In this document: positions 1 through 64,000 of the stretch, in pieces | Layout: every line of letters starts with the position of its first letter | How positions within the stretch are numbered: position 1 is the first letter of the stretch | Virus record (IMG/VR): IMGVR_UViG_3300027769_000001 | DNA: 64,000 nucleotides | Reading direction: 5' to 3' (one strand) | Origin: an uncultured virus (IMG/VR IMGVR_UViG_3300027769_000001) | Taxonomy: Duplodnaviria; Heunggongvirae; Uroviricota; Caudoviricetes | Notes under the pieces: model-generated | What the model saw: the letters and a program-made list of their open reading frames with translations, nothing else | Databases searched by the model: none | What the model was told of the DNA's origin: nothing | Program-made: the position numbers and the translations under genes

Positions 1-2
1 AT

Positions 3-821
3 ACTGGCATCTACAGCCCTGGCGCAGACCAACTGGCAGTAGCGACCAATGGGGTTCAGCGGCTGACGGTTGACACCGCAGCCACCACTTCAACCCTTCC
101 CGTTCTCCACCCTCTTGGTGCTGTTGCAACACCGAGCATCACCTTTACGGGTGACCTGAATACGGGATTCTGGAGTCCAACAGCAGACACGCTTGCCATA
201 TCAACGGCAGGTGAAGAGCGCCTGCGTATCACAGCAGCAGGACGCATGGGTATTGGCGCCTCCAGCCCTGGAGACTTGCTAGAAATCAACAGCACCACTG
301 CCGATACTGGACTCTACATCCGATCACGGGGAGCCAACAACAGGAAGGCTCACCTGTTCTTCCTGACACTAAACTCCATCGGCGGCAACACTGGTGGAAC
401 CATTTTCCACGACGGAAGCGGCCTCGCGTTCAACACTGGAACAAACACCACCGCCGAAGTCTTCCGCTTCGACGTAAGTGGCGTACGCTGCTACAACCAA
501 GCGGCGCCTGCCACTGGCAACGCAACTGGAACGCTGACCATCGCAAACCTCCGGACTGGCATCATCACCAGCACGTCAGCAGCAGCCACCGACCTAACGT
601 TGCCCACGGGCACTGACACCCAGGCCGGCTTCGGCACCACCTACGACAACTTCACCTTCGAGTGGAGCGTGATCAACACCGGACCGAGCCTGGTGCGCGT
701 TCTCGATAACGGCACCAGTCATGTCGTTGTTGGCTCCCGTTCTGTGGCCACGGGCACGTCCGCTCGCTTTGCCTCACGGCGTACAGCTGCCAACACTTTC
801 ACCGCCTACCGCTTGACGTAA
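3..821 (+). CDS. Tail fibre protein, C-terminal part (5' truncated by window)
   Basis: Frame is open from base 3 (TGIYSPGADQLAVAT...TGFWSPTADTLAISTAGEERLRI...GIG), repeats typical of phage fibres; the ORF track shows only 246..821. Confidence 0.8.
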   Translation, partial: TGIYSPGADQLAVATNGVQRLTVDTAATTSTLPVLHPLGAVATPSITFTGDLNTGFWSPTADTLAISTAGEERLRITAAGRMGIGASSPGDLLEINSTTADTGLYIRSRGANNRKAHLFFLTLNSIGGNTGGTIFHDGSGLAFNTGTNTTAEVFRFDVSGVRCYNQAAPATGNATGTLTIANLRTGIITSTSAAATDLTLPTGTDTQAGFGTTYDNFTFEWSVINTGPSLVRVLDNGTSHVVVGSRSVATGTSARFASRRTAANTFTAYRLT

Positions 822-864
822 TACACCGTATACCGTCTAAACTGCCCTCATCAATCACCGACTC

Positions 865-1191
865 ATGGCCACTAAAACACCTGTCACTGTCTTCACTTGG
901 AAAATCGCGCAACTTGAGCGCGAAACTGCTGACGGTTTTGTGTACGTCAGCCACTACACCGTGGACGCCAACGATGGCACCTATTCCGCCGGTGCCTACG
1001 GCAGTGCCGGCTTCCAGCGCCCCGAGAACCTGATCCCCTTCGCTGATCTCACCGAGGAGCTGCTGATCGCCTGGACGCAGGAAGCCATCGGAGGCGACGA
1101 AAAGGTTGCCGAGATCGAAGCCGCGCTCCAAGCTCAAATCGACGAGCAGCGGGCACCCAGCAAGGCTTCTGGGCTGCCGTGGGGAAAGTGA
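865..1191 (+). CDS. Conserved phage protein, probably tail-fibre associated
   Basis: FTWKIAQLERETADG...GLPW pattern commonly follows fibre genes in aquatic phages. Confidence 0.65.
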   Translation: MATKTPVTVFTWKIAQLERETADGFVYVSHYTVDANDGTYSAGAYGSAGFQRPENLIPFADLTEELLIAWTQEAIGGDEKVAEIEAALQAQIDEQRAPSKASGLPWGK

Positions 1192-1319
1192 CAGCGGGCA
1201 CGGAAACCGACACCGTCCTCGTCCGTGCCCGTAACGACCAAGGTCAGTTCGTCCCCGACAACCCCATTACCCAAGACACCGACGAAGCCTGGGTAGAGGT
1301 TCCCCTCGAAACCACCTAA
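1188..1319 (+). CDS. Small phage protein (43 aa)
   Basis: GTG start overlaps upstream stop; RARNDQGQFVPDNPITQDTDEAW motif. Confidence 0.55.
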   Translation: MTAGTETDTVLVRARNDQGQFVPDNPITQDTDEAWVEVPLETT

Positions 1320-1324
1320 CTCCT

Positions 1325-1462
1325 ATGGCAGTTCGCGCTAAAGCTGGGCTCAGCGGTACTACACCTAAAGAGCCCAAGCCTAAAACCACATCAATTGGTC
1401 AAGGCAGGCACTCGCGTCCCCGTAGGCGTGGGCGCAAACGACTGGTCGGTCAAGGTCGGTAG
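1325..1462 (+). CDS. Small basic phage protein (45 aa)
   Basis: MAVRAKAG...GQGRHSRPRRRGRKRLVGQGR, a K/R-rich peptide of a type seen in cyanophages. Confidence 0.6.
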   Translation: MAVRAKAGLSGTTPKEPKPKTTSIGQGRHSRPRRRGRKRLVGQGR

Positions 1463-1490
1463 CTACACTGCGAACGTAGCCACTGCTGCC

Positions 1491-1763
1491 ATGATCGAAG
1501 TCATCGCCGCAGTAGCCGGCGCGTCTATCTCAGTCGCAGCCATGGCCTCCATGGGCTTCTCGCGGAAAAATGACGAGGCGAGAGATGCTGTGGTGCGTTT
1601 AACTTCGGCCGTCGAGCACATAGCCCAGCAGCTGGAGATTCTGCATGGGGACATGCGCGAAGAAAGACGGGAGACCTTCGGCCGCCTCAATGGCGTCGAA
1701 CAGCGAGTCAGCAAGCTAGAAGCCAAGGACAGCTGGGCAGGTGAAGAGCGCCGCAAGCAATGA
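1491..1763 (+). CDS. Membrane-anchored coiled-coil protein, holin/hemolysin-like
   Basis: N-terminal hydrophobic segment then coiled coil (RLNGVEQRVSKLE); lies near the endolysin. Confidence 0.5.
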   Translation: MIEVIAAVAGASISVAAMASMGFSRKNDEARDAVVRLTSAVEHIAQQLEILHGDMREERRETFGRLNGVEQRVSKLEAKDSWAGEERRKQ

Positions 1764-1960
1764 ACTCCATCGTCGTTTCCACGTCCGACCTCGGTCAAGG
1801 CATCACCATAAACCAACTGGTCTCCGAGGACGGATCCATCTATTACAGGACCTGTAGGGGTGGTGTTTGCCGGTACTGCGAGGACGAATACGTCAGCCGC
1901 ATGTACGCCGTGCACATGGGCTACGACCCCCTCAATACAGCCACTGAGCGTACGGCGTAG
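1760..1960 (+). CDS. Hypothetical protein
   Basis: ATGA overlap with upstream gene; contains CRGGVCRYC. Confidence 0.5.
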   Translation: MNSIVVSTSDLGQGITINQLVSEDGSIYYRTCRGGVCRYCEDEYVSRMYAVHMGYDPLNTATERTA

Positions 1961-3116
1961 CCCCGCCTCCGGGCACAAAGCGCCCTCCAGATCTCGTATC
2001 CAGATGGACGAAACCCCGAGGACGCCCATCTCCCAAACCCCCAGTCCACCGAACTCGAATCCACTGGTAGAAGCTGTCCAGAGGCTTGTCAGATGGGTAC
2101 ACATCGAACGCCTCCCCACTCACGTGGCGCGAACCCCGCACACCGCCCACTTGAGCGTTGATCGGTTCTGGCCTGTAGAAGCTGGTCACACCCAGCGGGC
2201 GTCCCCAGGCATCCCGAATCTTCTGAAACTCCTGCGCAGTCTTCACAATCCGAGCCCGATCAGCTGACCCGGACGGAGGAGTCCTCCGCTTATCCCACTG
2301 CAGCACCTCACCCACCGTGAGGTTCTTTGTCACCAACGCGTTGAAATCGTTCCAATCGATCTCGGGAGCAGCTTCTGCTTTTGTGTCACCAACAACGCGC
2401 CAATGGGGTTGCCAGATGAACCACGTGCCCGCCCCGTGCGCCAATACAACCTGCGCATGCGAATCAGCCGGCACCTCCACCAGCTCAGCCACTCCGTACT
2501 TCTGACCGGCTGGCACATGCAACACGTCGTTTTCCCCGAGATCGGAAGCCTGCTCTGGCTTCTTTTTCAGGGCCGTCTCCTGCCTAGTCTCGATCTGCAT
2601 AGTGGCAGGCTTGGATTCCTGTGTCTCACTGTGAGACTGCGCGTTGGTCGAAGCCTTTTCATTCATCAACTTGATCAACTTATGTGCATACTGCGGATCT
2701 GTTGCATACCCCTCTACAACAAGCAACTTAGCCGCGTCTTCCCGATTGGTCGCATGATTAACACCTTTATGCGATTTCCAATCTTTGTACCAGCGTTCAA
2801 CCAGGTAATTAACGCAGTTACCTAGAGATTCAAAATCTAAAAAAGAATCCCGTACAGTAACAAACTCACCGTTCACAAACTCTTGCGTGTTCGTCGAAGT
2901 ACCAGCGCCTTTCAGCCCAAAGTAATTGTGCTTACCTGAAGTCTCTTTACCCCAGCCGCTCTCGAGCGCCCACTGCGCCGCCACAAGTTCGGGATACTTT
3001 GCCCCTGCTGCTCGGGCCGCCTGTAGCACACCATCCCAAGTGTTCGCATACCCCCGAGAACGAGAAGCCATAAAACCAACCGCGAAGCGGCGACGAGTCT
3101 TGTTCAGTTTACCCAA
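1932..3116 (-). CDS. Endolysin: N-terminal glucosaminidase (GH73/FlgJ-like) plus C-terminal peptidase M15A
   Basis: AAQWALESGWG, NYFGLK, GYATDPQY (GH73); TSFYRP..N..VGG...SRHVSGEAFD, FVHLDTR (M15). Confidence 0.88.
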   Translation of the reverse strand: MGKLNKTRRRFAVGFMASRSRGYANTWDGVLQAARAAGAKYPELVAAQWALESGWGKETSGKHNYFGLKGAGTSTNTQEFVNGEFVTVRDSFLDFESLGNCVNYLVERWYKDWKSHKGVNHATNREDAAKLLVVEGYATDPQYAHKLIKLMNEKASTNAQSHSETQESKPATMQIETRQETALKKKPEQASDLGENDVLHVPAGQKYGVAELVEVPADSHAQVVLAHGAGTWFIWQPHWRVVGDTKAEAAPEIDWNDFNALVTKNLTVGEVLQWDKRRTPPSGSADRARIVKTAQEFQKIRDAWGRPLGVTSFYRPEPINAQVGGVRGSRHVSGEAFDVYPSDKPLDSFYQWIRVRWTGGLGDGRPRGFVHLDTRSGGRFVPGGGATPYAQWLY

Positions 3117-3339
3117 TACGGTCTCTGACGCTTTTCCAATAATTATCCTCTGCTTTTGTTTCCCAATTGCGCAGCTGCGAAATCCTAGAACTTTTGCGTG
3201 CCTGTTTTTTCTTCAAATTCCAGTCATAAAAAAATTGGGCATCCTCTACCAAGCGGTAAAGGAGCCCATTAGGTAACCGTTCTGCGAGACGCGTAAGCCG
3301 AGCCAACAACTTAGAACGCGTGTCGCAGTCTGCCATCAA
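3109..3339 (-). CDS. Hypothetical protein
   Basis: 76-aa ORF overlapping both neighbours in the operon. Confidence 0.55.
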   Translation of the reverse strand: MMADCDTRSKLLARLTRLAERLPNGLLYRLVEDAQFFYDWNLKKKQARKSSRISQLRNWETKAEDNYWKSVRDRIG

Positions 3340-3710
3340 GCTGCCAGAGCCTTGCTTTTGGGCTTGGTCACCTGAGCGCCTTTAGGGACAAGGCGGATCG
3401 CGTCGTCCTCGATCACGATGTCGAGCACGTCACCGGGCTCCACACCGAACTTTTCCGAGTACGTCTTACCCACCAGAATCACCCCGTTCCGGTGAACGGT
3501 TGTCGCAAACTGCGCGATTTTACCTGGGCGCTTCCCGCTCTTAATGGATACCCCCTTAGCTTCCAGCAGTGCTTCGCACATCTGTTTGGTCAGCAGCCGT
3601 TCCTTACCTCCGTCGGTAATGCGGTAGTAACCAGCAGCTTTAGCTAGCTCAGCCTGGTCCAGCTGGGAGTTCGAATCGACAAAAGAAAGCAGTTCCTGTC
3701 CTGTGAGCAT
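3336..3710 (-). CDS. Cyanobacterial-type AbrB-like transcriptional regulator
   Basis: MLTGQELL...LAKAAGY...EALLEAKG...VHRNGVILVGKTY...PGD...IRL matches the cyAbrB pattern. Confidence 0.8.
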   Translation of the reverse strand: MLTGQELLSFVDSNSQLDQAELAKAAGYYRITDGGKERLLTKQMCEALLEAKGVSIKSGKRPGKIAQFATTVHRNGVILVGKTYSEKFGVEPGDVLDIVIEDDAIRLVPKGAQVTKPKSKALAA

Positions 3711-3744
3711 CGGTAGTAAAACGGTGCTGTCATATCCTACACCA

Positions 3745-5691
3745 CTACTTCGCGTCTGCCCATGTATCACCGGATGAAGCTTCCGCGACAATAGGCACTT
3801 GGCTACAAACTACTGCACCAGCTGCTTCCATGGCCGCTGCCAGCTTAGTTTTCCACTTATCTACAGCCGCTTCTTCCACCTCAAGCACAATCTCGTCATG
3901 CACCATGGCGATCAGTACCGCCTCTCCCTTAGTAGCTTCTTTAATATCTTTCCATACCATCGCAATAGCAATTTTAGCAATATCGCCGGCTGTTCCCTGA
4001 ACTTGTGTATTGATTCTAGTAGTGTACTTATCGTTAAATCCTTTTAATAATCTTCTGCGTCCATACCTAGTAAACACACCTTCAGTACGCTTGTTACCTT
4101 CCTCTGTTTGCCACTTATACAGTTGGGGATACGCTTCTCTAAATCCTTCCACCAACTGCTGAGCATACGTTAATTCCATATCTATTCCGTACTGAGCAAC
4201 AGCCTGTTTCTTCAGAGTAACAGCACCTGCCCCATACAAAAGTCCAAAATTACATAGCTTAGCCGATGTTCTCTCGCTTTTCGTAATCTCACTAGCATCC
4301 TTACCGGTAATAAGTGCGGCGGTCTCGGTGTGCAAATCGCGTCCCGCCCTATATGCAGCCAGCATGCGCTCCTCTCCGGATAACTCTGCCGCCACACGCA
4401 GCTCCACTTGACTAAAGTCCGCCACAACCAAGTTGTAACCATCCCGAGCGCGGAACAGTCTCCGAAACTCTGCTTCCCGCGGCACTTGCTGAAGATTTGG
4501 CGTTGAACAACTAAGCCTTCCTGTCTCCGTGCCCATCTGCCTGTAGTTGGCATGGATCCGCCCATCCGGTCCTACCGACTCACGCAGTTTCTCAACGTGA
4601 GATACACGAGTCGCAGCTGTCTTCCACGCCATGTACATATCCACGAGCTCGTACGTGTGTCGCAGGAACGCCAGCAAATTCTGGTCCAGGCTCGGTTCCC
4701 CCTTTTCGTCCCGGGGCAGAAGTATCCCAGCTTGCTCAAACCGCTCCGCCATCTGCTTAGGCGACCTCGGATTAAATCCCTTGCGCATCTTTGTACCCAA
4801 TCTCACCGAACCTGAGTCCTTCTCCCGTGTATTGAACCCTGTACCTTCGCGCGGCAACCACACGGAGGGGTTGTTTGGATTCTCACGTTGGATTGCTGCA
4901 TCTAGCGCTTCGAGAAAGCTATTCTTCAACGTCTCGACTTTATCGTTCAATGAAATTTCTAACTTCGCAGCCGCAGCATCATCAAACCCAAAGCCGTTCC
5001 ATTGCATAAATGCAATAGGCCGCAGCGCTTTCATCTCCAACTCAAATACGTCCCACAACGACACCGAGGACGTAAGCGTCTGAAGTTGTAACGATTCCTT
5101 AAGTTTTGGAGCTAGCAACGGTAGGCATGCCGCATCTCGTGCTGCGTACTGGAGCATCTCTTCGCTGATCTTCCCGTCCCAATCGGCCTTCTGCAGCTCC
5201 TTGGGTAGTTCCACATTCAGTTGACGCCTGACAATGCTGCCTAGGTCGTTCTTCCCACCGCTGCCGTTGCCCACGATCTTGGCGGCCACCATGGTGTCAA
5301 AAAGCGGCCCCCCGAGCTCTATGCCCTCTCCTCGCAAGAAGTTCAAGTCAAAGGCCGCGTTCTGCAGAACCTTGAGCACAGGGCCCTGCAGCAGCGCGCG
5401 CAGCTCACGCAAGCCCGACCTCTGCCAGTCCACCTGGCGTTCTTCACCCTCACGCCACGCAGCCAGATCCACCACAAGGGCGTAGTCGCAAGACGCGACC
5501 TGAATGAGACGCACGCGATTCACGAGCGGATCAAGCCCCGTGGTCTCTGTATCCACGCCCAGAACGTTTGCGGATTCTCCGAGCTCGGTTAGGCGCCGTT
5601 GCAACAGCGTTACATGCTGCGGCCCGGCGATGAAGTCAAAGTCGACGTTTGCCAAAGCCCGCCGGTATTGCAGTGTGGCATTTGACGGCAT
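3745..5691 (-). CDS. polA: DNA polymerase, family A, with 3'-5' exonuclease
   Basis: Exo DTETTGL, NAAFD, YAARD; TGRLS..PNLQQ, ADFSQVELR, AKLCNFGLLYG (Phe at the E. coli 762 position), VHDEI. Confidence 0.95.
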   Translation of the reverse strand: MPSNATLQYRRALANVDFDFIAGPQHVTLLQRRLTELGESANVLGVDTETTGLDPLVNRVRLIQVASCDYALVVDLAAWREGEERQVDWQRSGLRELRALLQGPVLKVLQNAAFDLNFLRGEGIELGGPLFDTMVAAKIVGNGSGGKNDLGSIVRRQLNVELPKELQKADWDGKISEEMLQYAARDAACLPLLAPKLKESLQLQTLTSSVSLWDVFELEMKALRPIAFMQWNGFGFDDAAAAKLEISLNDKVETLKNSFLEALDAAIQRENPNNPSVWLPREGTGFNTREKDSGSVRLGTKMRKGFNPRSPKQMAERFEQAGILLPRDEKGEPSLDQNLLAFLRHTYELVDMYMAWKTAATRVSHVEKLRESVGPDGRIHANYRQMGTETGRLSCSTPNLQQVPREAEFRRLFRARDGYNLVVADFSQVELRVAAELSGEERMLAAYRAGRDLHTETAALITGKDASEITKSERTSAKLCNFGLLYGAGAVTLKKQAVAQYGIDMELTYAQQLVEGFREAYPQLYKWQTEEGNKRTEGVFTRYGRRRLLKGFNDKYTTRINTQVQGTAGDIAKIAIAMVWKDIKEATKGEAVLIAMVHDEIVLEVEEAAVDKWKTKLAAAMEAAGAVVCSQVPIVAEASSGDTWADAK

Positions 5692-5714
5692 AATTGCTTA
5701 GATGCGGTAAGTGG

Positions 5715-5900
5715 ATGGACAAGCTCTCCCTCAGCTTTGCGCAAGAGACAGCGATAAGACAGATCGATGACTGTACAAATATAGCAGAGTTAAAAGCCCT
5801 AACAAAAAGCTTGATGAAGTCTCACTTTGAGTCTAGGGCCTTCATCGCGCAACTGCTGTTGCGTGACCTACCCAACATTAAAAACGTCGAGCTCCCCTGA
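5715..5900 (+). CDS. Hypothetical protein
   Basis: Short helical ORF between two minus-strand genes. Confidence 0.45.
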   Translation: MDKLSLSFAQETAIRQIDDCTNIAELKALTKSLMKSHFESRAFIAQLLLRDLPNIKNVELP

Positions 5901-5905
5901 CCGGC

Positions 5906-8614
5906 TCACCAATCAGTGGGATAGGGCTCCGCCTCCCAGCAGGTCGGCCCATCCTCGGGCTCCTCGCGCGCGTGCGCGCGTGTAGTGCCTGTGGGCGTGT
6001 CTTCTGTCCGCACTGCCCCGAGATCGCTCTCGGTGACTGGATTCTTGGTGCGGACAGATTTCTGCGTGTCCGCACTGAATTCCGGTTCGACCGCCCGCGA
6101 CTCCGGTAGAGGTGCGCCAGGCTCGGTGATCGCCTCTTCAGTGCGGACAAACTCTTTCATGTCCGCACCGATGTCCGCACTAGATCCCTTGCCCTGGAAG
6201 AACTCTGGGGTAGGTGCGGACAAAAGACACGAATTTAGAGACAACGCACGCGAGGTTCTGTAGATCAAGGGTGCCTGCCCTTTGTCGCTGCGGGCACTTT
6301 CCTTAGTCATCAACCCGTCCTCCACCCATCGCTCCAGCCACCTCCCTACGGTCTTCTTGGATGGCACCCGAGCACGGTCCCCACGCGCCCCCTGCACGAG
6401 CCCCAGGAGCTCCCGCCACACCTCTTCCCTCGTCAGCCCCACCCGAGCCCGCTCTGCCGCCTCCTGGTCCTTGCAGCCCCGCTTGACGATGTCGAGCACC
6501 AGGGTGAACGGATCAGCATCGCCCTGCCCCTCGTCCTCCATCCGCACCGTCGGGGTGTAGTCGTCCACCGAGTACGCAAAGTTCTCATCGCGCGTCACCT
6601 TGAGCAGATCCCCCTCCCGACCAGCCCGGCTCTTCTTGATCTGAATCATCCGCACCGAGGACGCTGTCTCTCCCCGTTCACGCAGCGCATCCCGCTCCTC
6701 GTCCTTGAGCTTCCGCAGGTGCCACTGCTCATCGACGGCATTGATCAGGTACCGGTTGCCCCGCACCTCCCCGTTGGCGTTGTCGTGGTGGATCCAGATG
6801 ATCGAGCACGCCGGGAAGCCATCCTCCGCTGGGCTGCCGTTGGCCTCGTTGTACCAGTAGAGCGGTGTGGCAAAAGCCTTCTCAATCTCCGAGACCTGCA
6901 TCCGGCTCGAGCACGATCCGATGGAATCCACCACGACCAGCACCGGCTTGTACTTCCGCACCCAATCCGCGAACTCCCGCATGTGGTTGATCTGGAACCC
7001 ACGGATCACGCGGAAGTTGGGATCTGCCGGATCAATGTCGTTGTCCTGCAGATCCCGCTTGAGCTTCGCCAGCGTCTGGTCCGACTGAATCCACAGCACA
7101 GGACCCTGCACCACATTCACGTCGATGCCCCGCACCCGCATAGGACGCCCGCTGAGCACTGCCTTGGCTAGGCCTAGGCACGCCGAGGTCTTCCCTACCC
7201 CACCAGAGGCGTGCAGGATCACCTGGCCCGGCCTCACGAGCAGGTTCGGAATCACGTAGTTCTGGTCGTCCACCTCGTCGAACCACCGCGCCGCTGCGTT
7301 CTGGCTGTCCGCCGACTTCTTGTAGCGGTACTCCCCGAGGGCGGACTCACAGTCCTTGCCGTTCATCCGCCGGCCGGTTTCGTTCGCCAGCTGTGCCATG
7401 CGGTCCGAACGAACAGACGGATTCCGCTCGGTGTCGTAGATGCGCCCCAGCTCCTCGAAGAACTCCACCGAGGACATCCGCACCTGCGGAACCTCTTTCT
7501 GGACCTGTGCCCTCGCGTCTTCGGGGTAGTTGAAACCGAGCTTCCCGGCTATCTCCGCCACGTAGCGCTCGAGGTCTGGCCCCTGCGGACGCTCCGCATA
7601 CAGATCCCCCACAGTGGTCTTGTGGATGAAATCGAGTACGTCACCACCAACTCCGCAGGCTTTGCAGTCCCAGCACCCCGATGTCATGGAGTATTGGAAG
7701 CTGGTACCGCTCTTTCCGCCGTGCCAGGGGCAGCCGCTCATGCCCTGCGGGTTGTCCCCAGCGCGCTCCTTCCATCCGTACTTGTCAAAGGTCGGGTGGT
7801 TAAACACCAAATCCGCCAACCGAGGCCGCAGCATCTTCTGCACCTCCTCTTTGAAGAACCAGCCGCGGATCTGCCGGCTAGGGATAGCCGTCTCCCCGAG
7901 CTCGGCATCAAGAGCTTTCTGGTCTGCATCGCTGAGCCACTGCACCGGCTTGCGAAAGCTGCGCAGCACATCGAGCACCCACTCAGGTACCAATTCGACT
8001 TTGCCGCCGTTGTAGTTCAGCCACCGGTAAGGCTTTTTGGTGTCTGGATGTGGACTGCCAGGCACCACGCTTTGGCACTGGTTGAAACGGAGCACGACCT
8101 CCTCGTACGGTTGCGTGTCGGAGGCCTCCCCTTGCTTGGTATGGCGCTCCACATCGCTGTGCCCCAACCGCCACACTCCGTCCTGCCGCAAAATCAGCGT
8201 CTTGACGTGCCGCAGCTCGGCAACAAGCGAGGCCGGAACCCTGTACAGCAGCTGCCGGCGTCCAGGCTTACCTGAAGTCCACGACATTGTGCGCTCTGCG
8301 CCGTAGGCGTCGTAGCCCTGCGCTGCTGCACTCGCGTAGCGCGCGTCGGCCGCGAGTCCGTCGATGTCGAGAGCGATAAGCCCCCCGCTGAACTCGCCGG
8401 TAACCACCCCGAGACCGTGGTAGCCCGAGTTCGCCTTATAGGCCCGCTCACACAGGTCCCGGCTGAGCGGTTTTGTACTCCATTCCTTGACAAAAGTCGC
8501 TTTACCGGCTACCGGAACAAATGTCCACCAATCAGGGAAGACATTATTCCGCAGCAATTCGATGGCCGGACCGTTGAGCTGGTCTAAGCCACTTGCACTT
8601 GACGTGTTTTCCAT
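5906..8614 (-). CDS. Primase-polymerase / zinc-finger / AAA helicase fusion
   Basis: GLGVVTG..LIALDIDG and SVVPGSPHP (prim-pol); CPWH..CKAC zinc finger; Walker A ASGGVGKT, Walker B VVVDS, IHH. Confidence 0.88.
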   Translation of the reverse strand: MENTSSASGLDQLNGPAIELLRNNVFPDWWTFVPVAGKATFVKEWSTKPLSRDLCERAYKANSGYHGLGVVTGEFSGGLIALDIDGLAADARYASAAAQGYDAYGAERTMSWTSGKPGRRQLLYRVPASLVAELRHVKTLILRQDGVWRLGHSDVERHTKQGEASDTQPYEEVVLRFNQCQSVVPGSPHPDTKKPYRWLNYNGGKVELVPEWVLDVLRSFRKPVQWLSDADQKALDAELGETAIPSRQIRGWFFKEEVQKMLRPRLADLVFNHPTFDKYGWKERAGDNPQGMSGCPWHGGKSGTSFQYSMTSGCWDCKACGVGGDVLDFIHKTTVGDLYAERPQGPDLERYVAEIAGKLGFNYPEDARAQVQKEVPQVRMSSVEFFEELGRIYDTERNPSVRSDRMAQLANETGRRMNGKDCESALGEYRYKKSADSQNAAARWFDEVDDQNYVIPNLLVRPGQVILHASGGVGKTSACLGLAKAVLSGRPMRVRGIDVNVVQGPVLWIQSDQTLAKLKRDLQDNDIDPADPNFRVIRGFQINHMREFADWVRKYKPVLVVVDSIGSCSSRMQVSEIEKAFATPLYWYNEANGSPAEDGFPACSIIWIHHDNANGEVRGNRYLINAVDEQWHLRKLKDEERDALRERGETASSVRMIQIKKSRAGREGDLLKVTRDENFAYSVDDYTPTVRMEDEGQGDADPFTLVLDIVKRGCKDQEAAERARVGLTREEVWRELLGLVQGARGDRARVPSKKTVGRWLERWVEDGLMTKESARSDKGQAPLIYRTSRALSLNSCLLSAPTPEFFQGKGSSADIGADMKEFVRTEEAITEPGAPLPESRAVEPEFSADTQKSVRTKNPVTESDLGAVRTEDTPTGTTRAHAREEPEDGPTCWEAEPYPTDW
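6005..6222. repeat. Seven copies of TGTCCGCAC in both orientations within the primase gene 3' end (iteron-like)
   Basis: Forward at 6005, 6067, 6160, 6172; reverse at 6048, 6141, 6214. Confidence 0.85.
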
Positions 8615-8642
8615 TACTATTTGGGGCAACTGAAGACCACAT

Positions 8643-8672
8643 AGCCCTCCGCCGACTGGTGGGGGGCTTTTT
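8643..8672 (+). terminator. Intrinsic terminator-like hairpin
   Basis: AGCCCTCCGCC/GGTGGGGGGCT stem followed by a T tract. Confidence 0.5.
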
Positions 8673-8771
8673 ATTGGCCGTGGTTCACCGTAACCGGCCC
8701 GCTAAAACCCCGCAACGTATCCGCGTAAGTCTCATAAGAATCACTGGTTATTGCGAGTTTGCTCGGATGCC

Positions 8772-8800
8772 TTGACAACGCGCCTACGTTCCCCCATCAT
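8772..8800 (+). promoter_or_regulatory. Sigma70-type promoter candidate
   Basis: TTGACA-17 nt-CATCAT upstream of the SSB-like operon. Confidence 0.5.
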
Positions 8801-8923
8801 TGGCATGCGAGACCGAACTCAACGCTCTGGTTTCCGGCACTACATCCACTATTCACGGGATACCGCCGTATAGCCATGCTAAAGGCCGCCTCGCTTCATT
8901 ACTCCGACTTAGGACACCGTCAC

Positions 8924-9454
8924 ATGACATTTCTTTCAGCTGAATCCATCAATGAAATCGCAAAAGAGTCCACAGGCTCTGGTCGCTATCTGAATCCCTC
9001 TAAGATTGAAGGAGAAGTCCGCGTCCGCTTTTTCGGTACCGGAATCACCGGCTGGGAAGCCTGGACAACGGACAACAAGCCTGTCCGCTGGGAAAGCAAG
9101 CCCGAGAATCTTCCGGAGAACATCCGGGAACAAGCAGGGTTTCAAACTATCAAGCGTTTCATTGCAGGCGTTGTCTACGATTACAGCTCCAACGACTTCA
9201 AAGTCCTTCAGATCACACAGAAGACTTTGATGGACAGTCTGTTCACTTTCATGAAAGACGAGGAGTACGGTGATCCAACCAGTTACGACGTTAAAATTAG
9301 TAAAACTGGTGAAGGCAAAAAGACTGAGTACAGCCTGGTAGCCGCTCCACCAAAAGCAGTCAAGGCGGACATCCAAGCTCGCTACGACGAGCTCGACTGC
9401 GATGTTTCCCGCCTCTTTGATGGCGGCGATCCTTTTACCGCATCTACCAACTGA
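8924..9454 (+). CDS. Putative single-stranded DNA-binding protein
   Basis: YGDPTSYDVKISKTGEGKKTEY, acidic/aromatic C-terminus (FDGGDPF), replication context. Confidence 0.6.
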   Translation: MTFLSAESINEIAKESTGSGRYLNPSKIEGEVRVRFFGTGITGWEAWTTDNKPVRWESKPENLPENIREQAGFQTIKRFIAGVVYDYSSNDFKVLQITQKTLMDSLFTFMKDEEYGDPTSYDVKISKTGEGKKTEYSLVAAPPKAVKADIQARYDELDCDVSRLFDGGDPFTASTN

Positions 9455-9467
9455 CCACTAAGTTAGC

Positions 9468-9493
9468 GGGGGGCTTAATTGCCCCCCTTTTTT
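9468..9493 (+). terminator. Intrinsic terminator
   Basis: GGGGGGC-TTAATT-GCCCCCC followed by T6. Confidence 0.8.
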
Positions 9494-9503
9494 AACATAC
9501 GTA

Positions 9504-9737
9504 ATGGACACCACAAAACTGCTAGGCCGCAACATTCGCTTTCACTTGTTTCGCACACAAGCCAAGCTCAAGGACGTAGCCGAATCCGCTGGCATGTCCG
9601 CCTATTCGCTAGGGCGTTTGGCCAGTGGTAGAACCAAACTGATCGACCCCAACGTGCTCACCGATCTCATGCGCGTCTTCGGGTGTGACGCCAACGCACT
9701 GCTCCTCCCCATCGAGGGCGTTCCTTATGACAGCTGA
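9504..9737 (+). CDS. XRE/Cro-type HTH protein
   Basis: LKDVAESAGMSAYSLGRLASG..L..VFGC. Confidence 0.8.
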   Translation: MDTTKLLGRNIRFHLFRTQAKLKDVAESAGMSAYSLGRLASGRTKLIDPNVLTDLMRVFGCDANALLLPIEGVPYDS

Positions 9738-10410
9738 ACGCATCCAAGGGCTACCCAAGTACGAATTTCTTCGATCCCACGACAAGGACGGCAATCGTAC
9801 TTACGCCACACCCATCGGACAGTGCAGCTCAGTCACCACCATCTTGTCAAACACGCGAGACAACACGCGATTACTGGAGTGGCGCGAGTCTATCGGTGAA
9901 GTCCGCGCCGATTTCATCACCTCCATGGCCAGCTTTCGAGGTACCCGCCACCACGACAACATCGAGCGCTACCTCACGGACGGCACCGAGCCTGGATTCG
10001 ACTTCCTCAACACGCCCTACTGGAAAAGCAGCCGAGCCTTTTTGGATCGAATCGATAAACCGCTTGTGCTAGAAGGTGCTGTTTTTCACCCTCTTCGTTA
10101 TTCCGGTGCGTTTGATTGCATCGCTTACATGGACGATGATGGTACACAGCCCACTTTGCTTGATTGGAAAACTGCAGATAGCATACGTAAACCCAACAAG
10201 ATGTACGAGTACAGCTTGCAGGTAGCTGCTTACACTGCCGCTGCCAACTATGTTTACGCCAATCAAGGGCTCAACATAACTAGAGCTTTTATCGTTGTAG
10301 CTATGCCCGATCAAGCTCCGCAGATCGAAGAACTCGCACCCCGTCAGCTTCAGCAGTATATGCAGCATTTCGAGGCCAGGATCAAGTGCTTTACCCGAGC
10401 CCGCGCATGA
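9727..10410 (+). CDS. PD-(D/E)XK exonuclease
   Basis: SVTTIL, RGTRHH, YSGAFDC, LLDWKT, LQVAAY. Confidence 0.85.
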   Translation: MTAERIQGLPKYEFLRSHDKDGNRTYATPIGQCSSVTTILSNTRDNTRLLEWRESIGEVRADFITSMASFRGTRHHDNIERYLTDGTEPGFDFLNTPYWKSSRAFLDRIDKPLVLEGAVFHPLRYSGAFDCIAYMDDDGTQPTLLDWKTADSIRKPNKMYEYSLQVAAYTAAANYVYANQGLNITRAFIVVAMPDQAPQIEELAPRQLQQYMQHFEARIKCFTRARA

Positions 10411-10799
10411 AAAAGTCAACGTTTATGCATTCATTTGTCAGTAATGTGATCGGCGGTTCCGCGCTTACACAGAGAAGCATTGCGCTAGGTATCGATATTT
10501 TGCATATGGAGGACTCAGAGGTAGACGATATAACATCCGAAATATACGAAGAGTTAACTAAAAAGCTAGGATTAAATTTTGACCAGATTAGCTACGATAC
10601 ATTAGTATCCATACTTCGCTTATTAAGCGAACCTAATGTAATGGTTATCCATAAAAAGCGGCTATCCCGCATACTATGGAAAATCCTAGGAGATCCTACT
10701 AACAACGGCGATACTCCACCTCCAGTCTATGCAGTTGCCGCTAACTGTATATATAACTGGATGCTAGCTTCACTTAAACCAACTTACGACGTTCCCTAA
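10407..10799 (+). CDS. Hypothetical protein (AT-rich)
   Basis: ATGA overlap with upstream gene; fills the operon gap. Confidence 0.55.
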   Translation: MKKSTFMHSFVSNVIGGSALTQRSIALGIDILHMEDSEVDDITSEIYEELTKKLGLNFDQISYDTLVSILRLLSEPNVMVIHKKRLSRILWKILGDPTNNGDTPPPVYAVAANCIYNWMLASLKPTYDVP

Positions 10800-10801
10800 T
10801 C

Positions 10802-11392
10802 ATGCTCATTGGTATCTATTCTCCCGTAGCTGGTTCCGGCAAATCCACAGTCGCCGACTACCTAATTACCAACCACAATTTTACTAGGCTCAGTTTTGCC
10901 GAACCCATAAAGGAAATGGTCCGCATACTCCTAGAAAACTTCGGCTATAGCCCACACAGCGCGCACCACATGCTCTACACATGTAAGCACGCCCCGATCC
11001 CCGAGATCGATTACCGCGTAGATGCTCGCCATCTACTTCGCACCCTCGGAACCGAATGGGGCCGGCAGTGCGTGCACCCCGAGATCTGGCTCCGCTGCTG
11101 GACTGCCCGTTACAGGCGCCTCATTGCTGATGGCTATGAGAACATTGTTGTTGACGACATGCGCTTCCTCAACGAAGCTGCTCTGCTATATGGTTCTAGC
11201 GCCGAACTATGGGCAATCACGCGCCCCGGCGTCGAAGGCTCGACAGAACACGCCTCCGAGGGCGGGCTCGATTTTATGCTCCCACCTAATGACAGCACTA
11301 ACGATTCCTCAATGAGTTTCACCCAAATCCTCGACAACTCTGGAACTTTAGACGAGCTCTACTCTCAAATCGACAATTTACTCACTCTTTAA
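10802..11392 (+). CDS. Deoxynucleoside monophosphate kinase
   Basis: GSGKST, FAEPIK, R.LLRTLGTEWGR, DDMRFLNE, HASE. Confidence 0.88.
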   Translation: MLIGIYSPVAGSGKSTVADYLITNHNFTRLSFAEPIKEMVRILLENFGYSPHSAHHMLYTCKHAPIPEIDYRVDARHLLRTLGTEWGRQCVHPEIWLRCWTARYRRLIADGYENIVVDDMRFLNEAALLYGSSAELWAITRPGVEGSTEHASEGGLDFMLPPNDSTNDSSMSFTQILDNSGTLDELYSQIDNLLTL

Positions 11393-11399
11393 CCATCCA

Positions 11400-11603
11400 G
11401 TGGACCAACACCTAGCTGACATAATCCCTAAATACATGCGCCTGACCTCAAGTGCATCCGCCGAAACCATCCGACGCAACCCAGTCACCGCCGACTACAG
11501 CGACACCTACTTCAAACTCGCCCGTATGCACGGAACCGCCCACGCCAGGGCCTGGCTCCTCGGCTCCCTCGTTCGCGACAGCTCAGGCATTACTACCACC
11601 TGA
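11400..11603 (+). CDS. Hypothetical protein
   Basis: 67-aa ORF within operon. Confidence 0.5.
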   Translation: MDQHLADIIPKYMRLTSSASAETIRRNPVTADYSDTYFKLARMHGTAHARAWLLGSLVRDSSGITTT

Positions 11604-11730
11604 AGAGCTCGGTCCTCTGATCAACCAAACCTGGAACGGCGACCTGACGCTCAGCCTTAATCTACGCACTGTGGTGTACACAGCTCTTGAGCTTGCCCTT
11701 GCTCGGCACGTCGCACAACACCAATAAGCA

Positions 11731-12621
11731 ATGTCGGACTCCATCACTCAGTACCTAAACGACATTGCGAGACACCCAATCCTGTCCCGCGAAGCACAGC
11801 TACGCCACGCTTACCGCGTGCAGGCATGGGTCAACTACACACCACCAGGCGCCACCGAGCCCGACCGCACCGCCGCACCCCGCCACATCGTCCGAGCTGG
11901 CAGCCGCTCCCTTGATGTCATGGTGCGCACCAACCTGCGCCTCGTTGTCCATCTTGCCAAGCGCTACCAGAACCGAGGCCTCGACCTTTCCGATCTCATC
12001 CAGGAAGGCAGCTTCGGTCTCATCCGCGGCATCGAGCTGTTTGACCCAACCCGCGGCTACGCCTTCAGCACCTACAGCTACTGGTGGATCCGCCAGTCCA
12101 TCACCCGCGCCATCTACAACAGCTCCCGCACCATCCGCCTACCGATCAACGTTCAAGACCTGGTTGTCAAAATACGCCGCTTCATCAACGAATACACCGC
12201 AGTCCACGGCACGGCTCCCTCTATCACACTCATCGCAACCCACACCGACCTACCCCCCGAACGCATCACCGACGTTCTCCTTGCCACCTCCGTTACCGAC
12301 TGCGTCTCCATAGACGCGTTATGCATGCGCAACGAAGCCCCAATCTTGGAGGTCCTATCCGCCGCATCCCCAACAACGGCTGAATCCCCCGAACTTGACC
12401 TTTTCACCACCGAGCGCGACATCCTCCTGGAAAGGGCCCTGGTAAAGCTCCCCGAAACAGAGCGGCGTATCGTGCAGGTACTCCACTTCGAAAGCGGCAC
12501 TCTCCAGCAGCTATCCACCGAGCTCGGCATTAGCCGCCACCGCGTATCCACCATGTACAAGCACGCTCTCCAACGCCTCCGTTCGGAGCTCGTCTTTAAC
12601 TGGGACGTGTTTACTGAATAA
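11731..12621 (+). CDS. RNA polymerase sigma factor, RpoD/sigma70 family
   Basis: NLRLVV.LAKRYQNRGL...DLIQEG..GL...FDPTRGY.FSTY.YWWIRQSITRA; region 4 HTH. Confidence 0.93.
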   Translation: MSDSITQYLNDIARHPILSREAQLRHAYRVQAWVNYTPPGATEPDRTAAPRHIVRAGSRSLDVMVRTNLRLVVHLAKRYQNRGLDLSDLIQEGSFGLIRGIELFDPTRGYAFSTYSYWWIRQSITRAIYNSSRTIRLPINVQDLVVKIRRFINEYTAVHGTAPSITLIATHTDLPPERITDVLLATSVTDCVSIDALCMRNEAPILEVLSAASPTTAESPELDLFTTERDILLERALVKLPETERRIVQVLHFESGTLQQLSTELGISRHRVSTMYKHALQRLRSELVFNWDVFTE

Positions 12622-12625
12622 AGAC

Positions 12626-12820
12626 ATGAGTAAACATCCCATACGCCCCCTACGTTTTTATGAGATGTGGATGCTTCGCCTATTAGCGAGCAGTCCTCGT
12701 ATTGACAAAATTGTAGTTATACAGCACAACCCCAACGAAGAACTGCCCCCTATTAACACTAAAGAATACGTGATTCAAAGGTTAGAGCGCTTATATCACT
12801 CTGATTTCACAGACAGATAA
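12626..12820 (+). CDS. Hypothetical protein
   Basis: 64-aa ORF after the sigma factor. Confidence 0.5.
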   Translation: MSKHPIRPLRFYEMWMLRLLASSPRIDKIVVIQHNPNEELPPINTKEYVIQRLERLYHSDFTDR

Positions 12821-12878
12821 CGCGTACATATATATACATTTTTTCTCTACCAGGCCCCCGACATGTAGTACTAAGCCC

Positions 12879-12969
12879 AGTCTCACCTGAGACACAGGGC
12901 TGGACTCACGCGAGACTCAGTGAGACGCAAGTCACTCACATGAGACACATGAGACTCATCTGAGACACT
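12879..12969. repeat. Phased TGAGAC(A/T)CA repeat array
   Basis: Degenerate copies at 12888, 12901, 12911, 12921, 12931, 12941, 12950, 12961 (~10-bp period); inverted copy at 12879. Confidence 0.8.
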
Positions 12970-13287
12970 TGACCCCTCGCCCCGGCCGTGCCATACTGGG
13001 CTCACGCGCGCATGATGCGCGTTTCCTTCCCTCGTCTCACAGCCTCTCCGGCGGATTGCTTGACACATCGCCCGTTCTGTGCTCTACAATGGGGGGACCA
13101 ACCGGACCGGCGGCAGCCGCTCAACCGGACCGGTTGGTTGACAGGTCACCCGATCTGTGCATACAATGGGGGGACCCATCCAACCGGCCTGTAGAGCCTA
13201 GACCCCTGGTCAGCTCTCCCCGGGACGGGTGTGGCAACCCATCCCCCCTCCGGAGGGGTTGACAGGTCACCCGATCTGTGCAAACCT
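12969..13287 (+). promoter_or_regulatory. Four tandem sigma70-type promoters
   Basis: TTGACC-17-CATACT (12969), TTGACA-19-TACAAT (13060), TTGACA-18-TACAAT (13138), TTGACA-17-AAACCT (13259); shared TGTGC/GTGC before the -10. Confidence 0.75.
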
Positions 13288-13293
13288 AAATCA

Positions 13294-13953
13294 CGTCAAA
13301 CGACCTGAGCCTATGCGTTAAGTGCCTCTGATTGAGACGCGGCGGGATGCCGCGCAAACCTACTGATACAGGTGACGTGTGTCCCCTGGTCTCATCGCGA
13401 ATCCCTCCGCCTCAGGGCGCTTGGCGGCTAGCGAGCACAGAGACTGGATCGCACTGATCTGAATCGACCGATCCCCCCAGGGAAGGTAGCCAGAGTGTGG
13501 AGGGAGCTGCAATGCTCCTCCGTCAAAGGACGCGACGACGCCCTCGCAGGGAAAAAGCGCCCACACCAGCAGCCTCAGCCGTCAAAGCCAGTCACCCGTG
13601 AGGTGACCAAGGTGGACCCGCTGTGCTTGCTCCTATTCCGTAAGGCCCTCGGCGATGCGTATCTTCATCCTCTCCCCCCATCTCCGGGTAGAGCGTGAGA
13701 ACTTGAGAATCCCATACGTCAATGCGTGATAGCTGTGTCTCACAGCCGGTAACGCAGCACCTCTATGGGCCAGGTTCAGAGCGTCTTAGGTGGTACGGGT
13801 TAGGACAATACTGGGAAACATACTCCCGGCTAGGTGATACCTAGCAGCGGTCGCCGTGTGTCGACCGTGGCAATGGGCATAAGGCTCTGCCCAACACACC
13901 CAAACCATCTCTCCCAGAAGTTCCCCCTGGCGCACTGCGTCCGGGGGTCTTTT
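13294..13953 (+). ncRNA. Putative large structured non-coding RNA (~650 nt), family unassigned
   Basis: No convincing ORF; more than 10 hairpins including nested helices; lies between promoter array and terminator. Confidence 0.6.
13923..13953 (+). terminator. Intrinsic terminator
   Basis: CCCCCTGGCGCACTGCGTCCGGGGG hairpin followed by TCTTTT. Confidence 0.7.
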
Positions 13954-14005
13954 GGCTGAGGTGCTTTCACCTCTCCACCCTCAAGCTGTGCTCAGCATCC
14001 GACCT

Positions 14006-14299
14006 ATGTACCGCAACGCCTGGTTTCAAGGCCGCAACTCCCGCCGCCAACTCCCACCCGAGTGCGTCGCCGACTGCTCCGGCTCCGGTGACCGCACCGC
14101 CGATGTCGCCGCTTGGGTCCGCCGTCTCGACTTCGACGGCCCCGCCTGGCTTTTCCGCGAATACCTCCGCGAGTTCGGCGCATGGGACCGCTCTGACCTC
14201 TGCGACCACAACGCCAACCGCGAACGCGTCCTCTGGACGTGGGCCTGCAACTGCGCCGAAGAACCCGGCGCCTACGACTACCTCTATCTCGGAATCTGA
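14006..14299 (+). CDS. Hypothetical early protein
   Basis: C-ending codon bias; YLREFGAWD motif. Confidence 0.65.
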   Translation: MYRNAWFQGRNSRRQLPPECVADCSGSGDRTADVAAWVRRLDFDGPAWLFREYLREFGAWDRSDLCDHNANRERVLWTWACNCAEEPGAYDYLYLGI

Positions 14300-14301
14300 C
14301 C

Positions 14302-14505
14302 ATGCGCCCCGACTACGCCACCCCCGAGGACTTCGCCAAGTGGCGCGCCCACGCCGAAACCCTCGACACCCACGCCCTCAAATGGTCCATCGCTGACTGC
14401 CGCCAAGCAGCCCGCAACCTCCGCGACTTCAACCCAGTCCGCGAGGGCTACTACGAGGACCAAGCCTTCACCTACGCCGACGAACTCGCCCGCCGCTCCC
14501 GCTAA
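14302..14505 (+). CDS. Hypothetical early protein
   Basis: Tightly packed ORF; EGYYEDQAFTYADEL. Confidence 0.65.
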   Translation: MRPDYATPEDFAKWRAHAETLDTHALKWSIADCRQAARNLRDFNPVREGYYEDQAFTYADELARRSR

Positions 14506-14507
14506 CC

Positions 14508-14672
14508 ATGCTGACCTTCACCATCTCCTGGTCCAATCCCTCCGGCAAGTTCGGCTGGACCGACATCACCGAATGCGTCGACATGGAAGACGCCATAGAG
14601 CACTTCAACACCCACGTCCTAGGTGTGGAAACACCTGCCGACATCACCATCGACCGCATCCGCCGCCACTGA
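14508..14672 (+). CDS. Hypothetical early protein (54 aa)
   Basis: MLTFTISWSNPSG...; fills the gap exactly. Confidence 0.55.
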   Translation: MLTFTISWSNPSGKFGWTDITECVDMEDAIEHFNTHVLGVETPADITIDRIRRH

Positions 14673-14673
14673 C

Positions 14674-14958
14674 ATGACGCTAATCATCGACATCTGTTCC
14701 GGCACTGTGCTCGCCGCCGAGCACTGCGTTCTGGTCCCTGACGAGGCCCTAACCGAGGCCGAATGGGAGGAGCTCGACACCATGTCCGACAGCGAGGTGA
14801 GCGACCTCGCCCGAGAGCGTGGCCGCCCCGTCCTGCCCGAGACACAAGCCCTCGACGCCGTGGCGGAGTTGCTCTCCGCCGCGGACTGGTCATCCGACCA
14901 CATCGAAGCCGTGGCCGAAATGGTCCGGGCCACCGGCCGCACCATCGCCGACGTTTGA
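14674..14958 (+). CDS. Hypothetical acidic protein
   Basis: Tightly packed ORF. Confidence 0.6.
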   Translation: MTLIIDICSGTVLAAEHCVLVPDEALTEAEWEELDTMSDSEVSDLARERGRPVLPETQALDAVAELLSAADWSSDHIEAVAEMVRATGRTIADV

Positions 14959-14964
14959 CCCACC

Positions 14965-15666
14965 ATGCAGTACAACCCCAACGGCTACATCCTCTACGAG
15001 GGCCCCTCACCCATCGACGGCGCCCCGATCGTCTGCATCGTCACCGGTATCACCGACACCACCGACAACGGCAAGACCGGCGCGATGCTCCAAACCTGGA
15101 TCCTCCGCCAAGACATCGCCCCCAACGTCGGCTACCGCGACGGCTCCAACATCTCCGTCTGCGGCGGCTGCACCCACTTCGTCCAGAAAACCTGCTACGT
15201 CCTCTGGTACCAGGCGCCCCTCAGCGTCTGGAAGTGCTACAAGCGCGGCGGCTACGCCCCCCTCCCCAGCTACTCCGTCTTCACCGACCGCATCCTCCGC
15301 ATCGGCTCCGCCGGTGACCCCTTCTGCGTCCCCGAGCACGTCTGGCGCTCCGCCCTCCACGAGGTCGCCGGTCACACGGGCTACACCGCCCAATGGCGCC
15401 GCCCCGCCGCCCAGGGCTACCGCGAGTTCCTCCAAGCCTCGTGCCACGGAATGCGCGACTACCTCGACGCCACCGCCCACGGCTGGCAGCCCTACCTCGT
15501 AGTCCCCAAAGGTGAGCCCCTCCCCGCTGGTGTAACCCTTTGCCCCGCCTCCGAGGAAGCCGGTCACGCCACAACGTGCTCCGCCTGCCTCGCTTGCGAC
15601 GGCACCACCGGCGCTTACGGCATCCCCGCTCACGGCACCCGTGCCGCCTCCTTCACCTCTAAGTGA
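14965..15666 (+). CDS. Conserved Cys-containing phage protein (possible Fe-S/metal binding)
   Basis: NGKTGAMLQTWILR, CGGC..CY, LRIGSAGDP, HTGYT.QW, CPAS..CSACLACDG. Confidence 0.65.
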   Translation: MQYNPNGYILYEGPSPIDGAPIVCIVTGITDTTDNGKTGAMLQTWILRQDIAPNVGYRDGSNISVCGGCTHFVQKTCYVLWYQAPLSVWKCYKRGGYAPLPSYSVFTDRILRIGSAGDPFCVPEHVWRSALHEVAGHTGYTAQWRRPAAQGYREFLQASCHGMRDYLDATAHGWQPYLVVPKGEPLPAGVTLCPASEEAGHATTCSACLACDGTTGAYGIPAHGTRAASFTSK

Positions 15667-15667
15667 C

Positions 15668-15877
15668 ATGACTCCCCCACGTCCCTGCCACACCCGCACC
15701 CGTGCCACCCGCCGCCAGCGGTGGACCCAGCTCACCATCGAGCACGGCATCGGCTTCCTCTGCGGCCTGGCTCTAGCCGCCATGGCAATCGACTACGGCC
15801 GCCGCGAAGCTTCACCCACCCCGAAGTCCATCCCCTCTCACGCCGCCCGCACCCTCACCACCTACCCCGGCCCATGA
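15668..15877 (+). CDS. Small membrane protein
   Basis: Hydrophobic segment GIGFLCGLALAAMAI. Confidence 0.5.
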   Translation: MTPPRPCHTRTRATRRQRWTQLTIEHGIGFLCGLALAAMAIDYGRREASPTPKSIPSHAARTLTTYPGP

Positions 15878-16140
15878 GCTACCGCATCACCATCGACTTT
15901 GTCGATCCCGCCCCCGAGGTCGCCGCCCACCTCGTCCAGTTCGCCTACAGCGAAGACCTCCGCGTAGCCGTAATCCAAGCCGACGGTGCGGGCTACCGCG
16001 TCGTCTGGGACGCCCACGGCGACTTCGCCCCCCTATCCGACTACATCTCCCACTGCCTAGACGAGTGCCATGCACACATACAGGCCCACGCACCTGCATG
16101 GGCCGAAGCACACGCGCAGTATTTAGAGCTAGACGACTAG
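15874..16140 (+). CDS. Hypothetical protein
   Basis: ATGA overlap with upstream gene. Confidence 0.55.
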   Translation: MSYRITIDFVDPAPEVAAHLVQFAYSEDLRVAVIQADGAGYRVVWDAHGDFAPLSDYISHCLDECHAHIQAHAPAWAEAHAQYLELDD

Positions 16141-16145
16141 ATTCC

Positions 16146-16174
16146 TTGCGCTCTTCACGCAAACGTGCCAAACT
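16146..16174 (+). promoter_or_regulatory. Sigma70-type promoter candidate
   Basis: TTGCGC-17-CAAACT, sharing CGTGCCA.ACT with the 12969 promoter. Confidence 0.45.
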
Positions 16175-16194
16175 CCACCTGTTCCCTCACCCCT

Positions 16195-16533
16195 ATGCAA
16201 GTCCGCAACACCCGCACCTACAGCCCCACCGGCACCGTCGGCCGCCGCCTCTCCAAGGCCTACGCCGTCCAGCTCGAATCACAGCGCCTAACCGCCGAGC
16301 TCACCGCTCACCGCCAATGGCTCTGCACCCGCATGGTGCAGCTCAACATCGACCGCATCGAGCACGGCGACCTAGTCGTCACCCGCAAAGTCCGCCACAA
16401 CTGGACCTACACCCCCGAAACCGAGGCCGCCATGCTCGCCCTCCGCAAGATCCAAGACCGTGAGCAGGCCGAAGGCCTCGCCACCGACACCCCCACCACC
16501 TACGTCTCCCTCTCTTCTCGCTACCAGCCATGA
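16195..16533 (+). CDS. Hypothetical protein
   Basis: Strong C-ending codon bias. Confidence 0.6.
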   Translation: MQVRNTRTYSPTGTVGRRLSKAYAVQLESQRLTAELTAHRQWLCTRMVQLNIDRIEHGDLVVTRKVRHNWTYTPETEAAMLALRKIQDREQAEGLATDTPTTYVSLSSRYQP

Positions 16534-16724
16534 CCGACCTCACCCCCACAGAGCTCCACTACACCTGGGTTTCCATCGAGCGCTTCGGTGGCGGCTTCTG
16601 CGAACGCCTTGCCCGCGCCTGGTTCCACGGTGACGACCGCAACAAGGCGCGCCTGAATCAAGCCTTCGAGCACCTCATCACCGAGTTCGGGCCCGGATCG
16701 CGCTTCTACAGCATCGAGTCCTAG
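16530..16724 (+). CDS. Hypothetical protein
   Basis: ERFGGGF..RLA.AWF.GD..N..RL..AF motif of small phage proteins. Confidence 0.6.
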   Translation: MTDLTPTELHYTWVSIERFGGGFCERLARAWFHGDDRNKARLNQAFEHLITEFGPGSRFYSIES

Positions 16725-16727
16725 CCC

Positions 16728-16886
16728 ATGTACCAATTCACCTTTGCCCGCCTCACCACAACCTTTTACGCCGCCCTCATCCAGCGAGTCACAGTTACCG
16801 CCCCCAACAGCGTCGCCGCCTGGTCCATTTTCGAAGCCCTCTACCCCCCAAAACGCTTTGTCGCCTTCACCTGTTTCTATGGCTGA
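16728..16886 (+). CDS. Hypothetical protein (52 aa)
   Basis: MYQFTFARL...; fills the gap. Confidence 0.45.
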   Translation: MYQFTFARLTTTFYAALIQRVTVTAPNSVAAWSIFEALYPPKRFVAFTCFYG

Positions 16887-17136
16887 CTTCCCCCTGCCCA
16901 CCGTGCACCTGAACGGCACCGGCCGCAAGATGCTCAACGACGACTACACAGCCGCCTACTGCGCCCTGCAAACCGCAATCCGCGCCTTCCAAAGCATCGA
17001 GTTCCATGCCCGCGACTATTACACCCAAGGAGTGGACGCCTTCACCCGAGCCCGGCACCACCGCGACACCCAGCTGCAACACCTAGCTGGAGTGCAGCAC
17101 TACCTCGAAACCCACCTGGTGCACCTAGGCGAATGA
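16879..17136 (+). CDS. Hypothetical protein
   Basis: PTVHLNGT...FHARDYYTQG motif. Confidence 0.65.
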   Translation: MADFPLPTVHLNGTGRKMLNDDYTAAYCALQTAIRAFQSIEFHARDYYTQGVDAFTRARHHRDTQLQHLAGVQHYLETHLVHLGE

Positions 17137-17375
17137 ACGACCTCCACCGTCAGTCCTCTGTTCCCGACTACCCAACCCACGCCCACCAATTCGTAGTGGT
17201 CTTCTACGAAGACGGCCGCATCGACTACATGTTTGGCCCCTTTCCAACGAAAGCCGAGGCCGATACCTGGGCCCGCGCGTTCAACAAACGCTATGCCCGC
17301 GACGGCGAGCGTTGCCGCTACAGCCGCCGCACCATCTGCCCCGTCTGCGAAGCCCTCCCGCTCACGCCTCTATGA
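17133..17375 (+). CDS. Hypothetical protein
   Basis: ATGA overlap; FGPFPT.AEA..W. Confidence 0.55.
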   Translation: MNDLHRQSSVPDYPTHAHQFVVVFYEDGRIDYMFGPFPTKAEADTWARAFNKRYARDGERCRYSRRTICPVCEALPLTPL

Positions 17376-17396
17376 CTGACTACCGCAGGGGCAGCC

Positions 17397-17714
17397 ATGA
17401 CTGACCCCGCCTTCAACCTGGCCATGGTCCAGATCCACCCCAACTGGTACGACCTCCTCCCCCAAGTAGAGGCCGCCATGGCCGAGGACGCCCGCGTCGA
17501 AGCCCTCCGCTATGCCGCCGGCTGGGAAGCCGACGAAGGCGGCTGGTATTCCCACGACGGCACCCCCGAATCCGACTGGGCCGACGAGGGCCTCCCCTTC
17601 CCCGAGGACGTCGACACCTACACCGCCTGGCACAGCGCCTACTACCACTACGAGGCCCTAGACGTGGGCATCCCACAGCTAGACCCCTACCCCAACGCCC
17701 CGGCCACCGCCTAA
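17397..17714 (+). CDS. Hypothetical acidic protein
   Basis: Codon bias; D/E-rich. Confidence 0.55.
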   Translation: MTDPAFNLAMVQIHPNWYDLLPQVEAAMAEDARVEALRYAAGWEADEGGWYSHDGTPESDWADEGLPFPEDVDTYTAWHSAYYHYEALDVGIPQLDPYPNAPATA

Positions 17715-17775
17715 TCCCCCGGAGGGCTGCGCCTCCGTCATCAACGCAACCCAAACCCAACCGCACTTCACCTCT

Positions 17776-18849
17776 ATGCAGGCCTCACCCAACGCAGTCT
17801 CCACCGCCTACGCCTCCAACGGCACCGGCCCCATGGTCTACGGCCGCTACCGCGACCGCGGCTACGCCGTCAACCCTCTCACCGCCCAACTCGGCACCAT
17901 CGTCCCCGAGAACGCCTCCGCATCCGAAGCCTTCGCCATCGCCGGCCTCGACTGGACCGCAGACCAACGCCCCATCAGCTACATGGGCGCCGATGGCCCC
18001 GTCCAGTCCCCCGACCACTGCGCCATCGTCCGCAGTGACAACGACACCTGCCTAGGCATCCACGGCTCCGGCTACACCCCCGTCCAGAACAGCGCCCTGG
18101 TCAACCTGCTGGACTACCTCCGCGAAGACCTCAAGATCGAAACGGTCCTCTCAATCCGCGAAGGCCGCCGCGTCTTCGCCAGCGCCACCATCAACACCGA
18201 GGCCGAAGTCCTCCCCGGCGACAAAGTCCGCCGCTACCTCCACCTCTTCAACAGCCACGACGGCAGCTCCGGCTTCGGCGTCTTCTTCTCCGACGTCCGC
18301 CTGGCCTGCGCCAACCAGCTCAACTACCTCACCGGCCGCGCCGTCAACCAGGCCACCCTCGAAGGCCACGGACTGCGCCGCAAGCACACCAGTTCCGTCA
18401 CCGCCTTCGCCGAATCCCTCCCGAGCCTGATCGACCTCGAGCGCCGCAGCTTCTCCCAGTCCATGACCGAACTCCGCGCCCTCACCACACTCAAACTCAC
18501 CCCCGAGATCGCCCGCCGCATCCTCGAATCCACCTACTCCGACAAGCTGGACACCCCCATCCGCGACAAAACCACCAAGGACAAGCGCCCCCGCGAACTC
18601 AACGACCTCCCCGAGATCGGCACCATCCGCAGCCACTACTCCGGCACCACCGGCCTGGGCCTCGACATCCCAGGTATCCGCGGCACCGCCTACGCCCTCT
18701 ACAACGCCATCACCCAGTACGAAACCCACGACGCCGGCCGCAATAAGGACTCCACCGAGCGCGCCCGCGCCCGCCTCGAATCCCTCTGGGGCGGCACCAG
18801 CGCCAAGCGCATCGACCGCGCCCGCTCCGCCTGCCTTGCTCTGATCTGA
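17776..18849 (+). CDS. DUF932-family phage/plasmid protein
   Basis: AGLDW, YTPVQN, LFNSHDGSS, VRLACANQL, KHT, GTAYALYNAITQY. Confidence 0.85.
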   Translation: MQASPNAVSTAYASNGTGPMVYGRYRDRGYAVNPLTAQLGTIVPENASASEAFAIAGLDWTADQRPISYMGADGPVQSPDHCAIVRSDNDTCLGIHGSGYTPVQNSALVNLLDYLREDLKIETVLSIREGRRVFASATINTEAEVLPGDKVRRYLHLFNSHDGSSGFGVFFSDVRLACANQLNYLTGRAVNQATLEGHGLRRKHTSSVTAFAESLPSLIDLERRSFSQSMTELRALTTLKLTPEIARRILESTYSDKLDTPIRDKTTKDKRPRELNDLPEIGTIRSHYSGTTGLGLDIPGIRGTAYALYNAITQYETHDAGRNKDSTERARARLESLWGGTSAKRIDRARSACLALI

Positions 18850-18883
18850 TGTCCTCTACTCTTTTACCAGGTGCTCGCGCCCC

Positions 18884-19282
18884 ATGCCCATCCCTGACAC
18901 CCCTGAGGCGCTCTTCGAGCACTTGAGCAACAGCTCAGTGCGCGACATGTTCGCGAACTACGACCAGCTCAAACCGCGACACCGCAAGCTGATCGACGTG
19001 CTGCACACCGAGCTAACCAAAGGCGAGCTCAGCGATGCGGCCTTCATGGACTGCATCTGCTTCATCACCGTCCTCTGGCGCTGCTTCAACAACACCGCCT
19101 GCGTCCAGATCGACCGCCTCATCGAGGACAACAACGAGATCGACCCCGCCTGGATCCACCAGGCCCTCGAGATCGCCAAGGTCGCCCAGTTCGTGCACAC
19201 GCTGCTCAACGCCTATGACGCCGCCCCAGACCTCACAGAGCTGGCAGATGAAAGCACGTATCACCTGGACACCGACGCCTAG
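18884..19282 (+). CDS. Hypothetical protein
   Basis: 132-aa ORF with codon bias. Confidence 0.6.
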   Translation: MPIPDTPEALFEHLSNSSVRDMFANYDQLKPRHRKLIDVLHTELTKGELSDAAFMDCICFITVLWRCFNNTACVQIDRLIEDNNEIDPAWIHQALEIAKVAQFVHTLLNAYDAAPDLTELADESTYHLDTDA

Positions 19283-19377
19283 CCAGCCTGTCAGACTGGT
19301 TTAGCCGGTTGTTCCTGGGCGCCTGACGCCAGCCGGTCACTTCTGTTTTTCCTTCACGGTCCCGCCGCATCTTTGGC

Positions 19378-19563
19378 ATGGCTTCCCCTGCGTTCGCCTT
19401 GTACGACCTGTACAACACAGTGACTGGCGTCCCCCTGTACAGCACCTACGCCACCCCATCCGAGATCCTGGATGCAAACGCAAATCTCCGCTCCCGCGGG
19501 CTCATCAGCCGGTACTACCCCGCCGGCACCTTCCAAGCGCCTTCGCTACACACTCCTGTGTGA
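19378..19563 (+). CDS. Hypothetical protein
   Basis: 61-aa ORF. Confidence 0.45.
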   Translation: MASPAFALYDLYNTVTGVPLYSTYATPSEILDANANLRSRGLISRYYPAGTFQAPSLHTPV

Positions 19564-19737
19564 CGACGGCTATCTGCTGGCCTGCCACGGCCTCTGTGAC
19601 CACCCGATCACAGTGGTCCCCCGCCCCGAACTTGCTACAAGCTTCGTCCTCTGGACAACAGCTACCCAGCGTGCCATAGCCCTGCAAAAGCTCGGCTGGC
19701 AGCTAAAAGTCGTCCAGTTTTACCTTCCTACTCCTTA

Positions 19738-20121
19738 ATGGCTCGCGTTAACACCGACATCTACATCGACCTGATAGAACGCTGTGAGCGTCACTACGCC
19801 GCTCAAGGCTTCGTCAAATGGACGGACATAGCCACCGAGCTCGGCGTCTCCCGTCAACTAATCCTCAACAGAGTCCAGCGTGCTGTCTGCCACGGCCTGC
19901 TCACCTCTGCAGACCTAGACCGCTACCGCTCCGCGTCCAGTCGCCTGGCCGCCTCCCGCGCAAGCAAAGACATGCGCCGCGACAACCGCGCGTTGACCAT
20001 CACCGTCACCCTTACCCCCGACAACAAGGCCTGGTTAACGGAGGCCATTACAGCCCGCCCAGGCTCAACCCCATCGGACTTCATCAACACATCCCTAACC
20101 CAACTCCGAACCCATGCGTAA
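19738..20121 (+). CDS. Putative HTH DNA-binding protein
   Basis: WTDIATELGVSRQLI. Confidence 0.6.
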   Translation: MARVNTDIYIDLIERCERHYAAQGFVKWTDIATELGVSRQLILNRVQRAVCHGLLTSADLDRYRSASSRLAASRASKDMRRDNRALTITVTLTPDNKAWLTEAITARPGSTPSDFINTSLTQLRTHA

Positions 20122-20287
20122 CAGCACCTTTTGGACCGCCTGCGCCCGCTATTGTTCCGAGCTCGCTCCTGTAGTAGGCCCCCTACTTTCCGCTTCCGCG
20201 GACTTAGCGACCGCCATCGACCGCGCCGCCCTTACATCAGCTACAGACACTCCAGCACTACCTAAATCCAAGTCCAATCTCGACTGA
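20114..20287 (+). CDS. Hypothetical protein (57 aa)
   Basis: MRNSTFWTAC...; overlaps upstream stop. Confidence 0.45.
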   Translation: MRNSTFWTACARYCSELAPVVGPLLSASADLATAIDRAALTSATDTPALPKSKSNLD

Positions 20288-20292
20288 CGCGC

Positions 20293-20559
20293 TTGTCCAC
20301 CACCCCTCACATCGATCCCCTCTCCTTATCTGATGACGCATTCCTCGAGCGCGCCAGCGCCATGTGTGCAACCAAGATTCCTCACCTCAACCGCCAGGCC
20401 GCGGCCGCCCACCTTCGCCGCGGCCATTATCCAGGCTCCCCCTACCACTGCCCTCTCTGCGGTGACTGGCACACCACCACCTATGACCGCGCTCAATCCA
20501 AGCGCTTCTCCCGCCGTCTATCTCGCCTTCTTCGCGCCCTAAACAGGGCTGAACAATGA
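20293..20559 (+). CDS. Small zinc-ribbon protein
   Basis: C.TK...YHCPLCGDWHTT. Confidence 0.6.
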   Translation: MSTTPHIDPLSLSDDAFLERASAMCATKIPHLNRQAAAAHLRRGHYPGSPYHCPLCGDWHTTTYDRAQSKRFSRRLSRLLRALNRAEQ

Positions 20560-20720
20560 TTCACATCACATGCGACCACGGCTACATCGGCCCGTTCTGG
20601 TGGGTCAACAGCCAACCATCCGAGCGGCAATGGCTAGCCGACCGCTACTGGCAACTCTGGGGCACCTTCGGCATCGGCCGCGAAACCTTTCGCGTAGCTC
20701 TGGAGCCCCTCGATGACTAA
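20556..20720 (+). CDS. Hypothetical Trp-rich protein (54 aa)
   Basis: ATGA overlap; ends ALEPLDD. Confidence 0.55.
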   Translation: MIHITCDHGYIGPFWWVNSQPSERQWLADRYWQLWGTFGIGRETFRVALEPLDD

Positions 20721-21030
20721 CCCCATCACCCCACCGCCGGAGCTGGTGCAGCAGTGGCGAGGAAAAGCAGTAAGCAACCCCAAAGATACATTTTCACAGT
20801 CTCTTGCCACCCGCGCCGCCCAATGGGGGTCGGATCAAGAGCTGGAGGCGTGCTGTGAACTACTGGTAAAACAAGGGTTTGACTTTGTTGACGCCCTCCG
20901 CGCCGCCAGACGCCCCAAGCCGCCGAGTTTGAAGGAGCAGGCATTGGAGGCCATGCACCGCAATTGGAATCCACACAACAATGACGATTTCGCCACCATC
21001 GCACGCGCCCTGGAGGCCCTCGATGACTGA
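20713..21030 (+). CDS. ITPPPELVQQW-family protein, copy 1
   Basis: Paralogue of 21525..21872. Confidence 0.7.
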   Translation: MTNPITPPPELVQQWRGKAVSNPKDTFSQSLATRAAQWGSDQELEACCELLVKQGFDFVDALRAARRPKPPSLKEQALEAMHRNWNPHNNDDFATIARALEALDD

Positions 21031-21346
21031 CTACCGCGCACTGTGCGCCCGCATGGCTGACGAGCTGGATCATTACCGACAGCTCTTGATGGATGATCGC
21101 CGCGAAACTCATGCGTTGGCGACTGAAGCCCGCGCCGCCCTGGAGGCCCAGCCCGAGCCGGTGGCGCCGACGGACGAGGAGATTGAACAATGGGCGGACG
21201 CTGCTAAGGAGGTGCCCTTAGAAGAAATGGACCCCGAGGTTCATGGCTGGCGGAGATGCTTTACGGCCAAAGAGTTCAGCGAAACAATCCGTGCAGCCCT
21301 TGCCCGCTGGGGCACACCCACCAACAACATTAGTGAGGAGAACTAA
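21023..21346 (+). CDS. MTD(Y/F)RALCA-family protein, copy 1
   Basis: Paralogue of 21865..22221 (ARAAL.QP..PTDEE). Confidence 0.7.
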   Translation: MTDYRALCARMADELDHYRQLLMDDRRETHALATEARAALEAQPEPVAPTDEEIEQWADAAKEVPLEEMDPEVHGWRRCFTAKEFSETIRAALARWGTPTNNISEEN

Positions 21347-21351
21347 TTACC

Positions 21352-21513
21352 ATGAAAAGCCTTAACGACTACACAGCACTTGGCGCCATTGTCCTAGTGC
21401 TTTTACTGATGGTTGCAACAGCCTGGTGGTGGTTCCCCCAAAAGTGGCAGGCATGTGAACGGCTTTATGACAACAAGCCAGCGCAGGTCTTCTGCCTGCT
21501 AGCATCGAAGTGA
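21352..21513 (+). CDS. Small membrane protein (53 aa)
   Basis: LGAIVLVLLLMVATAWWWF transmembrane segment. Confidence 0.55.
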   Translation: MKSLNDYTALGAIVLVLLLMVATAWWWFPQKWQACERLYDNKPAQVFCLLASK

Positions 21514-21524
21514 GGAGAGTTTCG

Positions 21525-21872
21525 ATGGCTGATTCAATTACACCGCCGCCCGAGCTGGTGCAGCAGTGGTTGGCCGAAATCTGGCATGAAGGAACACCAG
21601 TTCGAGTTGCATTGAGCGACGAACACATCGCCACCCGCGCCGCCCAATGGGGCGCCGACCAACAACTTGCGGAAGATGCAGAATGGCTAGATCACAATGC
21701 ATTGAATGAACCGCATCTAAAGATTATTCCAATGGGTGAATCTTTGAAAGAGGCAATGCGCCCCAAGCCGCCGACGCGCAAGGAGCGAGCGTTGAAGTCA
21801 CTGGACGGACTAGCACTGCCTGACGACGCTTTTGAAACCATCCGCTTTGCGCTAGAGGCCCTCGATGACTGA
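21525..21872 (+). CDS. ITPPPELVQQW-family protein, copy 2
   Basis: Shared ATRAAQWG.DQ, RPKPP and ALEALDD; AGGAG upstream. Confidence 0.7.
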   Translation: MADSITPPPELVQQWLAEIWHEGTPVRVALSDEHIATRAAQWGADQQLAEDAEWLDHNALNEPHLKIIPMGESLKEAMRPKPPTRKERALKSLDGLALPDDAFETIRFALEALDD

Positions 21873-22221
21873 CTTCCGAGCGCTTTGCGCTGAGCTGCTG
21901 GCCAGCTACGAAGACACTTTTGTTATCTCGGAACCAAGCGACGATCCCTTGGTGCAACAAGCCCGTGCCGCCCTAGCCCAGCCGGATCCGCAGGGGCCGA
22001 CGGATGAGGAGCTGAAAGCTGCTTACTGGGAAGGGTTCAAAAACGCCGCACCATGCGGCGCCGATCAGAGCTGGCTTGCAGGGCTGCGAGCGGTTGCTCT
22101 CTGGGACCGCTCCGTCATTGAGCCAGATGGACCGGCTGTGCTTGGCAGCAGGGAACCGGTCTCTGTCACTGACCAGCCTACGCCCGAGCCGTCCTTGCTA
22201 AGTGGGGGCGGTCATGACTAG
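21865..22221 (+). CDS. MTD(Y/F)RALCA-family protein, copy 2
   Basis: Paralogous motifs shared with 21023..21346. Confidence 0.7.
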   Translation: MTDFRALCAELLASYEDTFVISEPSDDPLVQQARAALAQPDPQGPTDEELKAAYWEGFKNAAPCGADQSWLAGLRAVALWDRSVIEPDGPAVLGSREPVSVTDQPTPEPSLLSGGGHD

Positions 22222-22540
22222 CTACGCCCGCGCCGACCGCATACTTGACGAGTTTACCGAGGGCGCCTATCACGGAGGCCGCCACACCAGCATCCGCCAC
22301 GGCATCGCCGCCGTGCTTCGCCACCTGGCCGACACCGATGCTCAATACGGCGACATGGAGAGCTGGTACGGCGTACCAGCCCGCACCCTCGAAGACCTAG
22401 CCGACGCGCTTGAAGCCCCAAGCCCGCTGGAACGCGCCATGAAAGGCGACGCCACCGCCGCCAAGCAGTTCCTGCACGAGGCCGGTTTTACTGACAAACA
22501 GGGCCGCTGGCCTCCGCAGTACCAATCCACCCCCGAATGA
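22214..22540 (+). CDS. Hypothetical protein
   Basis: Overlapping operon ORF. Confidence 0.55.
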   Translation: MTSYARADRILDEFTEGAYHGGRHTSIRHGIAAVLRHLADTDAQYGDMESWYGVPARTLEDLADALEAPSPLERAMKGDATAAKQFLHEAGFTDKQGRWPPQYQSTPE

Positions 22541-22761
22541 ATTACCTCACAGGCCACAGCCAAGAAATCAAAGGACTGCTTGAAGCTCTTGGCATTGAGT
22601 GCAAAGGCGTCCTACGCATCTGCTTGATTGTTGAACCCGACCGCATTGTCCGACTTGAGCTGGAACGCCTAGTCACTGAAGACGAAGCAGCCGAGCTGAC
22701 AACTTGGATCTTGAAGCACAGCGTCAAAGCGGAGCAGCTCGATGAAGTGCCCGAAGTGTAA
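22537..22761 (+). CDS. Hypothetical protein
   Basis: ATGA overlap. Confidence 0.5.
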   Translation: MNYLTGHSQEIKGLLEALGIECKGVLRICLIVEPDRIVRLELERLVTEDEAAELTTWILKHSVKAEQLDEVPEV

Positions 22762-23086
22762 AAGTACCAGCACTCGGGTGACGTGTACGCAGCACCGAGG
22801 CAACGAAACCAAAAGGTACTGTCGTTGCCTTGACTGCGCGAAACGCTACATCACGATGGAGACGTACCTAGTTCCAGTGCGTGAAGTACACCCCAGGCAA
22901 ATTAAGCGCGGAGAGGACAATCATCTTTCCGTTTTGACAGAACAGAACGTGCGCGACATCCGCCGCCTAGCGCAAGACAACACCTACAAGGTGATAGCCA
23001 AACGGTATGGCATACACACATCCACGGTATACCGCATCGTCAAGGCGAAGCGGTGGTCCCACGTAACAGACACCCCAGTTTCCTAG
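22742..23086 (+). CDS. Zinc-ribbon plus HTH protein
   Basis: CPKC...RCLDC..RYITME (NrdR-like ribbon); YKVIAKRYGIHTSTVYRI..W.HV HTH. Confidence 0.7.
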   Translation: MKCPKCKSTSTRVTCTQHRGNETKRYCRCLDCAKRYITMETYLVPVREVHPRQIKRGEDNHLSVLTEQNVRDIRRLAQDNTYKVIAKRYGIHTSTVYRIVKAKRWSHVTDTPVS

Positions 23087-23088
23087 TC

Positions 23089-23334
23089 ATGGAAAAACCC
23101 AAAAGAGCCCGTGGTCGAACGCTAAGCATCACGGTTACAGACGAAGAAGTCAACCTTGCCCGTCAACTTGGAATGGGTAATGCTTCGCACGGTTACCGAC
23201 TTGCCGTCCGCTACATGGCCGAGCGCTCTATCCGCGGCATTCCTCTCAGTACGATGCTACGGGCAGCAGCAGAGATGGCAGCCGATCTCGAGCAGTCCCC
23301 CAAGCGCGGCCGCCCGCGCACCACAAATCTCTAA
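23089..23334 (+). CDS. Putative DNA-binding protein (ribbon-helix-helix-like)
   Basis: RTLSITVTDEEVNLARQLGMGNASHG. Confidence 0.5.
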   Translation: MEKPKRARGRTLSITVTDEEVNLARQLGMGNASHGYRLAVRYMAERSIRGIPLSTMLRAAAEMAADLEQSPKRGRPRTTNL

Positions 23335-23344
23335 CACGCCTCCC

Positions 23345-23953
23345 GTGCTTAAAAACGACACCTGGATCCGTGCCGCCGCCACCGCCGGCATGATCACCCC
23401 CTTCGTACCCAACCTGATCCGCGCCCACCGCTTCCCCACCGAGACCGGCGGCTGGCAAGAAACAAAACTCCTCAGCTACGGCTGCTCCTCCTACGGCTAC
23501 GACCTGCGCCTCTCCCCCAAAGAGTTCCTCGTGTTCCGCCACGTTCCGGGTTCCATCATGGATCCCAAAGCGTTCAACCCCCTCAATCTCGAAAGCGCGG
23601 TACTCAACGAAGACGAGAACGGCGCCTACTTCGTCCTACCCGCCCACTCCTACGGTCTGGGCGTCGCTCTAGAGCACCTCCGCATCCCCGCCAACATCAC
23701 CTGCCTCTTCATAGGTAAAAGCACCTACGCCCGTTGTGGCATCGTCGCCAACACAACCCCCGGCGAAGCCGGTTGGCACGGCCACCTGACGCTGGAATTA
23801 AGCAACTCCTCAGGCGCAGACTGCCGCATCTACACCAACGAAGGCATCGTCCAAGCCCTCTTCTTCGAAGGTGCACCCTGCGAGACCAGCTACTCCGACC
23901 GCAGCGGCAAATACCAGAATCAGCCGGAAGCCATCACCACGGCGCGCGTCTGA
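23345..23953 (+). CDS. dcd: dCTP deaminase
   Basis: SYGCSSYGYDLRL, GKSTYARCG, TP.EAGWHGHLTLE, NEGI.Q, Y.DR.GKYQ.Q. Confidence 0.93.
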   Translation: MLKNDTWIRAAATAGMITPFVPNLIRAHRFPTETGGWQETKLLSYGCSSYGYDLRLSPKEFLVFRHVPGSIMDPKAFNPLNLESAVLNEDENGAYFVLPAHSYGLGVALEHLRIPANITCLFIGKSTYARCGIVANTTPGEAGWHGHLTLELSNSSGADCRIYTNEGIVQALFFEGAPCETSYSDRSGKYQNQPEAITTARV

Positions 23954-24017
23954 TCCAGTTCAATCCAACCTGCACTTTTATCCTGTAGTCTGAACTTATC
24001 GGAACTTTTTACTCCCC

Positions 24018-24533
24018 GTGGTTGATCGCGTCTACGGCCCCGATGGCCTCAATGAACGGCAGCGCATTGCTGCCAGCTACCTTGCGCGCGGCACCACCGT
24101 TCGCGAAGTCGCCCGCAAGATCGGCGTTTCTGAAAAGGCCATCTACATGTGGAGGCAGCGCCCCGCCGTCCAGCGCGCCGTCACCCGCATCCAGCAGGAA
24201 CTCCTCTCCGAGACCGGCGGGATGAACATCAGCACCATCCCAGCCGCCATCGAGGTCCTAGCCGCAATCATCAATGACGAGGAAGCCCGCGCCGCAGATC
24301 GCATCGCCGCCGCCCGCACCCTGATGACAGGTGCACAGGCCTATCAAGAGCGCAAGATCCTCGAGCGCCAGATCAACGACCTCGAACGTCAGCTCTTGCG
24401 CTTCACCGCCACGCAAGACGCCGCCACAAACGCCACCCCCATCGACCCCACCGAGGACGACGAGCTACTCCTTGATGCCGCAGTCGACGAAGACGACGAC
24501 TCTCTACTGCTGAACATCCTCGACTCCGACTGA
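24018..24533 (+). CDS. Terminase small subunit (putative)
   Basis: N-terminal HTH, RIAAARTL motif, directly upstream of TerL. Confidence 0.7.
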   Translation: MVDRVYGPDGLNERQRIAASYLARGTTVREVARKIGVSEKAIYMWRQRPAVQRAVTRIQQELLSETGGMNISTIPAAIEVLAAIINDEEARAADRIAAARTLMTGAQAYQERKILERQINDLERQLLRFTATQDAATNATPIDPTEDDELLLDAAVDEDDDSLLLNILDSD

Positions 24534-24542
24534 CCCGGCGCA

Positions 24543-25949
24543 ATGTCCTCCGTATCCTCGCTCCGCCGCCGCGTCGAACGCCTCCAGCTCGAGCTTGCCC
24601 AGCGCAAAGCCCGCGCAGCCACCTACGAAGCCGGCGAACCGGTGTCCCGGTTACCCACGGTGGACAACTGGCCGACCTTCGCCCAACGCACGTGGATCCG
24701 CACCAGCGGCACCGTCGCCCCCTTTGACCCCTACTCCTACCAAATCGATCTGATCAGGTCGATCAACGCCAACCCCAACACCATCGTCAACAAGTCCCGC
24801 CAAACCGGCGTCTCCGAGACCGTCTGCAACTACCTGCTCTGCCGCGCCCTCACCGAACGAGGCTTCGCCGCCGTCGTCTTCTCCAAAACCCAAACAGACG
24901 CCTCCGAGCTCGGACGCCGCGTCCGCGCCATGGCTAACAGCCTCCGCGGTGAAACCATCCGCTACCTCACCGACAGCACCACCCAGCTCGCCTTCGAAGG
25001 CCGCGGCACGCTGTACTTCCTACCCGCCTCACCCCGCGCCGCCCGCGGCATCCCCAGCTGTTCCGTCCTCTTCATGGACGAAGCCGCCTTCCTCGAAGGC
25101 GCCGCCGAGCTCTACCGAGGTGCCATGCCCACGCTCTCCATGGTGGGCGATGCGGCCAAAGTCATCGTCGTCTCCACCCCAGACACCGAGCTCGACTGGT
25201 TCGGCCAGCTCTGGCACTCCTCTGAGGGCCACTGGAACAAAGTCGCCATCCACTACTCCCAGCACCCGATCTACGGTGCTGACCCCGACTGGGCCCGCCG
25301 CACCCGCGAGTCCCGCCGCATGACCACGGCGGCATGGAACTCCGAGTACGAGCTGCAGTTCGGAGCCACCGACACCCAGATCTACCCAAGCGAACTGATC
25401 TCCCGTGCCTCCCGCGGCCACTGGCGCGAGTGCGGCACCGTCAACCGCGACTACGTCATTGGCATAGACCCTAACGCTGGTGGCTCGGATTACTTCGTAG
25501 CACTTGTTCTCGACATCACCACCACTCCTTACGAAGTGGTTGGCATGTACCGAGAAAACGGCAAAAGCACAGACTACAGCTTGAAGCATGTCAAATCCCT
25601 TATTGAGGACTACATGCCGCAGCGCGTCATCGTGGAGAAGCAAGCGATGGGCGCCGTGATAGCCGAAGCGCTGCAGCACGTCCTACCAAACTACGCGATC
25701 GAAACCTTCAACACGACCCGCCCTTCCAAAACGGTAGCCACCGACCGCATCCTGTACCTCCTCGAGCGCGACGAACTCGTATTTCCCTCAAGCATCATTG
25801 CTGACGAACTCCGCGCCTTTCAGCAGCGTGAATCCGGAGCTCGTGAAGCTGCCGCAGGTTCCCATGACGACACTGTTATGGCGCTGGCCTTTGCCTGCTC
25901 CCTAATCCCCGAAACTCCAGCAACTGCCAGCTTCTTCGACAACATCTAA
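24543..25949 (+). CDS. terL: Terminase large subunit
   Basis: KSRQTGVS Walker A, LFMDEAAF Walker B, VSTP, IGIDP, HDDTVMALA. Confidence 0.93.
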   Translation: MSSVSSLRRRVERLQLELAQRKARAATYEAGEPVSRLPTVDNWPTFAQRTWIRTSGTVAPFDPYSYQIDLIRSINANPNTIVNKSRQTGVSETVCNYLLCRALTERGFAAVVFSKTQTDASELGRRVRAMANSLRGETIRYLTDSTTQLAFEGRGTLYFLPASPRAARGIPSCSVLFMDEAAFLEGAAELYRGAMPTLSMVGDAAKVIVVSTPDTELDWFGQLWHSSEGHWNKVAIHYSQHPIYGADPDWARRTRESRRMTTAAWNSEYELQFGATDTQIYPSELISRASRGHWRECGTVNRDYVIGIDPNAGGSDYFVALVLDITTTPYEVVGMYRENGKSTDYSLKHVKSLIEDYMPQRVIVEKQAMGAVIAEALQHVLPNYAIETFNTTRPSKTVATDRILYLLERDELVFPSSIIADELRAFQQRESGAREAAAGSHDDTVMALAFACSLIPETPATASFFDNI

Positions 25950-26010
25950 ACAAATGCGCTAATGTCTATGCACCGAGAGCGTACGCCGCACAGCGCTCTT
26001 CGGTAGCGAT

Positions 26011-26340
26011 TCAGGCTGCTGCCCAGCCCTGAGTCGCTTCTTCCACCCAGAGCTGAATTGCCGTCTCCCTGTGCGGAGACCACCAGCTCTGCTGCCTAAA
26101 CCACTCCTGCCAGTCCAGCGTGCTGCCCTTTGCTCGGTTGCACGCCGCACAGCAGCACACCAGATTGGCCCGCTCACTCCCACCGCCTCGACACCGAGGA
26201 CGGATGTGATCCAACGTGTCCCCCGGCTCCCCGCAGTACGCACAAAGGGATCCCCAGCTACTGAGAATCCCCTCTCGAAATTGTTGCTTGGCCTGACGCT
26301 TGGTGAGGAGACGGGACCCATCAATCTGATGGTCGACCAT
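26011..26340 (-). CDS. HNH endonuclease
   Basis: CAYCG...TLDHIRP..GG...NLV.CC..CNRAKG. Confidence 0.9.
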   Translation of the reverse strand: MVDHQIDGSRLLTKRQAKQQFREGILSSWGSLCAYCGEPGDTLDHIRPRCRGGGSERANLVCCCAACNRAKGSTLDWQEWFRQQSWWSPHRETAIQLWVEEATQGWAAA

Positions 26341-26390
26341 GCCCTGCGAGGTGGCTTTCTCAGCCTATCGGGCACCCCTAAGCACGAAGG

Positions 26391-26470
26391 TGCACAAGTC
26401 CGTTACCATCCGCAGGATTCCGTTACCAGCTGCACAAATGCGTTACCAGCTGCACAAAACAGTTACCGAA
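26391..26470. repeat. Four tandem 20-bp degenerate repeats (TGCACAAANNCGTTACCAGC)
   Basis: Units start at 26391, 26411, 26431, 26451. Confidence 0.85.
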
Positions 26471-26517
26471 TCCAGGGGCGCTACACTTAACACAGCTCTC
26501 CCGAGCCCGTTCGCACC

Positions 26518-28335
26518 ATGGCTGCTCCTACTTCAGACAACTTCCGGAACGATGGTGCGTTAGTTAACGTTCTAACGGGCTTAGGTGTAGGAACCAAGGA
26601 CAAAACAATCGCCACATCCGTAGGCTTCCAGGCCTTACTTTCGGAAGCTGAACTCGAAGCTCTTTACATCAACGGCATCCCCCGCCGTTATGTCGACGCC
26701 ATCAGCGACGAGATCCTCCGCCACCAGACAACCCTGAAAATCGGTGGCGATGCCCAAGAGGACAGCGCCGATCTCCTCAGCCAATTCGAGCGCTTCCTCC
26801 AGGCCACGCAGTTTCACTTCGCGCTTTCCGAAGTCATCAAGCTGCAGCGTCTCTATGGCGGCGCCGGCCTCGTACTGCTCCTCGACGATGGCCTCCAACC
26901 TGAAGAGCCAGTCGATCCCGCTCGTCTCCGCGCTGTCAACGGTTACGTCCCCCTAAGTAGGCACGAGCTGATCCCCGAGGACGTTTCAATCACCGACTAC
27001 TCCCGTCCTTCGCACTACCGCATCACCACCAGCCAGCGACTCACTCCGGACCAAAACAGCAACTACGTCAACATCCGCATCCACCACACCCGGGTCGCTC
27101 GCTTCGACGGCTTGTTCCTTCCGTGGAACCTACGGTCCCGCAACACAGGCTGGGGCCAATCGGTCCTGCAGCTCATGTGGAACGCCTTCAAGCGCTACGA
27201 GACCGCCATGTCCGGCCTCGAGTCGATGACGTCTGACGCCGACATCTTCGTCCACAAGATCCCCGGCCTCTTCAACCGTGTCGCCGCTGGCAACGAAAGC
27301 GACATCCGCAAGCGCCTGGAGGCCAACAACCTCAGCCGCTCCGTCTACGGCGGCATGGTCGTGGACACCGAGGAGGACATCAACTTCCTCAACCGCGCCC
27401 TCAGCAACATCGCCACCGCCACCGACCCCTTCATCAAGGATCTTCAGGCTTCTACCGGTTGGCCCGCCTCAATCCTCATGGGGGACTCCCCCGGCGGCCT
27501 AGGCAAGGAAGGTCGCTTCGAAGAGCGTGTCTGGTCCTCCCTTGTCGAGCAGTGGCAGGAGGTCTACTGCCGCACCCCGATCACCGAGATCTTTAGCTAC
27601 ATCCTGGCGAGCAAGGAAGGCCCCACCCGAGGCCGTGTCCCTGAGTCCTGGTCCGTCCACTTCCCCAGTGTCTTTACAACGACTGACAAGGAGGCGGCCG
27701 AGCTCCACCAGATCATGGCCGCTTCCGACGCCCAGTACATCCAGCTGGGTGTGCTCAACGCTCTCGAGGTACGCGAATCCCGCTTCGCCGGCACCGAGTA
27801 CTCCATCGAGACGAACCTCAACGAGGCCATCACTGAGCAGCTCGTCGCCTCCACCGACGCCCAATTCCAATCCCAAATGGCGGGCTATGAAGCGCAGCTT
27901 CAGGCCACCCAAGAACCACTCGCTCCCCCCGAGGGCGAAACAGGCGGAATCCTTCCTGCCGAAGGCGAAGAAGCCCCACCCCGTGGTGATGCGCTTTACG
28001 CAGACGCCAGTGGCCTACGCATCCGCATCACCGCCCATAACGGCGACACGGTAGCCGGCCCGCTTGTCGGCCCCGATGGCCAACGCATCGACACCAGCGC
28101 CTCCGCCCCACTGCTACTGATCGGGCCACACCGCACCCGAGCCCGAAAGCTATACCGCGCACGCTTCACACTCGACGGCGCGCTTCACGACGGTCCCTAC
28201 ACCACCGGCTTCAACTCATTGCGCGCCGCCAAAGCTGCCGTTCAGCGCTTCTTCCCTGGTCAGAATGTGGCAGGGCTATCCGCCGTGCCCGAAACCGAGG
28301 CCGACACGTTCCGCGCCTACAACGAGGGCTACTGA
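26518..28335 (+). CDS. Portal protein (DUF1073-type) with C-terminal extension
   Basis: RLYGG, IHHTR..RFDG, GWGQSVLQ, P.SILMG.SPGGL, F.S.FTTTDKE.AE; follows TerL. Confidence 0.88.
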   Translation: MAAPTSDNFRNDGALVNVLTGLGVGTKDKTIATSVGFQALLSEAELEALYINGIPRRYVDAISDEILRHQTTLKIGGDAQEDSADLLSQFERFLQATQFHFALSEVIKLQRLYGGAGLVLLLDDGLQPEEPVDPARLRAVNGYVPLSRHELIPEDVSITDYSRPSHYRITTSQRLTPDQNSNYVNIRIHHTRVARFDGLFLPWNLRSRNTGWGQSVLQLMWNAFKRYETAMSGLESMTSDADIFVHKIPGLFNRVAAGNESDIRKRLEANNLSRSVYGGMVVDTEEDINFLNRALSNIATATDPFIKDLQASTGWPASILMGDSPGGLGKEGRFEERVWSSLVEQWQEVYCRTPITEIFSYILASKEGPTRGRVPESWSVHFPSVFTTTDKEAAELHQIMAASDAQYIQLGVLNALEVRESRFAGTEYSIETNLNEAITEQLVASTDAQFQSQMAGYEAQLQATQEPLAPPEGETGGILPAEGEEAPPRGDALYADASGLRIRITAHNGDTVAGPLVGPDGQRIDTSASAPLLLIGPHRTRARKLYRARFTLDGALHDGPYTTGFNSLRAAKAAVQRFFPGQNVAGLSAVPETEADTFRAYNEGY

Positions 28336-28336
28336 G

Positions 28337-31300
28337 ATGACCGCATCCAACACCACACCAGAAGGCTTCCGGACTGCGGCCTATCTCGCCACCCGCGCTC
28401 GCTTGGACGCCGCACGCAGCCGCAGCGGCAAAACCAACCGCAGCGTTGACTGCAAACCCCCCAACACCCAGTGCGGCGGCCGTTGCATCCCCCCTTCCTG
28501 GGACTGCCGCATCAAAGGCGAAGGCCCCGACCCTCACCTCCGCGCAGTCCGCACTGATCCAGTCAGCGGCCTAGCCAACATCGAGCGCGGCATCAAACGC
28601 ATCGGCAAAGGCCTCCGCAAAGGCAGCTTCTCCGAGATTGAAGGTGGCAAACGCGCCATCGTCCGCGGTGTCGTCAAGGCCACTCCAGGTGACATCCAAC
28701 GCAAAAAAGCCCTCCAAGCGCAGCTCGAGCGCCGCGCCGCAGGCATCGCACTCGGCCTGAGCATCGTCGGCTTCGGCTTGTTCAGCCACAACCAACTCAA
28801 GCGCGCACCGTTCTACCGCGACGGCGTAGGTCGCCGCATTGACGACGCCGTCTCCGCCGGCATCAACCGCGTACTGGACGCCACTCCTGGCATCGGAGCC
28901 CGCCGCGCTGAACGCCGCGCCGCTGCTGGTGCAGCAGGGATGGCAGCCACTGCCCGCGCCGCCACCACCGCCGCCAGCGGTCCCGAGACCCTTCGCAGCG
29001 GCCTACTCCGCACACCTACCGACCTAGAGCGCCGCTCCACCGAGTACGGCAACTCTCGCGTCCTGTTCAACCGCATCAGCAGTGTCGACATCGACGCCGC
29101 CAACCGCGGAACCAACCTCGAGACATGGCGCCAGACCAGCCTCGAGTCTTTCTGGGGCACCAAGCGCACCAACGCCGCCGGTCCCGGAGACGGCAGCACC
29201 TTCTCCGAGCCCGCCACCCACGAGTTCCTCTCCCGCCAGTTCGGCTTCCGCCTAGACCGTTACACGAATGACACACAAGTTCGCCGTGCCGTATCGACTG
29301 CGCTGACCCGCGAAGCCGTAAACCTCCAAGGTCTCGCACGGCAGCAGGGCGTCAACCTCAAAGACGCTGATGCGCGTAACGCGTTCTTGAATCGCATCGT
29401 GGGCCCCTCCACTGCGAACTTCCCCGCAGACGTGCGTGACCGCGCTGTCAAAAACCTCGATGACGTCCTAGGCAACCCCGTCAGCAAAGGACGCGAAGCC
29501 ACCATCAGCCGCAAAGAGCTGGCTGACCGTTACTACCGCGAAACGCGAGACGGCTTCGACCAGTACTTCGCCCGCATTGCTGATGAAGTCCGGCAAACGC
29601 CCGGCGTAGCCATGCCGAAGGAGCAACGCAAAGGCGGCTACGACAGTTTGATGATCAGCGCCAGGATCGGCCACTCCCGCTACCTCGCAGGTCGCCTCAA
29701 CAAAACCATCCCGAGCATGGGCCCCGGCGTCTCCGACGTGGTCGCCAAGGAGTACTTCGCCACCCAGGTGCAGAAGTCCAGCACGTTTTCGCTGTCTGAC
29801 CGCGAAGTTCGTGTCGCCGCTTCTGAGCTGGCTGGCCGCAACATCACCAGCATCGGCGAGGCCACCCAGTACCTCCAGTCCAACGGGTTCCCCCGCCTCG
29901 TCGCAGTGCAGCGTGCACCTTCCGCCGCCTCCGCTGGACTACGCAGCGCAGCATCTCTCACCAGCCGAGCACGCAGCATCATGGCTCGCGCCGGCAACGA
30001 GAACATGAGCCTCGAAGCCGCGTATCGTCAAGCCCGCGCCGAAATGCGCGGCGACGCCGCTGACCTACCTCCACGGGTCGCCGCTTACTTGCAGACCCGC
30101 AACGACTTCGTCGCAGGGAAGAAAGGTCAGGGAAAGCCCTGTGGGGAGAGCCACATCCCCAAAGCGCATGAGTGCAACATTGGCAAAGGCAAAACGGCAC
30201 CCCCCGAGGGCGGTAATCGATCAAACACCGGTGCAAAGGTGGCCGTGGCGGCTGCCCTTGTGGGTGCTGCTGCCCTAGGTGGGCGTGCAGCCTTCAAGAA
30301 CAGGCAGAATATACCTATGTATAAAAACGCTGCTAAATATGTAGACACGGGCATTAAGACAATGTCTTCGACTAAAGTGCGTAATGCTATTAGTAAACTA
30401 CCTACAAAATTCCAAGAACCTGCCAACAAGCTAGTCGGTAAGGCTAAAGTGGGGTTAGCTTTTGTTGCAGCTGACGCGCAGGGCATGAAGCTGACCAAAG
30501 TTGACCCTATCAACAACTTCAGCACGTTCAAAAACCCCACAACGGGTCACGTTATGAGCGTAGGAGCGGTAGACGATACACTTGTGACCTTTGTGTCTAC
30601 TCCGAGCGGCAAAGCAGGCGCCTTTGACAAGTTTGGTATTGCGTTTCAGACAGACCTTAGCTTCGATCAAAAAGAAGGACTCAGCAAAGCACAGGGCTTA
30701 GCCGTCTCTAAACAAGTTAAGTCTATGTTTAGTGCACAACTAGACGAAATGCCTGAGAATGCTGTGCTTTTCAACAACCCCTATAAAGATGATGGATTAG
30801 GTGACAAGCGTAGTGCTATTTACAAGCGCTTCAAGTTCACAGAACTCCCAGGCGTGCGGGGCGGCAACATGTGGGCGCTCAAAAACCAAGGCAAACTGAC
30901 CAAAATCCCACCTGAGCAAGCTGACTACGTGGCAAAGCTCATCCGTGGCGATGCCGAAGACACCCGGATTGACCTCAAATGTGGTAAAGGTTCCATCTCC
31001 GAGGGCGAAAAATGTACAAAAGGTGCCGCCACTAAGGTAAATCCTAATGCGGCAGCTTCCAATCGCAAACTTGCCGTAACCGCAGCGGCAGCCGGAGCAG
31101 TAGCTTTAACTGCTGCTCTAACTGCTAAGAGCTGGACACCAGCAGTTCAACGTATATGGGATAATGCCCGCGTTGTAACCCCTAAAGACGCTACTTATTT
31201 AACTGAGGGCCGTAGTGGTAAAGTCTGGCTGTCTAACGATAACAAGTTTGTAATAAAAACCAGTAAAGGAAAAGTGAACATGAAAAAGTTCACTAACGAA

Positions 31301-31777
31301 ATGAATACGCAAAATGCGCTCCACAGCGCTGGCGTTAGCGTTCCTAAGATTCACAACGTAGACGCTAAACGCGGCGTAGTAATGATGGAGTACTTGAACG
31401 GCTATGCCGATTCAAGCAAGATACCCGCAGCTAGTCGTGTGCCTGTGCTGCGAAAAACAGTGTCAGAGTTGCAAAAAATGAGCGCACTTAATGTGTCACA
31501 CGGCGACCTACACCCAGGTAACATCATGGCCAAAGGCACCGATGTAAAAATAATCGACTTCGGCAATGCAGGCCCCGTTACTAAAAACGGCTTATCAGAC
31601 ATAAGCAACATACAACTACAAGCTAAAACAGAAGATCCGAAACTCTTTGCTGCTATAGTTGCCAACAGGAAGCCCCTTGAAGCTAAAATCAGCAGCGGTA
31701 AAGCGCTAACACAAGACGACTTCAACTCTTTCTACACACGCTTGCAACGCGACCTTAAACAAACCTCAGCCGCCTAA
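28337..31777 (+). CDS. Three-module Cys-tagged polyprotein with C-terminal protein-kinase-like domain
   Basis: Three CGxxxI[P/S]xxxxC tags each followed by a hydrophobic helix; EGRSGKV, VIK, HGDLHPGN, IIDFG. Confidence 0.8.
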   Translation: MTASNTTPEGFRTAAYLATRARLDAARSRSGKTNRSVDCKPPNTQCGGRCIPPSWDCRIKGEGPDPHLRAVRTDPVSGLANIERGIKRIGKGLRKGSFSEIEGGKRAIVRGVVKATPGDIQRKKALQAQLERRAAGIALGLSIVGFGLFSHNQLKRAPFYRDGVGRRIDDAVSAGINRVLDATPGIGARRAERRAAAGAAGMAATARAATTAASGPETLRSGLLRTPTDLERRSTEYGNSRVLFNRISSVDIDAANRGTNLETWRQTSLESFWGTKRTNAAGPGDGSTFSEPATHEFLSRQFGFRLDRYTNDTQVRRAVSTALTREAVNLQGLARQQGVNLKDADARNAFLNRIVGPSTANFPADVRDRAVKNLDDVLGNPVSKGREATISRKELADRYYRETRDGFDQYFARIADEVRQTPGVAMPKEQRKGGYDSLMISARIGHSRYLAGRLNKTIPSMGPGVSDVVAKEYFATQVQKSSTFSLSDREVRVAASELAGRNITSIGEATQYLQSNGFPRLVAVQRAPSAASAGLRSAASLTSRARSIMARAGNENMSLEAAYRQARAEMRGDAADLPPRVAAYLQTRNDFVAGKKGQGKPCGESHIPKAHECNIGKGKTAPPEGGNRSNTGAKVAVAAALVGAAALGGRAAFKNRQNIPMYKNAAKYVDTGIKTMSSTKVRNAISKLPTKFQEPANKLVGKAKVGLAFVAADAQGMKLTKVDPINNFSTFKNPTTGHVMSVGAVDDTLVTFVSTPSGKAGAFDKFGIAFQTDLSFDQKEGLSKAQGLAVSKQVKSMFSAQLDEMPENAVLFNNPYKDDGLGDKRSAIYKRFKFTELPGVRGGNMWALKNQGKLTKIPPEQADYVAKLIRGDAEDTRIDLKCGKGSISEGEKCTKGAATKVNPNAAASNRKLAVTAAAAGAVALTAALTAKSWTPAVQRIWDNARVVTPKDATYLTEGRSGKVWLSNDNKFVIKTSKGKVNMKKFTNEMNTQNALHSAGVSVPKIHNVDAKRGVVMMEYLNGYADSSKIPAASRVPVLRKTVSELQKMSALNVSHGDLHPGNIMAKGTDVKIIDFGNAGPVTKNGLSDISNIQLQAKTEDPKLFAAIVANRKPLEAKISSGKALTQDDFNSFYTRLQRDLKQTSAA

Positions 31778-32640
31778 TGCGCATCCTCGAGCAGTACAAC
31801 GATGCCCTCCGCCGCACCGAGGACGTCTCCATCACCCAACTCAACCGCATCCTCGATGCCGCCTTCAACCGGCTTATTCGCCGCACCCGCACCCAGATCC
31901 GCAATCCTCGCCCCGCTGTCGACCGCAACCTCTCTCTCCTCCAGGAATTCCGCGAGCTCGTCCCCACCTTCCGCCCTGACCGCGTCGACGCCTACGACCG
32001 TGTTTTACGCAGCTTGCTCCGCAGCGCCCAGGGCAACGGAATCGCTGTAGCCCGCGACCTCACCGAGATCGTCCGTCCCTTCGGCCCCCGCATCGACGTA
32101 TCCATCCCGTTTGACGCAACTGTGGCCGCCGCAGCCCAGGCCAAGGGCTACCTCCGCCGCCACGGCGAAAACTTTGCCACCGATGCCACCGAGCTCGTAG
32201 CTCAGGGCATTGCCACAGGTCGTCCCACCGATGCCATCACCAACGACCTGCGCCTCCGCCTTGGTGTGGTCAAGTCCCGCGCCGACGTGATCGCCCGCAC
32301 CGAATCCCTCCGCGCCTACAACACTGCCAGCAACCAGTACTACGCCTCAAACGGCATCGACCTGGTTATGTGGTACGCCACCAGTGACGACCGCACCTGT
32401 CCGATCTGTAACGCTCGTGCGGGCCGCATCTACAAACGCGCCAGTACGAATGCACCGGCACACCCGCGCTGTCGCTGCATGCTCTCCCCTTGGGACCCCG
32501 AGATCGCCGCAGCTGACCCCGAGTACGCCTCTCTACCCCAGCGCCACCGGGAAGAAGTGTCCAAAGTGGCGACAGTCGGCCCTGCTGATCTAAACAAGGC
32601 CGCGGTTTTCGAACAGTTTGCTCCTCAACCTTTCGAATGA
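31777..32640 (+). CDS. Minor head protein, MuF / SPP1 gp7 family
   Basis: RADVIARTES, W.ATSDDRTCPIC, PAHPRCRC. Confidence 0.92.
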   Translation: MRILEQYNDALRRTEDVSITQLNRILDAAFNRLIRRTRTQIRNPRPAVDRNLSLLQEFRELVPTFRPDRVDAYDRVLRSLLRSAQGNGIAVARDLTEIVRPFGPRIDVSIPFDATVAAAAQAKGYLRRHGENFATDATELVAQGIATGRPTDAITNDLRLRLGVVKSRADVIARTESLRAYNTASNQYYASNGIDLVMWYATSDDRTCPICNARAGRIYKRASTNAPAHPRCRCMLSPWDPEIAAADPEYASLPQRHREEVSKVATVGPADLNKAAVFEQFAPQPFE

Positions 32641-32735
32641 GTAAGCAGCAATTAAACGAATGGTAGCAGCAGTTAAGCTAGCAACTACCACATCACATAT
32701 GATACGCACATCGTCAATAGACCAAGTAGGTAGTT

Positions 32736-32966
32736 TCACTTCTCATCCGAAATGTAACGACCATGAGAATCACGCAGTTTACGTGGCCTATTAGCCCGCG
32801 TAGCAGGACTCTTGCGTTGCAGCTCGTACGGAAACAGCTCACTACCCATATGTAGTACAAGCTGTAGAATCGAATTATCTTTCAGTTTGCTCAGAGCAAT
32901 AAGCTCACTTAGGAAAAACAAACCAAAACCAATAAGAGCTTCCGTGTTAGCATCAGGCGCGGTCAT
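32736..32966 (-). CDS. Small membrane protein
   Basis: GFGLFFLSELIALSKLKDNSILQLVL. Confidence 0.6.
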   Translation of the reverse strand: MTAPDANTEALIGFGLFFLSELIALSKLKDNSILQLVLHMGSELFPYELQRKSPATRANRPRKLRDSHGRYISDEK

Positions 32967-33108
32967 GATTGTGCGGATATACCTGCACTCCAGTTTAGCC
33001 AGCCTGTATTTACCCGCTCCGGCTTCTTTAGCGGCGTTCTTGGAGCGTTTTACGGCCCACTAGAACAGAGCAGCTACGCTATATGCAACACCACCCTGGG
33101 CCGCCGCC

Positions 33109-34020
33109 ATGCCCGCCACCGCTACCCGCACCAAGAAGTCAGCCGCTTACGAGGCTGGGATGCGCGAGGGCCGCGCTGATAAGAGTAAAAAGCCCAAGAT
33201 CGAGATCGAAATCTCCCCCGAGGGCGAGGAAGAGGAAGGTCCTGAAGACGAAAAAGAGATGGATGGCGGTATGAAGCCTCCTAGCCGCAAGCGCAGCGCC
33301 AAGGGTGCCAAGAACACCAAGGCACCGATGGATGCCGAGTGCGGCTGCAAGGGCAAAAAGGGCGGAAAGTGCGACGGCAACTGTGGCGGCTCGATGAGCA
33401 AGCGTGGGGACTCCGCTCTCACCCCCCACGAGTACCTAAGCGCCTGCGACCTGGGCATCCAAGACCGCAGCCGCTCCTACATCCGAGCCCGGCTGGACGC
33501 CGCGCAGCGCCTCGACCTCAAGTGCGGTAAAGGCTCCATCTCCAAAGGCGAGAAGTGCACCAAGGGCAGCGCGACCGCTGCTGAAAGCGCCCCTATATCT
33601 ATTAGGAAAGGGATGAAACTAGGTGCTAAAATTGGTGGAGGTTTAGGTGTCGCGCAAGGTGCACTTGGAGGCGCTGTGCTTGGAGGTCCCGCGGGAGCAT
33701 TGGCCGGTGCCGCTGTTGGTGCATTAGGTGGTGCTCTAGAAGGCGCGGTCATTGGAGGTGGCGTTCAGGTAGCGCGTAAAGCAGGAGCTGCTTACGGAAG
33801 AAGCCGCGAACGCAATCGTAAAGTTCAAGCCGGCATTGCAAAGTTAAACCCTAAGTTCAAAAAGCAATATGAAACAGCTAAAGCTAGGGGGGCTTCAAGG
33901 CAGGAGTTGACCCAGCTCTCGATTAAGCAAGCAGGCGAGATCGACAAGCTCATGAACAAGCGTCGCGACTCCGTCTACGCCGCTGGCTTCACCCCCGACA
34001 CCGCCGCCCTGGCAATCTGA
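33109..34020 (+). CDS. Cys-tagged protein with glycine-zipper cargo
   Basis: RLDLKCGKGSISKGEKC followed by a long GxxxG-rich hydrophobic stretch. Confidence 0.75.
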   Translation: MPATATRTKKSAAYEAGMREGRADKSKKPKIEIEISPEGEEEEGPEDEKEMDGGMKPPSRKRSAKGAKNTKAPMDAECGCKGKKGGKCDGNCGGSMSKRGDSALTPHEYLSACDLGIQDRSRSYIRARLDAAQRLDLKCGKGSISKGEKCTKGSATAAESAPISIRKGMKLGAKIGGGLGVAQGALGGAVLGGPAGALAGAAVGALGGALEGAVIGGGVQVARKAGAAYGRSRERNRKVQAGIAKLNPKFKKQYETAKARGASRQELTQLSIKQAGEIDKLMNKRRDSVYAAGFTPDTAALAI

Positions 34021-34023
34021 GCC

Positions 34024-34935
34024 ATGGCCCTCACCCCCGCCTCTCTGCGCCTGGACCTCAAATGCGGCAAAGGCTCCATCTCCGAGGGCGAGAAGTGCAC
34101 CAAGGGCACCGCCACCAAAGCTGAACAGTCAAACTCCGCCCGCAAAGCGCTTGCTGTTGGCCTGGCGGCTACAGCTGTAGGAGTCGGGGCCTACGCCCTT
34201 TCACGGCGTGGCGCACGTCCGATACGATCCGCCTCCCCGACCGCGAGTGCGCCCACAGCCACACCGCCACCATCTGGCCCTCCACGTCTACCTGGCATCA
34301 CCCCAAAAGGACTGCTCAAGGCCGCACCACCGCGCCAGTCCAAAACGCAACGCATGCGTGAGAACACTGCCGCAGCGATTCGCAATGCCGAAGCCCGCGT
34401 TGCACAAACTGCGCGTGAAGAAACCCGCCGCCTTGCACAGATCGGAAACACCATGGCCTCTGCCGGTGAAGCCGCAGGCATGGCCACGAAACTCACAGCG
34501 CGCAATGTCAGGCTGCGCGTCGAAGCAGCTCGCCGCAGGTACGAACCCGGCTATCGCGCCGGTCGCACCGACAACTTCATCCAGCACTACGCCCCGGTCC
34601 AACTGCAACCACCTACGCGGCGTGATGCCTCCTCCGGGCTCAGCAAGCCCCGCGCTCAGAAGGACACCGAGGACGGCAAGAAGTACACCAAAGTCGTAAC
34701 CAACCCCGAAACAGGCCGCAAAAACCGCATTCGCTACGGCGCAAAAGGGTACAAGATCGCCCCTGGCACCGACAAAGGCGACCGCTACTGCGCCCGCAGC
34801 TTCGGCGACATGAAGTCCGAGGGCTTCAACTGCGCCGGCGCCGAACGCAACACCCCGCTCTGTCTATCCCGTGCCAAGTGGCGCTGCAGCGGTAAAGCCA
34901 GCCGCCGTGACGGAGCTCTGACGCCGGGAAAGTAG
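34024..34935 (+). CDS. Cys-tagged protein with hydrophobic helix and C-terminal basic Cys domain
   Basis: RLDLKCGKGSISEGEKC; ALAVGLAATAVGVGAYAL; PGTDKGDRYCARS...SRAKWRC. Confidence 0.75.
   Translation: MALTPASLRLDLKCGKGSISEGEKCTKGTATKAEQSNSARKALAVGLAATAVGVGAYALSRRGARPIRSASPTASAPTATPPPSGPPRLPGITPKGLLKAAPPRQSKTQRMRENTAAAIRNAEARVAQTAREETRRLAQIGNTMASAGEAAGMATKLTARNVRLRVEAARRRYEPGYRAGRTDNFIQHYAPVQLQPPTRRDASSGLSKPRAQKDTEDGKKYTKVVTNPETGRKNRIRYGAKGYKIAPGTDKGDRYCARSFGDMKSEGFNCAGAERNTPLCLSRAKWRCSGKASRRDGALTPGK
34926..34932 (+). other. Predicted -1 ribosomal frameshift site GGGAAAG
   Basis: G GGA AAG immediately before TAG; -1 frame is open 34911-36566 and encodes a tag with no start codon of its own. 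Confidence 0.8.
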
Positions 34936-36566
34936 CCGGCCTACCGCGAACCGACGCCCCCAAGGGCGGCCAGGGCAAGCCCTGCGGAGAGTCGCACATC
35001 CCGCGCACGCATAAGTGCAGCAAAAACGCAGGCCCTTTAACCGCAGGAAACCTCAAAACTGCTGCTAAAGTCGCTCTTGCCGTTGGTGCCCTAGCAGGAG
35101 GTGCTTACTTGACAAAACGCGGAATGATGAGCATGGAGGAGTGGCGTAAATCCCCCCAGAGTGCCCGTAACAACCCCAAGCTGAGCCCCGAAGAAGCCCA
35201 GCGCATCGCCGACGAAGCCATTGCCGGCGGCCAGAAGTGGGACGTCCAGGAAAAGATCAACGCCCACCGCCAAGCGGAACTCAACACCGAGTGCGGACTA
35301 GGCCTGGGAAAGGTCTTGGCCCCGGCGAAGTTTGACGCGCTTATCCCCAAGCCGCGTTGCCAAGCCGGGGCAGGTGCATTCGGCACCTACTTCGTTCACC
35401 CCTCCGAGAAGTACGGCGTCAAGCTCTTCCGCAATGGCGACGAAGACGACGTCGGCTTCGAATTCGACATGCTCGACCGAGCACGGACGGCCGGCGTAAA
35501 CGCCCCCGATCCGCTGTCCATGAATGCTGTTCGCGACATGGATGGCGAAATACGCGCTCAGACCCTGGTGCTGAGCCACATGAAGGGGTACAAACAGCTC
35601 TACGAAGCCCACCACAGTTCCTATGGGCGAGCCAATAACGCGCCCCTTATCACTCAAGTCAAGATCGCCCGTGAGTTTAGGAAGCTCCACATCGAAGGCT
35701 TAGCTCACGGGGACATTCATTCAGGCAACATAATGGTGAATCCTGTTAGCAAGAAAGCCGCTATAGTCGATTTCGGGTATGCCACTAACTTGGATTCTTA
35801 TCATCCTGGCCACGGACGCAGCGGCATTCAAAACCTGATGCAAGATCTGGATCGACTGCCAGAGTTTTTCGGTCTCCCTCAGAATGGTGACGAGTTTCGC
35901 GCGCGCTACAAAGGGGTTATCGACAACATCGAAGTTCAGGCCACCAACTGGGATAAAGGCATCGAGCGCAGCAACTCATGGGATCGTTTCGAGCTCGGTG
36001 TCAAGCGGTATCACGACGCCCTCGAGGCTGAGCTCCTCTGGGAAGACCGCAAACCTCGTTCCCGCTTCATCAGTGGCGCCGACCAACCCCGCATTCCCGG
36101 CCTGACCAGGCGCATCCTCACAGCGAACGCCAACACCTTCCAGCGTGAGGTACTGGAGCAGGTCGCTGCCCAAGGAGATCCCGATCTCTTCAAAAAAGGC
36201 GCGCAGAACCTCGGGCTCAAACCCGCGCGCCTAGTCGCAGCCTTGAAGCCCGAGCGCGATGCCCGCCTAGCGCGCCAACGCCAAAAGCCCTTCGGCACTC
36301 CGCTCCCGCCGGTTACGCGCCCTTTCCGCACTGGTAAAGCTACGCGAAGGCAGCGGCTCCCTGACATCACACAGAAATTCAACTCGGCCGGTGTCTTGCG
36401 TTGGGTAACCAAAGCTCCTAAAGCTCCTGCAACCCCCGCCCCTCGGAGCCTCGGCCGACTCGCGCGCAGCATCATGGAACGCTCCGGCAACGAAAGCATG
36501 AGCCTCGAGGCCGCCTTACGTCAAGCTCGCAACGAGCAACGCGGCTATAGCTCCTGGAGAGACTGA
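34932..36566 (+). CDS. Cys-tagged protein-kinase-like module, probably a frameshift extension of 34024 (ORF track start 35109)
   Basis: GKPCGESHIPRTHKC tag; GAGAFG, GVK, HGDIHSGN, IVDFG. Confidence 0.8.
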   Translation, partial: VAGLPRTDAPKGGQGKPCGESHIPRTHKCSKNAGPLTAGNLKTAAKVALAVGALAGGAYLTKRGMMSMEEWRKSPQSARNNPKLSPEEAQRIADEAIAGGQKWDVQEKINAHRQAELNTECGLGLGKVLAPAKFDALIPKPRCQAGAGAFGTYFVHPSEKYGVKLFRNGDEDDVGFEFDMLDRARTAGVNAPDPLSMNAVRDMDGEIRAQTLVLSHMKGYKQLYEAHHSSYGRANNAPLITQVKIAREFRKLHIEGLAHGDIHSGNIMVNPVSKKAAIVDFGYATNLDSYHPGHGRSGIQNLMQDLDRLPEFFGLPQNGDEFRARYKGVIDNIEVQATNWDKGIERSNSWDRFELGVKRYHDALEAELLWEDRKPRSRFISGADQPRIPGLTRRILTANANTFQREVLEQVAAQGDPDLFKKGAQNLGLKPARLVAALKPERDARLARQRQKPFGTPLPPVTRPFRTGKATRRQRLPDITQKFNSAGVLRWVTKAPKAPATPAPRSLGRLARSIMERSGNESMSLEAALRQARNEQRGYSSWRD

Positions 36567-36578
36567 TCCCCCCCCCCC

Positions 36579-36728
36579 ATGCCGCGCTACAACAGCCCAG
36601 ACTCCGAGCGCCTTGCCGTCTGGTACAGCAAGCTGCACACCGAGTGGCTGCCCAACTGGGTCGATCTACCCGAGAACGCCTTCCACTGGTGGAACCTGCT
36701 CGTGATCGCTCTCGAAGACGCAAGCTGA
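36579..36728 (+). CDS. Small Trp-rich protein (49 aa)
   Basis: MPRYNSPDSERLAVWY...; preceded by a C11 tract. Confidence 0.5.
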   Translation: MPRYNSPDSERLAVWYSKLHTEWLPNWVDLPENAFHWWNLLVIALEDAS

Positions 36729-36785
36729 GACGTACGCCTCCCTATACGACCGTCTCTACGCTGTGTGTAGTAAGGGCACAGTGAG

Positions 36786-38051
36786 ATGAACCAGCGAATA
36801 GTTGACAACGACCGTTTTGAGGTCTTTTACGTCCGTGGAGATAGCGACTATCCCACTCCAGTCCTAGCCAACGCAGGCACCAGTGGAGACGCTTTCGGTC
36901 GCTTGCGTACTAGCGACCCCTTCACCCTGTTCGACAGCCAGCACAGGTACCAAGAAAACGACAAATGGGATACTGCACTAAACGGCGGGGGTACTAAAAC
37001 TTACCGTATAAACGAAAGCGCAGTAGATCTCACAGTGCCTGTAACGTCAGGCGCTTACGTCTACAGGGAAACTAAAAAAGTATTCACGTATCAGCCAGGC
37101 AAGTCCCTCCTGGTGCTTAGCTCCTTCGTGTTTGCTGCAGCTAAGGCAAACCTAAGACAGCGTGTGGGCTATTTCGGCACACAAAATGGTGTGTATCTTG
37201 AGCAAGATGGCACCACAAAATACTTTGTGATGCGCAGCTACACCACAGGAGGTGTCGTAAATACCCGTATTGCGCAAGCTGACTGGAACGGTGACAAGCT
37301 CGACGGTACCGGCATTTCTGGACACACCGTAGATTTGGCCAAAACACAGATCTTGTGGTTTGACATTGAATGGCTTGGTGTGGGTGACGTGCGCTGTGGT
37401 GTTGTAGTCGACGGCCGCATGGTAGTTGCTCACACATTCCATGGTGACAATGTCAACCCAACCACCTACATGACAACAGCGGTGCTACCGCTGCGTCAGG
37501 AGATTGAAAACACAGCCGCAACCGCGTCAAGCTCCACCGCCAAGCAGATCTGCAACTCCGTTGTATCCGAGGGCGGCTACTCCGGCTTTAGCAGGCGCTA
37601 CAACCTGGCTACAGGGTCGACGGCTCGCACGCTTGCCACAGCAGGCACCATGTACCCGATCATGGCAATTAAGCTAAACAGTTTAAGACTTGATAGCGTT
37701 GTTATTCCCGCTAACATTAGCGCGGCAGTTGAACAAACGACTAACAACAAGTTAGACATCGTTCAGTATCATGTACTAATCAACCCGACGCTAACCGGTG
37801 GTACATGGAACACACACTTTAACGGTAACGTCGACTACAACACATCAATAACAAGTCACAGTGCAGGTACAGAGATTGCAGGAGGCTACTTAACTAGCTC
37901 ATCTTCGCTTACCCTAAACAACATTAACGACTTTAACTTCCAATTAGGCCGCAGCATAGCTGGTGTTTCCGACACTATTTTAATTGCTGTTACTCCGACC
38001 AACGACGGTGCTAAGCTCTTTCTAGACCTAGCTTGGTTTGAACTCGTGTAA
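36786..38051 (+). CDS. Putative virion structural protein
   Basis: DAFGRLRTS.PFTLFDS, YQPGKS, EWLGVG.VRCG motifs of an aquatic-phage beta-rich protein. Confidence 0.65.
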   Translation: MNQRIVDNDRFEVFYVRGDSDYPTPVLANAGTSGDAFGRLRTSDPFTLFDSQHRYQENDKWDTALNGGGTKTYRINESAVDLTVPVTSGAYVYRETKKVFTYQPGKSLLVLSSFVFAAAKANLRQRVGYFGTQNGVYLEQDGTTKYFVMRSYTTGGVVNTRIAQADWNGDKLDGTGISGHTVDLAKTQILWFDIEWLGVGDVRCGVVVDGRMVVAHTFHGDNVNPTTYMTTAVLPLRQEIENTAATASSSTAKQICNSVVSEGGYSGFSRRYNLATGSTARTLATAGTMYPIMAIKLNSLRLDSVVIPANISAAVEQTTNNKLDIVQYHVLINPTLTGGTWNTHFNGNVDYNTSITSHSAGTEIAGGYLTSSSSLTLNNINDFNFQLGRSIAGVSDTILIAVTPTNDGAKLFLDLAWFELV

Positions 38052-38116
38052 TGCCGGGCCCTGTCCGGCAGCGCCGGGTCAGCCTTAAGCTGTAGTCATT
38101 GGCTGGCCTTGGTAGC

Positions 38117-38464
38117 GTGTCACTTCAGCCCGGGTACTACGACATCACCCTGCAGCGCAGGGCTGACTATGTCGTACAGCTCCAGTTTCGCGATAGCGAC
38201 GATGTCCCTATCAACCTGACTGGCTGGGTTGCCTACGCCCAGGTCTGGAGCTGTGATCGCACCACCAAATACGCAAATTTTGCAGTCACATACACCAATC
38301 GTACTACTGGTACTATCACGCTTGCACTTACTAACGCACAAACCTCTGACTTTCCAACCCAACTTTGCTATGACGTAATGCTTCAAGATAATGCCGGAAT
38401 CCGCGAGTATTATCTTGAAGGTGGTATTAAAGTATCTGAGGGTTACACCATTCCAGGAACATGA
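38117..38464 (+). CDS. Fibre adaptor protein (BppU-N-like)
   Basis: PINLTGW...AQ, GTITLALT..QT, YDV, YYLEG. Confidence 0.6.
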   Translation: MSLQPGYYDITLQRRADYVVQLQFRDSDDVPINLTGWVAYAQVWSCDRTTKYANFAVTYTNRTTGTITLALTNAQTSDFPTQLCYDVMLQDNAGIREYYLEGGIKVSEGYTIPGT

Positions 38465-38880
38465 ATACCGTCAGCGTTAATCGCGTTCGTCAAACTGTCG
38501 TCGTCACCGAGAACGGCAACCAAACGGTCGTTGTAGCCGAAGGTGGTCGCGTCAACGTTGTTCTAAATACCCCTGGTCCCCAAGGAGCTCCAGGTCCACA
38601 AGGCAGCGCAGGCCCTCAAGGCGCTACAGGCCCACAAGGAGCTACCGGTCCAGCCGGTATAGGCATTCCAGCGGGTGGTACGACAGACCAGCTCCTTGCA
38701 AAAAAATCCAATACAAATTACGACACACAGTGGCTAACCCCATCATTAAACACGCTATCAGATGTAAATACGACCGCGGCAGTAGATAACAGCGTTTTGT
38801 ACTACGATAGTGCTGCGGCGCTATGGAAAGGTAATGACATAAATACTGTAATTAGTATAACCGATGGTGGTAACTTTTAA
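38461..38880 (+). CDS. Collagen-like fibre protein
   Basis: About ten G-x-y repeats (GPQGAP); GGTTDQLLAKKSNTNYDTQW; ends DGGNF. Confidence 0.8.
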   Translation: MNTVSVNRVRQTVVVTENGNQTVVVAEGGRVNVVLNTPGPQGAPGPQGSAGPQGATGPQGATGPAGIGIPAGGTTDQLLAKKSNTNYDTQWLTPSLNTLSDVNTTAAVDNSVLYYDSAAALWKGNDINTVISITDGGNF

Positions 38881-38924
38881 CCCCCATACCTTTGCCGCTA
38901 CTCTGAACTACATCCCGCGTAGCC

Positions 38925-41297
38925 ATGGCTAACACACTCCGGATCAAGCGCCGCGCCAGTGGAGACGCCGGTGCTCCCACCACCCTCGCTAATGCAGAGC
39001 TTGCCTTTAACGAGGTCGATAATGTCCTTTACTACGGTAAAGGAACTGGCGGTGCCGGAGGAAGTGCCACCAGTGTCGAGGCTATTGCCGGCCCTGGTGC
39101 TTTCGTAAACCTGAGTGGCGCCCAGACAATCTCAGGCAACAAGACATTCAGCGGAACTGTTGCACTTGGCAGTAGCGCCTCGGCCTCCACGCCGGCAACC
39201 TCGGACAACACCACGACGGTTGCCACGACCGCCTATGTGAAAGCACAGGGTTATGGCCCCGGGAGCGTCACCAGTGTCGGCCTCAGCCTGCCGAGCTTCA
39301 TTACTGTCTCGAACTCGCCTGTCACAGGCAGCGGCACCCTGACTGGTGCGCTGGCTAACCAAACAGCAAACACTGTTTTCATCGCACCAAATGGCAGCGC
39401 CGGAACTCCGACGTTCCGCCTGCTGGTAGCCGCAGACATCCCGACACTGACCGCTGCCAAGATCAGTGACTTCGACACCCAGGTCCGCACCAGCCGCCTG
39501 GATCAAATGGCGGCGCCTACGGCTGCTGTCAGTTTCAACAGCCAACGGATTCTGGATATTGCAGCACCGCAACTCCCAGGCGACGCCGTCAACAAGCAGT
39601 ATGCCGACTCAATCGCGCAGAGCCTGAACGTCCACGGTGCTGCGGACTTTGCAACTACTGCTGCTGTTTCATACGCATACGCCTCCGGTGGTACTGCTCT
39701 AACTATCACCACGATTACCGGCACCGACACCATCACGTTCAGTGCCAACCATGGACTGAACATTAACTCCCAAGTTCGTACAGGTGACACGGTAACTGGC
39801 ACAGGCCTGACCGCTAATACCACCTACTATGTAACTGCAGAGCCGGCGCTTAACCAAATTAAGCTGTCAGCTACATATGGTGGTCCCAACGCCACGCTGA
39901 CAAACGGTACTGGGCTCAGCATTGGTGTTACTGGTGATCCTGGTATCGGCGCAACCCTTAGCGGCACTCCGAATAGCCTTGACTCCGGCGCCACGCTAAC
40001 TCTTGACAAGCGAATTCTTGTCAAGGATCACACAACGGCTGCCTACAACGGTGTCTACACCGTAACGACCGTTGGCACAGGCGCAAACGGCGTCTGGACC
40101 AGAGCAACCGACTTCGATAACGGCCCAACAGGCGAAATCACCGCTGGTGACTACGTTTTCGTCGCCGGCGGCAACATAAACGGCAACAACGGCTTCATCC
40201 AGACCGCCTCCCCTCCGCTTCGGATGGGCAAGTCAGGTGCTGGCTACACCGCATTTACTGGAGACGCGCTTTCCTTCACCCAGTTCTCAGGTGCGGGCCA
40301 GATCACCGCTGGCGCCGGCCTTACCAAATCAGGCAACACCCTCGACGTTGCTTCTACCGGAGGCGGTGCGCTGACCATCAGCGCCGACTCGATCAACCTG
40401 ACCAGCGGCATTGCCACCGCTGGCACCTATCGCTCGGTCACGGTTGACACCTATGGCCGAGTTACTGCTGGTACGACTCCGACAACATTTGCGGGCTACG
40501 GCATCAGTGACAGCAGCGCAAACCTGGCCAACGCCATTTCCGACGAGACCGGCAGCGGCTCTCTGGTTTTCGGCACCAGCCCCGCGCTGACGACTCCATC
40601 ACTGTCTGGCGAGACATTCAGCACGGCTGCAACCGTCACCGCCGGTACCAACGCTCAGGGCCAAAGCGCCCTGACCAATGACCACAACATTGTTACGACT
40701 GCCGCCGCCAACCCCAGTGGCGTCACTCTTCCGACTGCCACCGTTGGCCGACGGATTCTGGTCGTCAACCGGGGCGCCAACCCAGTCAACGTTTTTCCGG
40801 CAACCAATGCCGCAATCGACGCCCTGGGCCTGAACGTTGCGATCAGCCTCCCGGTGAACGCGATGCTGCTGTTCTTCGCCTCCTCGGCGACACAGTGGTA
40901 CGCCACCAACCCGCTGTCCGGCACCCTCGGTCTGGCGTACGGCGGCACAGGCGCAACTGACGCACCAGGCGCCCGCACGAGCCTGGGCCTGGTGATCGGC
41001 ACCAACGTGCAGGCTTACGACGCCGAGCTCGCCACGCTCGCAGGAATGGCGTCAGGAACCGCTACTGCGCTGGCGGGAATGACGGCAACAACCGCTACTG
41101 CGCTGGCGGCCCTGACTGCAACCGAAGCCGCAATCATCGACGGCAGCACCGCCGCAACCGCAACCACGCTGGCACAGGCTGACCGCATGGTCATCAACGA
41201 CGCCGGCACGATGGTTCAGGTTGCCCTCAGCGACCTCGTTACCTTCCTCGAGGATGGAGCTACCTCCGGCTTCGACATCGACGGCGGCACGTTCTAA
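38925..41297 (+). CDS. Fibre protein (head or tail)
   Basis: T/G/A-rich; ELAFN, ATTAYVK, DAVNKQYAD, NGVY..WTRATD, VTVDTYGRVT; ends DGGTF. Confidence 0.8.
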   Translation: MANTLRIKRRASGDAGAPTTLANAELAFNEVDNVLYYGKGTGGAGGSATSVEAIAGPGAFVNLSGAQTISGNKTFSGTVALGSSASASTPATSDNTTTVATTAYVKAQGYGPGSVTSVGLSLPSFITVSNSPVTGSGTLTGALANQTANTVFIAPNGSAGTPTFRLLVAADIPTLTAAKISDFDTQVRTSRLDQMAAPTAAVSFNSQRILDIAAPQLPGDAVNKQYADSIAQSLNVHGAADFATTAAVSYAYASGGTALTITTITGTDTITFSANHGLNINSQVRTGDTVTGTGLTANTTYYVTAEPALNQIKLSATYGGPNATLTNGTGLSIGVTGDPGIGATLSGTPNSLDSGATLTLDKRILVKDHTTAAYNGVYTVTTVGTGANGVWTRATDFDNGPTGEITAGDYVFVAGGNINGNNGFIQTASPPLRMGKSGAGYTAFTGDALSFTQFSGAGQITAGAGLTKSGNTLDVASTGGGALTISADSINLTSGIATAGTYRSVTVDTYGRVTAGTTPTTFAGYGISDSSANLANAISDETGSGSLVFGTSPALTTPSLSGETFSTAATVTAGTNAQGQSALTNDHNIVTTAAANPSGVTLPTATVGRRILVVNRGANPVNVFPATNAAIDALGLNVAISLPVNAMLLFFASSATQWYATNPLSGTLGLAYGGTGATDAPGARTSLGLVIGTNVQAYDAELATLAGMASGTATALAGMTATTATALAALTATEAAIIDGSTAATATTLAQADRMVINDAGTMVQVALSDLVTFLEDGATSGFDIDGGTF

Positions 41298-41306
41298 AGT
41301 CAATCC

Positions 41307-41324
41307 GCCCCGTATATACGGGGC
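41307..41324. promoter_or_regulatory. Perfect 18-bp palindrome GCCCCGTATATACGGGGC
   Basis: Intergenic perfect inverted repeat; function unknown. Confidence 0.5.
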
Positions 41325-41359
41325 TCAACCCTGCTATATAGCAATCCACGGGGAGCCAA

Positions 41360-41551
41360 ATGGCAAACACAATCAAGATTCGGCGCAGCGCCACGGCTTC
41401 GGCTGTCCCCACAACAGCGCAGCTCGCCCTGGGGGAGCTGGCGGTCAATACGTATGACGGCAAGCTCTTCCTCAAGAAGAACGTCAGCGGCACCGAGTCG
41501 ATCGTCCAGGTCGGAGCTACCGCTACCACAGTTGACGACGGCGTCTACTAA
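41360..41551 (+). CDS. Mini paralogue of the fibre N-terminal domain (63 aa)
   Basis: MANTIKIRRS...GELAVN..DGKLF resembles the N-terminus of 38925. Confidence 0.7.
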   Translation: MANTIKIRRSATASAVPTTAQLALGELAVNTYDGKLFLKKNVSGTESIVQVGATATTVDDGVY

Positions 41552-41767
41552 TCAAACGTTAGCTAGTAAAATAGACAACGGCATACTATACAGGTCTGCC
41601 AGCGCCATAAGTTTACTCAGCCCAATCTCAACTTCCCCACTTTCGAGCCGCGAGTAAGCCGCTTGGCTAATCCCTAACGTGTTCGCAACAACTGTCTGTG
41701 ATAAACCACTATCTTCGCGCAACCCTCTAATTCTTTTACAAAGGGTCAACTGTCGGTAAACAGCCAT
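41552..41767 (-). CDS. XRE-family HTH regulator
   Basis: IRGLRE..GLSQ..VA..LGISQAAYSRLESG. Confidence 0.9.
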   Translation of the reverse strand: MAVYRQLTLCKRIRGLREDSGLSQTVVANTLGISQAAYSRLESGEVEIGLSKLMALADLYSMPLSILLANV

Positions 41768-41862
41768 TCCGCTATCCGCTGGCCGTTTAAGCCTACCTAC
41801 CAATCACCACAGCCATCAACAACGGCCTGACACAAACCCTAGGCATCAAGTAACATCCACCT

Positions 41863-43146
41863 ATGGACTCATCCGTTCTGCGGTACGACTTTGCGCCGAT
41901 CACCGGCAGCGAAACCACCCCTGAGGGCTACCTAAGGGTCTGGTGTCGCGCTGCCCGTACCGGTACTCAGTTGTACCGCCGCGCTGATGGTTCCCAAGTC
42001 CGGGAATATCGCCCCCCTGAGGAGGTGAGCAACCCGGAATCCCTATCCACGTTCGGCATGAAACCCGCAACGTGGGGGCACCCACCCGTCCTTCTCGACT
42101 CAGCAAACACCAAGCAGTACCAAGTCGGCTACTCCGGTAGCCAGATTCGGTACAACGACGGTTTTGTGGAAGTCGCCCTCGTCGTCACTGACCAGGACGC
42201 CATCGAGAAGATCAAGCGCAAGGACGCCACCGAGGTCTCAGCCGGCTACAAAGTCGACTTTGATCCCACCCCCGGCTTCACCCCCGAGGGCGAGGAATAC
42301 TCCGGCATCCAGCGCAACATCCGGGTGAACCACATCGCCATCGTCCCCCGCGGCCGGGCTGGCCCGGAGGTACGACTCTTGCTTGATCGCATGGATGCAG
42401 CCGATGCTGTAGCCGAACCTTCCGAGCACGAAATGGCGCCCCAGTCCAGTTCAACTGCATCTCCCGTTATGGCAACCGTCAAACTCGACGGCCTGGAGAT
42501 CGATCTGCCCGCAGAAGCAGCCAGCGCGGTCCAGTCCTACTCACGGGACATGGGGCGCCAACTGCAAGCTCTCACCACCGAGCGCGACGAGCTTGCCACC
42601 AAGCTCGACTCTCTGCAGGCCGACTTCGACAACCTGGCCTACGAAAAAGAGGCCGCTGAAGGCCGCGCCGATGCTCTCGAAGAGCAACTGGCCACCTCAG
42701 GTGACGCACGCATCGACACCGCCGAGCTCGACCAACTGGTCGCCGCCCGTCTCTCGACGCTCCAGCGCCTCGCCCCCGCCTTTGCCGAGGACTTCAAGTT
42801 CGACGGCATCGACGACAGCACCCTCTACGTCCAGGCTTTTGAGAACCTGACCGGTTCCGCCCCCCGCGAAGACGCCGAACCCGCCTACATCCAAGGCGTG
42901 GTCGAAGGTGTACTCGCAGCTCGGGCCGATGCCGAGGACGAAGAAGGCGAAGACGCCCCCGAAGGTGAAGAACCCGCGGAAGGCGACGAAACCCACGAGG
43001 ACGCCGCTGACGACCGCACTGACAGCACTGTCGCCTTGCGTGACGCACTGAAAGGTGCCGGCCGCTCTGCTTCCGCTGACCCCGTTACTGCTTATCGCAG
43101 CAAGACGGCCGATGCCTGGAAGCGTCCCCTCACCGCCACCAAGTAA
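41863..43146 (+). CDS. Prohead protease / scaffold (DUF2213)
   Basis: TPEGYL, ARTG.Q.Y, YRPPEEV, EVSAGY, NHIAIV.RGRAG; coiled-coil acidic C-terminus. Confidence 0.88.
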   Translation: MDSSVLRYDFAPITGSETTPEGYLRVWCRAARTGTQLYRRADGSQVREYRPPEEVSNPESLSTFGMKPATWGHPPVLLDSANTKQYQVGYSGSQIRYNDGFVEVALVVTDQDAIEKIKRKDATEVSAGYKVDFDPTPGFTPEGEEYSGIQRNIRVNHIAIVPRGRAGPEVRLLLDRMDAADAVAEPSEHEMAPQSSSTASPVMATVKLDGLEIDLPAEAASAVQSYSRDMGRQLQALTTERDELATKLDSLQADFDNLAYEKEAAEGRADALEEQLATSGDARIDTAELDQLVAARLSTLQRLAPAFAEDFKFDGIDDSTLYVQAFENLTGSAPREDAEPAYIQGVVEGVLAARADAEDEEGEDAPEGEEPAEGDETHEDAADDRTDSTVALRDALKGAGRSASADPVTAYRSKTADAWKRPLTATK

Positions 43147-43158
43147 GGAGTACCTTCC

Positions 43159-43782
43159 ATGGCCGTTTCTTTCACCCCCACCACCGTCAACAACCCTGTC
43201 GGTGCCCAAGGCAGCTACCCCCTGGAGCTGACCGTTGGTCACGAAGGCATGATTGCTGACCTGCAGGCCTACGTGTCCCGCAGCTACTACAACCAGTCCG
43301 ACGTTGCGATCCCCTTCGGCTCGCTGGTCGCCACTGACAACTCGCCCACGAGCAACGACCCCTTCGCTGTCCTGCTGGCTCCCAGCGGCACCGGCGTCGT
43401 CGGTCTTGCTGTCGACAGCTTCACTTTCGAGGGCGTCCCCGGTGCCAACGGCTCCTACACCCCGAACCCCACCAACATCATTGGTGATGGCTCCCTCCGC
43501 GCGGGTTACCCCAACGGACAAGCCATGAACGTCGTCTCCAAAGGCGTCGTCTGGGTGTATAGCACCGCCGCCATCGCCCTCGGTGATGCCGTGCGCTTCT
43601 TCGGTGTCGACCACTCCGCCACGGTCACCGGCGCTTACGTCGGTCGTTTCACCAAAACCGCAGTCGCTAACAAAACGTTTGCCCTGACCGGCGGCGCTCG
43701 TTGGCTGTCTGAAACCAGCGGCGCTGGCCTGGTTCTCCTGGAGATTGACATCCCTGGGGTCACCTTCACCGCCGATACCTGA
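43159..43782 (+). CDS. Head decoration/cement protein
   Basis: Between protease and MCP; IPFG, NVVSKGVVWV; AAGGAG RBS. Confidence 0.75.
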   Translation: MAVSFTPTTVNNPVGAQGSYPLELTVGHEGMIADLQAYVSRSYYNQSDVAIPFGSLVATDNSPTSNDPFAVLLAPSGTGVVGLAVDSFTFEGVPGANGSYTPNPTNIIGDGSLRAGYPNGQAMNVVSKGVVWVYSTAAIALGDAVRFFGVDHSATVTGAYVGRFTKTAVANKTFALTGGARWLSETSGAGLVLLEIDIPGVTFTADT

Positions 43783-43799
43783 TCACGGAGCCATTACCA

Positions 43800-44717
43800 A
43801 TGACCACTGAAATCCGTAACGACCAGGTCGGCGTCTTCCTAGCCCGCGAGCTGGAGACAATCCTCGCCCGCGCCTTCGAGGTCGAATACGCCGACATCAA
43901 GTACAGCACCGTTATCCCCGTCTCCACCGAGGTCGGTACCGGCGCTGACTCCTTCACCTACCGAGTCTTCGACAAGCAAGGCTCTATGAAGGTGATTGGC
44001 GACAAAGCCCAAGACCTGCCCCGCGCTGACGTGCTCCGCAAGGAAGTCACCCACCCGGTTCGCAGCCTCGGTGCTTCGTTCGCCTACACCGTTCAGGAGA
44101 CCCGTGCCGCCTCGATGGTGCCCGGCATGAACCTCGAGCAGCGCCGTGCTAACGCCGTGCGCCGCGCCTACGAGGAGAAAGTGCAGGAAATCGCCTACTT
44201 CGGCGATGCCCCCTCTGGCATGAAGGGCTTCTTCAACAACAACCAGGTGGACAAGCTGGTGCCGGACCACTGGTTCGACACCGTGGACATCACCACCGAC
44301 GAGATGCTGCAACTGCTCAACGAGCCCGCCACGCGGCTCGTGCAGAACAGCAACATGAAGGAGATGCCCAACACCATGTTGGTGCCCTACAACGTGTACC
44401 GCATCATCTCCACCACCCCGCGCAGCAGCACCTCCGACACCACGGTGATGGAGTTCTTCCTGCGCACCAACCCGATGATCACCGCCATCGAGCCCATCAA
44501 CGAGCTCGAGGCTTCCAAGTCCGGCGGCGCCCTGTCTAAGGACCGGATCATCACCTACGACCGCAGCCCCGACAAGCTGCAGCTCCACGTGCCCCAGCCT
44601 CTCGAGTTCCTGCCGCCCCTGCGTCAGGCCCTTGAGTTCTCCGTTGCAGCTCACGCTCGCATCGGTGGCCTTGCGCTCTACTACCCCAAGAGCGCCCTCG
44701 TGCTCGAAAAGGCCTGA
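43800..44717 (+). CDS. Major capsid protein (DUF2184, HK97 fold)
   Basis: FLARELE, DLPRAD, RRA.AVRRAYEE....IAYFGD....GFFN, GGLALYYP. Confidence 0.9.
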   Translation: MTTEIRNDQVGVFLARELETILARAFEVEYADIKYSTVIPVSTEVGTGADSFTYRVFDKQGSMKVIGDKAQDLPRADVLRKEVTHPVRSLGASFAYTVQETRAASMVPGMNLEQRRANAVRRAYEEKVQEIAYFGDAPSGMKGFFNNNQVDKLVPDHWFDTVDITTDEMLQLLNEPATRLVQNSNMKEMPNTMLVPYNVYRIISTTPRSSTSDTTVMEFFLRTNPMITAIEPINELEASKSGGALSKDRIITYDRSPDKLQLHVPQPLEFLPPLRQALEFSVAAHARIGGLALYYPKSALVLEKA

Positions 44718-44769
44718 TTCAGGTCTGCAGCACTGCGCTTGCTCTGTTGGCTCCTTCACTTTTCCGATC

Positions 44770-45180
44770 ATGATCCTCGTTTACCGCCCCGAACTCGAAA
44801 GTCCTCCCATGGACAAAGAGTGCACGATTGGTTTCTCCTTTGTGCAAACCAAGGGGCAGCCCGAAAACATCCAAGTGGAAGCCGGTGTCAACCGTGACTT
44901 CCCCGAGGACGTTTGGGAAAAAATCGAGAACTACGACGTCGTTAAGAATCTGCTCAAACTCGGCGCCTTGCGCGTCGAAACCGAGCAGAACCTTGTCCAG
45001 GACTCGTCCTACGCGGCTGTCGACAGCATCGCCGACATGCCAGTCACCCAGGCCATGCGCCTGGTTGAGGACAGCTTTGACGTCGCCCAGCTTCAACGCT
45101 GGGAGAACGGTGAGCAGCGTATTCGCGTACGCAACGCCATCAGCAAGCGCATTTCCGCGATCACAGAGGGTAATGGCTAA
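44770..45180 (+). CDS. Hypothetical head-associated protein
   Basis: Follows the MCP gene. Confidence 0.6.
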   Translation: MILVYRPELESPPMDKECTIGFSFVQTKGQPENIQVEAGVNRDFPEDVWEKIENYDVVKNLLKLGALRVETEQNLVQDSSYAAVDSIADMPVTQAMRLVEDSFDVAQLQRWENGEQRIRVRNAISKRISAITEGNG

Positions 45181-45488
45181 TGGCTGTCCCCACCTCTAAC
45201 GAGTTTCTAAATCGCTTCCCCGAGTTCGGTGAGCTTTCCCTCCCCGTAGTCGAGCGTGCACTCTTAGAGGCCGGCCGATTCACACCGGCTGTCCAGTGGG
45301 GCACCATCCACACCGAGGCCGTCAGTAACTTGACGGCTCACATCCTCTCTACTCGCATCATGCAGGTAGGCCTACAAGTTGGTAGCCAGTCTGGACAGCC
45401 CTTGGGCACCGGTCTCAACGCCAGCCTGTACGGCCAGGAGTACGAGCGCCTTAAAGGCTCGCTTCCACTCTCTGGGTTTGCTCTGTAA
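45180..45488 (+). CDS. Head-tail adaptor (DUF4054-like)
   Basis: F..RFPEF, LTAHIL, S.YGQEY. Confidence 0.8.
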   Translation: MAVPTSNEFLNRFPEFGELSLPVVERALLEAGRFTPAVQWGTIHTEAVSNLTAHILSTRIMQVGLQVGSQSGQPLGTGLNASLYGQEYERLKGSLPLSGFAL

Positions 45489-45490
45489 CT

Positions 45491-45895
45491 ATGGCTGTCC
45501 CCGCCGCCACGATCGCCAGCTACGCCCCTTGGGGTAACGCCGAGCTCGCGTTCGAGGTTGGGGACACCACGTTCACAGTCGATCCAACTACCGGAAACGC
45601 TGTCCAGAAGCGCAGCGTTGTCGAATACCTAGCCGCTCTCAGCCTCCAAGCTCCTGCTTGGACACCGCAGAGCGGCGTCGACAACACCTTCTACACCTGC
45701 AAGGGGCGCCTCCTTAGCCCGGCCCGCCTAGATCCCCGGATCACCAACGGCAGCCAAGCCGAGGCCGTGATCAACGGCTATCGCGGCCGTTTTGAGCTCG
45801 TATTCGAACTCAACATGGATCGCGCTGCCTACATCGACATCCGTCAGTCCATCCAAGGCACATTCCGCGTCATCGGAGGACCTGACCATGGCTAG
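45491..45895 (+). CDS. Putative head closure/neck protein
   Basis: Gene order. Confidence 0.55.
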   Translation: MAVPAATIASYAPWGNAELAFEVGDTTFTVDPTTGNAVQKRSVVEYLAALSLQAPAWTPQSGVDNTFYTCKGRLLSPARLDPRITNGSQAEAVINGYRGRFELVFELNMDRAAYIDIRQSIQGTFRVIGGPDHG

Positions 45896-46259
45896 GCGCC
45901 CCCTCGACCAACAACTGAAAGCCGCTACCGCGAAAGCGACCCAGCAACTCTCTCGTTGGCTCGATACTCGCTTCACCGCGGAAATTTCCGCCGTGAAGTG
46001 GGAGTACCCCACCCCGCCTCCTGTGCGGGACATCGTCGACACCGGCCGCCTCCGCGCCAGCCAGACACGCACCGTCAATTCCGATGGCAGCGTTACTTTC
46101 ACCTGGCCCGTGGAATACGCCGCCGAAGTCCACGAGGGCGGCGTAGCCATCTCTGGCCAACGCTTCCCCGGTCGTCCCTGGACCAAAGCCCCCCTTAAAG
46201 AGGCCGCAGCCCAGTACAGCCAACTGCTGACCAACGCCCTCCGCGCTGAGCAGCAATGA
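45888..46259 (+). CDS. HK97 gp10-like neck/tail completion protein
   Basis: IVDTGRLRAS, YAAEVHEG, PGRPWT. Confidence 0.75.
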   Translation: MARRPLDQQLKAATAKATQQLSRWLDTRFTAEISAVKWEYPTPPPVRDIVDTGRLRASQTRTVNSDGSVTFTWPVEYAAEVHEGGVAISGQRFPGRPWTKAPLKEAAAQYSQLLTNALRAEQQ

Positions 46260-46729
46260 CGATCTCGACCGCCTGTCCAGCCGTTCTTCACCTGCGAACG
46301 ACCATCGAGCGCCACATCCTCGACCTCTACGAGGCCAACGGAACCACGCTCCGCCCCGAGGCCAATTGGCCCGGCTACTACACGATGCCTGCCGGCGACC
46401 GCATCCCCGCGGTCTACGTCGTTGGTGAATCCCAAGTCCCCTCGGACTGGGTCGTCACCGGCATCGAGTGCACCATCACAGACGTCCCCGAGATCGTCTC
46501 CCCCGGCTCCGTAGGAGCCATTTTGTCCTTCGAGCGCTGGCCTGTTCGTTTCACGAACTTCGGCAACCGCAAGGGCACCCGCATGCCCACTTCCCTGCTG
46601 GACATCAGCAGGCGGTTGGCACGCACATTTCCCCGGGACAGTGCCACCTACATGCCCCGGACTGAGGCCACCTACGAGGCCTTGACGGTCTCCATCTTTG
46701 GTGCCGTTTTGAACCCACCGATCCCCTAA
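46256..46729 (+). CDS. Putative tail terminator
   Basis: Position immediately before the tail tube gene. Confidence 0.55.
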   Translation: MTISTACPAVLHLRTTIERHILDLYEANGTTLRPEANWPGYYTMPAGDRIPAVYVVGESQVPSDWVVTGIECTITDVPEIVSPGSVGAILSFERWPVRFTNFGNRKGTRMPTSLLDISRRLARTFPRDSATYMPRTEATYEALTVSIFGAVLNPPIP

Positions 46730-46741
46730 GGAGTCACCACA

Positions 46742-47761
46742 ATGGCCGACTATGCCATCGGGCTCTCGTTCCACAAAGCTCACCGGACCCTAGTCCGCGC
46801 CGTGGATCTGACCCCTCCCTGCCGCTACTTCGCCACCCGCGACAGCGCAGGCATGATCACGCTGCCCACCCTCGACACAGGCTCTGTCTATGTCGAGATG
46901 CAGGGTATCACCAACACCACCTTCGCCATCAACGACAACAACCAGGAGTTCCGCCTCCTGGGTGACGACGGCTGGGGCGACTCGGTGATCACCGGCGCCA
47001 CCGTGCAAGCCTCGGTAACCGCCTACTTCCTTAAGAACACCGAGCTGCCTGCTGGCCGCGAGTGCCCCCAGTTCGTCGGAAACTACGACGAGGGTTTCTC
47101 CCTCATCGAAAAAGCCCGCTACAACAAGGATTACGAAATCTACGTCGAATTCCTCAAGGAGCTCGGCCAAACAGGCGGCACCACCGGCAACTTCGTGTAT
47201 GACTTCACCGGCTTCAACGCCGTTGTGATGAATTACAACGAAAATCTGACAGCCGAAGGCCTCACCGAGGTCTCCTTCGACCTGATGTCCCGCGGTCGCC
47301 CGATCTTCGGTCGCTACGACTCCGGTTCCACCGGTCTGTCCTTCGGCGGCGTCCAGTCCAGCCTCCTGTTCACCGCAGCAGGCTCGGGTACCCGCCGTTA
47401 CGCCACGCTTCCCGCCGCCAACGCGGACTCGGTCGCTGTGGGCAACAACATCACGGTCACCTACACCAGCGATGGCACCGCTGCCCTGGCCCAACTGTCC
47501 CTCGGCCAGACTGACGGTGGTGGTTTCCGCCTCGAAGTGGCATCCACCGGTGCGCGCGTTCCTGCCACCGTCACCCTGGGTGGCGTCGGCACCAACGTGG
47601 TCACCATCAACCCCGACGCCAACCTGACTGCTGCAACCATCTACCGCCTTGTGGTGGCTGACGGTGCCATTAAGCAGGCTCTCGACGGCAGTGGCGCCCC
47701 TTCCGCCACCGGCGTCCGGTTCCCCATGCAGGGCTTCCAATCGCTCTTTAAGACAGCCTGA
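46742..47761 (+). CDS. Major tail tube protein with C-terminal Ig-like domain
   Basis: AAGGAG RBS; VSFDLMSRG tube motif; VVTINP..NL..ATIYRLVV Ig-like; terminator downstream. Confidence 0.8.
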   Translation: MADYAIGLSFHKAHRTLVRAVDLTPPCRYFATRDSAGMITLPTLDTGSVYVEMQGITNTTFAINDNNQEFRLLGDDGWGDSVITGATVQASVTAYFLKNTELPAGRECPQFVGNYDEGFSLIEKARYNKDYEIYVEFLKELGQTGGTTGNFVYDFTGFNAVVMNYNENLTAEGLTEVSFDLMSRGRPIFGRYDSGSTGLSFGGVQSSLLFTAAGSGTRRYATLPAANADSVAVGNNITVTYTSDGTAALAQLSLGQTDGGGFRLEVASTGARVPATVTLGGVGTNVVTINPDANLTAATIYRLVVADGAIKQALDGSGAPSATGVRFPMQGFQSLFKTA

Positions 47762-47792
47762 CCGTCAGACTGACAAGGAGCCAACATTCCCG

Positions 47793-47815
47793 GCCCCGCT
47801 CTGCGGGGCTTTTTT
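47793..47815 (+). terminator. Intrinsic terminator
   Basis: GCCCCGC-TCT-GCGGGGC followed by T6. Confidence 0.85.
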
Positions 47816-47821
47816 GTAGCC

Positions 47822-48055
47822 ATGCAGCACGACATCTTGATGGACGCAGCCCACATGATCTACGCCATCAATTGCCGAGTAGAAGACGCCACCCTTCACT
47901 GCGGCGCCTTGTACTTGGAACCCCTGATCCCCTTCGAGTCTATCCGCTTAGCGTATGACGATGCTAGCGTGACAGTTGAACTACCCCACGAGCTCGTCAA
48001 CCAAGCCGAGCCCTTCCGTCTCTGGTCCGTCGAACTCCCTATTGCTGATGTCTAA
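47822..48055 (+). CDS. Hypothetical protein
   Basis: 77-aa ORF in tail operon. Confidence 0.55.
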   Translation: MQHDILMDAAHMIYAINCRVEDATLHCGALYLEPLIPFESIRLAYDDASVTVELPHELVNQAEPFRLWSVELPIADV

Positions 48056-48587
48056 GTACGCTTCGCTGCTATTTTCCCCCGAGGACTACCACCAAATCGG
48101 GCCTTTTCGCTTTCCCATCTACCACGACCTCGTGCCTGGTGAAGCTAAAGGCATTGAAGGCATCAGCCGCAAACAAGCCAAATCGACGTTTCGCTCCATC
48201 AAACTGGCGCAACGCATCGCCAAGGACCGGGGGATCTCGACCAAGGAAGCCCTCGATATTCTCGGCAACCAGAGCGAAGACACCCAGGATCTGCTCCTCG
48301 ACTACGCCACCGAGCTCGAAGAACTACAGCGTGATGCTGTCGGCGCCGTCGAGCAGCAGATTGGCTTCGTGACTTTGTTCATGCGCTACCGCGCCGAGGC
48401 CAAGCTGCCCAAAGGCAAGGACTGGCAGAAGCTCGAGGACTGGACCGAGGCCGACACCGAAGCCATCCCAACCAAGCTCATGGAGGAAGTATTCCAGCTC
48501 ATCATCTGGGAGCGTGACGGCTGGCCGACCGCGGAGGGAAACGAGGAGGAGGAACAGGAGTTCCACCTACCCCCGAGCAAACCCTGA
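48048..48587 (+). CDS. Tail assembly chaperone (gpG-like)
   Basis: Between tube and tape measure genes; slippery GGGAAAC at 48536-48542. Confidence 0.8.
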   Translation: MSKYASLLFSPEDYHQIGPFRFPIYHDLVPGEAKGIEGISRKQAKSTFRSIKLAQRIAKDRGISTKEALDILGNQSEDTQDLLLDYATELEELQRDAVGAVEQQIGFVTLFMRYRAEAKLPKGKDWQKLEDWTEADTEAIPTKLMEEVFQLIIWERDGWPTAEGNEEEEQEFHLPPSKP

Positions 48588-49012
48588 AGGACGCGGAAGC
48601 TACGCTTCGCGCTCCCCTTACGGACTGGGACGCTATCTACTTCCGAGTGCGGGCCTCACCCGTTGGCGGCGACTTCACACCCACGCGCTTCGTCCGCACT
48701 CCCATCAGCACCATACGCTGGCTATTGCGCCAGATCGACGACGAAGATCGCGCTCGGCTGAACATGCAGAGCATGACCACCGCAAAGCTAAATGCGCTCC
48801 TAGTGCAGATCGCTCACGGCTTTTCTGGCTCCAAGCGTCCCGCGCCTAAGACCACACCGCGCGCCTTCCTGCCCTTCCCCGACTGGACCCCAACCACAAC
48901 TCCCACTGACGGCCCCGACGCACCTACCAAGTTCATCCTCACCGAGCTCGTGCGCACGCGCTGCATTCCGCTGCATGTCTACGCCGCTCTGGCGACCGGA
49001 ACCACCGAGTAG
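48542..49012 (+). CDS. Tail assembly chaperone -1 frameshift extension (gpGT-like)
   Basis: -1 frame is open from the slippery site to 49012. Confidence 0.75.
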   Translation, partial: RGGGTGVPPTPEQTLKDAEATLRAPLTDWDAIYFRVRASPVGGDFTPTRFVRTPISTIRWLLRQIDDEDRARLNMQSMTTAKLNALLVQIAHGFSGSKRPAPKTTPRAFLPFPDWTPTTTPTDGPDAPTKFILTELVRTRCIPLHVYAALATGTTE

Positions 49013-49042
49013 CCTTAACATACGAGTAGCGCATAGCGGGCT

Positions 49043-52000
49043 GTGTCAGATTTTCGGCTCAAGGTAATAGCTGAGACTCAGGCCGCCGAAAGCAGTCTGA
49101 AGCAGGTAGATAAGGTTGCGACAGAAGCTACTAGAGATCGTAACCTAAAGATTGAAATACCTAATTATTCAGATCTAAGCAAGAATTTCAAAGACTTAAA
49201 TAAAGACGTAAGCAGCGCAGCTAACGGCATAAAAGATTTCTACAAAGTAGCATCAAAGCTACCTGTAGGCCCTATAAATGACATAAACCAGCTAGCAGGG
49301 AATCTCAAAAGAGTTGCTGTTTCCGCTACAGAAACCGGTCGCAACGTAGGGGACGCTGGTGACATTATTAAATCAACGTTCAGTGCGACAAATAAAGCCG
49401 CCGAAACACTGGTTGCGCGCTTAACAAAGATCGCACTCAGCCTGTACGTAATCAAAGAAGCCGCAGGCTTGGTACAGGGCGCCTTCGGCGGGTTGTTCAA
49501 CGAGACCATCGGCCGCGAGATCAAGCTCCGCGAAACGATCCTCAAGACCCAAACCACCCTCGCTTCAACCAACAAGGTCTTCCGCAACGGCACGGAGATC
49601 ACCGACCCGTACCAAAAGATTGTTGCCCTCACCGGCGCCGTCCGCAAGAATATCGACTCCATCCGAGAACGGTCGATCGCCCTAGCTGGCGTCACCTCCG
49701 GTGAAGTCATCGAAGTCTTCGGCATGGTCGCCTCTCAGGTTGGCCAGATCGGTGGTGGCCTCAAGGAAGCGGAAGACCTGGCGATCAACTTCGCCGCCGC
49801 GCTCGGTACCTTCGGCATCCCCCTCTACCAGGCTCGGCAGGAAATCGGCTCCATCCTGCGCGGAGACATCACCACCGACTCGTACCTCGCCAAAGCGCTG
49901 GGTATTAGGAACGAGGACATCGCCAAGGCCAAGACCGCGACCGGTGGTGTTGTTAAGTTTCTTGAAGAGCGCCTAGCTGCTGCCGTCGCCGGCCAACGCA
50001 TCGCCTCCGAAGGCTTCTCCGGCGTCGTCTCGAACATCAAGGATCTTAGCGAGCTCGTAAGTCAGAACTTCGGCGCAGGCTTACTAGATCCGTTGCTTGA
50101 TAGCTTAACCAGTGTTTTTAATTTTTTATTTAGTATCCGAAACGAACTATTTGAAATATCAAAGCTAGCTGGAAAAACTATTGGCACGATCGCCGACACG
50201 GCCATAAAGCTGATAGGTGGAGCTACGGGCGGAGCAAGACAAACTCGGCTGGAGGGCGGTGCAGTCAGAGGGCGGACAGGAGGTGAAACTCCCCTGACCA
50301 GCAAAGTAACAAGTGATTTTGGAGCAGATGACGCGCTTAATGCAGCGAAGGCTACGGTCAACTATGTAAAAGTCGAAGTCAGTAAAGCTTTTTCAACTGT
50401 CTACTTACAGATAAGCACGCTGCTCGAGCGCGTTTCTTCTGCGTTTCTGGCCGTAGGCGGCGGCTTAGCCATGCTGGCCAAGGGACTGTTGAGTATAAAG
50501 CTAGAAACATTTAAGGCACTAATAGGAGCAGTAGAGTCAATATCTCCCGCGCTACTGGTTGCAGCTAAGGGCTTAGGGTTTTTCTTAGGCCTATGGGGCA
50601 AGTTCATGGAACTGCCTCTGGTACAGGAGTTAGCCCAGATTGGCATAGGGATGCGTGCGCTTCAAGCAACCGGGGTGACACAGTTAATACAGTCGGGTTT
50701 TGCGCTAAAGTTCGTATTCGACAACTTTAGTAAAGCGCTTGCATTTGTAAAATCACAGTTTGCACTTTTACGTCCAATTATTGGCAGTGTAATCTTGTAC
50801 ATAGGCCAACTAATATCTAATATAGGTAGAGCGGCAATCGCGGCAGCTACGGCATGGGCCCCAGGTAGTAAAGCTCTGCAAGCATTAAGAACTGAGATAT
50901 TATTAGTAGCCGAACAATTTGAATCTGTTGGTAATGCTGCGCAGCGCGCGGGCGACAAAACAGGAGGATTCGGTCAAAACATCGAAAAAGTAGGAGGAGG
51001 AATAGTAGGCTTGATAGCTGGCATGATTAAGTTTCAACTAATCATGTTTGCCATCACTGCGATTTTAAGCACAGCGATGGAGCGGTTTTCCGCATACAAA
51101 GAATCCCAAGACAAAATAGCCAGTGACAAACGCGCTCAAGAAGCCGTTCGCAGACTTGCAACTACTTATAAAGACTTAGGCGAAAATGCGACTGAAGCGC
51201 AGAAAAGAGCAAAAGCATTTGAGCAATCTCTAGTTAATCAAGAATACGATAAGGCAGTAGATGGTCTAGAAAAAATCAAGAAAAAACTGGAAGAAGTACG
51301 CGACGCATTTGGGCCAAAAGAAGGATTTGGAGCTAATCTTAAAAAAGGTATAGACAACATATTAGCCACTTTTAATCCCGCAAACATAGATATACTTGGA
51401 AAGCAATTACGAGGTGATTATGCAGGAACGGATATTGATAGCTTTGGTGAAGCTATTGAGCGCCGCACATTAGATCAACGAAAAGCCGCTGAAGCCGAAG
51501 TAGCTAAGTACGCAAAAGAAGTCGACAAGCTTGCCGGCGAAGATAACATCAAACTCCAGGCCCAAAAGCGCGCCGACCTATCCAAAGAGATCGCCGAGCT
51601 CGAGCGCCAGCAACAGAACGACCTCTTCCAACAGCGCCAGAGCCTCGCCCAAAAGGAAGTCGACATCTTCCGCGCCGCAGGCGAGCTCCGCATCTACCAG
51701 ATGGAGCAGGCCAACGCCAAGCTCATCGAAGGCGAACAAGGCGCCTCCCGTGCCGCTCTCGAGGCTCTCAACACCTATCTGTCGGTGCGCGAGAACGGCG
51801 AACTCGATATTGAAGCTGAAAAGAAAACGCTTGCGATTGAGGTGGTTAACCTCGAAAAAACAATCGCCGACTACCGTTTCGAGAACGAGAAGAAGATCGC
51901 CGAGATCCGCAAACGCGCCGGCGAAAACGAAATGGCCATGGCCGACGCTCGCCGTCAGGCAGAAGGGCAAGGCCCGCGCGTAGCTGGTGGGGGCGCATTC

Positions 52001-54307
52001 GACACAGGCTTGCGCACTGGTCCTGCTCCTGTCATCGGGGGTAGCGCCGATTATCACCAAGATCTGTCGTTCGGTCCTGGTGTAGACCTGCGTCAACAGC
52101 GCGAGTTAATGGTGCAGTTGGCTCAGGCCTACGATGATATGGGACGCAAGATCGTACTGAGTAATGCAGGAGTAGCAGGTAAAGAGTTCCCGCTTAAAGG
52201 CACCGCTCAACAACAGAATGAATTTATCCTGAGCGCGCAGGCCGCGCACCGTAATCGAAAAGGTGGTGGACGTACTGCAATTGATTTCTACGCACCTACT
52301 AAAACTGATCCTAAAGGTAGGTTTGGCAGTTCTGTTGTAAACCAAGCAATGCTCGCCCCCACTGTCGCGGGCGGCAAAACAAATTATTTTGCAGGTGGAG
52401 CAGGGGGTGCAGGTTTAGAGATAACTAAAGAAGGTGCGAGCATTCTTAAGTTAATCCACGGACGTACAGATATTCCTCTCCCCTCAGGGGGCAGCATTCC
52501 TGGCGTTTCTACCGCTGCAACTCCCCAGCCCAAACTTAAATCGCTCGATGACATAGGCGCTCCCAGCATCTCCAAATACGCCGAGTCGATTCGCAACCTC
52601 GGTAGTTCTATGGAGCGCTTCCGGGCCCTGCAGGCTGATCTGACCAACGCTCGCACGGTCTCCGCCTTCGGAAAAATTGCTGAAGCCGCTATACCCACGA
52701 TCAATCTCGAGCAATACCGAGACCAGCTGATCGAATCCAATACGGCAATGGAAGCCCTGGCCAAAACTTCCGGTCAGGCATACGACCCTGAAGCTCTCCA
52801 GATTTCAATTGATCAAATTACCAGACGTAAAATTCAAGAAGAAGAGATAGCTGAAATTCTTAAAGATGCCAATGATAAGCGCAATAAAGGCCTTATCACA
52901 GATAAGGAACTTCAGCAAGTCAAAGACGACATTGCTAAGCGCCAACGAAAAAATATCGAAGATACTGCAACTGAAGCCAAACTGCGTAAACAAATTCTTG
53001 ACAGCGCTCGCCAACAGAACGCTATCGAAGCTTTGCGAAAAGATACCGCCGCTATTCCGTTTGAGCTACAGCGCGCCCAGCTTCAAGCTCGGGGCTCAAT
53101 GGCTCAGGCTTTCTTCGGCGACGACCCGCGCCAGCAGCGCAACCTAGACGCTGAGATGCGCATAGCTGAGCGCCGCATTCAGCTCGAACAAGACAACACC
53201 AAGACCAATGAGCAGGTTCGCACCGAGCTCGAACTATTCGCTACTGGAGTGCGCAGCGCAGCCACCGTACTCGGTGACCTAGATATTGCTGTTAGAGATT
53301 TTCAACGCAATATGTCACTCATTCGCGATAGTGCCCGCACCTTTACTGAAGGCTACAAAGGCTTCTTCAAGAGCATTCTTACTGGAGGCGACATCACCGA
53401 AGCCCTCAACTCCATGCTTAGTAATGTCGCTGACCGCTTCCTGAACATGGCGCTCGACGCAGCCTTCGCTCCTCTCGAGAAAATTATGGAGCAAAGCTTC
53501 AAAGACCTGTTCGGTGTAGAAGACCCCATGGTTGCTGTCCAGACCGCAAACACCACCGCTACTGCTGCAAACACCACAGCTACTGACGCTCTAACTGCAG
53601 CCCTACAAGTTTCCGCTCCCGGCGCTTCTACCGGAGGAGCTGGTGCAGCCGCTGCGGGTGTTGTAGATGCATCCGGAGCGCAAGCCTCGGCTGCCGAAGA
53701 CGCAGCGAGCGCTACCAATGCGCAAGCCAACGCCACAGAGAAATCCACTAAAGCAGCAAAAGACGCTGACTCCGGACTCACTAAGTTTCAGAAAGCTCTT
53801 AGTGGCGTTATGGGTGCTGCCACGGGCGCTGCCACCATCGTCGCCAGCATCGACTCCATGAAAGGCGGAGGAACTTACGAAGTCTTAATGGGTCTGGCTG
53901 GCATATTTAGTGGCATTGGCTCTATCGCCGGTGGATTCGCCGCCCTAGGCAAAAAGGCCGTCGGTGGTCCCATCGCGTCCAACCGTCCCTACCTCGTGGG
54001 TGAGAAAGGTCCAGAACTCATCGTTCCGCAATCCAACGGAACTGTCATCCCTAACAACTACCTTATCGGTAACAATTCTCAACTACCTACACCGAGCTAC
54101 GTTCGCCAGACTCCTGGTAGTGAAGGCGCAACCGCAATGGCGTCTCGACTTGAATTCAGCTACGACAGCACGGTCATAAACAACGTCGAGTATGTAACAG
54201 CAGACCAATTCCAGCGGGGCATGCGAGACTCTGCCGAGCGCGGCCGTTCTTTGGCCCTCGCATCCCTGAAAAACTCGATCAAAGCTCGTCGCCAAGTGGG
54301 TATTTAA
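49043..54307 (+). CDS. Tape measure protein
   Basis: 1754 aa, helical and Ala-rich with hydrophobic stretches; C-terminal AVGGPI..NRPYLVGEKGPELIVP. Confidence 0.92.
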   Translation: MSDFRLKVIAETQAAESSLKQVDKVATEATRDRNLKIEIPNYSDLSKNFKDLNKDVSSAANGIKDFYKVASKLPVGPINDINQLAGNLKRVAVSATETGRNVGDAGDIIKSTFSATNKAAETLVARLTKIALSLYVIKEAAGLVQGAFGGLFNETIGREIKLRETILKTQTTLASTNKVFRNGTEITDPYQKIVALTGAVRKNIDSIRERSIALAGVTSGEVIEVFGMVASQVGQIGGGLKEAEDLAINFAAALGTFGIPLYQARQEIGSILRGDITTDSYLAKALGIRNEDIAKAKTATGGVVKFLEERLAAAVAGQRIASEGFSGVVSNIKDLSELVSQNFGAGLLDPLLDSLTSVFNFLFSIRNELFEISKLAGKTIGTIADTAIKLIGGATGGARQTRLEGGAVRGRTGGETPLTSKVTSDFGADDALNAAKATVNYVKVEVSKAFSTVYLQISTLLERVSSAFLAVGGGLAMLAKGLLSIKLETFKALIGAVESISPALLVAAKGLGFFLGLWGKFMELPLVQELAQIGIGMRALQATGVTQLIQSGFALKFVFDNFSKALAFVKSQFALLRPIIGSVILYIGQLISNIGRAAIAAATAWAPGSKALQALRTEILLVAEQFESVGNAAQRAGDKTGGFGQNIEKVGGGIVGLIAGMIKFQLIMFAITAILSTAMERFSAYKESQDKIASDKRAQEAVRRLATTYKDLGENATEAQKRAKAFEQSLVNQEYDKAVDGLEKIKKKLEEVRDAFGPKEGFGANLKKGIDNILATFNPANIDILGKQLRGDYAGTDIDSFGEAIERRTLDQRKAAEAEVAKYAKEVDKLAGEDNIKLQAQKRADLSKEIAELERQQQNDLFQQRQSLAQKEVDIFRAAGELRIYQMEQANAKLIEGEQGASRAALEALNTYLSVRENGELDIEAEKKTLAIEVVNLEKTIADYRFENEKKIAEIRKRAGENEMAMADARRQAEGQGPRVAGGGAFDTGLRTGPAPVIGGSADYHQDLSFGPGVDLRQQRELMVQLAQAYDDMGRKIVLSNAGVAGKEFPLKGTAQQQNEFILSAQAAHRNRKGGGRTAIDFYAPTKTDPKGRFGSSVVNQAMLAPTVAGGKTNYFAGGAGGAGLEITKEGASILKLIHGRTDIPLPSGGSIPGVSTAATPQPKLKSLDDIGAPSISKYAESIRNLGSSMERFRALQADLTNARTVSAFGKIAEAAIPTINLEQYRDQLIESNTAMEALAKTSGQAYDPEALQISIDQITRRKIQEEEIAEILKDANDKRNKGLITDKELQQVKDDIAKRQRKNIEDTATEAKLRKQILDSARQQNAIEALRKDTAAIPFELQRAQLQARGSMAQAFFGDDPRQQRNLDAEMRIAERRIQLEQDNTKTNEQVRTELELFATGVRSAATVLGDLDIAVRDFQRNMSLIRDSARTFTEGYKGFFKSILTGGDITEALNSMLSNVADRFLNMALDAAFAPLEKIMEQSFKDLFGVEDPMVAVQTANTTATAANTTATDALTAALQVSAPGASTGGAGAAAAGVVDASGAQASAAEDAASATNAQANATEKSTKAAKDADSGLTKFQKALSGVMGAATGAATIVASIDSMKGGGTYEVLMGLAGIFSGIGSIAGGFAALGKKAVGGPIASNRPYLVGEKGPELIVPQSNGTVIPNNYLIGNNSQLPTPSYVRQTPGSEGATAMASRLEFSYDSTVINNVEYVTADQFQRGMRDSAERGRSLALASLKNSIKARRQVGI

Positions 54308-54309
54308 CT

Positions 54310-54783
54310 ATGGCCATAGCCGTCTGTAACTATATCCGATTCAAAAGCTCTACGGGCCAATACGTCGACGGCTACAACTTTCAAAACTTTTTTGTAGGTC
54401 AAACTAAAGAGCGTGACGGTGTCAGTTTTTTATTCGCCCCCTTCGGTGTAACCCCCGGGGCCGGTACCAAAGGCGGAGACCGTAGTGACTCAGCTGTGGT
54501 AGCGCCTGCCACTCCTATAGTCATAAACTTATTCACAGAGGCCACATTTAATGAATGGCTTTGCGAAATAAAGATGGTGCTGCTCGATCCAGAAACGTAT
54601 GAAGAACAAATTCAGGTCACTAATGAAACCTGGAAATGCTCAAGACCGGAGATCAACGTAGAGCGTGCCGTCCTACGTCTGGCTTCGCCGCTCGACGCCG
54701 TCGATAGACAGGTTCCCAGGAGAACGCTAAGCAGCGTGCTCGTGGGCAGCCTGCCTTCCACCGGAACCCTTTCGGTCTCATGA
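54310..54783 (+). CDS. Minor tail protein (lambda L-like)
   Basis: Follows tape measure; L.LASPLDAV..QVPRR. Confidence 0.6.
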   Translation: MAIAVCNYIRFKSSTGQYVDGYNFQNFFVGQTKERDGVSFLFAPFGVTPGAGTKGGDRSDSAVVAPATPIVINLFTEATFNEWLCEIKMVLLDPETYEEQIQVTNETWKCSRPEINVERAVLRLASPLDAVDRQVPRRTLSSVLVGSLPSTGTLSVS

Positions 54784-55169
54784 GCCCCTCTAAGCCCTGG
54801 ATGAAGTACATCGGCCTGCCCTACCGGATGGGTGCCGACCCCGAGAGCGGCAAAGCTACTGACTGCATCCGCCTAGTCCTACGGGTCCTCAAGGACGCCG
54901 GCCTCAACCCCCCATCAATCGAAAAGAAATGGTATAGGTTGCTCGCTCAGCAGGACATCAGCGCCATTCGGACTGACTGGTTGTCACTGACCGAGCAGAC
55001 CCAAGGACCCGAGGAGTACGCCATGGCACTCCTGCCGAACGAAGGTGACTTCGCCATAGCTGTTGTTGTCGATAATGGAATTCTAACTGTTCGCGCTAAT
55101 GTGGGTGTTGTGTGGGTGCCCATAAGCAGCTTGCACCCACTAAACTATCGACGCTTAAAACATGTCTGA
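54780..55169 (+). CDS. NlpC/P60-like tail tip protein (lambda K-like)
   Basis: YIGLPYRMGADP...TDCI.LV. Confidence 0.7.
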   Translation: MSPSKPWMKYIGLPYRMGADPESGKATDCIRLVLRVLKDAGLNPPSIEKKWYRLLAQQDISAIRTDWLSLTEQTQGPEEYAMALLPNEGDFAIAVVVDNGILTVRANVGVVWVPISSLHPLNYRRLKHV

Positions 55170-58100
55170 ACATCCGCTGCTTCCGTCGGACCGTTACATC
55201 GCTGATCTGTTAGGGCTAACAGACGATCAGTACCGGTATTACTTGGCAGAGGTGCGACGACGTGCGATGTCGGAGCCCAGGCCCAGTGTTGTGGCCGAAG
55301 TCACTACAACTTTGGCCACCATCGCTGTTATCTCTTCGATCCTATCTCTCGGATTGACGATTGCAGCATCGTTTTTCAAACCCAAACCGCAACGGCAATC
55401 GGCAAGACTGCAGCAGAACCAAACTCAAGGCGCAACCATCAACAATGTCCGCCGCTTTGCACCGCGGCAGGGCTTTGATTCAGTCCAAGATGTCGCCACC
55501 ATCGGCGACGTAATCCCACTGATCTACGCCTGCAGAGAGCAGATCGCCGGTCAGTTCTACGGCGGCATCCGCATCAATACCCCGCTGATCTGGAGCCAAA
55601 TCACCGCCCTCGACAAAAGCCAGCTCCTTCGCGCTTTATTTCTGATCGGAGAGGGGACTCCCACCCTCGAGATCGAACCGAGCAACATCGCCATCGGCAA
55701 CAACACCCTCGGCTCCTATCTACTCGGGAACACCGAAAACTCCCGTTTTACCGCCTACTACCGACCTGACGGAGGGCGCGTCACCGCGAATGATCGCATC
55801 CTTGGAACGTCCAACGACCCAGGAAGCCTCATCCCCGAGGACGTTTATGCCGTACGGGACCAAAACGGCATCCCAGCCAGCAACTTCTCTCACGCTCGCC
55901 GACCTAGCACCCAGACCCAGTTCGGGGTCTACACCCTGATTGGTAACGGCTTCGGCTTTCGCATGAACCCAAACATGCGTCCGGGCGTGAATGCCCAAAT
56001 CACTGTGGACGTGATAGGCAAGAAGAAGAAAGCAAAGGCACAAGGTCGTGTCGTATGCGAGCCCGACTATGTGTCCCTAGCACAGCGCGAAAAGCTAAAA
56101 GCTAAGTTCTCGGGGCGCTCCGGGTTGATCACTCAGGTTGGTAACACCTGGACTTATCACCTGTCTAATACAACAGATGCTGAAACTGTATTTACAGCTG
56201 GCATTGTCGTAGCTCCTTGGACCACTAGCTACGAGGTATCGGACAATCCGTTTACAACAGCTACCGATGCAGTACTCAACACCTGGCTAACCATAGGATC
56301 CGTTGTAGCCACAAGTACCACCGTCTCTGCTCTCGTCACTCTTAATACAACTGCCGTAGTAGCAGGCTTAGCAACTGAACCAGATGGTGTATACATCGTA
56401 AACTACAACATCTTCTTTATTCGCGACAGCAAAAATATATACGCAGAGCATATCATCAGCATCACCAAGACTACTACACCCAGTACTCCACCTAATCCTC
56501 CTGTAGTGACATACAGCTACACAAACTCTGTAGCTACAGTCACGGTTCCCGTGAACGAACGCTTAGAGATTCACCAGGAACGCTCCGGTGATGCAGCTAA
56601 TGCAGTAGCAGGTCGTCAGAAAACGTGGGATGACAGCCTCCAAGTGGGTGAACTAATCAAGCTCGGATCTGCCCTGGCGCTCTGCACCGAACGCACCCCG
56701 TCCAATCTCAGCTTCAACAGCGACGCAGACTTCGAGCCCGTTGTTCCCAGCAAAGGCAACGCTATTGACGTTACCTTGGAGGTTATCCGCACAGGCAGCG
56801 CGCAAACCATACCTTTGGCTGACCTAGTTAAAGACGCTTTATCCAACCCAGCCTTTTATACCGCAACTAACTTCCCTCAACTGTTTCGTATTGCTATTGC
56901 CAACTTTTCTACACTACGTGAATGTCGGATCGTAGAAGTCTGCATCAAAAGTGCTTTGGGTATTCGCATAAGTGGTCTTTGTAACTTTCGCGACACCTTA
57001 ACGTATCAACAAATTGATGCTAGAGCTTGTTACGACAAAGAAGGCAGTGTCATTCCTCCCGGTGACTACCTTACGGTTGACATCTTCAACAGTGGTCAGA
57101 TGAACTCATCGGAAGAGCGTTTTTCGTTTTTCCGTATCCGGTATCGCGAGTCCGGCACCGAGGCCGCGTTCACAGAGCTCGCTCCCTGCTTCGGCGTTAG
57201 GGGCATTACCCAGCAGCAGGTCTTCAATGACTTCCGCATCGTGATGCCAGCCGTGAAACGCTGGGAGTTCCAGATCGAGCCCCTCAGTGGCTGGGAGATT
57301 CGTTCAGGCAGCGCCACTGGCGATCTTGAGCTCATTGATTCCAGCCTGACTACTGAGCGCACCATCACGACCAACGGCGTCACCATCACCTTCAAAGGCC
57401 TGGTTTCCGAGGCCGGACCCTTCATCCCCGAAGGTCTGCGCAGCGCACTTGGTCCCGAAAAGTTCCTTCTCTCCAGTGGGCAGCGGGGCGATAACGGTGA
57501 AATTGGCATCGGCTACAGCGATGGCAGCTCGTACCTCGACGCCTGGGGCAAGCTCGCCGAGGCTTTCGTTTACGAAGAAGTGCGAACCACTGCTGAATCC
57601 AGCCCCGAGCACGAAATCGTCAACGTCAACGAAATCCTGCCTAACGCCATCACGCCTGAGTACACGAACCTGGCTCTGCTCGGTTTCAACGTCCGCTCTG
57701 GCCCTGAATGGCAGCAATTCGGCCAGATTTCTGTGTATGTACTAAAAGGTCTAGCCGGAGGTACCCATCTCTTTCCTGAGATCCTCTTGGATCTACTGAC
57801 AAACACCCGATACGGAAAGGGCGATCAGATTACCACCGAATTGATCGACCTCGAGAGCTTCGCATTGGCCACCACATGGTGCCGCGAACGACGGCTGTTC
57901 TTCGACGGTGCCATCGTCGGACGAACCAACTTGCGGCAGTGGGCGGCGGATGTCGCCGCTGCTCACCTCTGTTTGTTTGGAGAGAGCGCCGGCAAGTTCT
58001 GGCTTCGTCCTGCTTGGCCCGGCACCGTAGCCAACCCAGAGCCCGCCCCTATCAAAGGCATCTTTACCGCCGGAAACATCCTTGAAAACTCGTTCGCCCT

Positions 58101-58800
58101 CGAGTTTCTCGAGCCTGAAGAGCGTCAACCCATCCAAGTCAGCGTCAAATTCCGCGAGGAACGCATGTCGGTCAACCTCGACAACCCTGGGGTCTTCTCA
58201 ACCGAGCGCGAGATTCTGGTTCGTGAAGCGGAACCTTTTGGTCAAGACACCGACCCCATCGAGTCCATCGACCTTAGTGATTACGTCACAAGCCAAGCAC
58301 ACGCCATAGACGCCGCGAAGTTCATTGCACGCATGCGACGCATCCCTGATCACGCTGTCAAGTTCTCAACCACCCACGAGGGTCTTGTTGCCAGTATCCA
58401 GCCAGGTGACTATATCCGAGTTGCTATGGACGTTACCCACTACGACGAGCTACGCAACGGGGTTGTAACGGCTGACGGTGGTCTAGTAAGTACTACACCG
58501 TTTGCCGATGGCAGCTACAACGTATTCGCTTGGAACGGTCAGCAAGCCACCGAACCTGAGTTGAGCACTTTAGTGGTCAGCGGTGAAGGTGCCTACGCCA
58601 CCCCATCCAACATCATTTTTACCTTTGTCAACACTAGCACGGTTGTTCGCACTTATCAAATAGAGCGAATTACACCTGCGGATGAGGGCAGCTACTCTAT
58701 AGAAGCGGTACATATGCCCACCAACGAGCGCGGATTCCTGCTGTTGGCCGAGAACTGGGGTAGCGACACGACTGATTCCAACTGGATTATTCAAGCTTGA
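55162..58800 (+). CDS. Tail tip / central fibre protein (lambda J-like)
   Basis: 1212 aa; G..IPLIY, DLLTN.RYG.G, LFFDG, FTAGNI, IQPGDYI. Confidence 0.85.
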   Translation: MSEHPLLPSDRYIADLLGLTDDQYRYYLAEVRRRAMSEPRPSVVAEVTTTLATIAVISSILSLGLTIAASFFKPKPQRQSARLQQNQTQGATINNVRRFAPRQGFDSVQDVATIGDVIPLIYACREQIAGQFYGGIRINTPLIWSQITALDKSQLLRALFLIGEGTPTLEIEPSNIAIGNNTLGSYLLGNTENSRFTAYYRPDGGRVTANDRILGTSNDPGSLIPEDVYAVRDQNGIPASNFSHARRPSTQTQFGVYTLIGNGFGFRMNPNMRPGVNAQITVDVIGKKKKAKAQGRVVCEPDYVSLAQREKLKAKFSGRSGLITQVGNTWTYHLSNTTDAETVFTAGIVVAPWTTSYEVSDNPFTTATDAVLNTWLTIGSVVATSTTVSALVTLNTTAVVAGLATEPDGVYIVNYNIFFIRDSKNIYAEHIISITKTTTPSTPPNPPVVTYSYTNSVATVTVPVNERLEIHQERSGDAANAVAGRQKTWDDSLQVGELIKLGSALALCTERTPSNLSFNSDADFEPVVPSKGNAIDVTLEVIRTGSAQTIPLADLVKDALSNPAFYTATNFPQLFRIAIANFSTLRECRIVEVCIKSALGIRISGLCNFRDTLTYQQIDARACYDKEGSVIPPGDYLTVDIFNSGQMNSSEERFSFFRIRYRESGTEAAFTELAPCFGVRGITQQQVFNDFRIVMPAVKRWEFQIEPLSGWEIRSGSATGDLELIDSSLTTERTITTNGVTITFKGLVSEAGPFIPEGLRSALGPEKFLLSSGQRGDNGEIGIGYSDGSSYLDAWGKLAEAFVYEEVRTTAESSPEHEIVNVNEILPNAITPEYTNLALLGFNVRSGPEWQQFGQISVYVLKGLAGGTHLFPEILLDLLTNTRYGKGDQITTELIDLESFALATTWCRERRLFFDGAIVGRTNLRQWAADVAAAHLCLFGESAGKFWLRPAWPGTVANPEPAPIKGIFTAGNILENSFALEFLEPEERQPIQVSVKFREERMSVNLDNPGVFSTEREILVREAEPFGQDTDPIESIDLSDYVTSQAHAIDAAKFIARMRRIPDHAVKFSTTHEGLVASIQPGDYIRVAMDVTHYDELRNGVVTADGGLVSTTPFADGSYNVFAWNGQQATEPELSTLVVSGEGAYATPSNIIFTFVNTSTVVRTYQIERITPADEGSYSIEAVHMPTNERGFLLLAENWGSDTTDSNWIIQA

Positions 58801-59198
58801 CCATGCCTATCGCTTTTCCTGCAATCCGTCCCACCAGCCGCCGCTATCAACTCCCGGCGTTCCCGGTTACCCAGTTTAAGTCCCAGGGTGGGATTACTAG
58901 CTTCAGGCTCTGGGGCAGCAACCCCGAGGGTGCTCGCCTTCAGCTCGAGTTTCAGAACATCGCTGACTCTAAGGCTCTGGCAATATCAGAAGCCTATACA
59001 TCCGCCAAGGGTCCAATAGGGACATTGGACTTACCACCTGAGATATTTAGTGGTGCGGACGCACGCCTTGCCGACTTCATCAAATCTAAAGGTAACCAAT
59101 TATCGTGGCATTTTACAGCAGAACCTCCGGTTATTGAATCTGTAGTAAATGGTGTCAGCTCTGTTTCTGTAGTACTAACGGGTATCCTTACGTATTAA
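58797..59198 (+). CDS. Minor tail protein (distal tail-like)
   Basis: FPAIRPTSR, L.LEFQNI, W.F..PP, VSSVSV.L. Confidence 0.6.
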   Translation: MTMPIAFPAIRPTSRRYQLPAFPVTQFKSQGGITSFRLWGSNPEGARLQLEFQNIADSKALAISEAYTSAKGPIGTLDLPPEIFSGADARLADFIKSKGNQLSWHFTAEPPVIESVVNGVSSVSVVLTGILTY

Positions 59199-59254
59199 CG
59201 ACGCTGCTAGCCTGATACATAGCCGCATCACTTCCCGCAACGCGGGTTTTCGCT

Positions 59255-59674
59255 ATGACTGCCGCCGCAACCTCCTCTGATGCCTGGATCTACTGGAACG
59301 GTGTGCGGGTTGGCAAGTTCACCTCTGTGACGCAAGCCACCGAGCGCGCACCCCTTGAAACAACCGCGCTCGGGGACACAGCCGCTACGTTTCAGCCCGG
59401 CGGCATGCTTCGCAACAGCTTCAGCGGAAACCTCCTATACGACCCCGGCGACATAGCGGCGCAGAGCATGCTCAACGCCATCGACAACATGCAAGTAGGC
59501 CTCGAGACTCACGGGCTTCTTCGAGTCCAGTGGCTCCGCCGACTCAGCACACCTCAAGGAGACCGCGAAGGTAACGCGGTAATTGTTTCACGCTCTAACG
59601 CTACCTCCGTTGGAGACCTACAGACAATCTCTATCGACATTCAATTCACAGGTGAAGTCACCGGGAGTTTCTAA
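59255..59674 (+). CDS. Tail-tube-fold minor protein
   Basis: LETTALGD...FSG.LLYD...I.FTG. Confidence 0.6.
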   Translation: MTAAATSSDAWIYWNGVRVGKFTSVTQATERAPLETTALGDTAATFQPGGMLRNSFSGNLLYDPGDIAAQSMLNAIDNMQVGLETHGLLRVQWLRRLSTPQGDREGNAVIVSRSNATSVGDLQTISIDIQFTGEVTGSF

Positions 59675-60750
59675 TGCTGATTGGACGCCACGGCAGCATC
59701 GAACTACGCCGGGAGTGGCCGGCTCCCACCTTTATTCCGGCCTCCGAGGTCGCCACTACCGCCACAGACACCCGCCTGTTTGTCACCAACCTCGGGTGGC
59801 TTGACGGTCAGCGCGTGCTCGTGACCTGTCCCGCGGGTGTACCACTGGCTCCACTACCTGTTGCTCAGCTGAATACTCCCATCTACGCTCCATGCCCTGA
59901 GGGCTATCGCTTCTGGGGCACAACAGCTAGCGCTGCGAGCACCGGACCTTCATCAGCTCACCGAGGTACTGTTGCCGATCTCTTTTGGCGTGTCGGTGTC
60001 ACCGACAGCACCACCCGCTTTTGGGAAGACAGCGTCACCGTGGGCTTTGTCACTCAACTCACTGCCTACGTCTCTCGTGACGCCCTCGACCGCTTCGCGT
60101 TCCATACCACCGAGATCGGTGCCCTGAGCCGCGATCCGGCTACGCAGTTCAAACTGCTTCCTCTTGCCTTTGGTCAACTGCTCTTAGCCCCGGTACCCGA
60201 AACACCTCCAGCTACCTACACCTCTGCGCTATTGACCGCAGCCACGGCACAGCCTCTAGTCGAGGCCGAGCAAGAGTTGTTCCCGCTACCAGCAGCTATT
60301 GAAACGGTTTATTCCGACACATCGTATCGGGACTGGCAGTACCTAGGTACCTTAGAAGCCTATCAAGTAGAAACCGATTCCAAGATGCTAGACACATCTA
60401 CTATCGGTGACGATTTTGGTGACTACCAGAAGAATTTAATTACAGGTGCCGGCAACTTTAGCGCTTTGTTCCGCCGCTACCTTAAAGACAACGAACTTGA
60501 AGGACGCGATCTGCTTCGCATGGTCTATATGACCTCTACAGGAGCTAAAGCTAGAGTTCATTTTAGTCTTCAACCAGACGCAGCAGGTGTCAACGATAGC
60601 GCAATCATGTCACTAGCAGGTGATATTTTAATCGGTCGTGGCTCACTATCCGTAGATGCTGACGATATTATTAGATTGCAGACTGACTTTGTTGTGGTTA
60701 AAGACGTCAACGGACGCGGATTAACTCCGGCATTCGGGGCGCTAGATTGA
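59674..60750 (+). CDS. Tail structural protein
   Basis: LDTSTIGDDFG...ITGAGNF tube-like C-terminus. Confidence 0.6.
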   Translation: MLIGRHGSIELRREWPAPTFIPASEVATTATDTRLFVTNLGWLDGQRVLVTCPAGVPLAPLPVAQLNTPIYAPCPEGYRFWGTTASAASTGPSSAHRGTVADLFWRVGVTDSTTRFWEDSVTVGFVTQLTAYVSRDALDRFAFHTTEIGALSRDPATQFKLLPLAFGQLLLAPVPETPPATYTSALLTAATAQPLVEAEQELFPLPAAIETVYSDTSYRDWQYLGTLEAYQVETDSKMLDTSTIGDDFGDYQKNLITGAGNFSALFRRYLKDNELEGRDLLRMVYMTSTGAKARVHFSLQPDAAGVNDSAIMSLAGDILIGRGSLSVDADDIIRLQTDFVVVKDVNGRGLTPAFGALD

Positions 60751-60775
60751 CCTGATAGCCGGACGCTGTTGAACG

Positions 60776-63700
60776 ATGCCGAATCTGCGCCTAGCAGGGG
60801 ATTCTGACTCGATCCTCAACGGCAATACACAAGCCAACGTCAAGGCCCAGCTTGGTGCCTTGGTGGATCTGATGCGTCAGGTTGCCGGTGACGCTGCGGT
60901 ATCCGCCGGAAACCTGGAAGCAGCTGATCCGCTCAACGCTCCCTTCACGCTCTACGTCAACCCATACACCGGCAGCGACAAGTTTGTAGGAGGCAGCTAC
61001 AACACCCACGAGGCCGGATCCACCGATCCGGAGATCATCGCCAGCAAACTCAAGCGCATTGAAAAGCAACGCCTTGTTTGCGGCTACACACCCCAGCGTC
61101 CGTTCCGCACCATCAACCGCGCCGTCATTGAAGCGGCCATCATTACCAGCAAGAGCTGGTACACCTATACAGATCCCCGAGCTCACGTAGATTGCGTGAG
61201 CATTGTGCTCGCCCCAGCAGTTCACACCCTTTACAACGATCCTGGTAGCGTCAGCACCTCTTTAGCGAGTTGGGGCGACACAAAAGATCCCACCATTGCT
61301 GAACTCATCGCTTTCAACCCCGCCAGCGTCGGCGGTGTTTTACTCCCCCGAGGATGTTCGCTATGCGGTTCTGACCTGCGTAAGACAACCATTCGCCCCA
61401 ACTGGGTACCGGGCGTAGCCGACGAGCAGGCGGACTACGGGAACCGTCGCGGGATGCTCAAGATCACTGGAACCGGCTACTTCTTCGGTTTCACCTTGAT
61501 GGACAAGGTGGGCACAACGACTAGCCACCACCTCCTCGACACTTTCCACTTTGGCAGCAAAACGGAGCTCGACGCCTTCTACGCCAAGTGTTTCAGCGCG
61601 GTAGGCACCGGCGCCAACCTCGGCTCTGCGCTCACCGTGACGCGCCCCACCGAGTACGAAATCGTCGGTCCTATCGACATCGAGCAGACCCCCACATCAA
61701 CTTGGGATACCACCGCAAGCGCCAGCCCCTACATCTTCAACTGCTCGATCCGCTCGGACTACGGTCTCGGGGGCGCCTGGATGGACGGAAGCAGGGTCAG
61801 TGGTCTGAAGTCGATGGTATGCGCCAACTTCACAGGCGTGTCGCTTCAGAAGGACATGTCCTGCTGGCAGCGCTATGACGGCACGAACTGGACTACCACG
61901 ACATACGCGCAGTACATCGCAGCGTCCCCGAACGACATCCGCATGAATCCTGCTCGGCTGAGCAGGCACATCAGCGCAATCAATAATGCCTTCATCCAAG
62001 AGGTATCTGTTTTTGCTATTGGCCAAGGCATTCATCACTTCACCGACAAAGGTGGAGAAATCACAATCACAAATAGCAACAGCAGCTTCGGCGGCTGTTC
62101 CGCCCTTAGCACAGGTTATAAGCCGTCAGCATTCACCCAAGACAAAAACTGGACAATTAACAGGATTAAAGTTCCACTAAACCCAAGTGAAAAATTAGGT
62201 AATGTTAGACGTATTTTTGTCGGTATTATTTCCGAGCTGACCAGCACCAGTATTACGCTGACCACACCTTTAGCAGCAGATGAAGGTAACGTTACTGTTC
62301 CTTCCATTCTTTTGCGCGATGGATACAGCCTTGCAGCTGGGACAAAACTTTGGGTTGAGAACCCAGCAGGGGATCACTGGCGCGCTGACCTGACGGCAAC
62401 GGCATGGTCCAGTAGCGCTCCTACTACTATCAACATCACCGCTGCCCTAACGCAGGCTGGTACCAATGATCCTGTAACGACCAACCCGGACACAGGAGCG
62501 AGTCTGGCCATCGGTAAGCGTGTCTACATTCGCCGTCTGGTAGACACACGCAGCCCCAACGAACGCCGCGTTTCCGTTCAGCTGAACAACACAGCAAGTG
62601 CTCGTGTCCCGGAGCGCAGCTTTGTACTTCAAACCGATCCCACTCGGACGGGGGGCGCCATCACCCGAGCGCTTACGGCCACAGGTTCTGAGGTGCTCGT
62701 AACCACCAGCACCGGCACCGGCCCTGCTCCTGGCCCCGGAGTGTCGACAACAGCAGAGGTTACGATCCGCCGAGCTGCAGCTTCGCTCACTTACGCCAAT
62801 AGCACCTATTATCGTGCCGGCACAGTAGTTAGGCATCAAAACAAGCATTATCAAGCCCTACGCGATCAAGTTACCAATTCTCCGAATCCAGTTACTACTG
62901 ACTGGGGCGAGACATTCGTGCACATGCCCTCGGACTACAACACCGAGGACGCTTCGCGCAATGAGTCGCCAATTCTGGTATTCGATACAGATACAGATCC
63001 GAACGATAACACCCAAACCTGTGGTATCAACTTTACTACGGTGTGGACTTCGGTAGGCAGCATCCGTAATCAATATCGAAGTGCTACAGACTATCTAGGC
63101 GTTCATGCTTTATTGGTAGCTCTGGGATTCACGGATACCGCAGCTCACAACGCACTCGTGCCCAGGACAGCTGTCACCCGAGAACGTAACCCATCGAGCT
63201 CTGTTGATTTTCCCGTAGCTCCCAGTGGCGGTGCTGCCACGTCCTTAGGCCATTGGGCTGTGGAGTTTCGTCGTCCCAGCGTGCTTCGTCTCTACGGGCA
63301 TGCCTGGGAATGGGCGGGCTTCCTGAACTACAGCAAGGCTATTCCAGCGGCACAGAAGACAATGTCGCCGCAGAACAAGTTTAGCTATTACTTCACTAAC
63401 CAGCTCGGTGGTCGCGTAGTACCTCAAGGCAGTAACGAAGATGGTTACAACATCTCCCCTAAAGGGCTTGAGGACGTTGAAACAGGCGCAACACTGACTG
63501 TCGAGGCTATCGGCAGCAGCACGCTGGATACGTTCCAGCAGACTGATTTTCCTAATGGCATCATAACGCCAGAGATTACAGTAGACAACATTACGATCAC
63601 TACATCTATTGCGTTTCCTGACGTTAGTGCAGCCCGTACAACATCGTTAGGTCCTGTGCGCTTAGCAAATGCCGCTCAGCTGCGCTCTATTGATGTCATT

Positions 63701-64000
63701 ACAGGTACCACTGATGCGCAACGTGATCTAAGTATTAGTGCTGAGCCAGATGTCGTTACACTTAAAGGCTTAAACTATTGGGCTCGTTCAGCTGGTGTAC
63801 TGACACGACGGACTGGTGTAGCAACTATTTGGGTAGTACCAGACAATGCGGTTAGCGGAGGTACCTATAACTTTAATGGTACATCGGCCACGCTGACGCG
63901 CAACCCGACCCGTACAGGATCTGAACTGCTGGACAATCCTCCGTTCAGCCGAACAGAAGCAGTGACCTTCGCACGTGCTACCGAGTACGCCAATAGCATA
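60776..64000 (+). CDS. Large tail fibre/spike protein (3' truncated by window)
   Basis: ATG 60776 with the frame open at the window end; TLYVNP..GSD, RPFRTINRAVIEAA, SASPYIFNCSIRS.YG..G..MDGS..SG.KSMV.A.FTGVSLQKD typical of cyanophage fibres. Confidence 0.8.
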   Translation, partial: MPNLRLAGDSDSILNGNTQANVKAQLGALVDLMRQVAGDAAVSAGNLEAADPLNAPFTLYVNPYTGSDKFVGGSYNTHEAGSTDPEIIASKLKRIEKQRLVCGYTPQRPFRTINRAVIEAAIITSKSWYTYTDPRAHVDCVSIVLAPAVHTLYNDPGSVSTSLASWGDTKDPTIAELIAFNPASVGGVLLPRGCSLCGSDLRKTTIRPNWVPGVADEQADYGNRRGMLKITGTGYFFGFTLMDKVGTTTSHHLLDTFHFGSKTELDAFYAKCFSAVGTGANLGSALTVTRPTEYEIVGPIDIEQTPTSTWDTTASASPYIFNCSIRSDYGLGGAWMDGSRVSGLKSMVCANFTGVSLQKDMSCWQRYDGTNWTTTTYAQYIAASPNDIRMNPARLSRHISAINNAFIQEVSVFAIGQGIHHFTDKGGEITITNSNSSFGGCSALSTGYKPSAFTQDKNWTINRIKVPLNPSEKLGNVRRIFVGIISELTSTSITLTTPLAADEGNVTVPSILLRDGYSLAAGTKLWVENPAGDHWRADLTATAWSSSAPTTINITAALTQAGTNDPVTTNPDTGASLAIGKRVYIRRLVDTRSPNERRVSVQLNNTASARVPERSFVLQTDPTRTGGAITRALTATGSEVLVTTSTGTGPAPGPGVSTTAEVTIRRAAASLTYANSTYYRAGTVVRHQNKHYQALRDQVTNSPNPVTTDWGETFVHMPSDYNTEDASRNESPILVFDTDTDPNDNTQTCGINFTTVWTSVGSIRNQYRSATDYLGVHALLVALGFTDTAAHNALVPRTAVTRERNPSSSVDFPVAPSGGAATSLGHWAVEFRRPSVLRLYGHAWEWAGFLNYSKAIPAAQKTMSPQNKFSYYFTNQLGGRVVPQGSNEDGYNISPKGLEDVETGATLTVEAIGSSTLDTFQQTDFPNGIITPEITVDNITITTSIAFPDVSAARTTSLGPVRLANAAQLRSIDVITGTTDAQRDLSISAEPDVVTLKGLNYWARSAGVLTRRTGVATIWVVPDNAVSGGTYNFNGTSATLTRNPTRTGSELLDNPPFSRTEAVTFARATEYANSI

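Follow-up and report, generated by a model that had tools for sequence, protein, structure and literature searches.

Genomic Setting

The window (the whole 64,000-nt stretch of DNA analyzed) comes from a tailed phage that encodes a DNA polymerase, a primase, an RpoD-like sigma factor, a terminase, a portal and tail proteins, and it is a freshwater siphovirus of Synechococcus type. The best phage match of the sigma factor is in Synechococcus phage S-CBS3 (36%), and the second early gene is nearest to cyanophages S-2L and S-SRM01; because these two proteins are closest to cyanophage proteins, the host is probably a picocyanobacterium. From the genome collection came a single binned phage contig, a chance match, and no host. 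Three complete relatives are 66-72 kb long, with one match to the element described here in each.

A non-coding stretch (13294-13963) lies downstream of four tandem promoters, with the sigma gene on one side and, from 14006 on, an array of small early genes on the other (Table 1). The first gene of the array has no match in PHROG or Pfam. Across 14006-23086 the small early genes, which include a DUF932 gene at 17776-18849, are shuffled in order and content among relatives. Further along, kinase-like domains (RIO/ABC1, APH/Kdo) occur in two genes among the head genes (28265-31777 and 35124-36566), one of them forming the end of a 1170-aa protein that adjoins the portal. The four promoters reported by a first-pass annotation of this DNA were recovered as promoter-like repeats at 12969, 13060, 13138, and 13259, two of which (2/4) passed a consensus scanner. 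Upstream of them, 12823-12968 holds an AT-rich motif followed by three 17-nt repeats, kept in relatives, which is a possible origin or protein-binding array.

Table 1. Positions in the window of the element's parts and of the genes on either side.
Feature	Position	Strand	Remarks
RpoD-like sigma factor gene	11731..12621	+	phrog_351, E 2.5e-57; used to fetch relatives
Promoter-like repeat P1	12969..12997	+	Block kept in relatives
Promoter-like repeat P2	13060..13090	+	Spacing less canonical
14-bp inverted repeat	13097..13138	+	At predicted start of P2 transcript; local fold z -4.3
Promoter P3	13138..13167	+	11/12 consensus bases
Promoter P4	13259..13287	+	Predicted start near 13294, from spacing
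Minigene Met-Arg-stop	13313..13321	+	
First hairpin after minigene	13338..13354	+	Such a hairpin follows the stop in most classes
Core domain I	13365..13663	+	Closing helix 13365-69/13659-63
Core domain II	13668..13805	+	Helices 13668-71/13802-05 and 13678-83/13788-93
Four 3′ hairpins	13812..13892	+	Last two common to many allele classes
Long interrupted hairpin	13906..13963	+	23 bp; z -4.4
First small early gene	14006..14299	+	Head of shuffled small-gene array

Coding Capacity and Folding Energy

The stretch is as poor in open reading frames as had been noticed at first sight, the longest ATG-initiated frame in the core being 36 aa, and it lacks the C-ending codon pattern: C makes up 0.27, 0.32, and 0.34 of the three codon positions in 13322-13905, compared with 0.58-0.80 at position 3 in the flanking genes (4/4 genes). 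Indels between alleles are not divisible by three in 8/9 allele pairs, and substitutions are spread evenly over codon positions.

The case for structure in the window by itself was more mixed. Of 13 stems listed in the first-pass annotation, 12 pair as written and one (13499-507/13514-21) is off in register; the number is unremarkable, with 9.1 ± 3.2 expected by chance and 15/100 shuffles as high. Two of the stems, 13446-51/13469-74 and 13783-88/13801-06, do not hold in L099, a close relative, and their bases pair elsewhere. Over the whole 660 nt the folding energy is lower than in shuffled sequence on the plus strand (z -2.9, reached by 0/20 shuffles; z -1.3 on the minus strand), but this comes mostly from the 3′ end, and the core alone gives z -1.5. 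Windows of 120 nt over 13380-13859 range from z -1.2 to +0.9. Core energies in the window's own allele class, F, are z -1.5, -0.1, and +0.6; in most classes they are no better than shuffles, and only class A and class G cores score below z -2.8. Minimum-energy folds of the window proved misleading as a guide to long-range pairs. Reading frames and energies are insufficient for the claim of a structured RNA, and relatives were therefore needed.

Relatives, Allele Classes and Swapping

Relatives were gathered by protein and pattern scans, and the loci from one of these were checked by DNA alignment. We counted 48 distinct cassettes, defined by a callable promoter and a 3′ anchor. Eight unrelated loci among the 14 of one scan, L197, three unrelated loci (L202, L205, and L207) from a scan of 10, and L200, which lacks both anchors, were left out; a further 12 contigs from one scan had no match to the 3′ anchors. 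Pattern scans added no class F members beyond five contigs found before. No DNA match to the window occurs among 50,697 phage records, and L050 as query gave only 22-32-nt matches at E 0.8.

A promoter block and a 3′ element are present in 48/48 cassettes, and between them the cores can be sorted into eight mutually non-alignable classes, assigned through BLAST clustering and reading: A (13 cassettes), B (7), C (15, in three divergent subgroups), D (3), E (1), F (the window type; 6 cassettes spanning just two or three lineages), G (2), and H (1). Profile searches found no core common to all classes; they linked A, D, and E by the first ~55 nt and a 3′ motif only, and class F to no other class.

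The classes are scattered across the sigma-gene tree. L032 and L040 have sigma genes 99.3% identical, yet carry classes D and B, while the sigma genes of L026 and L048 are 53.6% identical, yet their class C cores are 96.9% identical. More generally, horizontal spread has placed cores of 94-100% identity in very different backgrounds. In L032/L040, L019/L020, and L049/L050, the 3/3 different-class pairs having both flanks, alignment is lost just past the minigene and regained at the 3′ hairpins. The downstream small genes are shuffled without any tie to class. From these sequences, at least eight unrelated RNA classes are exchanged in one slot and move independently of the neighboring gene.

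Some cassettes have additional parts. L007, L140, L155, and L204 (classes A and C) carry a ~65-nt hairpin module between duplicated flanks, before the long hairpin. The distant, class C-like L200 has the same layout with a diverged long hairpin, and in it a ribosome-binding motif precedes a short frame that has a stop but no ATG. L196 is a class C cassette on a 3.4-kb contig that was binned with Myxococcota but is probably a phage piece placed there in error.

Such turnover raises the question of folded modules, ribozyme-like or relics, that are selfish or close to neutral and exploit a recombination hotspot between conserved flanks with no benefit to the phage. The near-identity of cores across unlike backgrounds and the whole hairpin modules inserted in L007, L140, and L155 would fit. 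We consider this improbable, however, given that the slot is filled with several hundred bases in 48/48 cassettes, that the 3/3 complete records hold a single copy per genome, that no mobility gene linked to the cassette and no match to an intron or ribozyme family was found, and that differences between alleles preserve the fold, as described below.

Comparative Support for the Fold

In the comparative model (Table 1), domain I holds arm P2 (13377-13454) and a multibranch P3-P6 (13463-13656), while the helices of domain II close a nested arm at 13699-13777. The window and L099 differ by 40 substitutions in 481 columns. Their consensus energy is z -4.2 on the plus strand and -1.4 on the minus strand, relative to position-shifted nulls in which changes retain their type and spacing; 0/25 nulls reach the plus-strand value. 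Plus-strand consensus energies are z -8.1 for class A and -3.1 for class B, and three sigma-gene pairs of like divergence, used as controls, gave z -0.16, +0.94, and -0.49. Of 12 core pairs that differ between the window and L099, nine are kept (five by two-sided change) and three are broken.

The more distant L003 showed helices absent from the minimum-energy fold of the window. Six of seven anchor-placed helices pair fully in it and the remaining one pairs at 5/6, the per-helix chance being 0.13, 0.05, and 0.02 for 4, 5, and 6 pairs, with ±1 register freedom for test and control alike; these helices were found by inspecting the very sequences tested, which represent two or three independent lineages. 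In the four helices with both arms changed, chimeric arms of window and L003 fail to pair in 8/8 combinations, and at 13668/13805 the window, L099, and L003 have three different paired sequences. L003 also has an equivalent, of other sequence, of the hairpin after the minigene, and its 3′ hairpins have three pairs changed on both sides, two on one side, and 0/23 broken. A covariance model from window-like alleles alone, with L003 left out, aligns L003 and L006 end to end (44 and 40 bits), L003 over the full 211 positions.

The comparative model has an energy of -239.7 kcal/mol, 26 kcal/mol above the minimum of -266.0. A pair count on three distinct close sequences was not significant (56/500), and because lineages are few, no formal family-wide covariation statistic is given. 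Two-sided changes were counted, with no tree behind the counts, at 24/107 predicted pairs in class A and 27/59 in class C. Comparison of the sequences shows a multi-domain fold with long-range helices that is under selection on the plus strand. In addition, a hairpin with one short loop motif (13883-13890 in the window) is found again at the 3′ end in most classes, in some cases in two copies, and is a candidate protein-binding site.

It could be asked whether selection acts at the level of RNA at all. DNA hairpins for injection or replication would be compatible with the ordinary folding energy of the core and with the AT-rich and repeated motifs directly upstream, and small proteins could be hidden in the stretch. 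Both are very unlikely, since the preservation is strand-specific and runs through G-U pairs, since indels break the frame and substitutions are even over codon positions, and since the stretch is present in RNA runs.

Presence in RNA Runs

Six RNA runs (metatranscriptomes) contain sampled words of the stretch. Four of these, from four studies, were examined; they were chosen for containing it, and the data are contigs only. Run X1, possibly from the same campaign as the window, has a single contig of 781 nt, with zero differences over 13126-13906, and runs X2, X3, and X4 of other studies contain contigs from related alleles, located within 13379-13827. No contig covers 13907-13981 or 12706-13107. 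The X1 contig stops at 13906, where the long hairpin begins, an end seen as a contig in a single study and not counted as evidence. These contigs speak for presence in RNA libraries only, not for strand, ends, or level, and DNA carry-over is possible.

Comparative evidence and contigs in RNA runs together bear out the first-pass suggestion of a large RNA at the head of the early transcript, in the form of a multi-domain and uncatalogued one; that it is a free-standing product we infer.

The Minigene

The first ATG past the last promoter meets a stop within two codons in 43/48 cassettes, as compared with 15/215 other ATGs and 141/1999 shuffles. The minigene is present in 15/17 leader clusters (<70% identity), and no p-value is claimed because clusters share descent. 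All three stop codons are used, and codon 2 is His, Arg, Ser, Asn, Val, Asp, Cys, or itself a stop. Of the five exceptions, two (L098 and L118) show a start-stop at their second ATG and three (L155, L204, and L156) show none; the match in L102 is doubtful because its promoter call is doubtful. Purine-rich ribosome-binding motifs lie 8-10 nt upstream of the minigene in L043, L050, L079, and L193. A comparison of the initiation context with that of the phage's genes, using a weak matrix, gave p 0.09, and accessibility of the minigene showed no pattern common across classes. The conserved start-stop is an observation, from which translation of the minigene, and a purpose for it, may be presumed.

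Two-codon minigenes are known elsewhere. Such a minigene can act in cis, possibly shielding RNA from cleavage, and in axe-txe mg2 and EHEC LEE1 a start, one codon, and a stop likewise stand in a leader (PMC8708949). Those act on a protein gene a few codons away, whereas here the next protein gene is ~690 nt off. The lambda bar minigene acts by codon-dependent tRNA sequestration, whereas codon 2 varies here.

A possible helix 13316-26/13416-26 would pair codon 2 and the stop of the minigene with 13416-13426, crossing helix 13389/13444. It is formed at 11/11 pairs in L099. A pairing of this kind could be a switch and would suit a cis-acting leader of the early operon that tunes read-through, pausing, or mRNA stability, as in put-like antitermination or attenuation, the RNA never being a product of its own. 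Such a role would also agree with the position of the element between promoters and genes, on one strand and with no promoter-like repeat after it, with the left end of T7/T3, where an RNase III site comes after tandem host promoters (PMC3276506), and with boxA-like motifs in this region in some relatives. We nevertheless regard a leader of this type as unlikely, if worth serious attention. The switch helix is missing in L003 and has 2/11 pairs broken in L139, the window has no boxA-like motif here, and eight non-alignable cores serve the same shuffled operon, for which the shared ends alone could do a cis job.

The 3′ Element

The first-pass annotation placed a terminator at the end of the stretch, and this did not survive comparison: its hairpin is the inner part of the longer hairpin at 13906-13963, and its U run is the 3′ arm of that covarying hairpin. 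Across cassettes, 99.0% of 508 cells in the long hairpin and the preceding one are paired, with six two-sided pair changes (0/500 shuffles). In five cassettes (L031, L049, L050, L079, and L193) a tRNA-like cloverleaf replaces the long hairpin (L049:4860-4990 and L050:5790-5920, for example). It has a T-arm, no CCA, and a long arm where the anticodon arm would be; its acceptor-like stem changes on both sides between phages, the three examples folded have z -4.2 to -5.8, and ARAGORN did not call it as a tRNA.

RNase III sites commonly comprise about two helical turns of interrupted duplex. The 23 pairs over 13906-13963 fit that size, and we take the long hairpin and the cloverleaf each to resemble a substrate of a host maturation nuclease. 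Cyanobacteria possess RNases E, J, III, P, and Z (PMC10989914). Because two unlike nuclease-substrate-like structures share one position, processing is favored over termination, and hairpin 13906-13963 is the likelier to be an RNase III-type processing or 3′-end signal, a proposal made from sequence.

With an intrinsic terminator, the whole locus would be a stand-alone small operon of minigene and RNA, closed by a leaky terminator at 13923-13953, with the early genes reached by read-through. The window does have a GC-rich hairpin followed by four U, and canonical terminators account for only a minority of transcript ends in cyanobacteria (PMC12642595), which leaves room for weak ones. We think this arrangement improbable, given that the U run is base-paired to, and covaries with, the upstream arm and is interrupted in L003 and L204 with most pairs kept, that the scanner made no call there, and that a cloverleaf takes the place of the hairpin in five cassettes.

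Known RNA Families and Similar Systems

None of 4227 Rfam families gave a match at gathering score in the window or in 18 related loci, in agreement with the first-pass view that the RNA may be new. At lower stringency, 12600-14100 had three chance matches only (E 0.75-6.5), and 13 loci had nothing at E ≤ 5. No Rfam or ARAGORN match was found to group I or II introns, RNase P, tmRNA, 6S, SRP, or known ribozymes, and ARAGORN found no tRNA genes in the window or in 12/12 loci. Kinship with GOLLD or ROOL, raised at first on grounds of size, was not borne out: their models gave no match at gathering score in the window, none at E ≤ 10 in 12600-14100, and none in the 18 and 13 related loci.

No boxA motif was found in this region of the window. 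BoxA-like motifs occur in 12/209 loci, of other classes, among them L102, L048, L090, L112, L118, L119, L130, and L151, as well as L156, where they lie in the leader at 712-723, 882-893, and 1075-1086. Two of the L156 motifs are identical to a cyanobacterial rRNA spacer boxA (PMC8461337), which suggests that class G perhaps borrows rRNA antitermination.

GOLLD and ROOL are phage RNAs found near tRNAs, described as of unknown function (PMC12286853, PMC5737381), including after their structures were solved (PMC12286853). The present element resembles them in being phage-borne, several hundred nucleotides long, and folded with multiple junctions, and the tRNA-like cloverleaf that ends some relatives recalls their tRNA neighbors. 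Unlike them, it heads an early operon behind a minigene and comprises at least eight interchangeable classes, not one family. By size and fold it belongs with the large ornate RNAs in the working sense of non-coding RNAs of several hundred nucleotides whose multi-junction fold is kept by compensatory change; the discrete, abundant transcript also expected of that kind is here a prediction.

The early region of T7/T3 (promoters A1-A3, RNase III site R0.3) offers a parallel in layout, with tandem host-type promoters, an untranslated stretch, and a long hairpin before the first early gene (PMC3276506). The element differs in its conserved minigene and in a selected fold of ~500 nt exchanged between phages, and cleavage is here a prediction. 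The T7 leader is not known to hold such an RNA. The long non-coding RNAs of staphylococcal phage K are likewise several hundred nucleotides long and expressed from an early promoter, and they are abundant and described as of unknown function (PMC9241854). Those RNAs are tRNA-linked and belong to another host and phage group, and the likeness is one of description.

Literature searches, with supplements partly covered, found no paper on this element. The main text of one preprint (10.64898/2026.10.21.760802) contains neither "cyanophage" nor "Synechococcus," and six motifs of the element are absent from supplement files 3-6 of PMC10690425, among whose unnamed candidates parts of it may be. We conclude that the feature is real: a group of large RNAs, undescribed in the literature covered, carried in an exchangeable cassette.

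A Proposed Role in Early Infection

Our preferred reading, held tentatively and at somewhat short of even confidence, is an exchangeable RNA gene that is released from the early transcript and acts on the host. Host RNA polymerase would start at the tandem promoters of what looks from sequence to be a T7-like early unit, and a ribosome would initiate at the Met-X-stop minigene ~19 nt from the last start and terminate at once. The minigene would then most likely shield the 5′ end from 5′-end-dependent decay, or dock the RNA on ribosomes, while the next ~490 nt, as the comparisons show, fold into two domains via long-range helices. A host nuclease may cut the long hairpin at 13906-13963, or the cloverleaf, and so free a stable RNA of ~600 nt from the early mRNA. 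In the first minutes of infection the freed RNA could act in trans against a host factor, as its decoy or as a scaffold; position and turnover are what point to trans action on the host. Phages trade unrelated RNAs in the slot, as they do the small early proteins behind it; the trading itself is seen in the alignments, and its role in this scheme is conjectural.

A bolder version of the released, host-directed RNA is possible but rather doubtful. According to it, the cassettes would form an arsenal of unrelated large folded RNAs, serving as RNA-only effectors of host takeover or anti-defense under diversifying selection, and each would be delivered by one standard cassette of promoters, ribosome-capping minigene, and nuclease release signal. 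If true, the slot would be the RNA counterpart of the hypervariable early-protein array, and each class would be a new large RNA family.

The locus provides natural swap experiments, in the form of near-identical phages that differ at the slot in this RNA alone, and it offers at least eight new folds between fixed flanking signals that can be mutated separately. A cassette of minigene plus release site would be a compact means of stable RNA expression in cyanobacteria. Should the RNAs turn out to act on the host, they would add a class of RNA effectors to the conflict between picocyanobacteria and their phages.

Follow-up and report, generated by a model that had tools for sequence, protein, structure and literature searches.

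A recurrent cysteine-loop leader in the head-gene block of an uncultured cyanophage suggests a reusable route for loading effectors into the capsid

General features of the locus

The window, that is, the whole 64-kb stretch of viral DNA analysed here, carries a head module on its plus strand; the features of the block at 28337-36566 and of the neighbouring head genes are summarized in Table 1. The tail genes are of the siphovirus type, with a 1754-aa gene where the tape measure usually sits and a J-like fibre. The block opens with a polyprotein of three modules. Module 1 is conserved and all-alpha, and fold searches returned no match for it and no enzyme fold. Module 2 is a probable GNAT-like acetyltransferase fold, judged from its predicted structure: the top Foldseek rows were mostly GNATs (best E 3.5e-3), and VIA-align Z scores reached at most 7.7, under the tool's caution line of 8. 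Module 3 is a RIO/Bud32-like kinase (Pfam RIO1 1.3e-8, residues 973-1078; NCBIfam Bud32 2.8e-12). A second, Kdo/RIO/APH-like kinase (Pfam APH 3e-8, Kdo 1.1e-7) lies in the frame that follows orfB. These two kinase domains and the Gly-rich zipper of orfA, an ORF to which no Pfam family could itself be assigned, agree with the original prediction, and so does MuF, in whose 287 residues a Pfam scan found no toxin domain. Past its helix, the middle of orfB is helical and its C-terminal domain Cys-rich; 368 of 8000 candidates scored are homologues at E<=1e-3, and T4, P5, R9, D11, C14, G15, I19 and C25 of its leader are invariant in 20 aligned sequences. The two copies of the C-terminal helix listed in Table 1 form a direct repeat with 80% DNA identity over 84 nt, and in 16 related loci an HMM detects this helix where module 1 ends.

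Table 1. Head-block features and their positions in the window
Feature	Position	Strand	Evidence and remarks
Portal protein, 605 aa	26518-28335	+	Pfam Phage_portal_3 E 4e-54; phrog_146
1146-aa polyprotein, three tagged modules	28337-31777	+	ORF; Pfam, NCBIfam, AF2 and fold searches
Tag 1, CGGRCIPPSWDC	28472-28507	+	Regex; four-Cys variant, extra Cys 7 residues upstream
C-terminal helix ARSIM.R.GNE.MSLEAA.RQAR.E.RG	29969-30052	+	End of module 1; second copy 36462-36545, end of kinase extension
Module 1/2 boundary, probable protease cut sites	30047-30106	+	RGD 30047-30055, RND 30098-30106
Tag 2, CGESHIPKAHEC	30140-30175	+	Regex; hydrophobic helix next at 30227-30277
Module 2 cargo, AT-rich	30296-30919	+	AF2 pLDDT 84.1; GC 0.49
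Module 2/3 boundary	30944-31015	+	RGD 30944, RID 30965, tag 3 CGKGSISEGEKC 30980-31015, helix 31067-31117
MuF / SPP1 gp7-type minor head protein, 287 aa	31777-32640	+	Pfam Phage_Mu_F 1.5e-15; TIGR01641 1.3e-20
orfA, 303 aa	33109-34020	+	RGD-SALTP 33403, RLD 33508, tag 4, then Gly-zipper-like region
Tag 4, CGKGSISKGEKC	33523-33558	+	In orfA
orfB, 303 aa	34024-34935	+	Leader M-A-L-T-P-A-S-L-R-L-D-L-K, tag 5, helix; end ...SRRDGALTPGK*
Tag 5	34063-34098	+	In orfB; helix 34144-34194
Slippery heptamer G_GGA_AAG (predicted)	34926-34932	+	0-frame stop TAG 34933-34935 immediately after
-1-frame extension, 545 codons incl. stop	34932-36566	+	VAGLP-RTD (34947)-APKGGQGKP, tag 6, helix, kinase ~35460-35870, C-terminal helix
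Tag 6, CGESHIPRTHKC	34983-35018	+	In -1-frame extension; helix 35061-35111
Head maturation protease + acidic scaffold-like C-terminal part	41863-43146	+	DUF2213 residues 18-172, Pfam 4.7e-42; phrog_530 8.8e-83
Major capsid protein (MCP)	43800-44717	+	Pfam Major_capside 2.4e-54; R-N-D at 43815-43823

Six modules share a two-cysteine tag

A six-frame search with the expression CG...I[PS]....C gave exactly six matches in the window (28472, 30140, 30980, 33523, 34063 and 34983), all on the plus strand and all where they had been claimed, with no seventh; 200 shuffles gave 0.06 on average and at most one. In the layout originally described, each tag follows an R-x-D site and precedes an Ala/Gly-rich hydrophobic helix with basic residues after it. 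The R-x-D site holds for tags 2-6, which it precedes by 2-10 residues (RND 30098, RID 30965, RLD 33508, RLD 34048, RTD 34947); for tag 1 the nearest is about 21 residues upstream (RLD 28400). With the helix taken as a 17-mer of Kyte-Doolittle hydropathy >=1.4, it starts 14-17 residues past tags 2, 3, 5 and 6, 38 residues past tag 4, within the Gly zipper, and as far as 75 residues downstream of tag 1. Tag 1 is the four-Cys variant: across 38 homologues of its region C19, P21, P22, N23, C26, G27, R29, C30, I31, P32, P33, W35 and C37 are invariant, and AF2 models it as a small beta-hairpin. The claimed near-identity of the tag DNA applies to one pair, 33498-33585 and 34038-34125 (85% over 88 nt), and does not extend to 30955-31042 (64%).

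A predicted frameshift joins module 6 to orfB

The assignment of the six modules to three genes is correct provided that a -1 frameshift links 34024-34935 to 34932-36566; with standard ORF calling there are four ORFs. The -1 frame is open from 34911, and its first ATG, GTG or TTG is a TTG at 35109, downstream of tag 6, so that this tag and most of its helix precede any start codon. The leader pattern itself spans the slip site (A-L-T-P-G-K / V-A-G-L-P-R-T-D). Besides the window, 17 related loci combine the same heptamer, in frame, with a nearby stop and a -1 frame that is open and tagged. The heptamer is missing in 42 loci where orfB is the last tagged gene, and in three loci the fusion is in frame. 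We therefore predict that GGGAAAG at 34926, which we take to be the heptamer of lambda G/GT, is a programmed -1 ribosomal frameshift site. Against this, 5 of the 26 loci in which a 0-frame stop comes after the heptamer have a closed -1 frame, and the sequence past the heptamer revealed no conserved RNA structure across loci. That module 6 needs a frameshift for its expression is an addition to the original prediction.

The tag in related loci and beyond

The 80 related IMG/VR loci, picked via orfB homology, contain 347 tags, of which 345 are on the gene strand; a single locus has 0-9 of them, in most cases 4-5. Throughout these loci the genes follow the order TerL-portal-module 1-MuF-...-orfB-protease-cement-MCP, and the portal-to-protease interval holds every tag in 80/80, which bears out the proposed tie to the head-gene block, although this is not an independent sample because the loci were selected by orfB homology. 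The tag's C, G, I and C show no variation across 148 aligned tags and 268 unique 34-mers. With an E-value limit of 1e-3, its profile matches 644 protein clusters out of 1.84 billion representatives; of the best 150 of the 644, 122 have their first tag within residues 1-50 and 148 have at least two tags.

The matches include polyvalent proteins of a second phage lineage. In the one locus of it examined (L088), the flanking motif is [LIVMF]-x-N in place of R-x-D, and the tag lies next to a Mu-like protease, with MuF not detected in 13 ORFs scanned. The tags of the 80 loci lie mostly around MuF, as originally placed, and 62 of these loci have MuF inside the tagged block, but the tag also occurs where MuF was not detected. 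As had been supposed, the tag appears undescribed: Pfam, NCBIfam, the PHROGs names, a profile search of the PDB and the available text of the polyvalent-protein paper (PMC5512222) yielded no account of it.

The original prediction had proposed searching with a tag HMM for head linkage and cargo diversity; in the orfB-selected loci the linkage is kept and the cargos vary. The same tagged unit is an ORF of its own in some related loci (a stop, then M-x-L-T-P...R-x-D-x-K-CG) and is fused in frame in others (RRxD-S-A-L-T-P...R-x-D-L-K-CG); a stop lies within 25 residues upstream in 67 of 351 modules. The 344 cargo stretches fall into 32 clusters, giving at least 32 families across the 80 loci. The idea of one short tag reused before unrelated, exchangeable cargos stands. 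Domains found include RIO/Kdo/APH kinases, LRAT/NlpC-P60, DnaJ, lipase, ADP-ribosyltransferase, an M3/ATLF-like zincin and Gly zippers, and by its sequence the cargo looks like injected effectors. The protease and MCP are 85-93% conserved among loci and most modules differ between them. Some cargos are also AT-rich as claimed, with GC of 0.49 (30200-30940), 0.47 (31050-31777) and 0.53 (35460-35870), against 0.62-0.65 for portal, module 1, MuF, orfB, protease and MCP.

Such variation from locus to locus does not fit a fixed structure, and so weighs on the idea of a block that codes chiefly for structural ejection or scaffold proteins, whose zipper helices would form a conduit across the envelope, as the ejection proteins of P22 or T7 do, with Cys loops linking subunits through shared metal sites or disulfides and the enzymes as secondary passengers. 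The conserved core does have this character: module 1 (50/80 loci) and orfB (80/80, by locus selection) are largely helical, module 1 matches no enzyme fold, two-Cys half-sites could pair, and GxxxG/AxxxA-type helices are typical oligomerisation motifs. Yet siphovirus-type tail genes, which usually supply the conduit in siphoviruses, are present, and the relatives S-CBS4 and TLS manage without the block. We consider a conduit improbable. Because both relatives have portal, MuF-like protein, protease and MCP without the tagged block, the latter is an accessory insert.

R-x-D sites and the head protease

The R-x-D beside the tags most likely marks where the phage's own DUF2213 head protease cuts, judging from its distribution and from a homologous phage. 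Of 351 tags, 278 have an R-x-D no more than 14 residues upstream, against a background of about 1 per 100 residues in tagged ORFs; four-Cys tags, tag 1 included, have none within that distance. Observed and expected numbers are 536 and 181 in 66 protease-scaffold ORFs (about 3-fold), 605 and 235 in 176 orfB-class ORFs, 14 and 49 in TerL, and 3 and 15 in the cement protein, counts that are not independent events because the sequences are related. Enrichment is weak in module 1 (293/253) and MuF (152/124), which counts against such a code. In the protease-scaffold, nine R-x-D positions are each kept in 34-44 of 44 distinct homologues, several of them also in phage S-CBS4. The residue after R-x-D is A, S, G or T in 85%. 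Homologues also keep '...RGD[SA]...' at the module 1/2 boundary, and the C-terminal extension of the portal bears an R-G-D at 27982-27990.

A sequenced cleavage site is available from a homologous phage. According to PMC11447400, Edman degradation of the TLS capsid protein gave the mature N-terminus ASDMGIW, which starts at residue 28, directly after K-N-D. In BLASTP this protein (gp36) matches the window's capsid protein at E 5e-32, with K-N-D aligned to R6-N-D8. The window protease and the TLS capsid maturation protease share 31% identity over 280 aa (E 2e-24), and the TLS protease has 14 [RK]-x-D. Cleavage at the cargo R-x-D is an extrapolation from a single sequenced site in a distant relative's capsid protein. 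If R-x-D is the cut site, each unit would consist of a leader ending in that site, followed by a Cys loop left on the mature cargo N-terminus.

If the mature protein retains the loop, the loop may not be an address at all. It might nonetheless be one, as the original prediction had it, binding the scaffold part of the protease, the capsid interior, the portal or MuF, with LTP...RxD as a mere spacer containing a cut site. The loop is the most conserved element, is kept in the second lineage despite a different flanking motif and a Mu-like protease, and is retained by stand-alone cargo genes that have no neighbour to be separated from. After a cut behind R-x-D, however, it would remain in place, while the capsid-targeting sequence of T4 is removed. 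No partner was identified, and the charge of the loop, basic in the cyanophage family and acidic in the second-lineage locus, is not conserved, which argues against a simple electrostatic dock. An address in the loop itself is therefore possible but, in our judgement, unlikely.

Proposed loading and delivery of the cargos

Taken together, the block probably encodes capsid-loaded effector proteins of a picocyanobacterial siphovirus that are cut apart by the head protease. Every cargo unit opens with a common leader: a short stretch, often x-L-T-P-x2-7, ends in R-x-D, and 2-10 residues further on comes the 12-residue loop C-G-x-[GS]-x-I-[PS]-x-G-x-K-C, then x-K-G. An Ala/Gly-zipper hydrophobic helix is usually next, and then the variable domain. 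The units may reach the assembling prohead as polyproteins, as separate leader-first genes or, through infrequent -1 slippage at GGGAAAG, as an extension of orfB. There the DUF2213 protease-scaffold would cleave after [R/K]-x-D, separating units and trimming leaders, so that a mature cargo would begin about two residues ahead of its cysteine loop. It would exit the capsid together with the DNA, and helix-bearing units would insert in the host inner membrane with the enzyme domain in the cytoplasm. As for the loop, we guess that it acts as a docking knob or as an N-terminal cap, stabilised by metal or disulfide, that each unit needs on its own. A shared leader on unrelated head-block enzymes suggests reusable capsid loading for host delivery.

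The hydrophobic helix named in the original layout is usual but not obligatory: a 19-mer of this kind comes after 233 of the 351 tags, with a median distance of 17 residues, and it is missing in the five inspected of seven tag-bearing polyvalent-type proteins. Hydrophobic helices are out of the ordinary for soluble proteins carried inside a capsid, and could instead indicate a membrane role in the infected cell.

The frequency of the helix would suit late-expressed membrane proteins of the infected cell rather than virion cargo, with genes that just happen to lie in the late operon and roles in host takeover, superinfection exclusion, envelope remodelling or lysis control, with the Cys loop as a periplasmic, disulfide-closed N-terminal stub before a signal-anchor helix. 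Basic residues past the window helices fit an N-out/C-in topology, and a Cys pair 10 residues apart could make a periplasmic disulfide. Against such a role stand the conserved portal-protease position in 80/80 loci and the R-x-D code common to scaffold and capsid protein; one tagged ORF is, moreover, fused to a Mu-like head protease, and tags stand in helix-free polyvalent proteins with NUDIX and the hallmark domains ART-PolyVal, LPD1 and InPase, a class treated as packaged and injected in the available text of PMC5512222. We regard it as very unlikely, and hold to capsid-loaded effectors.

Comparison with known systems

Polyvalent proteins, which occur in phages and conjugative elements (Iyer, Burroughs, Anand, de Souza and Aravind 2017; PMC5512222), as far as the available text goes, likewise combine several effector domains per polypeptide, and their genes lie among those for virion proteins; their cargo covers kinases, ARTs, GNATs, zincins and peptidoglycan or lipid hydrolases. 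That text proposes processing and notes assemblin-like peptidases at C-termini; the words 'cysteine', 'transmembrane', 'linker' and 'zinc ribbon' are absent from it, so the junction tag is not described there. A Pfam scan found no LPD or ART-PolyVal domain in the window proteins. Since 67 of 68 polyvalent-query loci have no tag, it marks particular lineages and not the polyvalent class. MuF-fused polymorphic toxins of temperate phages (Jamet et al. 2017; PMC5576092, available text) occupy the same place in the head module, at the MuF/SPP1 gp7 protein, and relatives exchange variable effector domains; in the window MuF is unfused, and the cargos have their own leaders.

The head module of the T1-like coliphage TLS consists of gp31 portal, gp32 morphogenesis/MuF-like protein, gp33 protease and gp36 capsid protein; its portal, too, is homologous to that of the window (E 3.6e-14). 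The capsid protein of cyanophage S-CBS4 is 54% identical to the window's. The scaffold part of both phages is rich in [K/R]-x-D, like that of the window, and they differ from it in the portal-protease interval.

The lambda tail chaperone G/GT and T7 capsid 10A/10B share with the window an X_XXY_YYZ-type site just ahead of a 0-frame stop and a minor C-terminally extended product, which for the window is predicted from sequence. The window site differs in lying in a head-cargo gene, in adding an entire tagged effector unit, and in that a stimulatory RNA structure was not found there. The giant phages phiKZ and SPN3US have propeptide-processed ejection proteins: the prohead protease cleaves many proteins inside the head, and these pass into the host (PMC7411985, PMC10052503); protease family and motif are different, and the available text of these papers reports no common Cys loop.

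A comparable layout is that of the gp21-processed T4 internal proteins IPI-III and Alt, unrelated cargos with a short common N-terminal leader that ends in a P3-x-P1 cut motif; a sequence relation to the window leader is not expected. T4's cargo is diverse as well and includes anti-host and anti-defence functions. The T4 head protease cuts at L/I-x-E, the window motif being [R/K]-x-D, and for the window packaging is a prediction. The window units further differ from those of T4 in having a conserved Cys loop after the leader, which would stay on the mature protein, in occurring also in polyproteins and as a frameshift addition, and in that many carry a hydrophobic helix.

General features of the tagged head module

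The window looks like a siphovirus genome; its main features are summarized in the table below. Its head module carries six copies of a 12-residue Cys loop, C-G-x3-I-[P/S]-x4-C (the tag), at positions 28472, 30140, 30980, 33523, 34063 and 34983, all on the plus strand. These are the six sites listed in the original prediction, and their translations were confirmed on re-checking. A six-frame search found no further match in the 64 kb, where chance would supply a mean of 0.06 (200 shuffles). Tags 1 to 3 lie in a 1146-aa polyprotein, tag 4 in orfA and tag 5 in orfB, and module 6 is a predicted -1-frame extension of orfB.

The proposed layout, in which an R-x-D site precedes and an Ala/Gly-rich helix with basic residues follows each tag, holds for most modules. 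R-x-D is found 2-10 residues upstream of five tags, but about 21 residues away from tag 1. Scored as an Ala/Gly-rich hydrophobic 17-mer, the helix starts 14-17 residues past tags 2, 3, 5 and 6, but only after 38 residues in tag 4 and 75 in tag 1. The tag DNA had been called near-identical between copies, which is too strong: over 88 nt, 33498-33585 is 85% identical to 34038-34125 but 64% identical to 30955-31042. Several cargos are indeed AT-rich, with a GC content of 0.47-0.53 compared with 0.62-0.65 for the conserved head genes. MuF is free of a toxin, its Pfam domain at residues 139-236 being the only domain identified.

Several neighboring features deserve mention. The minus-strand ORF in the gap between MuF and orfA encodes a hydrophobic stretch, matches phrog_22542 (5.3e-8) and phrog_15106, both of unknown function, and looks like an inserted moron. 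The cargo block and the protease are separated by an inserted set of fibre-like genes. The 421-aa product of this set (phrog_1645) shows 42-50% identity to proteins annotated as "virion structural proteins" in T4-like cyanomyoviruses such as S-RIM8 and S-RIM50, and is also matched in the SAR116 phage HMO-2011; the gene occupies the same place in only 17 of 80 related loci. A 28-residue helix, ARSIM.R.GNE.MSLEAA.RQAR.E.RG, stands at the end of module 1 and again at the end of the kinase extension; at the DNA level the two copies are 80% identical. It also ends module 1 in 16 related loci, directly before the R-G-D boundary, and might serve as a further docking element or mark a recombination joint.

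Features of the window discussed in the text
Feature	Coordinates	Remarks
Other genes, listed as sigma-70-type factor; endolysin with glucosaminidase and M15 peptidase; family A DNA polymerase; primase-polymerase/helicase	11731-12621, 1932-3116, 3745-5691, 5906-8629	
DUF932 gene	17776-18849	E 3.4e-30
Small-terminase-like gene		HTH
TerL	24543-25949	
HNH endonuclease gene	26011-26340	minus strand, between TerL and portal; Pfam HNH_5 4.5e-9
Portal PF06381	26518-28335	Phage_portal_3 4e-54
R-G-D-A site in portal	27982-27990	
Tagged polyprotein	28337-31777	1146 aa; start one base past portal stop
ARSIM helix, module 1	29969-30052	
MuF	31777-32640	287 aa
MuF-orfA gap	32641-33108	AT-rich, GC 0.48
ORF inside MuF-orfA gap	32736-32966	76 aa, minus strand
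orfA	33109-34020	
orfB	34024-34935	
ORF downstream of orfB	ending at 36566	
ARSIM helix, kinase extension	36462-36545	
Fibre-like gene set	36786-41297	421-aa, 121-aa, collagen-like 139-aa and 790-aa fibre-like proteins
DUF2213 head protease	41863-43146	fused to acidic scaffold-like part; DUF2213 4.7e-42
Cement protein		between protease and capsid protein
Capsid protein PF09950	43800-44717	Major_capside 2.4e-54
Tail genes		after capsid protein

Conservation of the leader in related loci

Homologues of orfB are numerous (368 at E<=1e-3 among 8000 candidates scored). We fetched 80 IMG/VR loci by orfB homology, many of them on incomplete contigs, and found 347 tags, 345 of which are on the gene strand. 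Most loci carry four (23 loci) or five (19) tags; the others carry none (5), one (4), two (4), three (8), six (6), seven (4), eight (3) or nine (4). As anticipated, the tag is linked to the head module in these relatives: all tags lie between portal and protease, and gene order is constant across the 80 loci. Because the loci were selected by orfB, this linkage represents conservation within one family and is not an independent test. The protease was detected by tblastn in 66 loci, MuF in 62, module 1 and MCP in 50 each, and the portal in 47. The protease and the capsid protein show 85-93% conservation from locus to locus, and the cargo block varies.

The C-terminal domain aside, the most conserved part of orfB among 20 aligned members is its N-terminus, M-x-L-T-P-x2-[LIV]-R-x-D-x-K-C-G-x3-I-x5-C. 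The leader, a short stretch ending in R-x-D and followed by the Cys loop, occurs as its own gene (a stop codon, then M-x-L-T-P...R-x-D-[LK]-K-C-G), as an in-frame continuation (R-R-x-D-S-A-L-T-P...R-x-D-L-K-C-G), or as a unit predicted to be reached by frameshifting. The full leader is retained even in stand-alone genes, so its role is not limited to separating domains. The 268 unique tags have the consensus C-G-x-[GS]-x-I-[PS]-x-G-x-K-C-[TRH]-K-G, preceded by R at -5 (56%), D at -3 (50%) and K or P at -1.

The nearest isolate by capsid protein is Synechococcus phage S-CBS4 (54% identity). In S-CBS4 and in coliphage TLS the portal, MuF-like, protease and capsid genes are present and the tagged block is absent. 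A tblastn search of 50,697 phage records found no match to the 1146-aa protein and matched orfB only in its C-terminal small domain, in S-TIM5-type cyanophages, roseophages CRP-212 and CRP-7, and Vibrio phages. Among genome contigs, orfB found seven weak loci, none of them with the tag, in Vulcanococcus, Prochlorococcus single-cell assemblies and a Rubrivivax MAG. The assignment to a picocyanobacterial host therefore draws on these seven loci, on S-CBS4 and on the cyanomyovirus-like 421-aa protein.

Diversity of the cargos

Clustering by single linkage, which lumps some of them together, sorts the 344 cargo stretches into 32 clusters. The expected diversity of cargos behind a common leader is borne out. 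Cargo representatives match RIO/Kdo/APH kinases, LRAT/NlpC-P60, DnaJ, lipase or alpha-beta hydrolase, ADP-ribosyltransferase, M3/ATLF-like zincin and Gly zipper domains; 21 of the 30 scanned have no Pfam family.

In the window, the cargos include the two putative small kinases and the Gly-rich zipper originally described, as well as the module 1, module 2 and orfB domains. Module 1 is modeled as all-alpha (AF2 pLDDT 73.6), and neither PDB (best E 0.17) nor BFVD (best E 0.056) holds a fold that matches it at E<=0.001. Module 2 (AF2 pLDDT 84) probably, though not certainly, has a GNAT-like fold, as judged from its model: nearly all Foldseek and VIA-align rows are GNAT acetyltransferases, at E 3.5e-3 at best and Z <= 7.7. 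Protein Atlas gave no usable match for the module 2 cargo or module 1. The cargos of modules 3 and 6 pass the Pfam cut-offs (in parentheses) of RIO1 at 35.1 bits (22), ABC1 at 32.2 (22.9), APH at 29.6-34.2 (23.2) and Kdo at 31.9 (21.3), and fall below those for Pkinase and all NCBIfam equivalogs. They are likely to have a kinase-like fold.

R-x-D and the head protease

The protease-scaffold protein of the window contains nine R-x-D motifs where 2.8 are expected, and each position is kept in 34-44 of 44 distinct homologues, several of the nine also in S-CBS4. Across loci, R-x-D is enriched in protease-scaffold ORFs (536 observed, 181 expected) and orfB-class ORFs (605, 235), and is scarce in TerL (14, 49) and the cement protein (3, 15). 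In 85% of cases the motif is followed by A, S, G or T.

An experimental anchor comes from TLS. According to PMC11447400, Edman sequencing of its mature capsid protein gave ASDMGIW, which in the deposited gp36 starts at residue 28, directly after K-N-D. The window capsid protein aligns with gp36 (BLASTP, E 5e-32) beginning with R6-N-D8 opposite K25-N-D27. The TLS protease gp33 is 31% identical to that of the window over 280 residues (BLASTP, E 2e-24), and its scaffold part has 14 [RK]-x-D. Because R-x-D is enriched and conserved in the scaffold and the TLS Edman end follows K-N-D, the cut site of the DUF2213 protease family is very probably [R/K]-x-D followed by a small residue. The same paper infers the removal of 45 residues from the TLS capsid protein; comparison of the Edman sequence with the deposited gp36 implies 27 removed, after K-N-D, and not 45.

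For 278 of 351 tags an R-x-D is found no more than 14 residues upstream, which is the main argument that the tagged proteins would be substrates inside the prohead. From these motifs we infer that they may be cut there at the cargo R-x-D sites. Co-folding of protease residues 1-190 with orfB leader residues 1-40 scored 0.00, gave no answer and speaks neither way. The portal has a C-terminal extension of about 115 residues past its R-G-D-A site, a tail that it would lose if the protease cuts there.

A predicted -1 frameshift at the end of orfB

The frame that contains tag 6 and its helix is open from 34911, and its first possible start codon (ATG, GTG or TTG) is the TTG at 35109. The last codons of orfB read ...R-R-D-G-A-L-T-P-G-K-stop; G_GGA_AAG occupies 34926-34932 and the TAG follows at 34933. 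The predicted product of a -1 slip, ...L-T-P-G-K-V-A-G-L-P-R-T-D-A-P-K-G-G-Q-G-K-P-C-G-E-S-H-I-P..., would thus carry the leader grammar across the slip site. The junction has the sequence hallmarks of programmed -1 frameshifting, namely an in-frame X_XXY_YYZ heptamer, a start-less overlapping -1 ORF and conservation among relatives.

We surveyed 81 sources for this junction. In 18 (17 loci and the window), an in-frame heptamer is followed within 15 codons by a 0-frame stop, and the -1 frame is open and tagged; three have the heptamer and near stop with a different, untagged extension, and five have the heptamer with a closed -1 frame. In 42, orfB ends ...S-R-R-(S)-stop, with neither heptamer nor downstream unit; three are in-frame fusions (L001, L060, L080), and at ten the junction was not evaluable. 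RNAalifold found no conserved structure after the heptamer (16 junctions: -3.3 kcal/mol, 6 pairs, no compensatory change), and the single-sequence fold has a z of -1.94. The conserved predicted frameshift would be a new case of recoding and would set the dose of a packaged enzyme.

The untagged extensions, in loci L019 (2056), L041 (10981) and L063, encode a different basic domain, YYRTHP...RRKVRHQAAINR..., which is in frame in the orfB homologue P0114. Some orfB homologues carry DUF5872.

The tag beyond the orfB family

A 32-position profile built from 148 tags was searched against 1.84 billion representatives. The search for the tag elsewhere, suggested at the outset, was productive: 644 representatives at E<=1e-3, 159 at <=1e-10 and two at <=1e-30. 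Among the best 150 of the 644, all contain the strict tag, 148 contain at least two and at most six, and 122 have their first tag within residues 1-50. Of 41 such proteins scanned, 22 have no Pfam family at E<=1e-4. The others include polyvalent proteins that carry ART-PolyVal, InPase, NUDIX, LPD1, PolyA polymerase, HD, GNAT and PI3/PI4-kinase-like domains. The tag itself is covered by no Pfam family in the 41 proteins, nor in a rescan, at E<=5, of two tag peptides and five of the family-less proteins; it has no NCBIfam family, and a PDB profile search with the tag alignment returned only a chance row (E 3).

A second lineage, locus L088, has 13 real tags within 14 kb; two open stand-alone genes and one belongs to an ORF with a fused Mu-like head protease. 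These tags are not followed by hydrophobic helices, and their loops are preceded by [LIVMF]-x-N-[SG]-x-P. In the 194-aa ORF that follows the protease, [LIVMF]-x-N is present 10 times where 3.2 are expected, a hint from the sequence of this single locus that the pre-loop motif may follow the protease while the loop stays constant. A DUF932 gene is common to both tag-bearing lineages; in L088 it lies at 763-1737 (9e-47), directly upstream of its head and cargo genes. The other 67 loci retrieved with a polyvalent query served as a negative control and contained no credible tag; the 14 chance matches in their ~1.16 Mb are in frames with stops or out of context. A scan with the polyvalent protein P0177 gave no match.

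The Cys loop models as a small beta-hairpin, and its charge is not conserved. If the cut falls after R-x-D, every mature cargo would be capped at its N-terminus by the loop. The loop might help in docking during assembly, act as a metal or disulfide staple, or have a task after ejection. Two other readings were rejected. The R-C-I-P-P of tag 1 resembles a Bowman-Birk/SFTI inhibitor loop, but the would-be P1 residue is not conserved across tags. L-K-C-G recalls a lipobox, but the residues before the Cys do not fit the consensus.

Significance and comparison with known systems

The leader is real, widespread and apparently undescribed, and marks exchangeable effector cargo in phage head modules. 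It is accompanied by a plausible protease code and by the conserved predicted frameshift; the mechanism proposed, though well framed, is hypothetical. We consider it possible, if rather doubtful, that cut site and Cys loop together form a general, portable cargo-loading code of tailed phages, in which the loop is constant and the pre-loop residues co-vary with the protease. Under such a code, a leader-bearing protein would enter the prohead, be released by the head protease and be delivered with the DNA. The loop would act as a constant docking or capping element; R/K-x-D would pair with DUF2213 proteases and hydrophobic-x-N with the Mu-like protease. This would explain how these phages swap effectors freely, and would constitute a second capsid-targeting system, independent of that of T4, usable for loading foreign proteins into heads.

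To our knowledge, the selection of proteins for entry into the capsid is known in detail for very few systems, namely the T4 capsid-targeting sequence (CTS), P1 Dar proteins and MuF fusions. In abundant uncultured cyanophages, the leader stands in front of many kinds of anti-host enzyme. It is found on 644 protein clusters (E<=1e-3) and therefore provides a sequence handle by which injected effectors could be located in metagenomic data. For the large DUF2213/T1-like protease family it supplies a cleavage code that can be tested, and it is a candidate tag for loading proteins into capsids. The window protease belongs to that family by domain homology and by its head module, whose portal is of type PF06381 and whose capsid protein is of type PF09950.

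MuF polymorphic toxins have MuF fused to a C-terminal toxin, which the window MuF lacks. Polyvalent proteins combine 2 to 15 effector or other domains per polypeptide and are encoded with virion or transfer genes (Iyer et al. 2017). The 1146-aa protein has this layout, with module 1, a probable GNAT-like domain and a kinase-like domain encoded between portal and MuF. Typical polyvalent domains (LPD1-39, ART-PolyVal, InPase, MPTase and others) are absent from the window proteins at E<=0.01, but present in other tag-bearing proteins (P0177, P0195, P0226). The accessible part of the polyvalent-protein paper (PMC5512222) makes no mention of cysteines, linkers or transmembrane segments. The literature searched holds no account of the tag; alignments in the supplements of that paper could show the motif.

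The closest functional analogue of the tagged leader is described in reviews of T4. The T4-type CTS is necessary and sufficient for packaging into the prohead and is then removed; the leader here is a candidate for such a role. The CTS terminates in the motif at which the prohead protease of its phage cuts; here R-x-D matches, by sequence, the scaffold motifs and the TLS capsid cut. As in T4, where unrelated cargos share a short N-terminal leader, a common leader here precedes 32 clusters of cargo.
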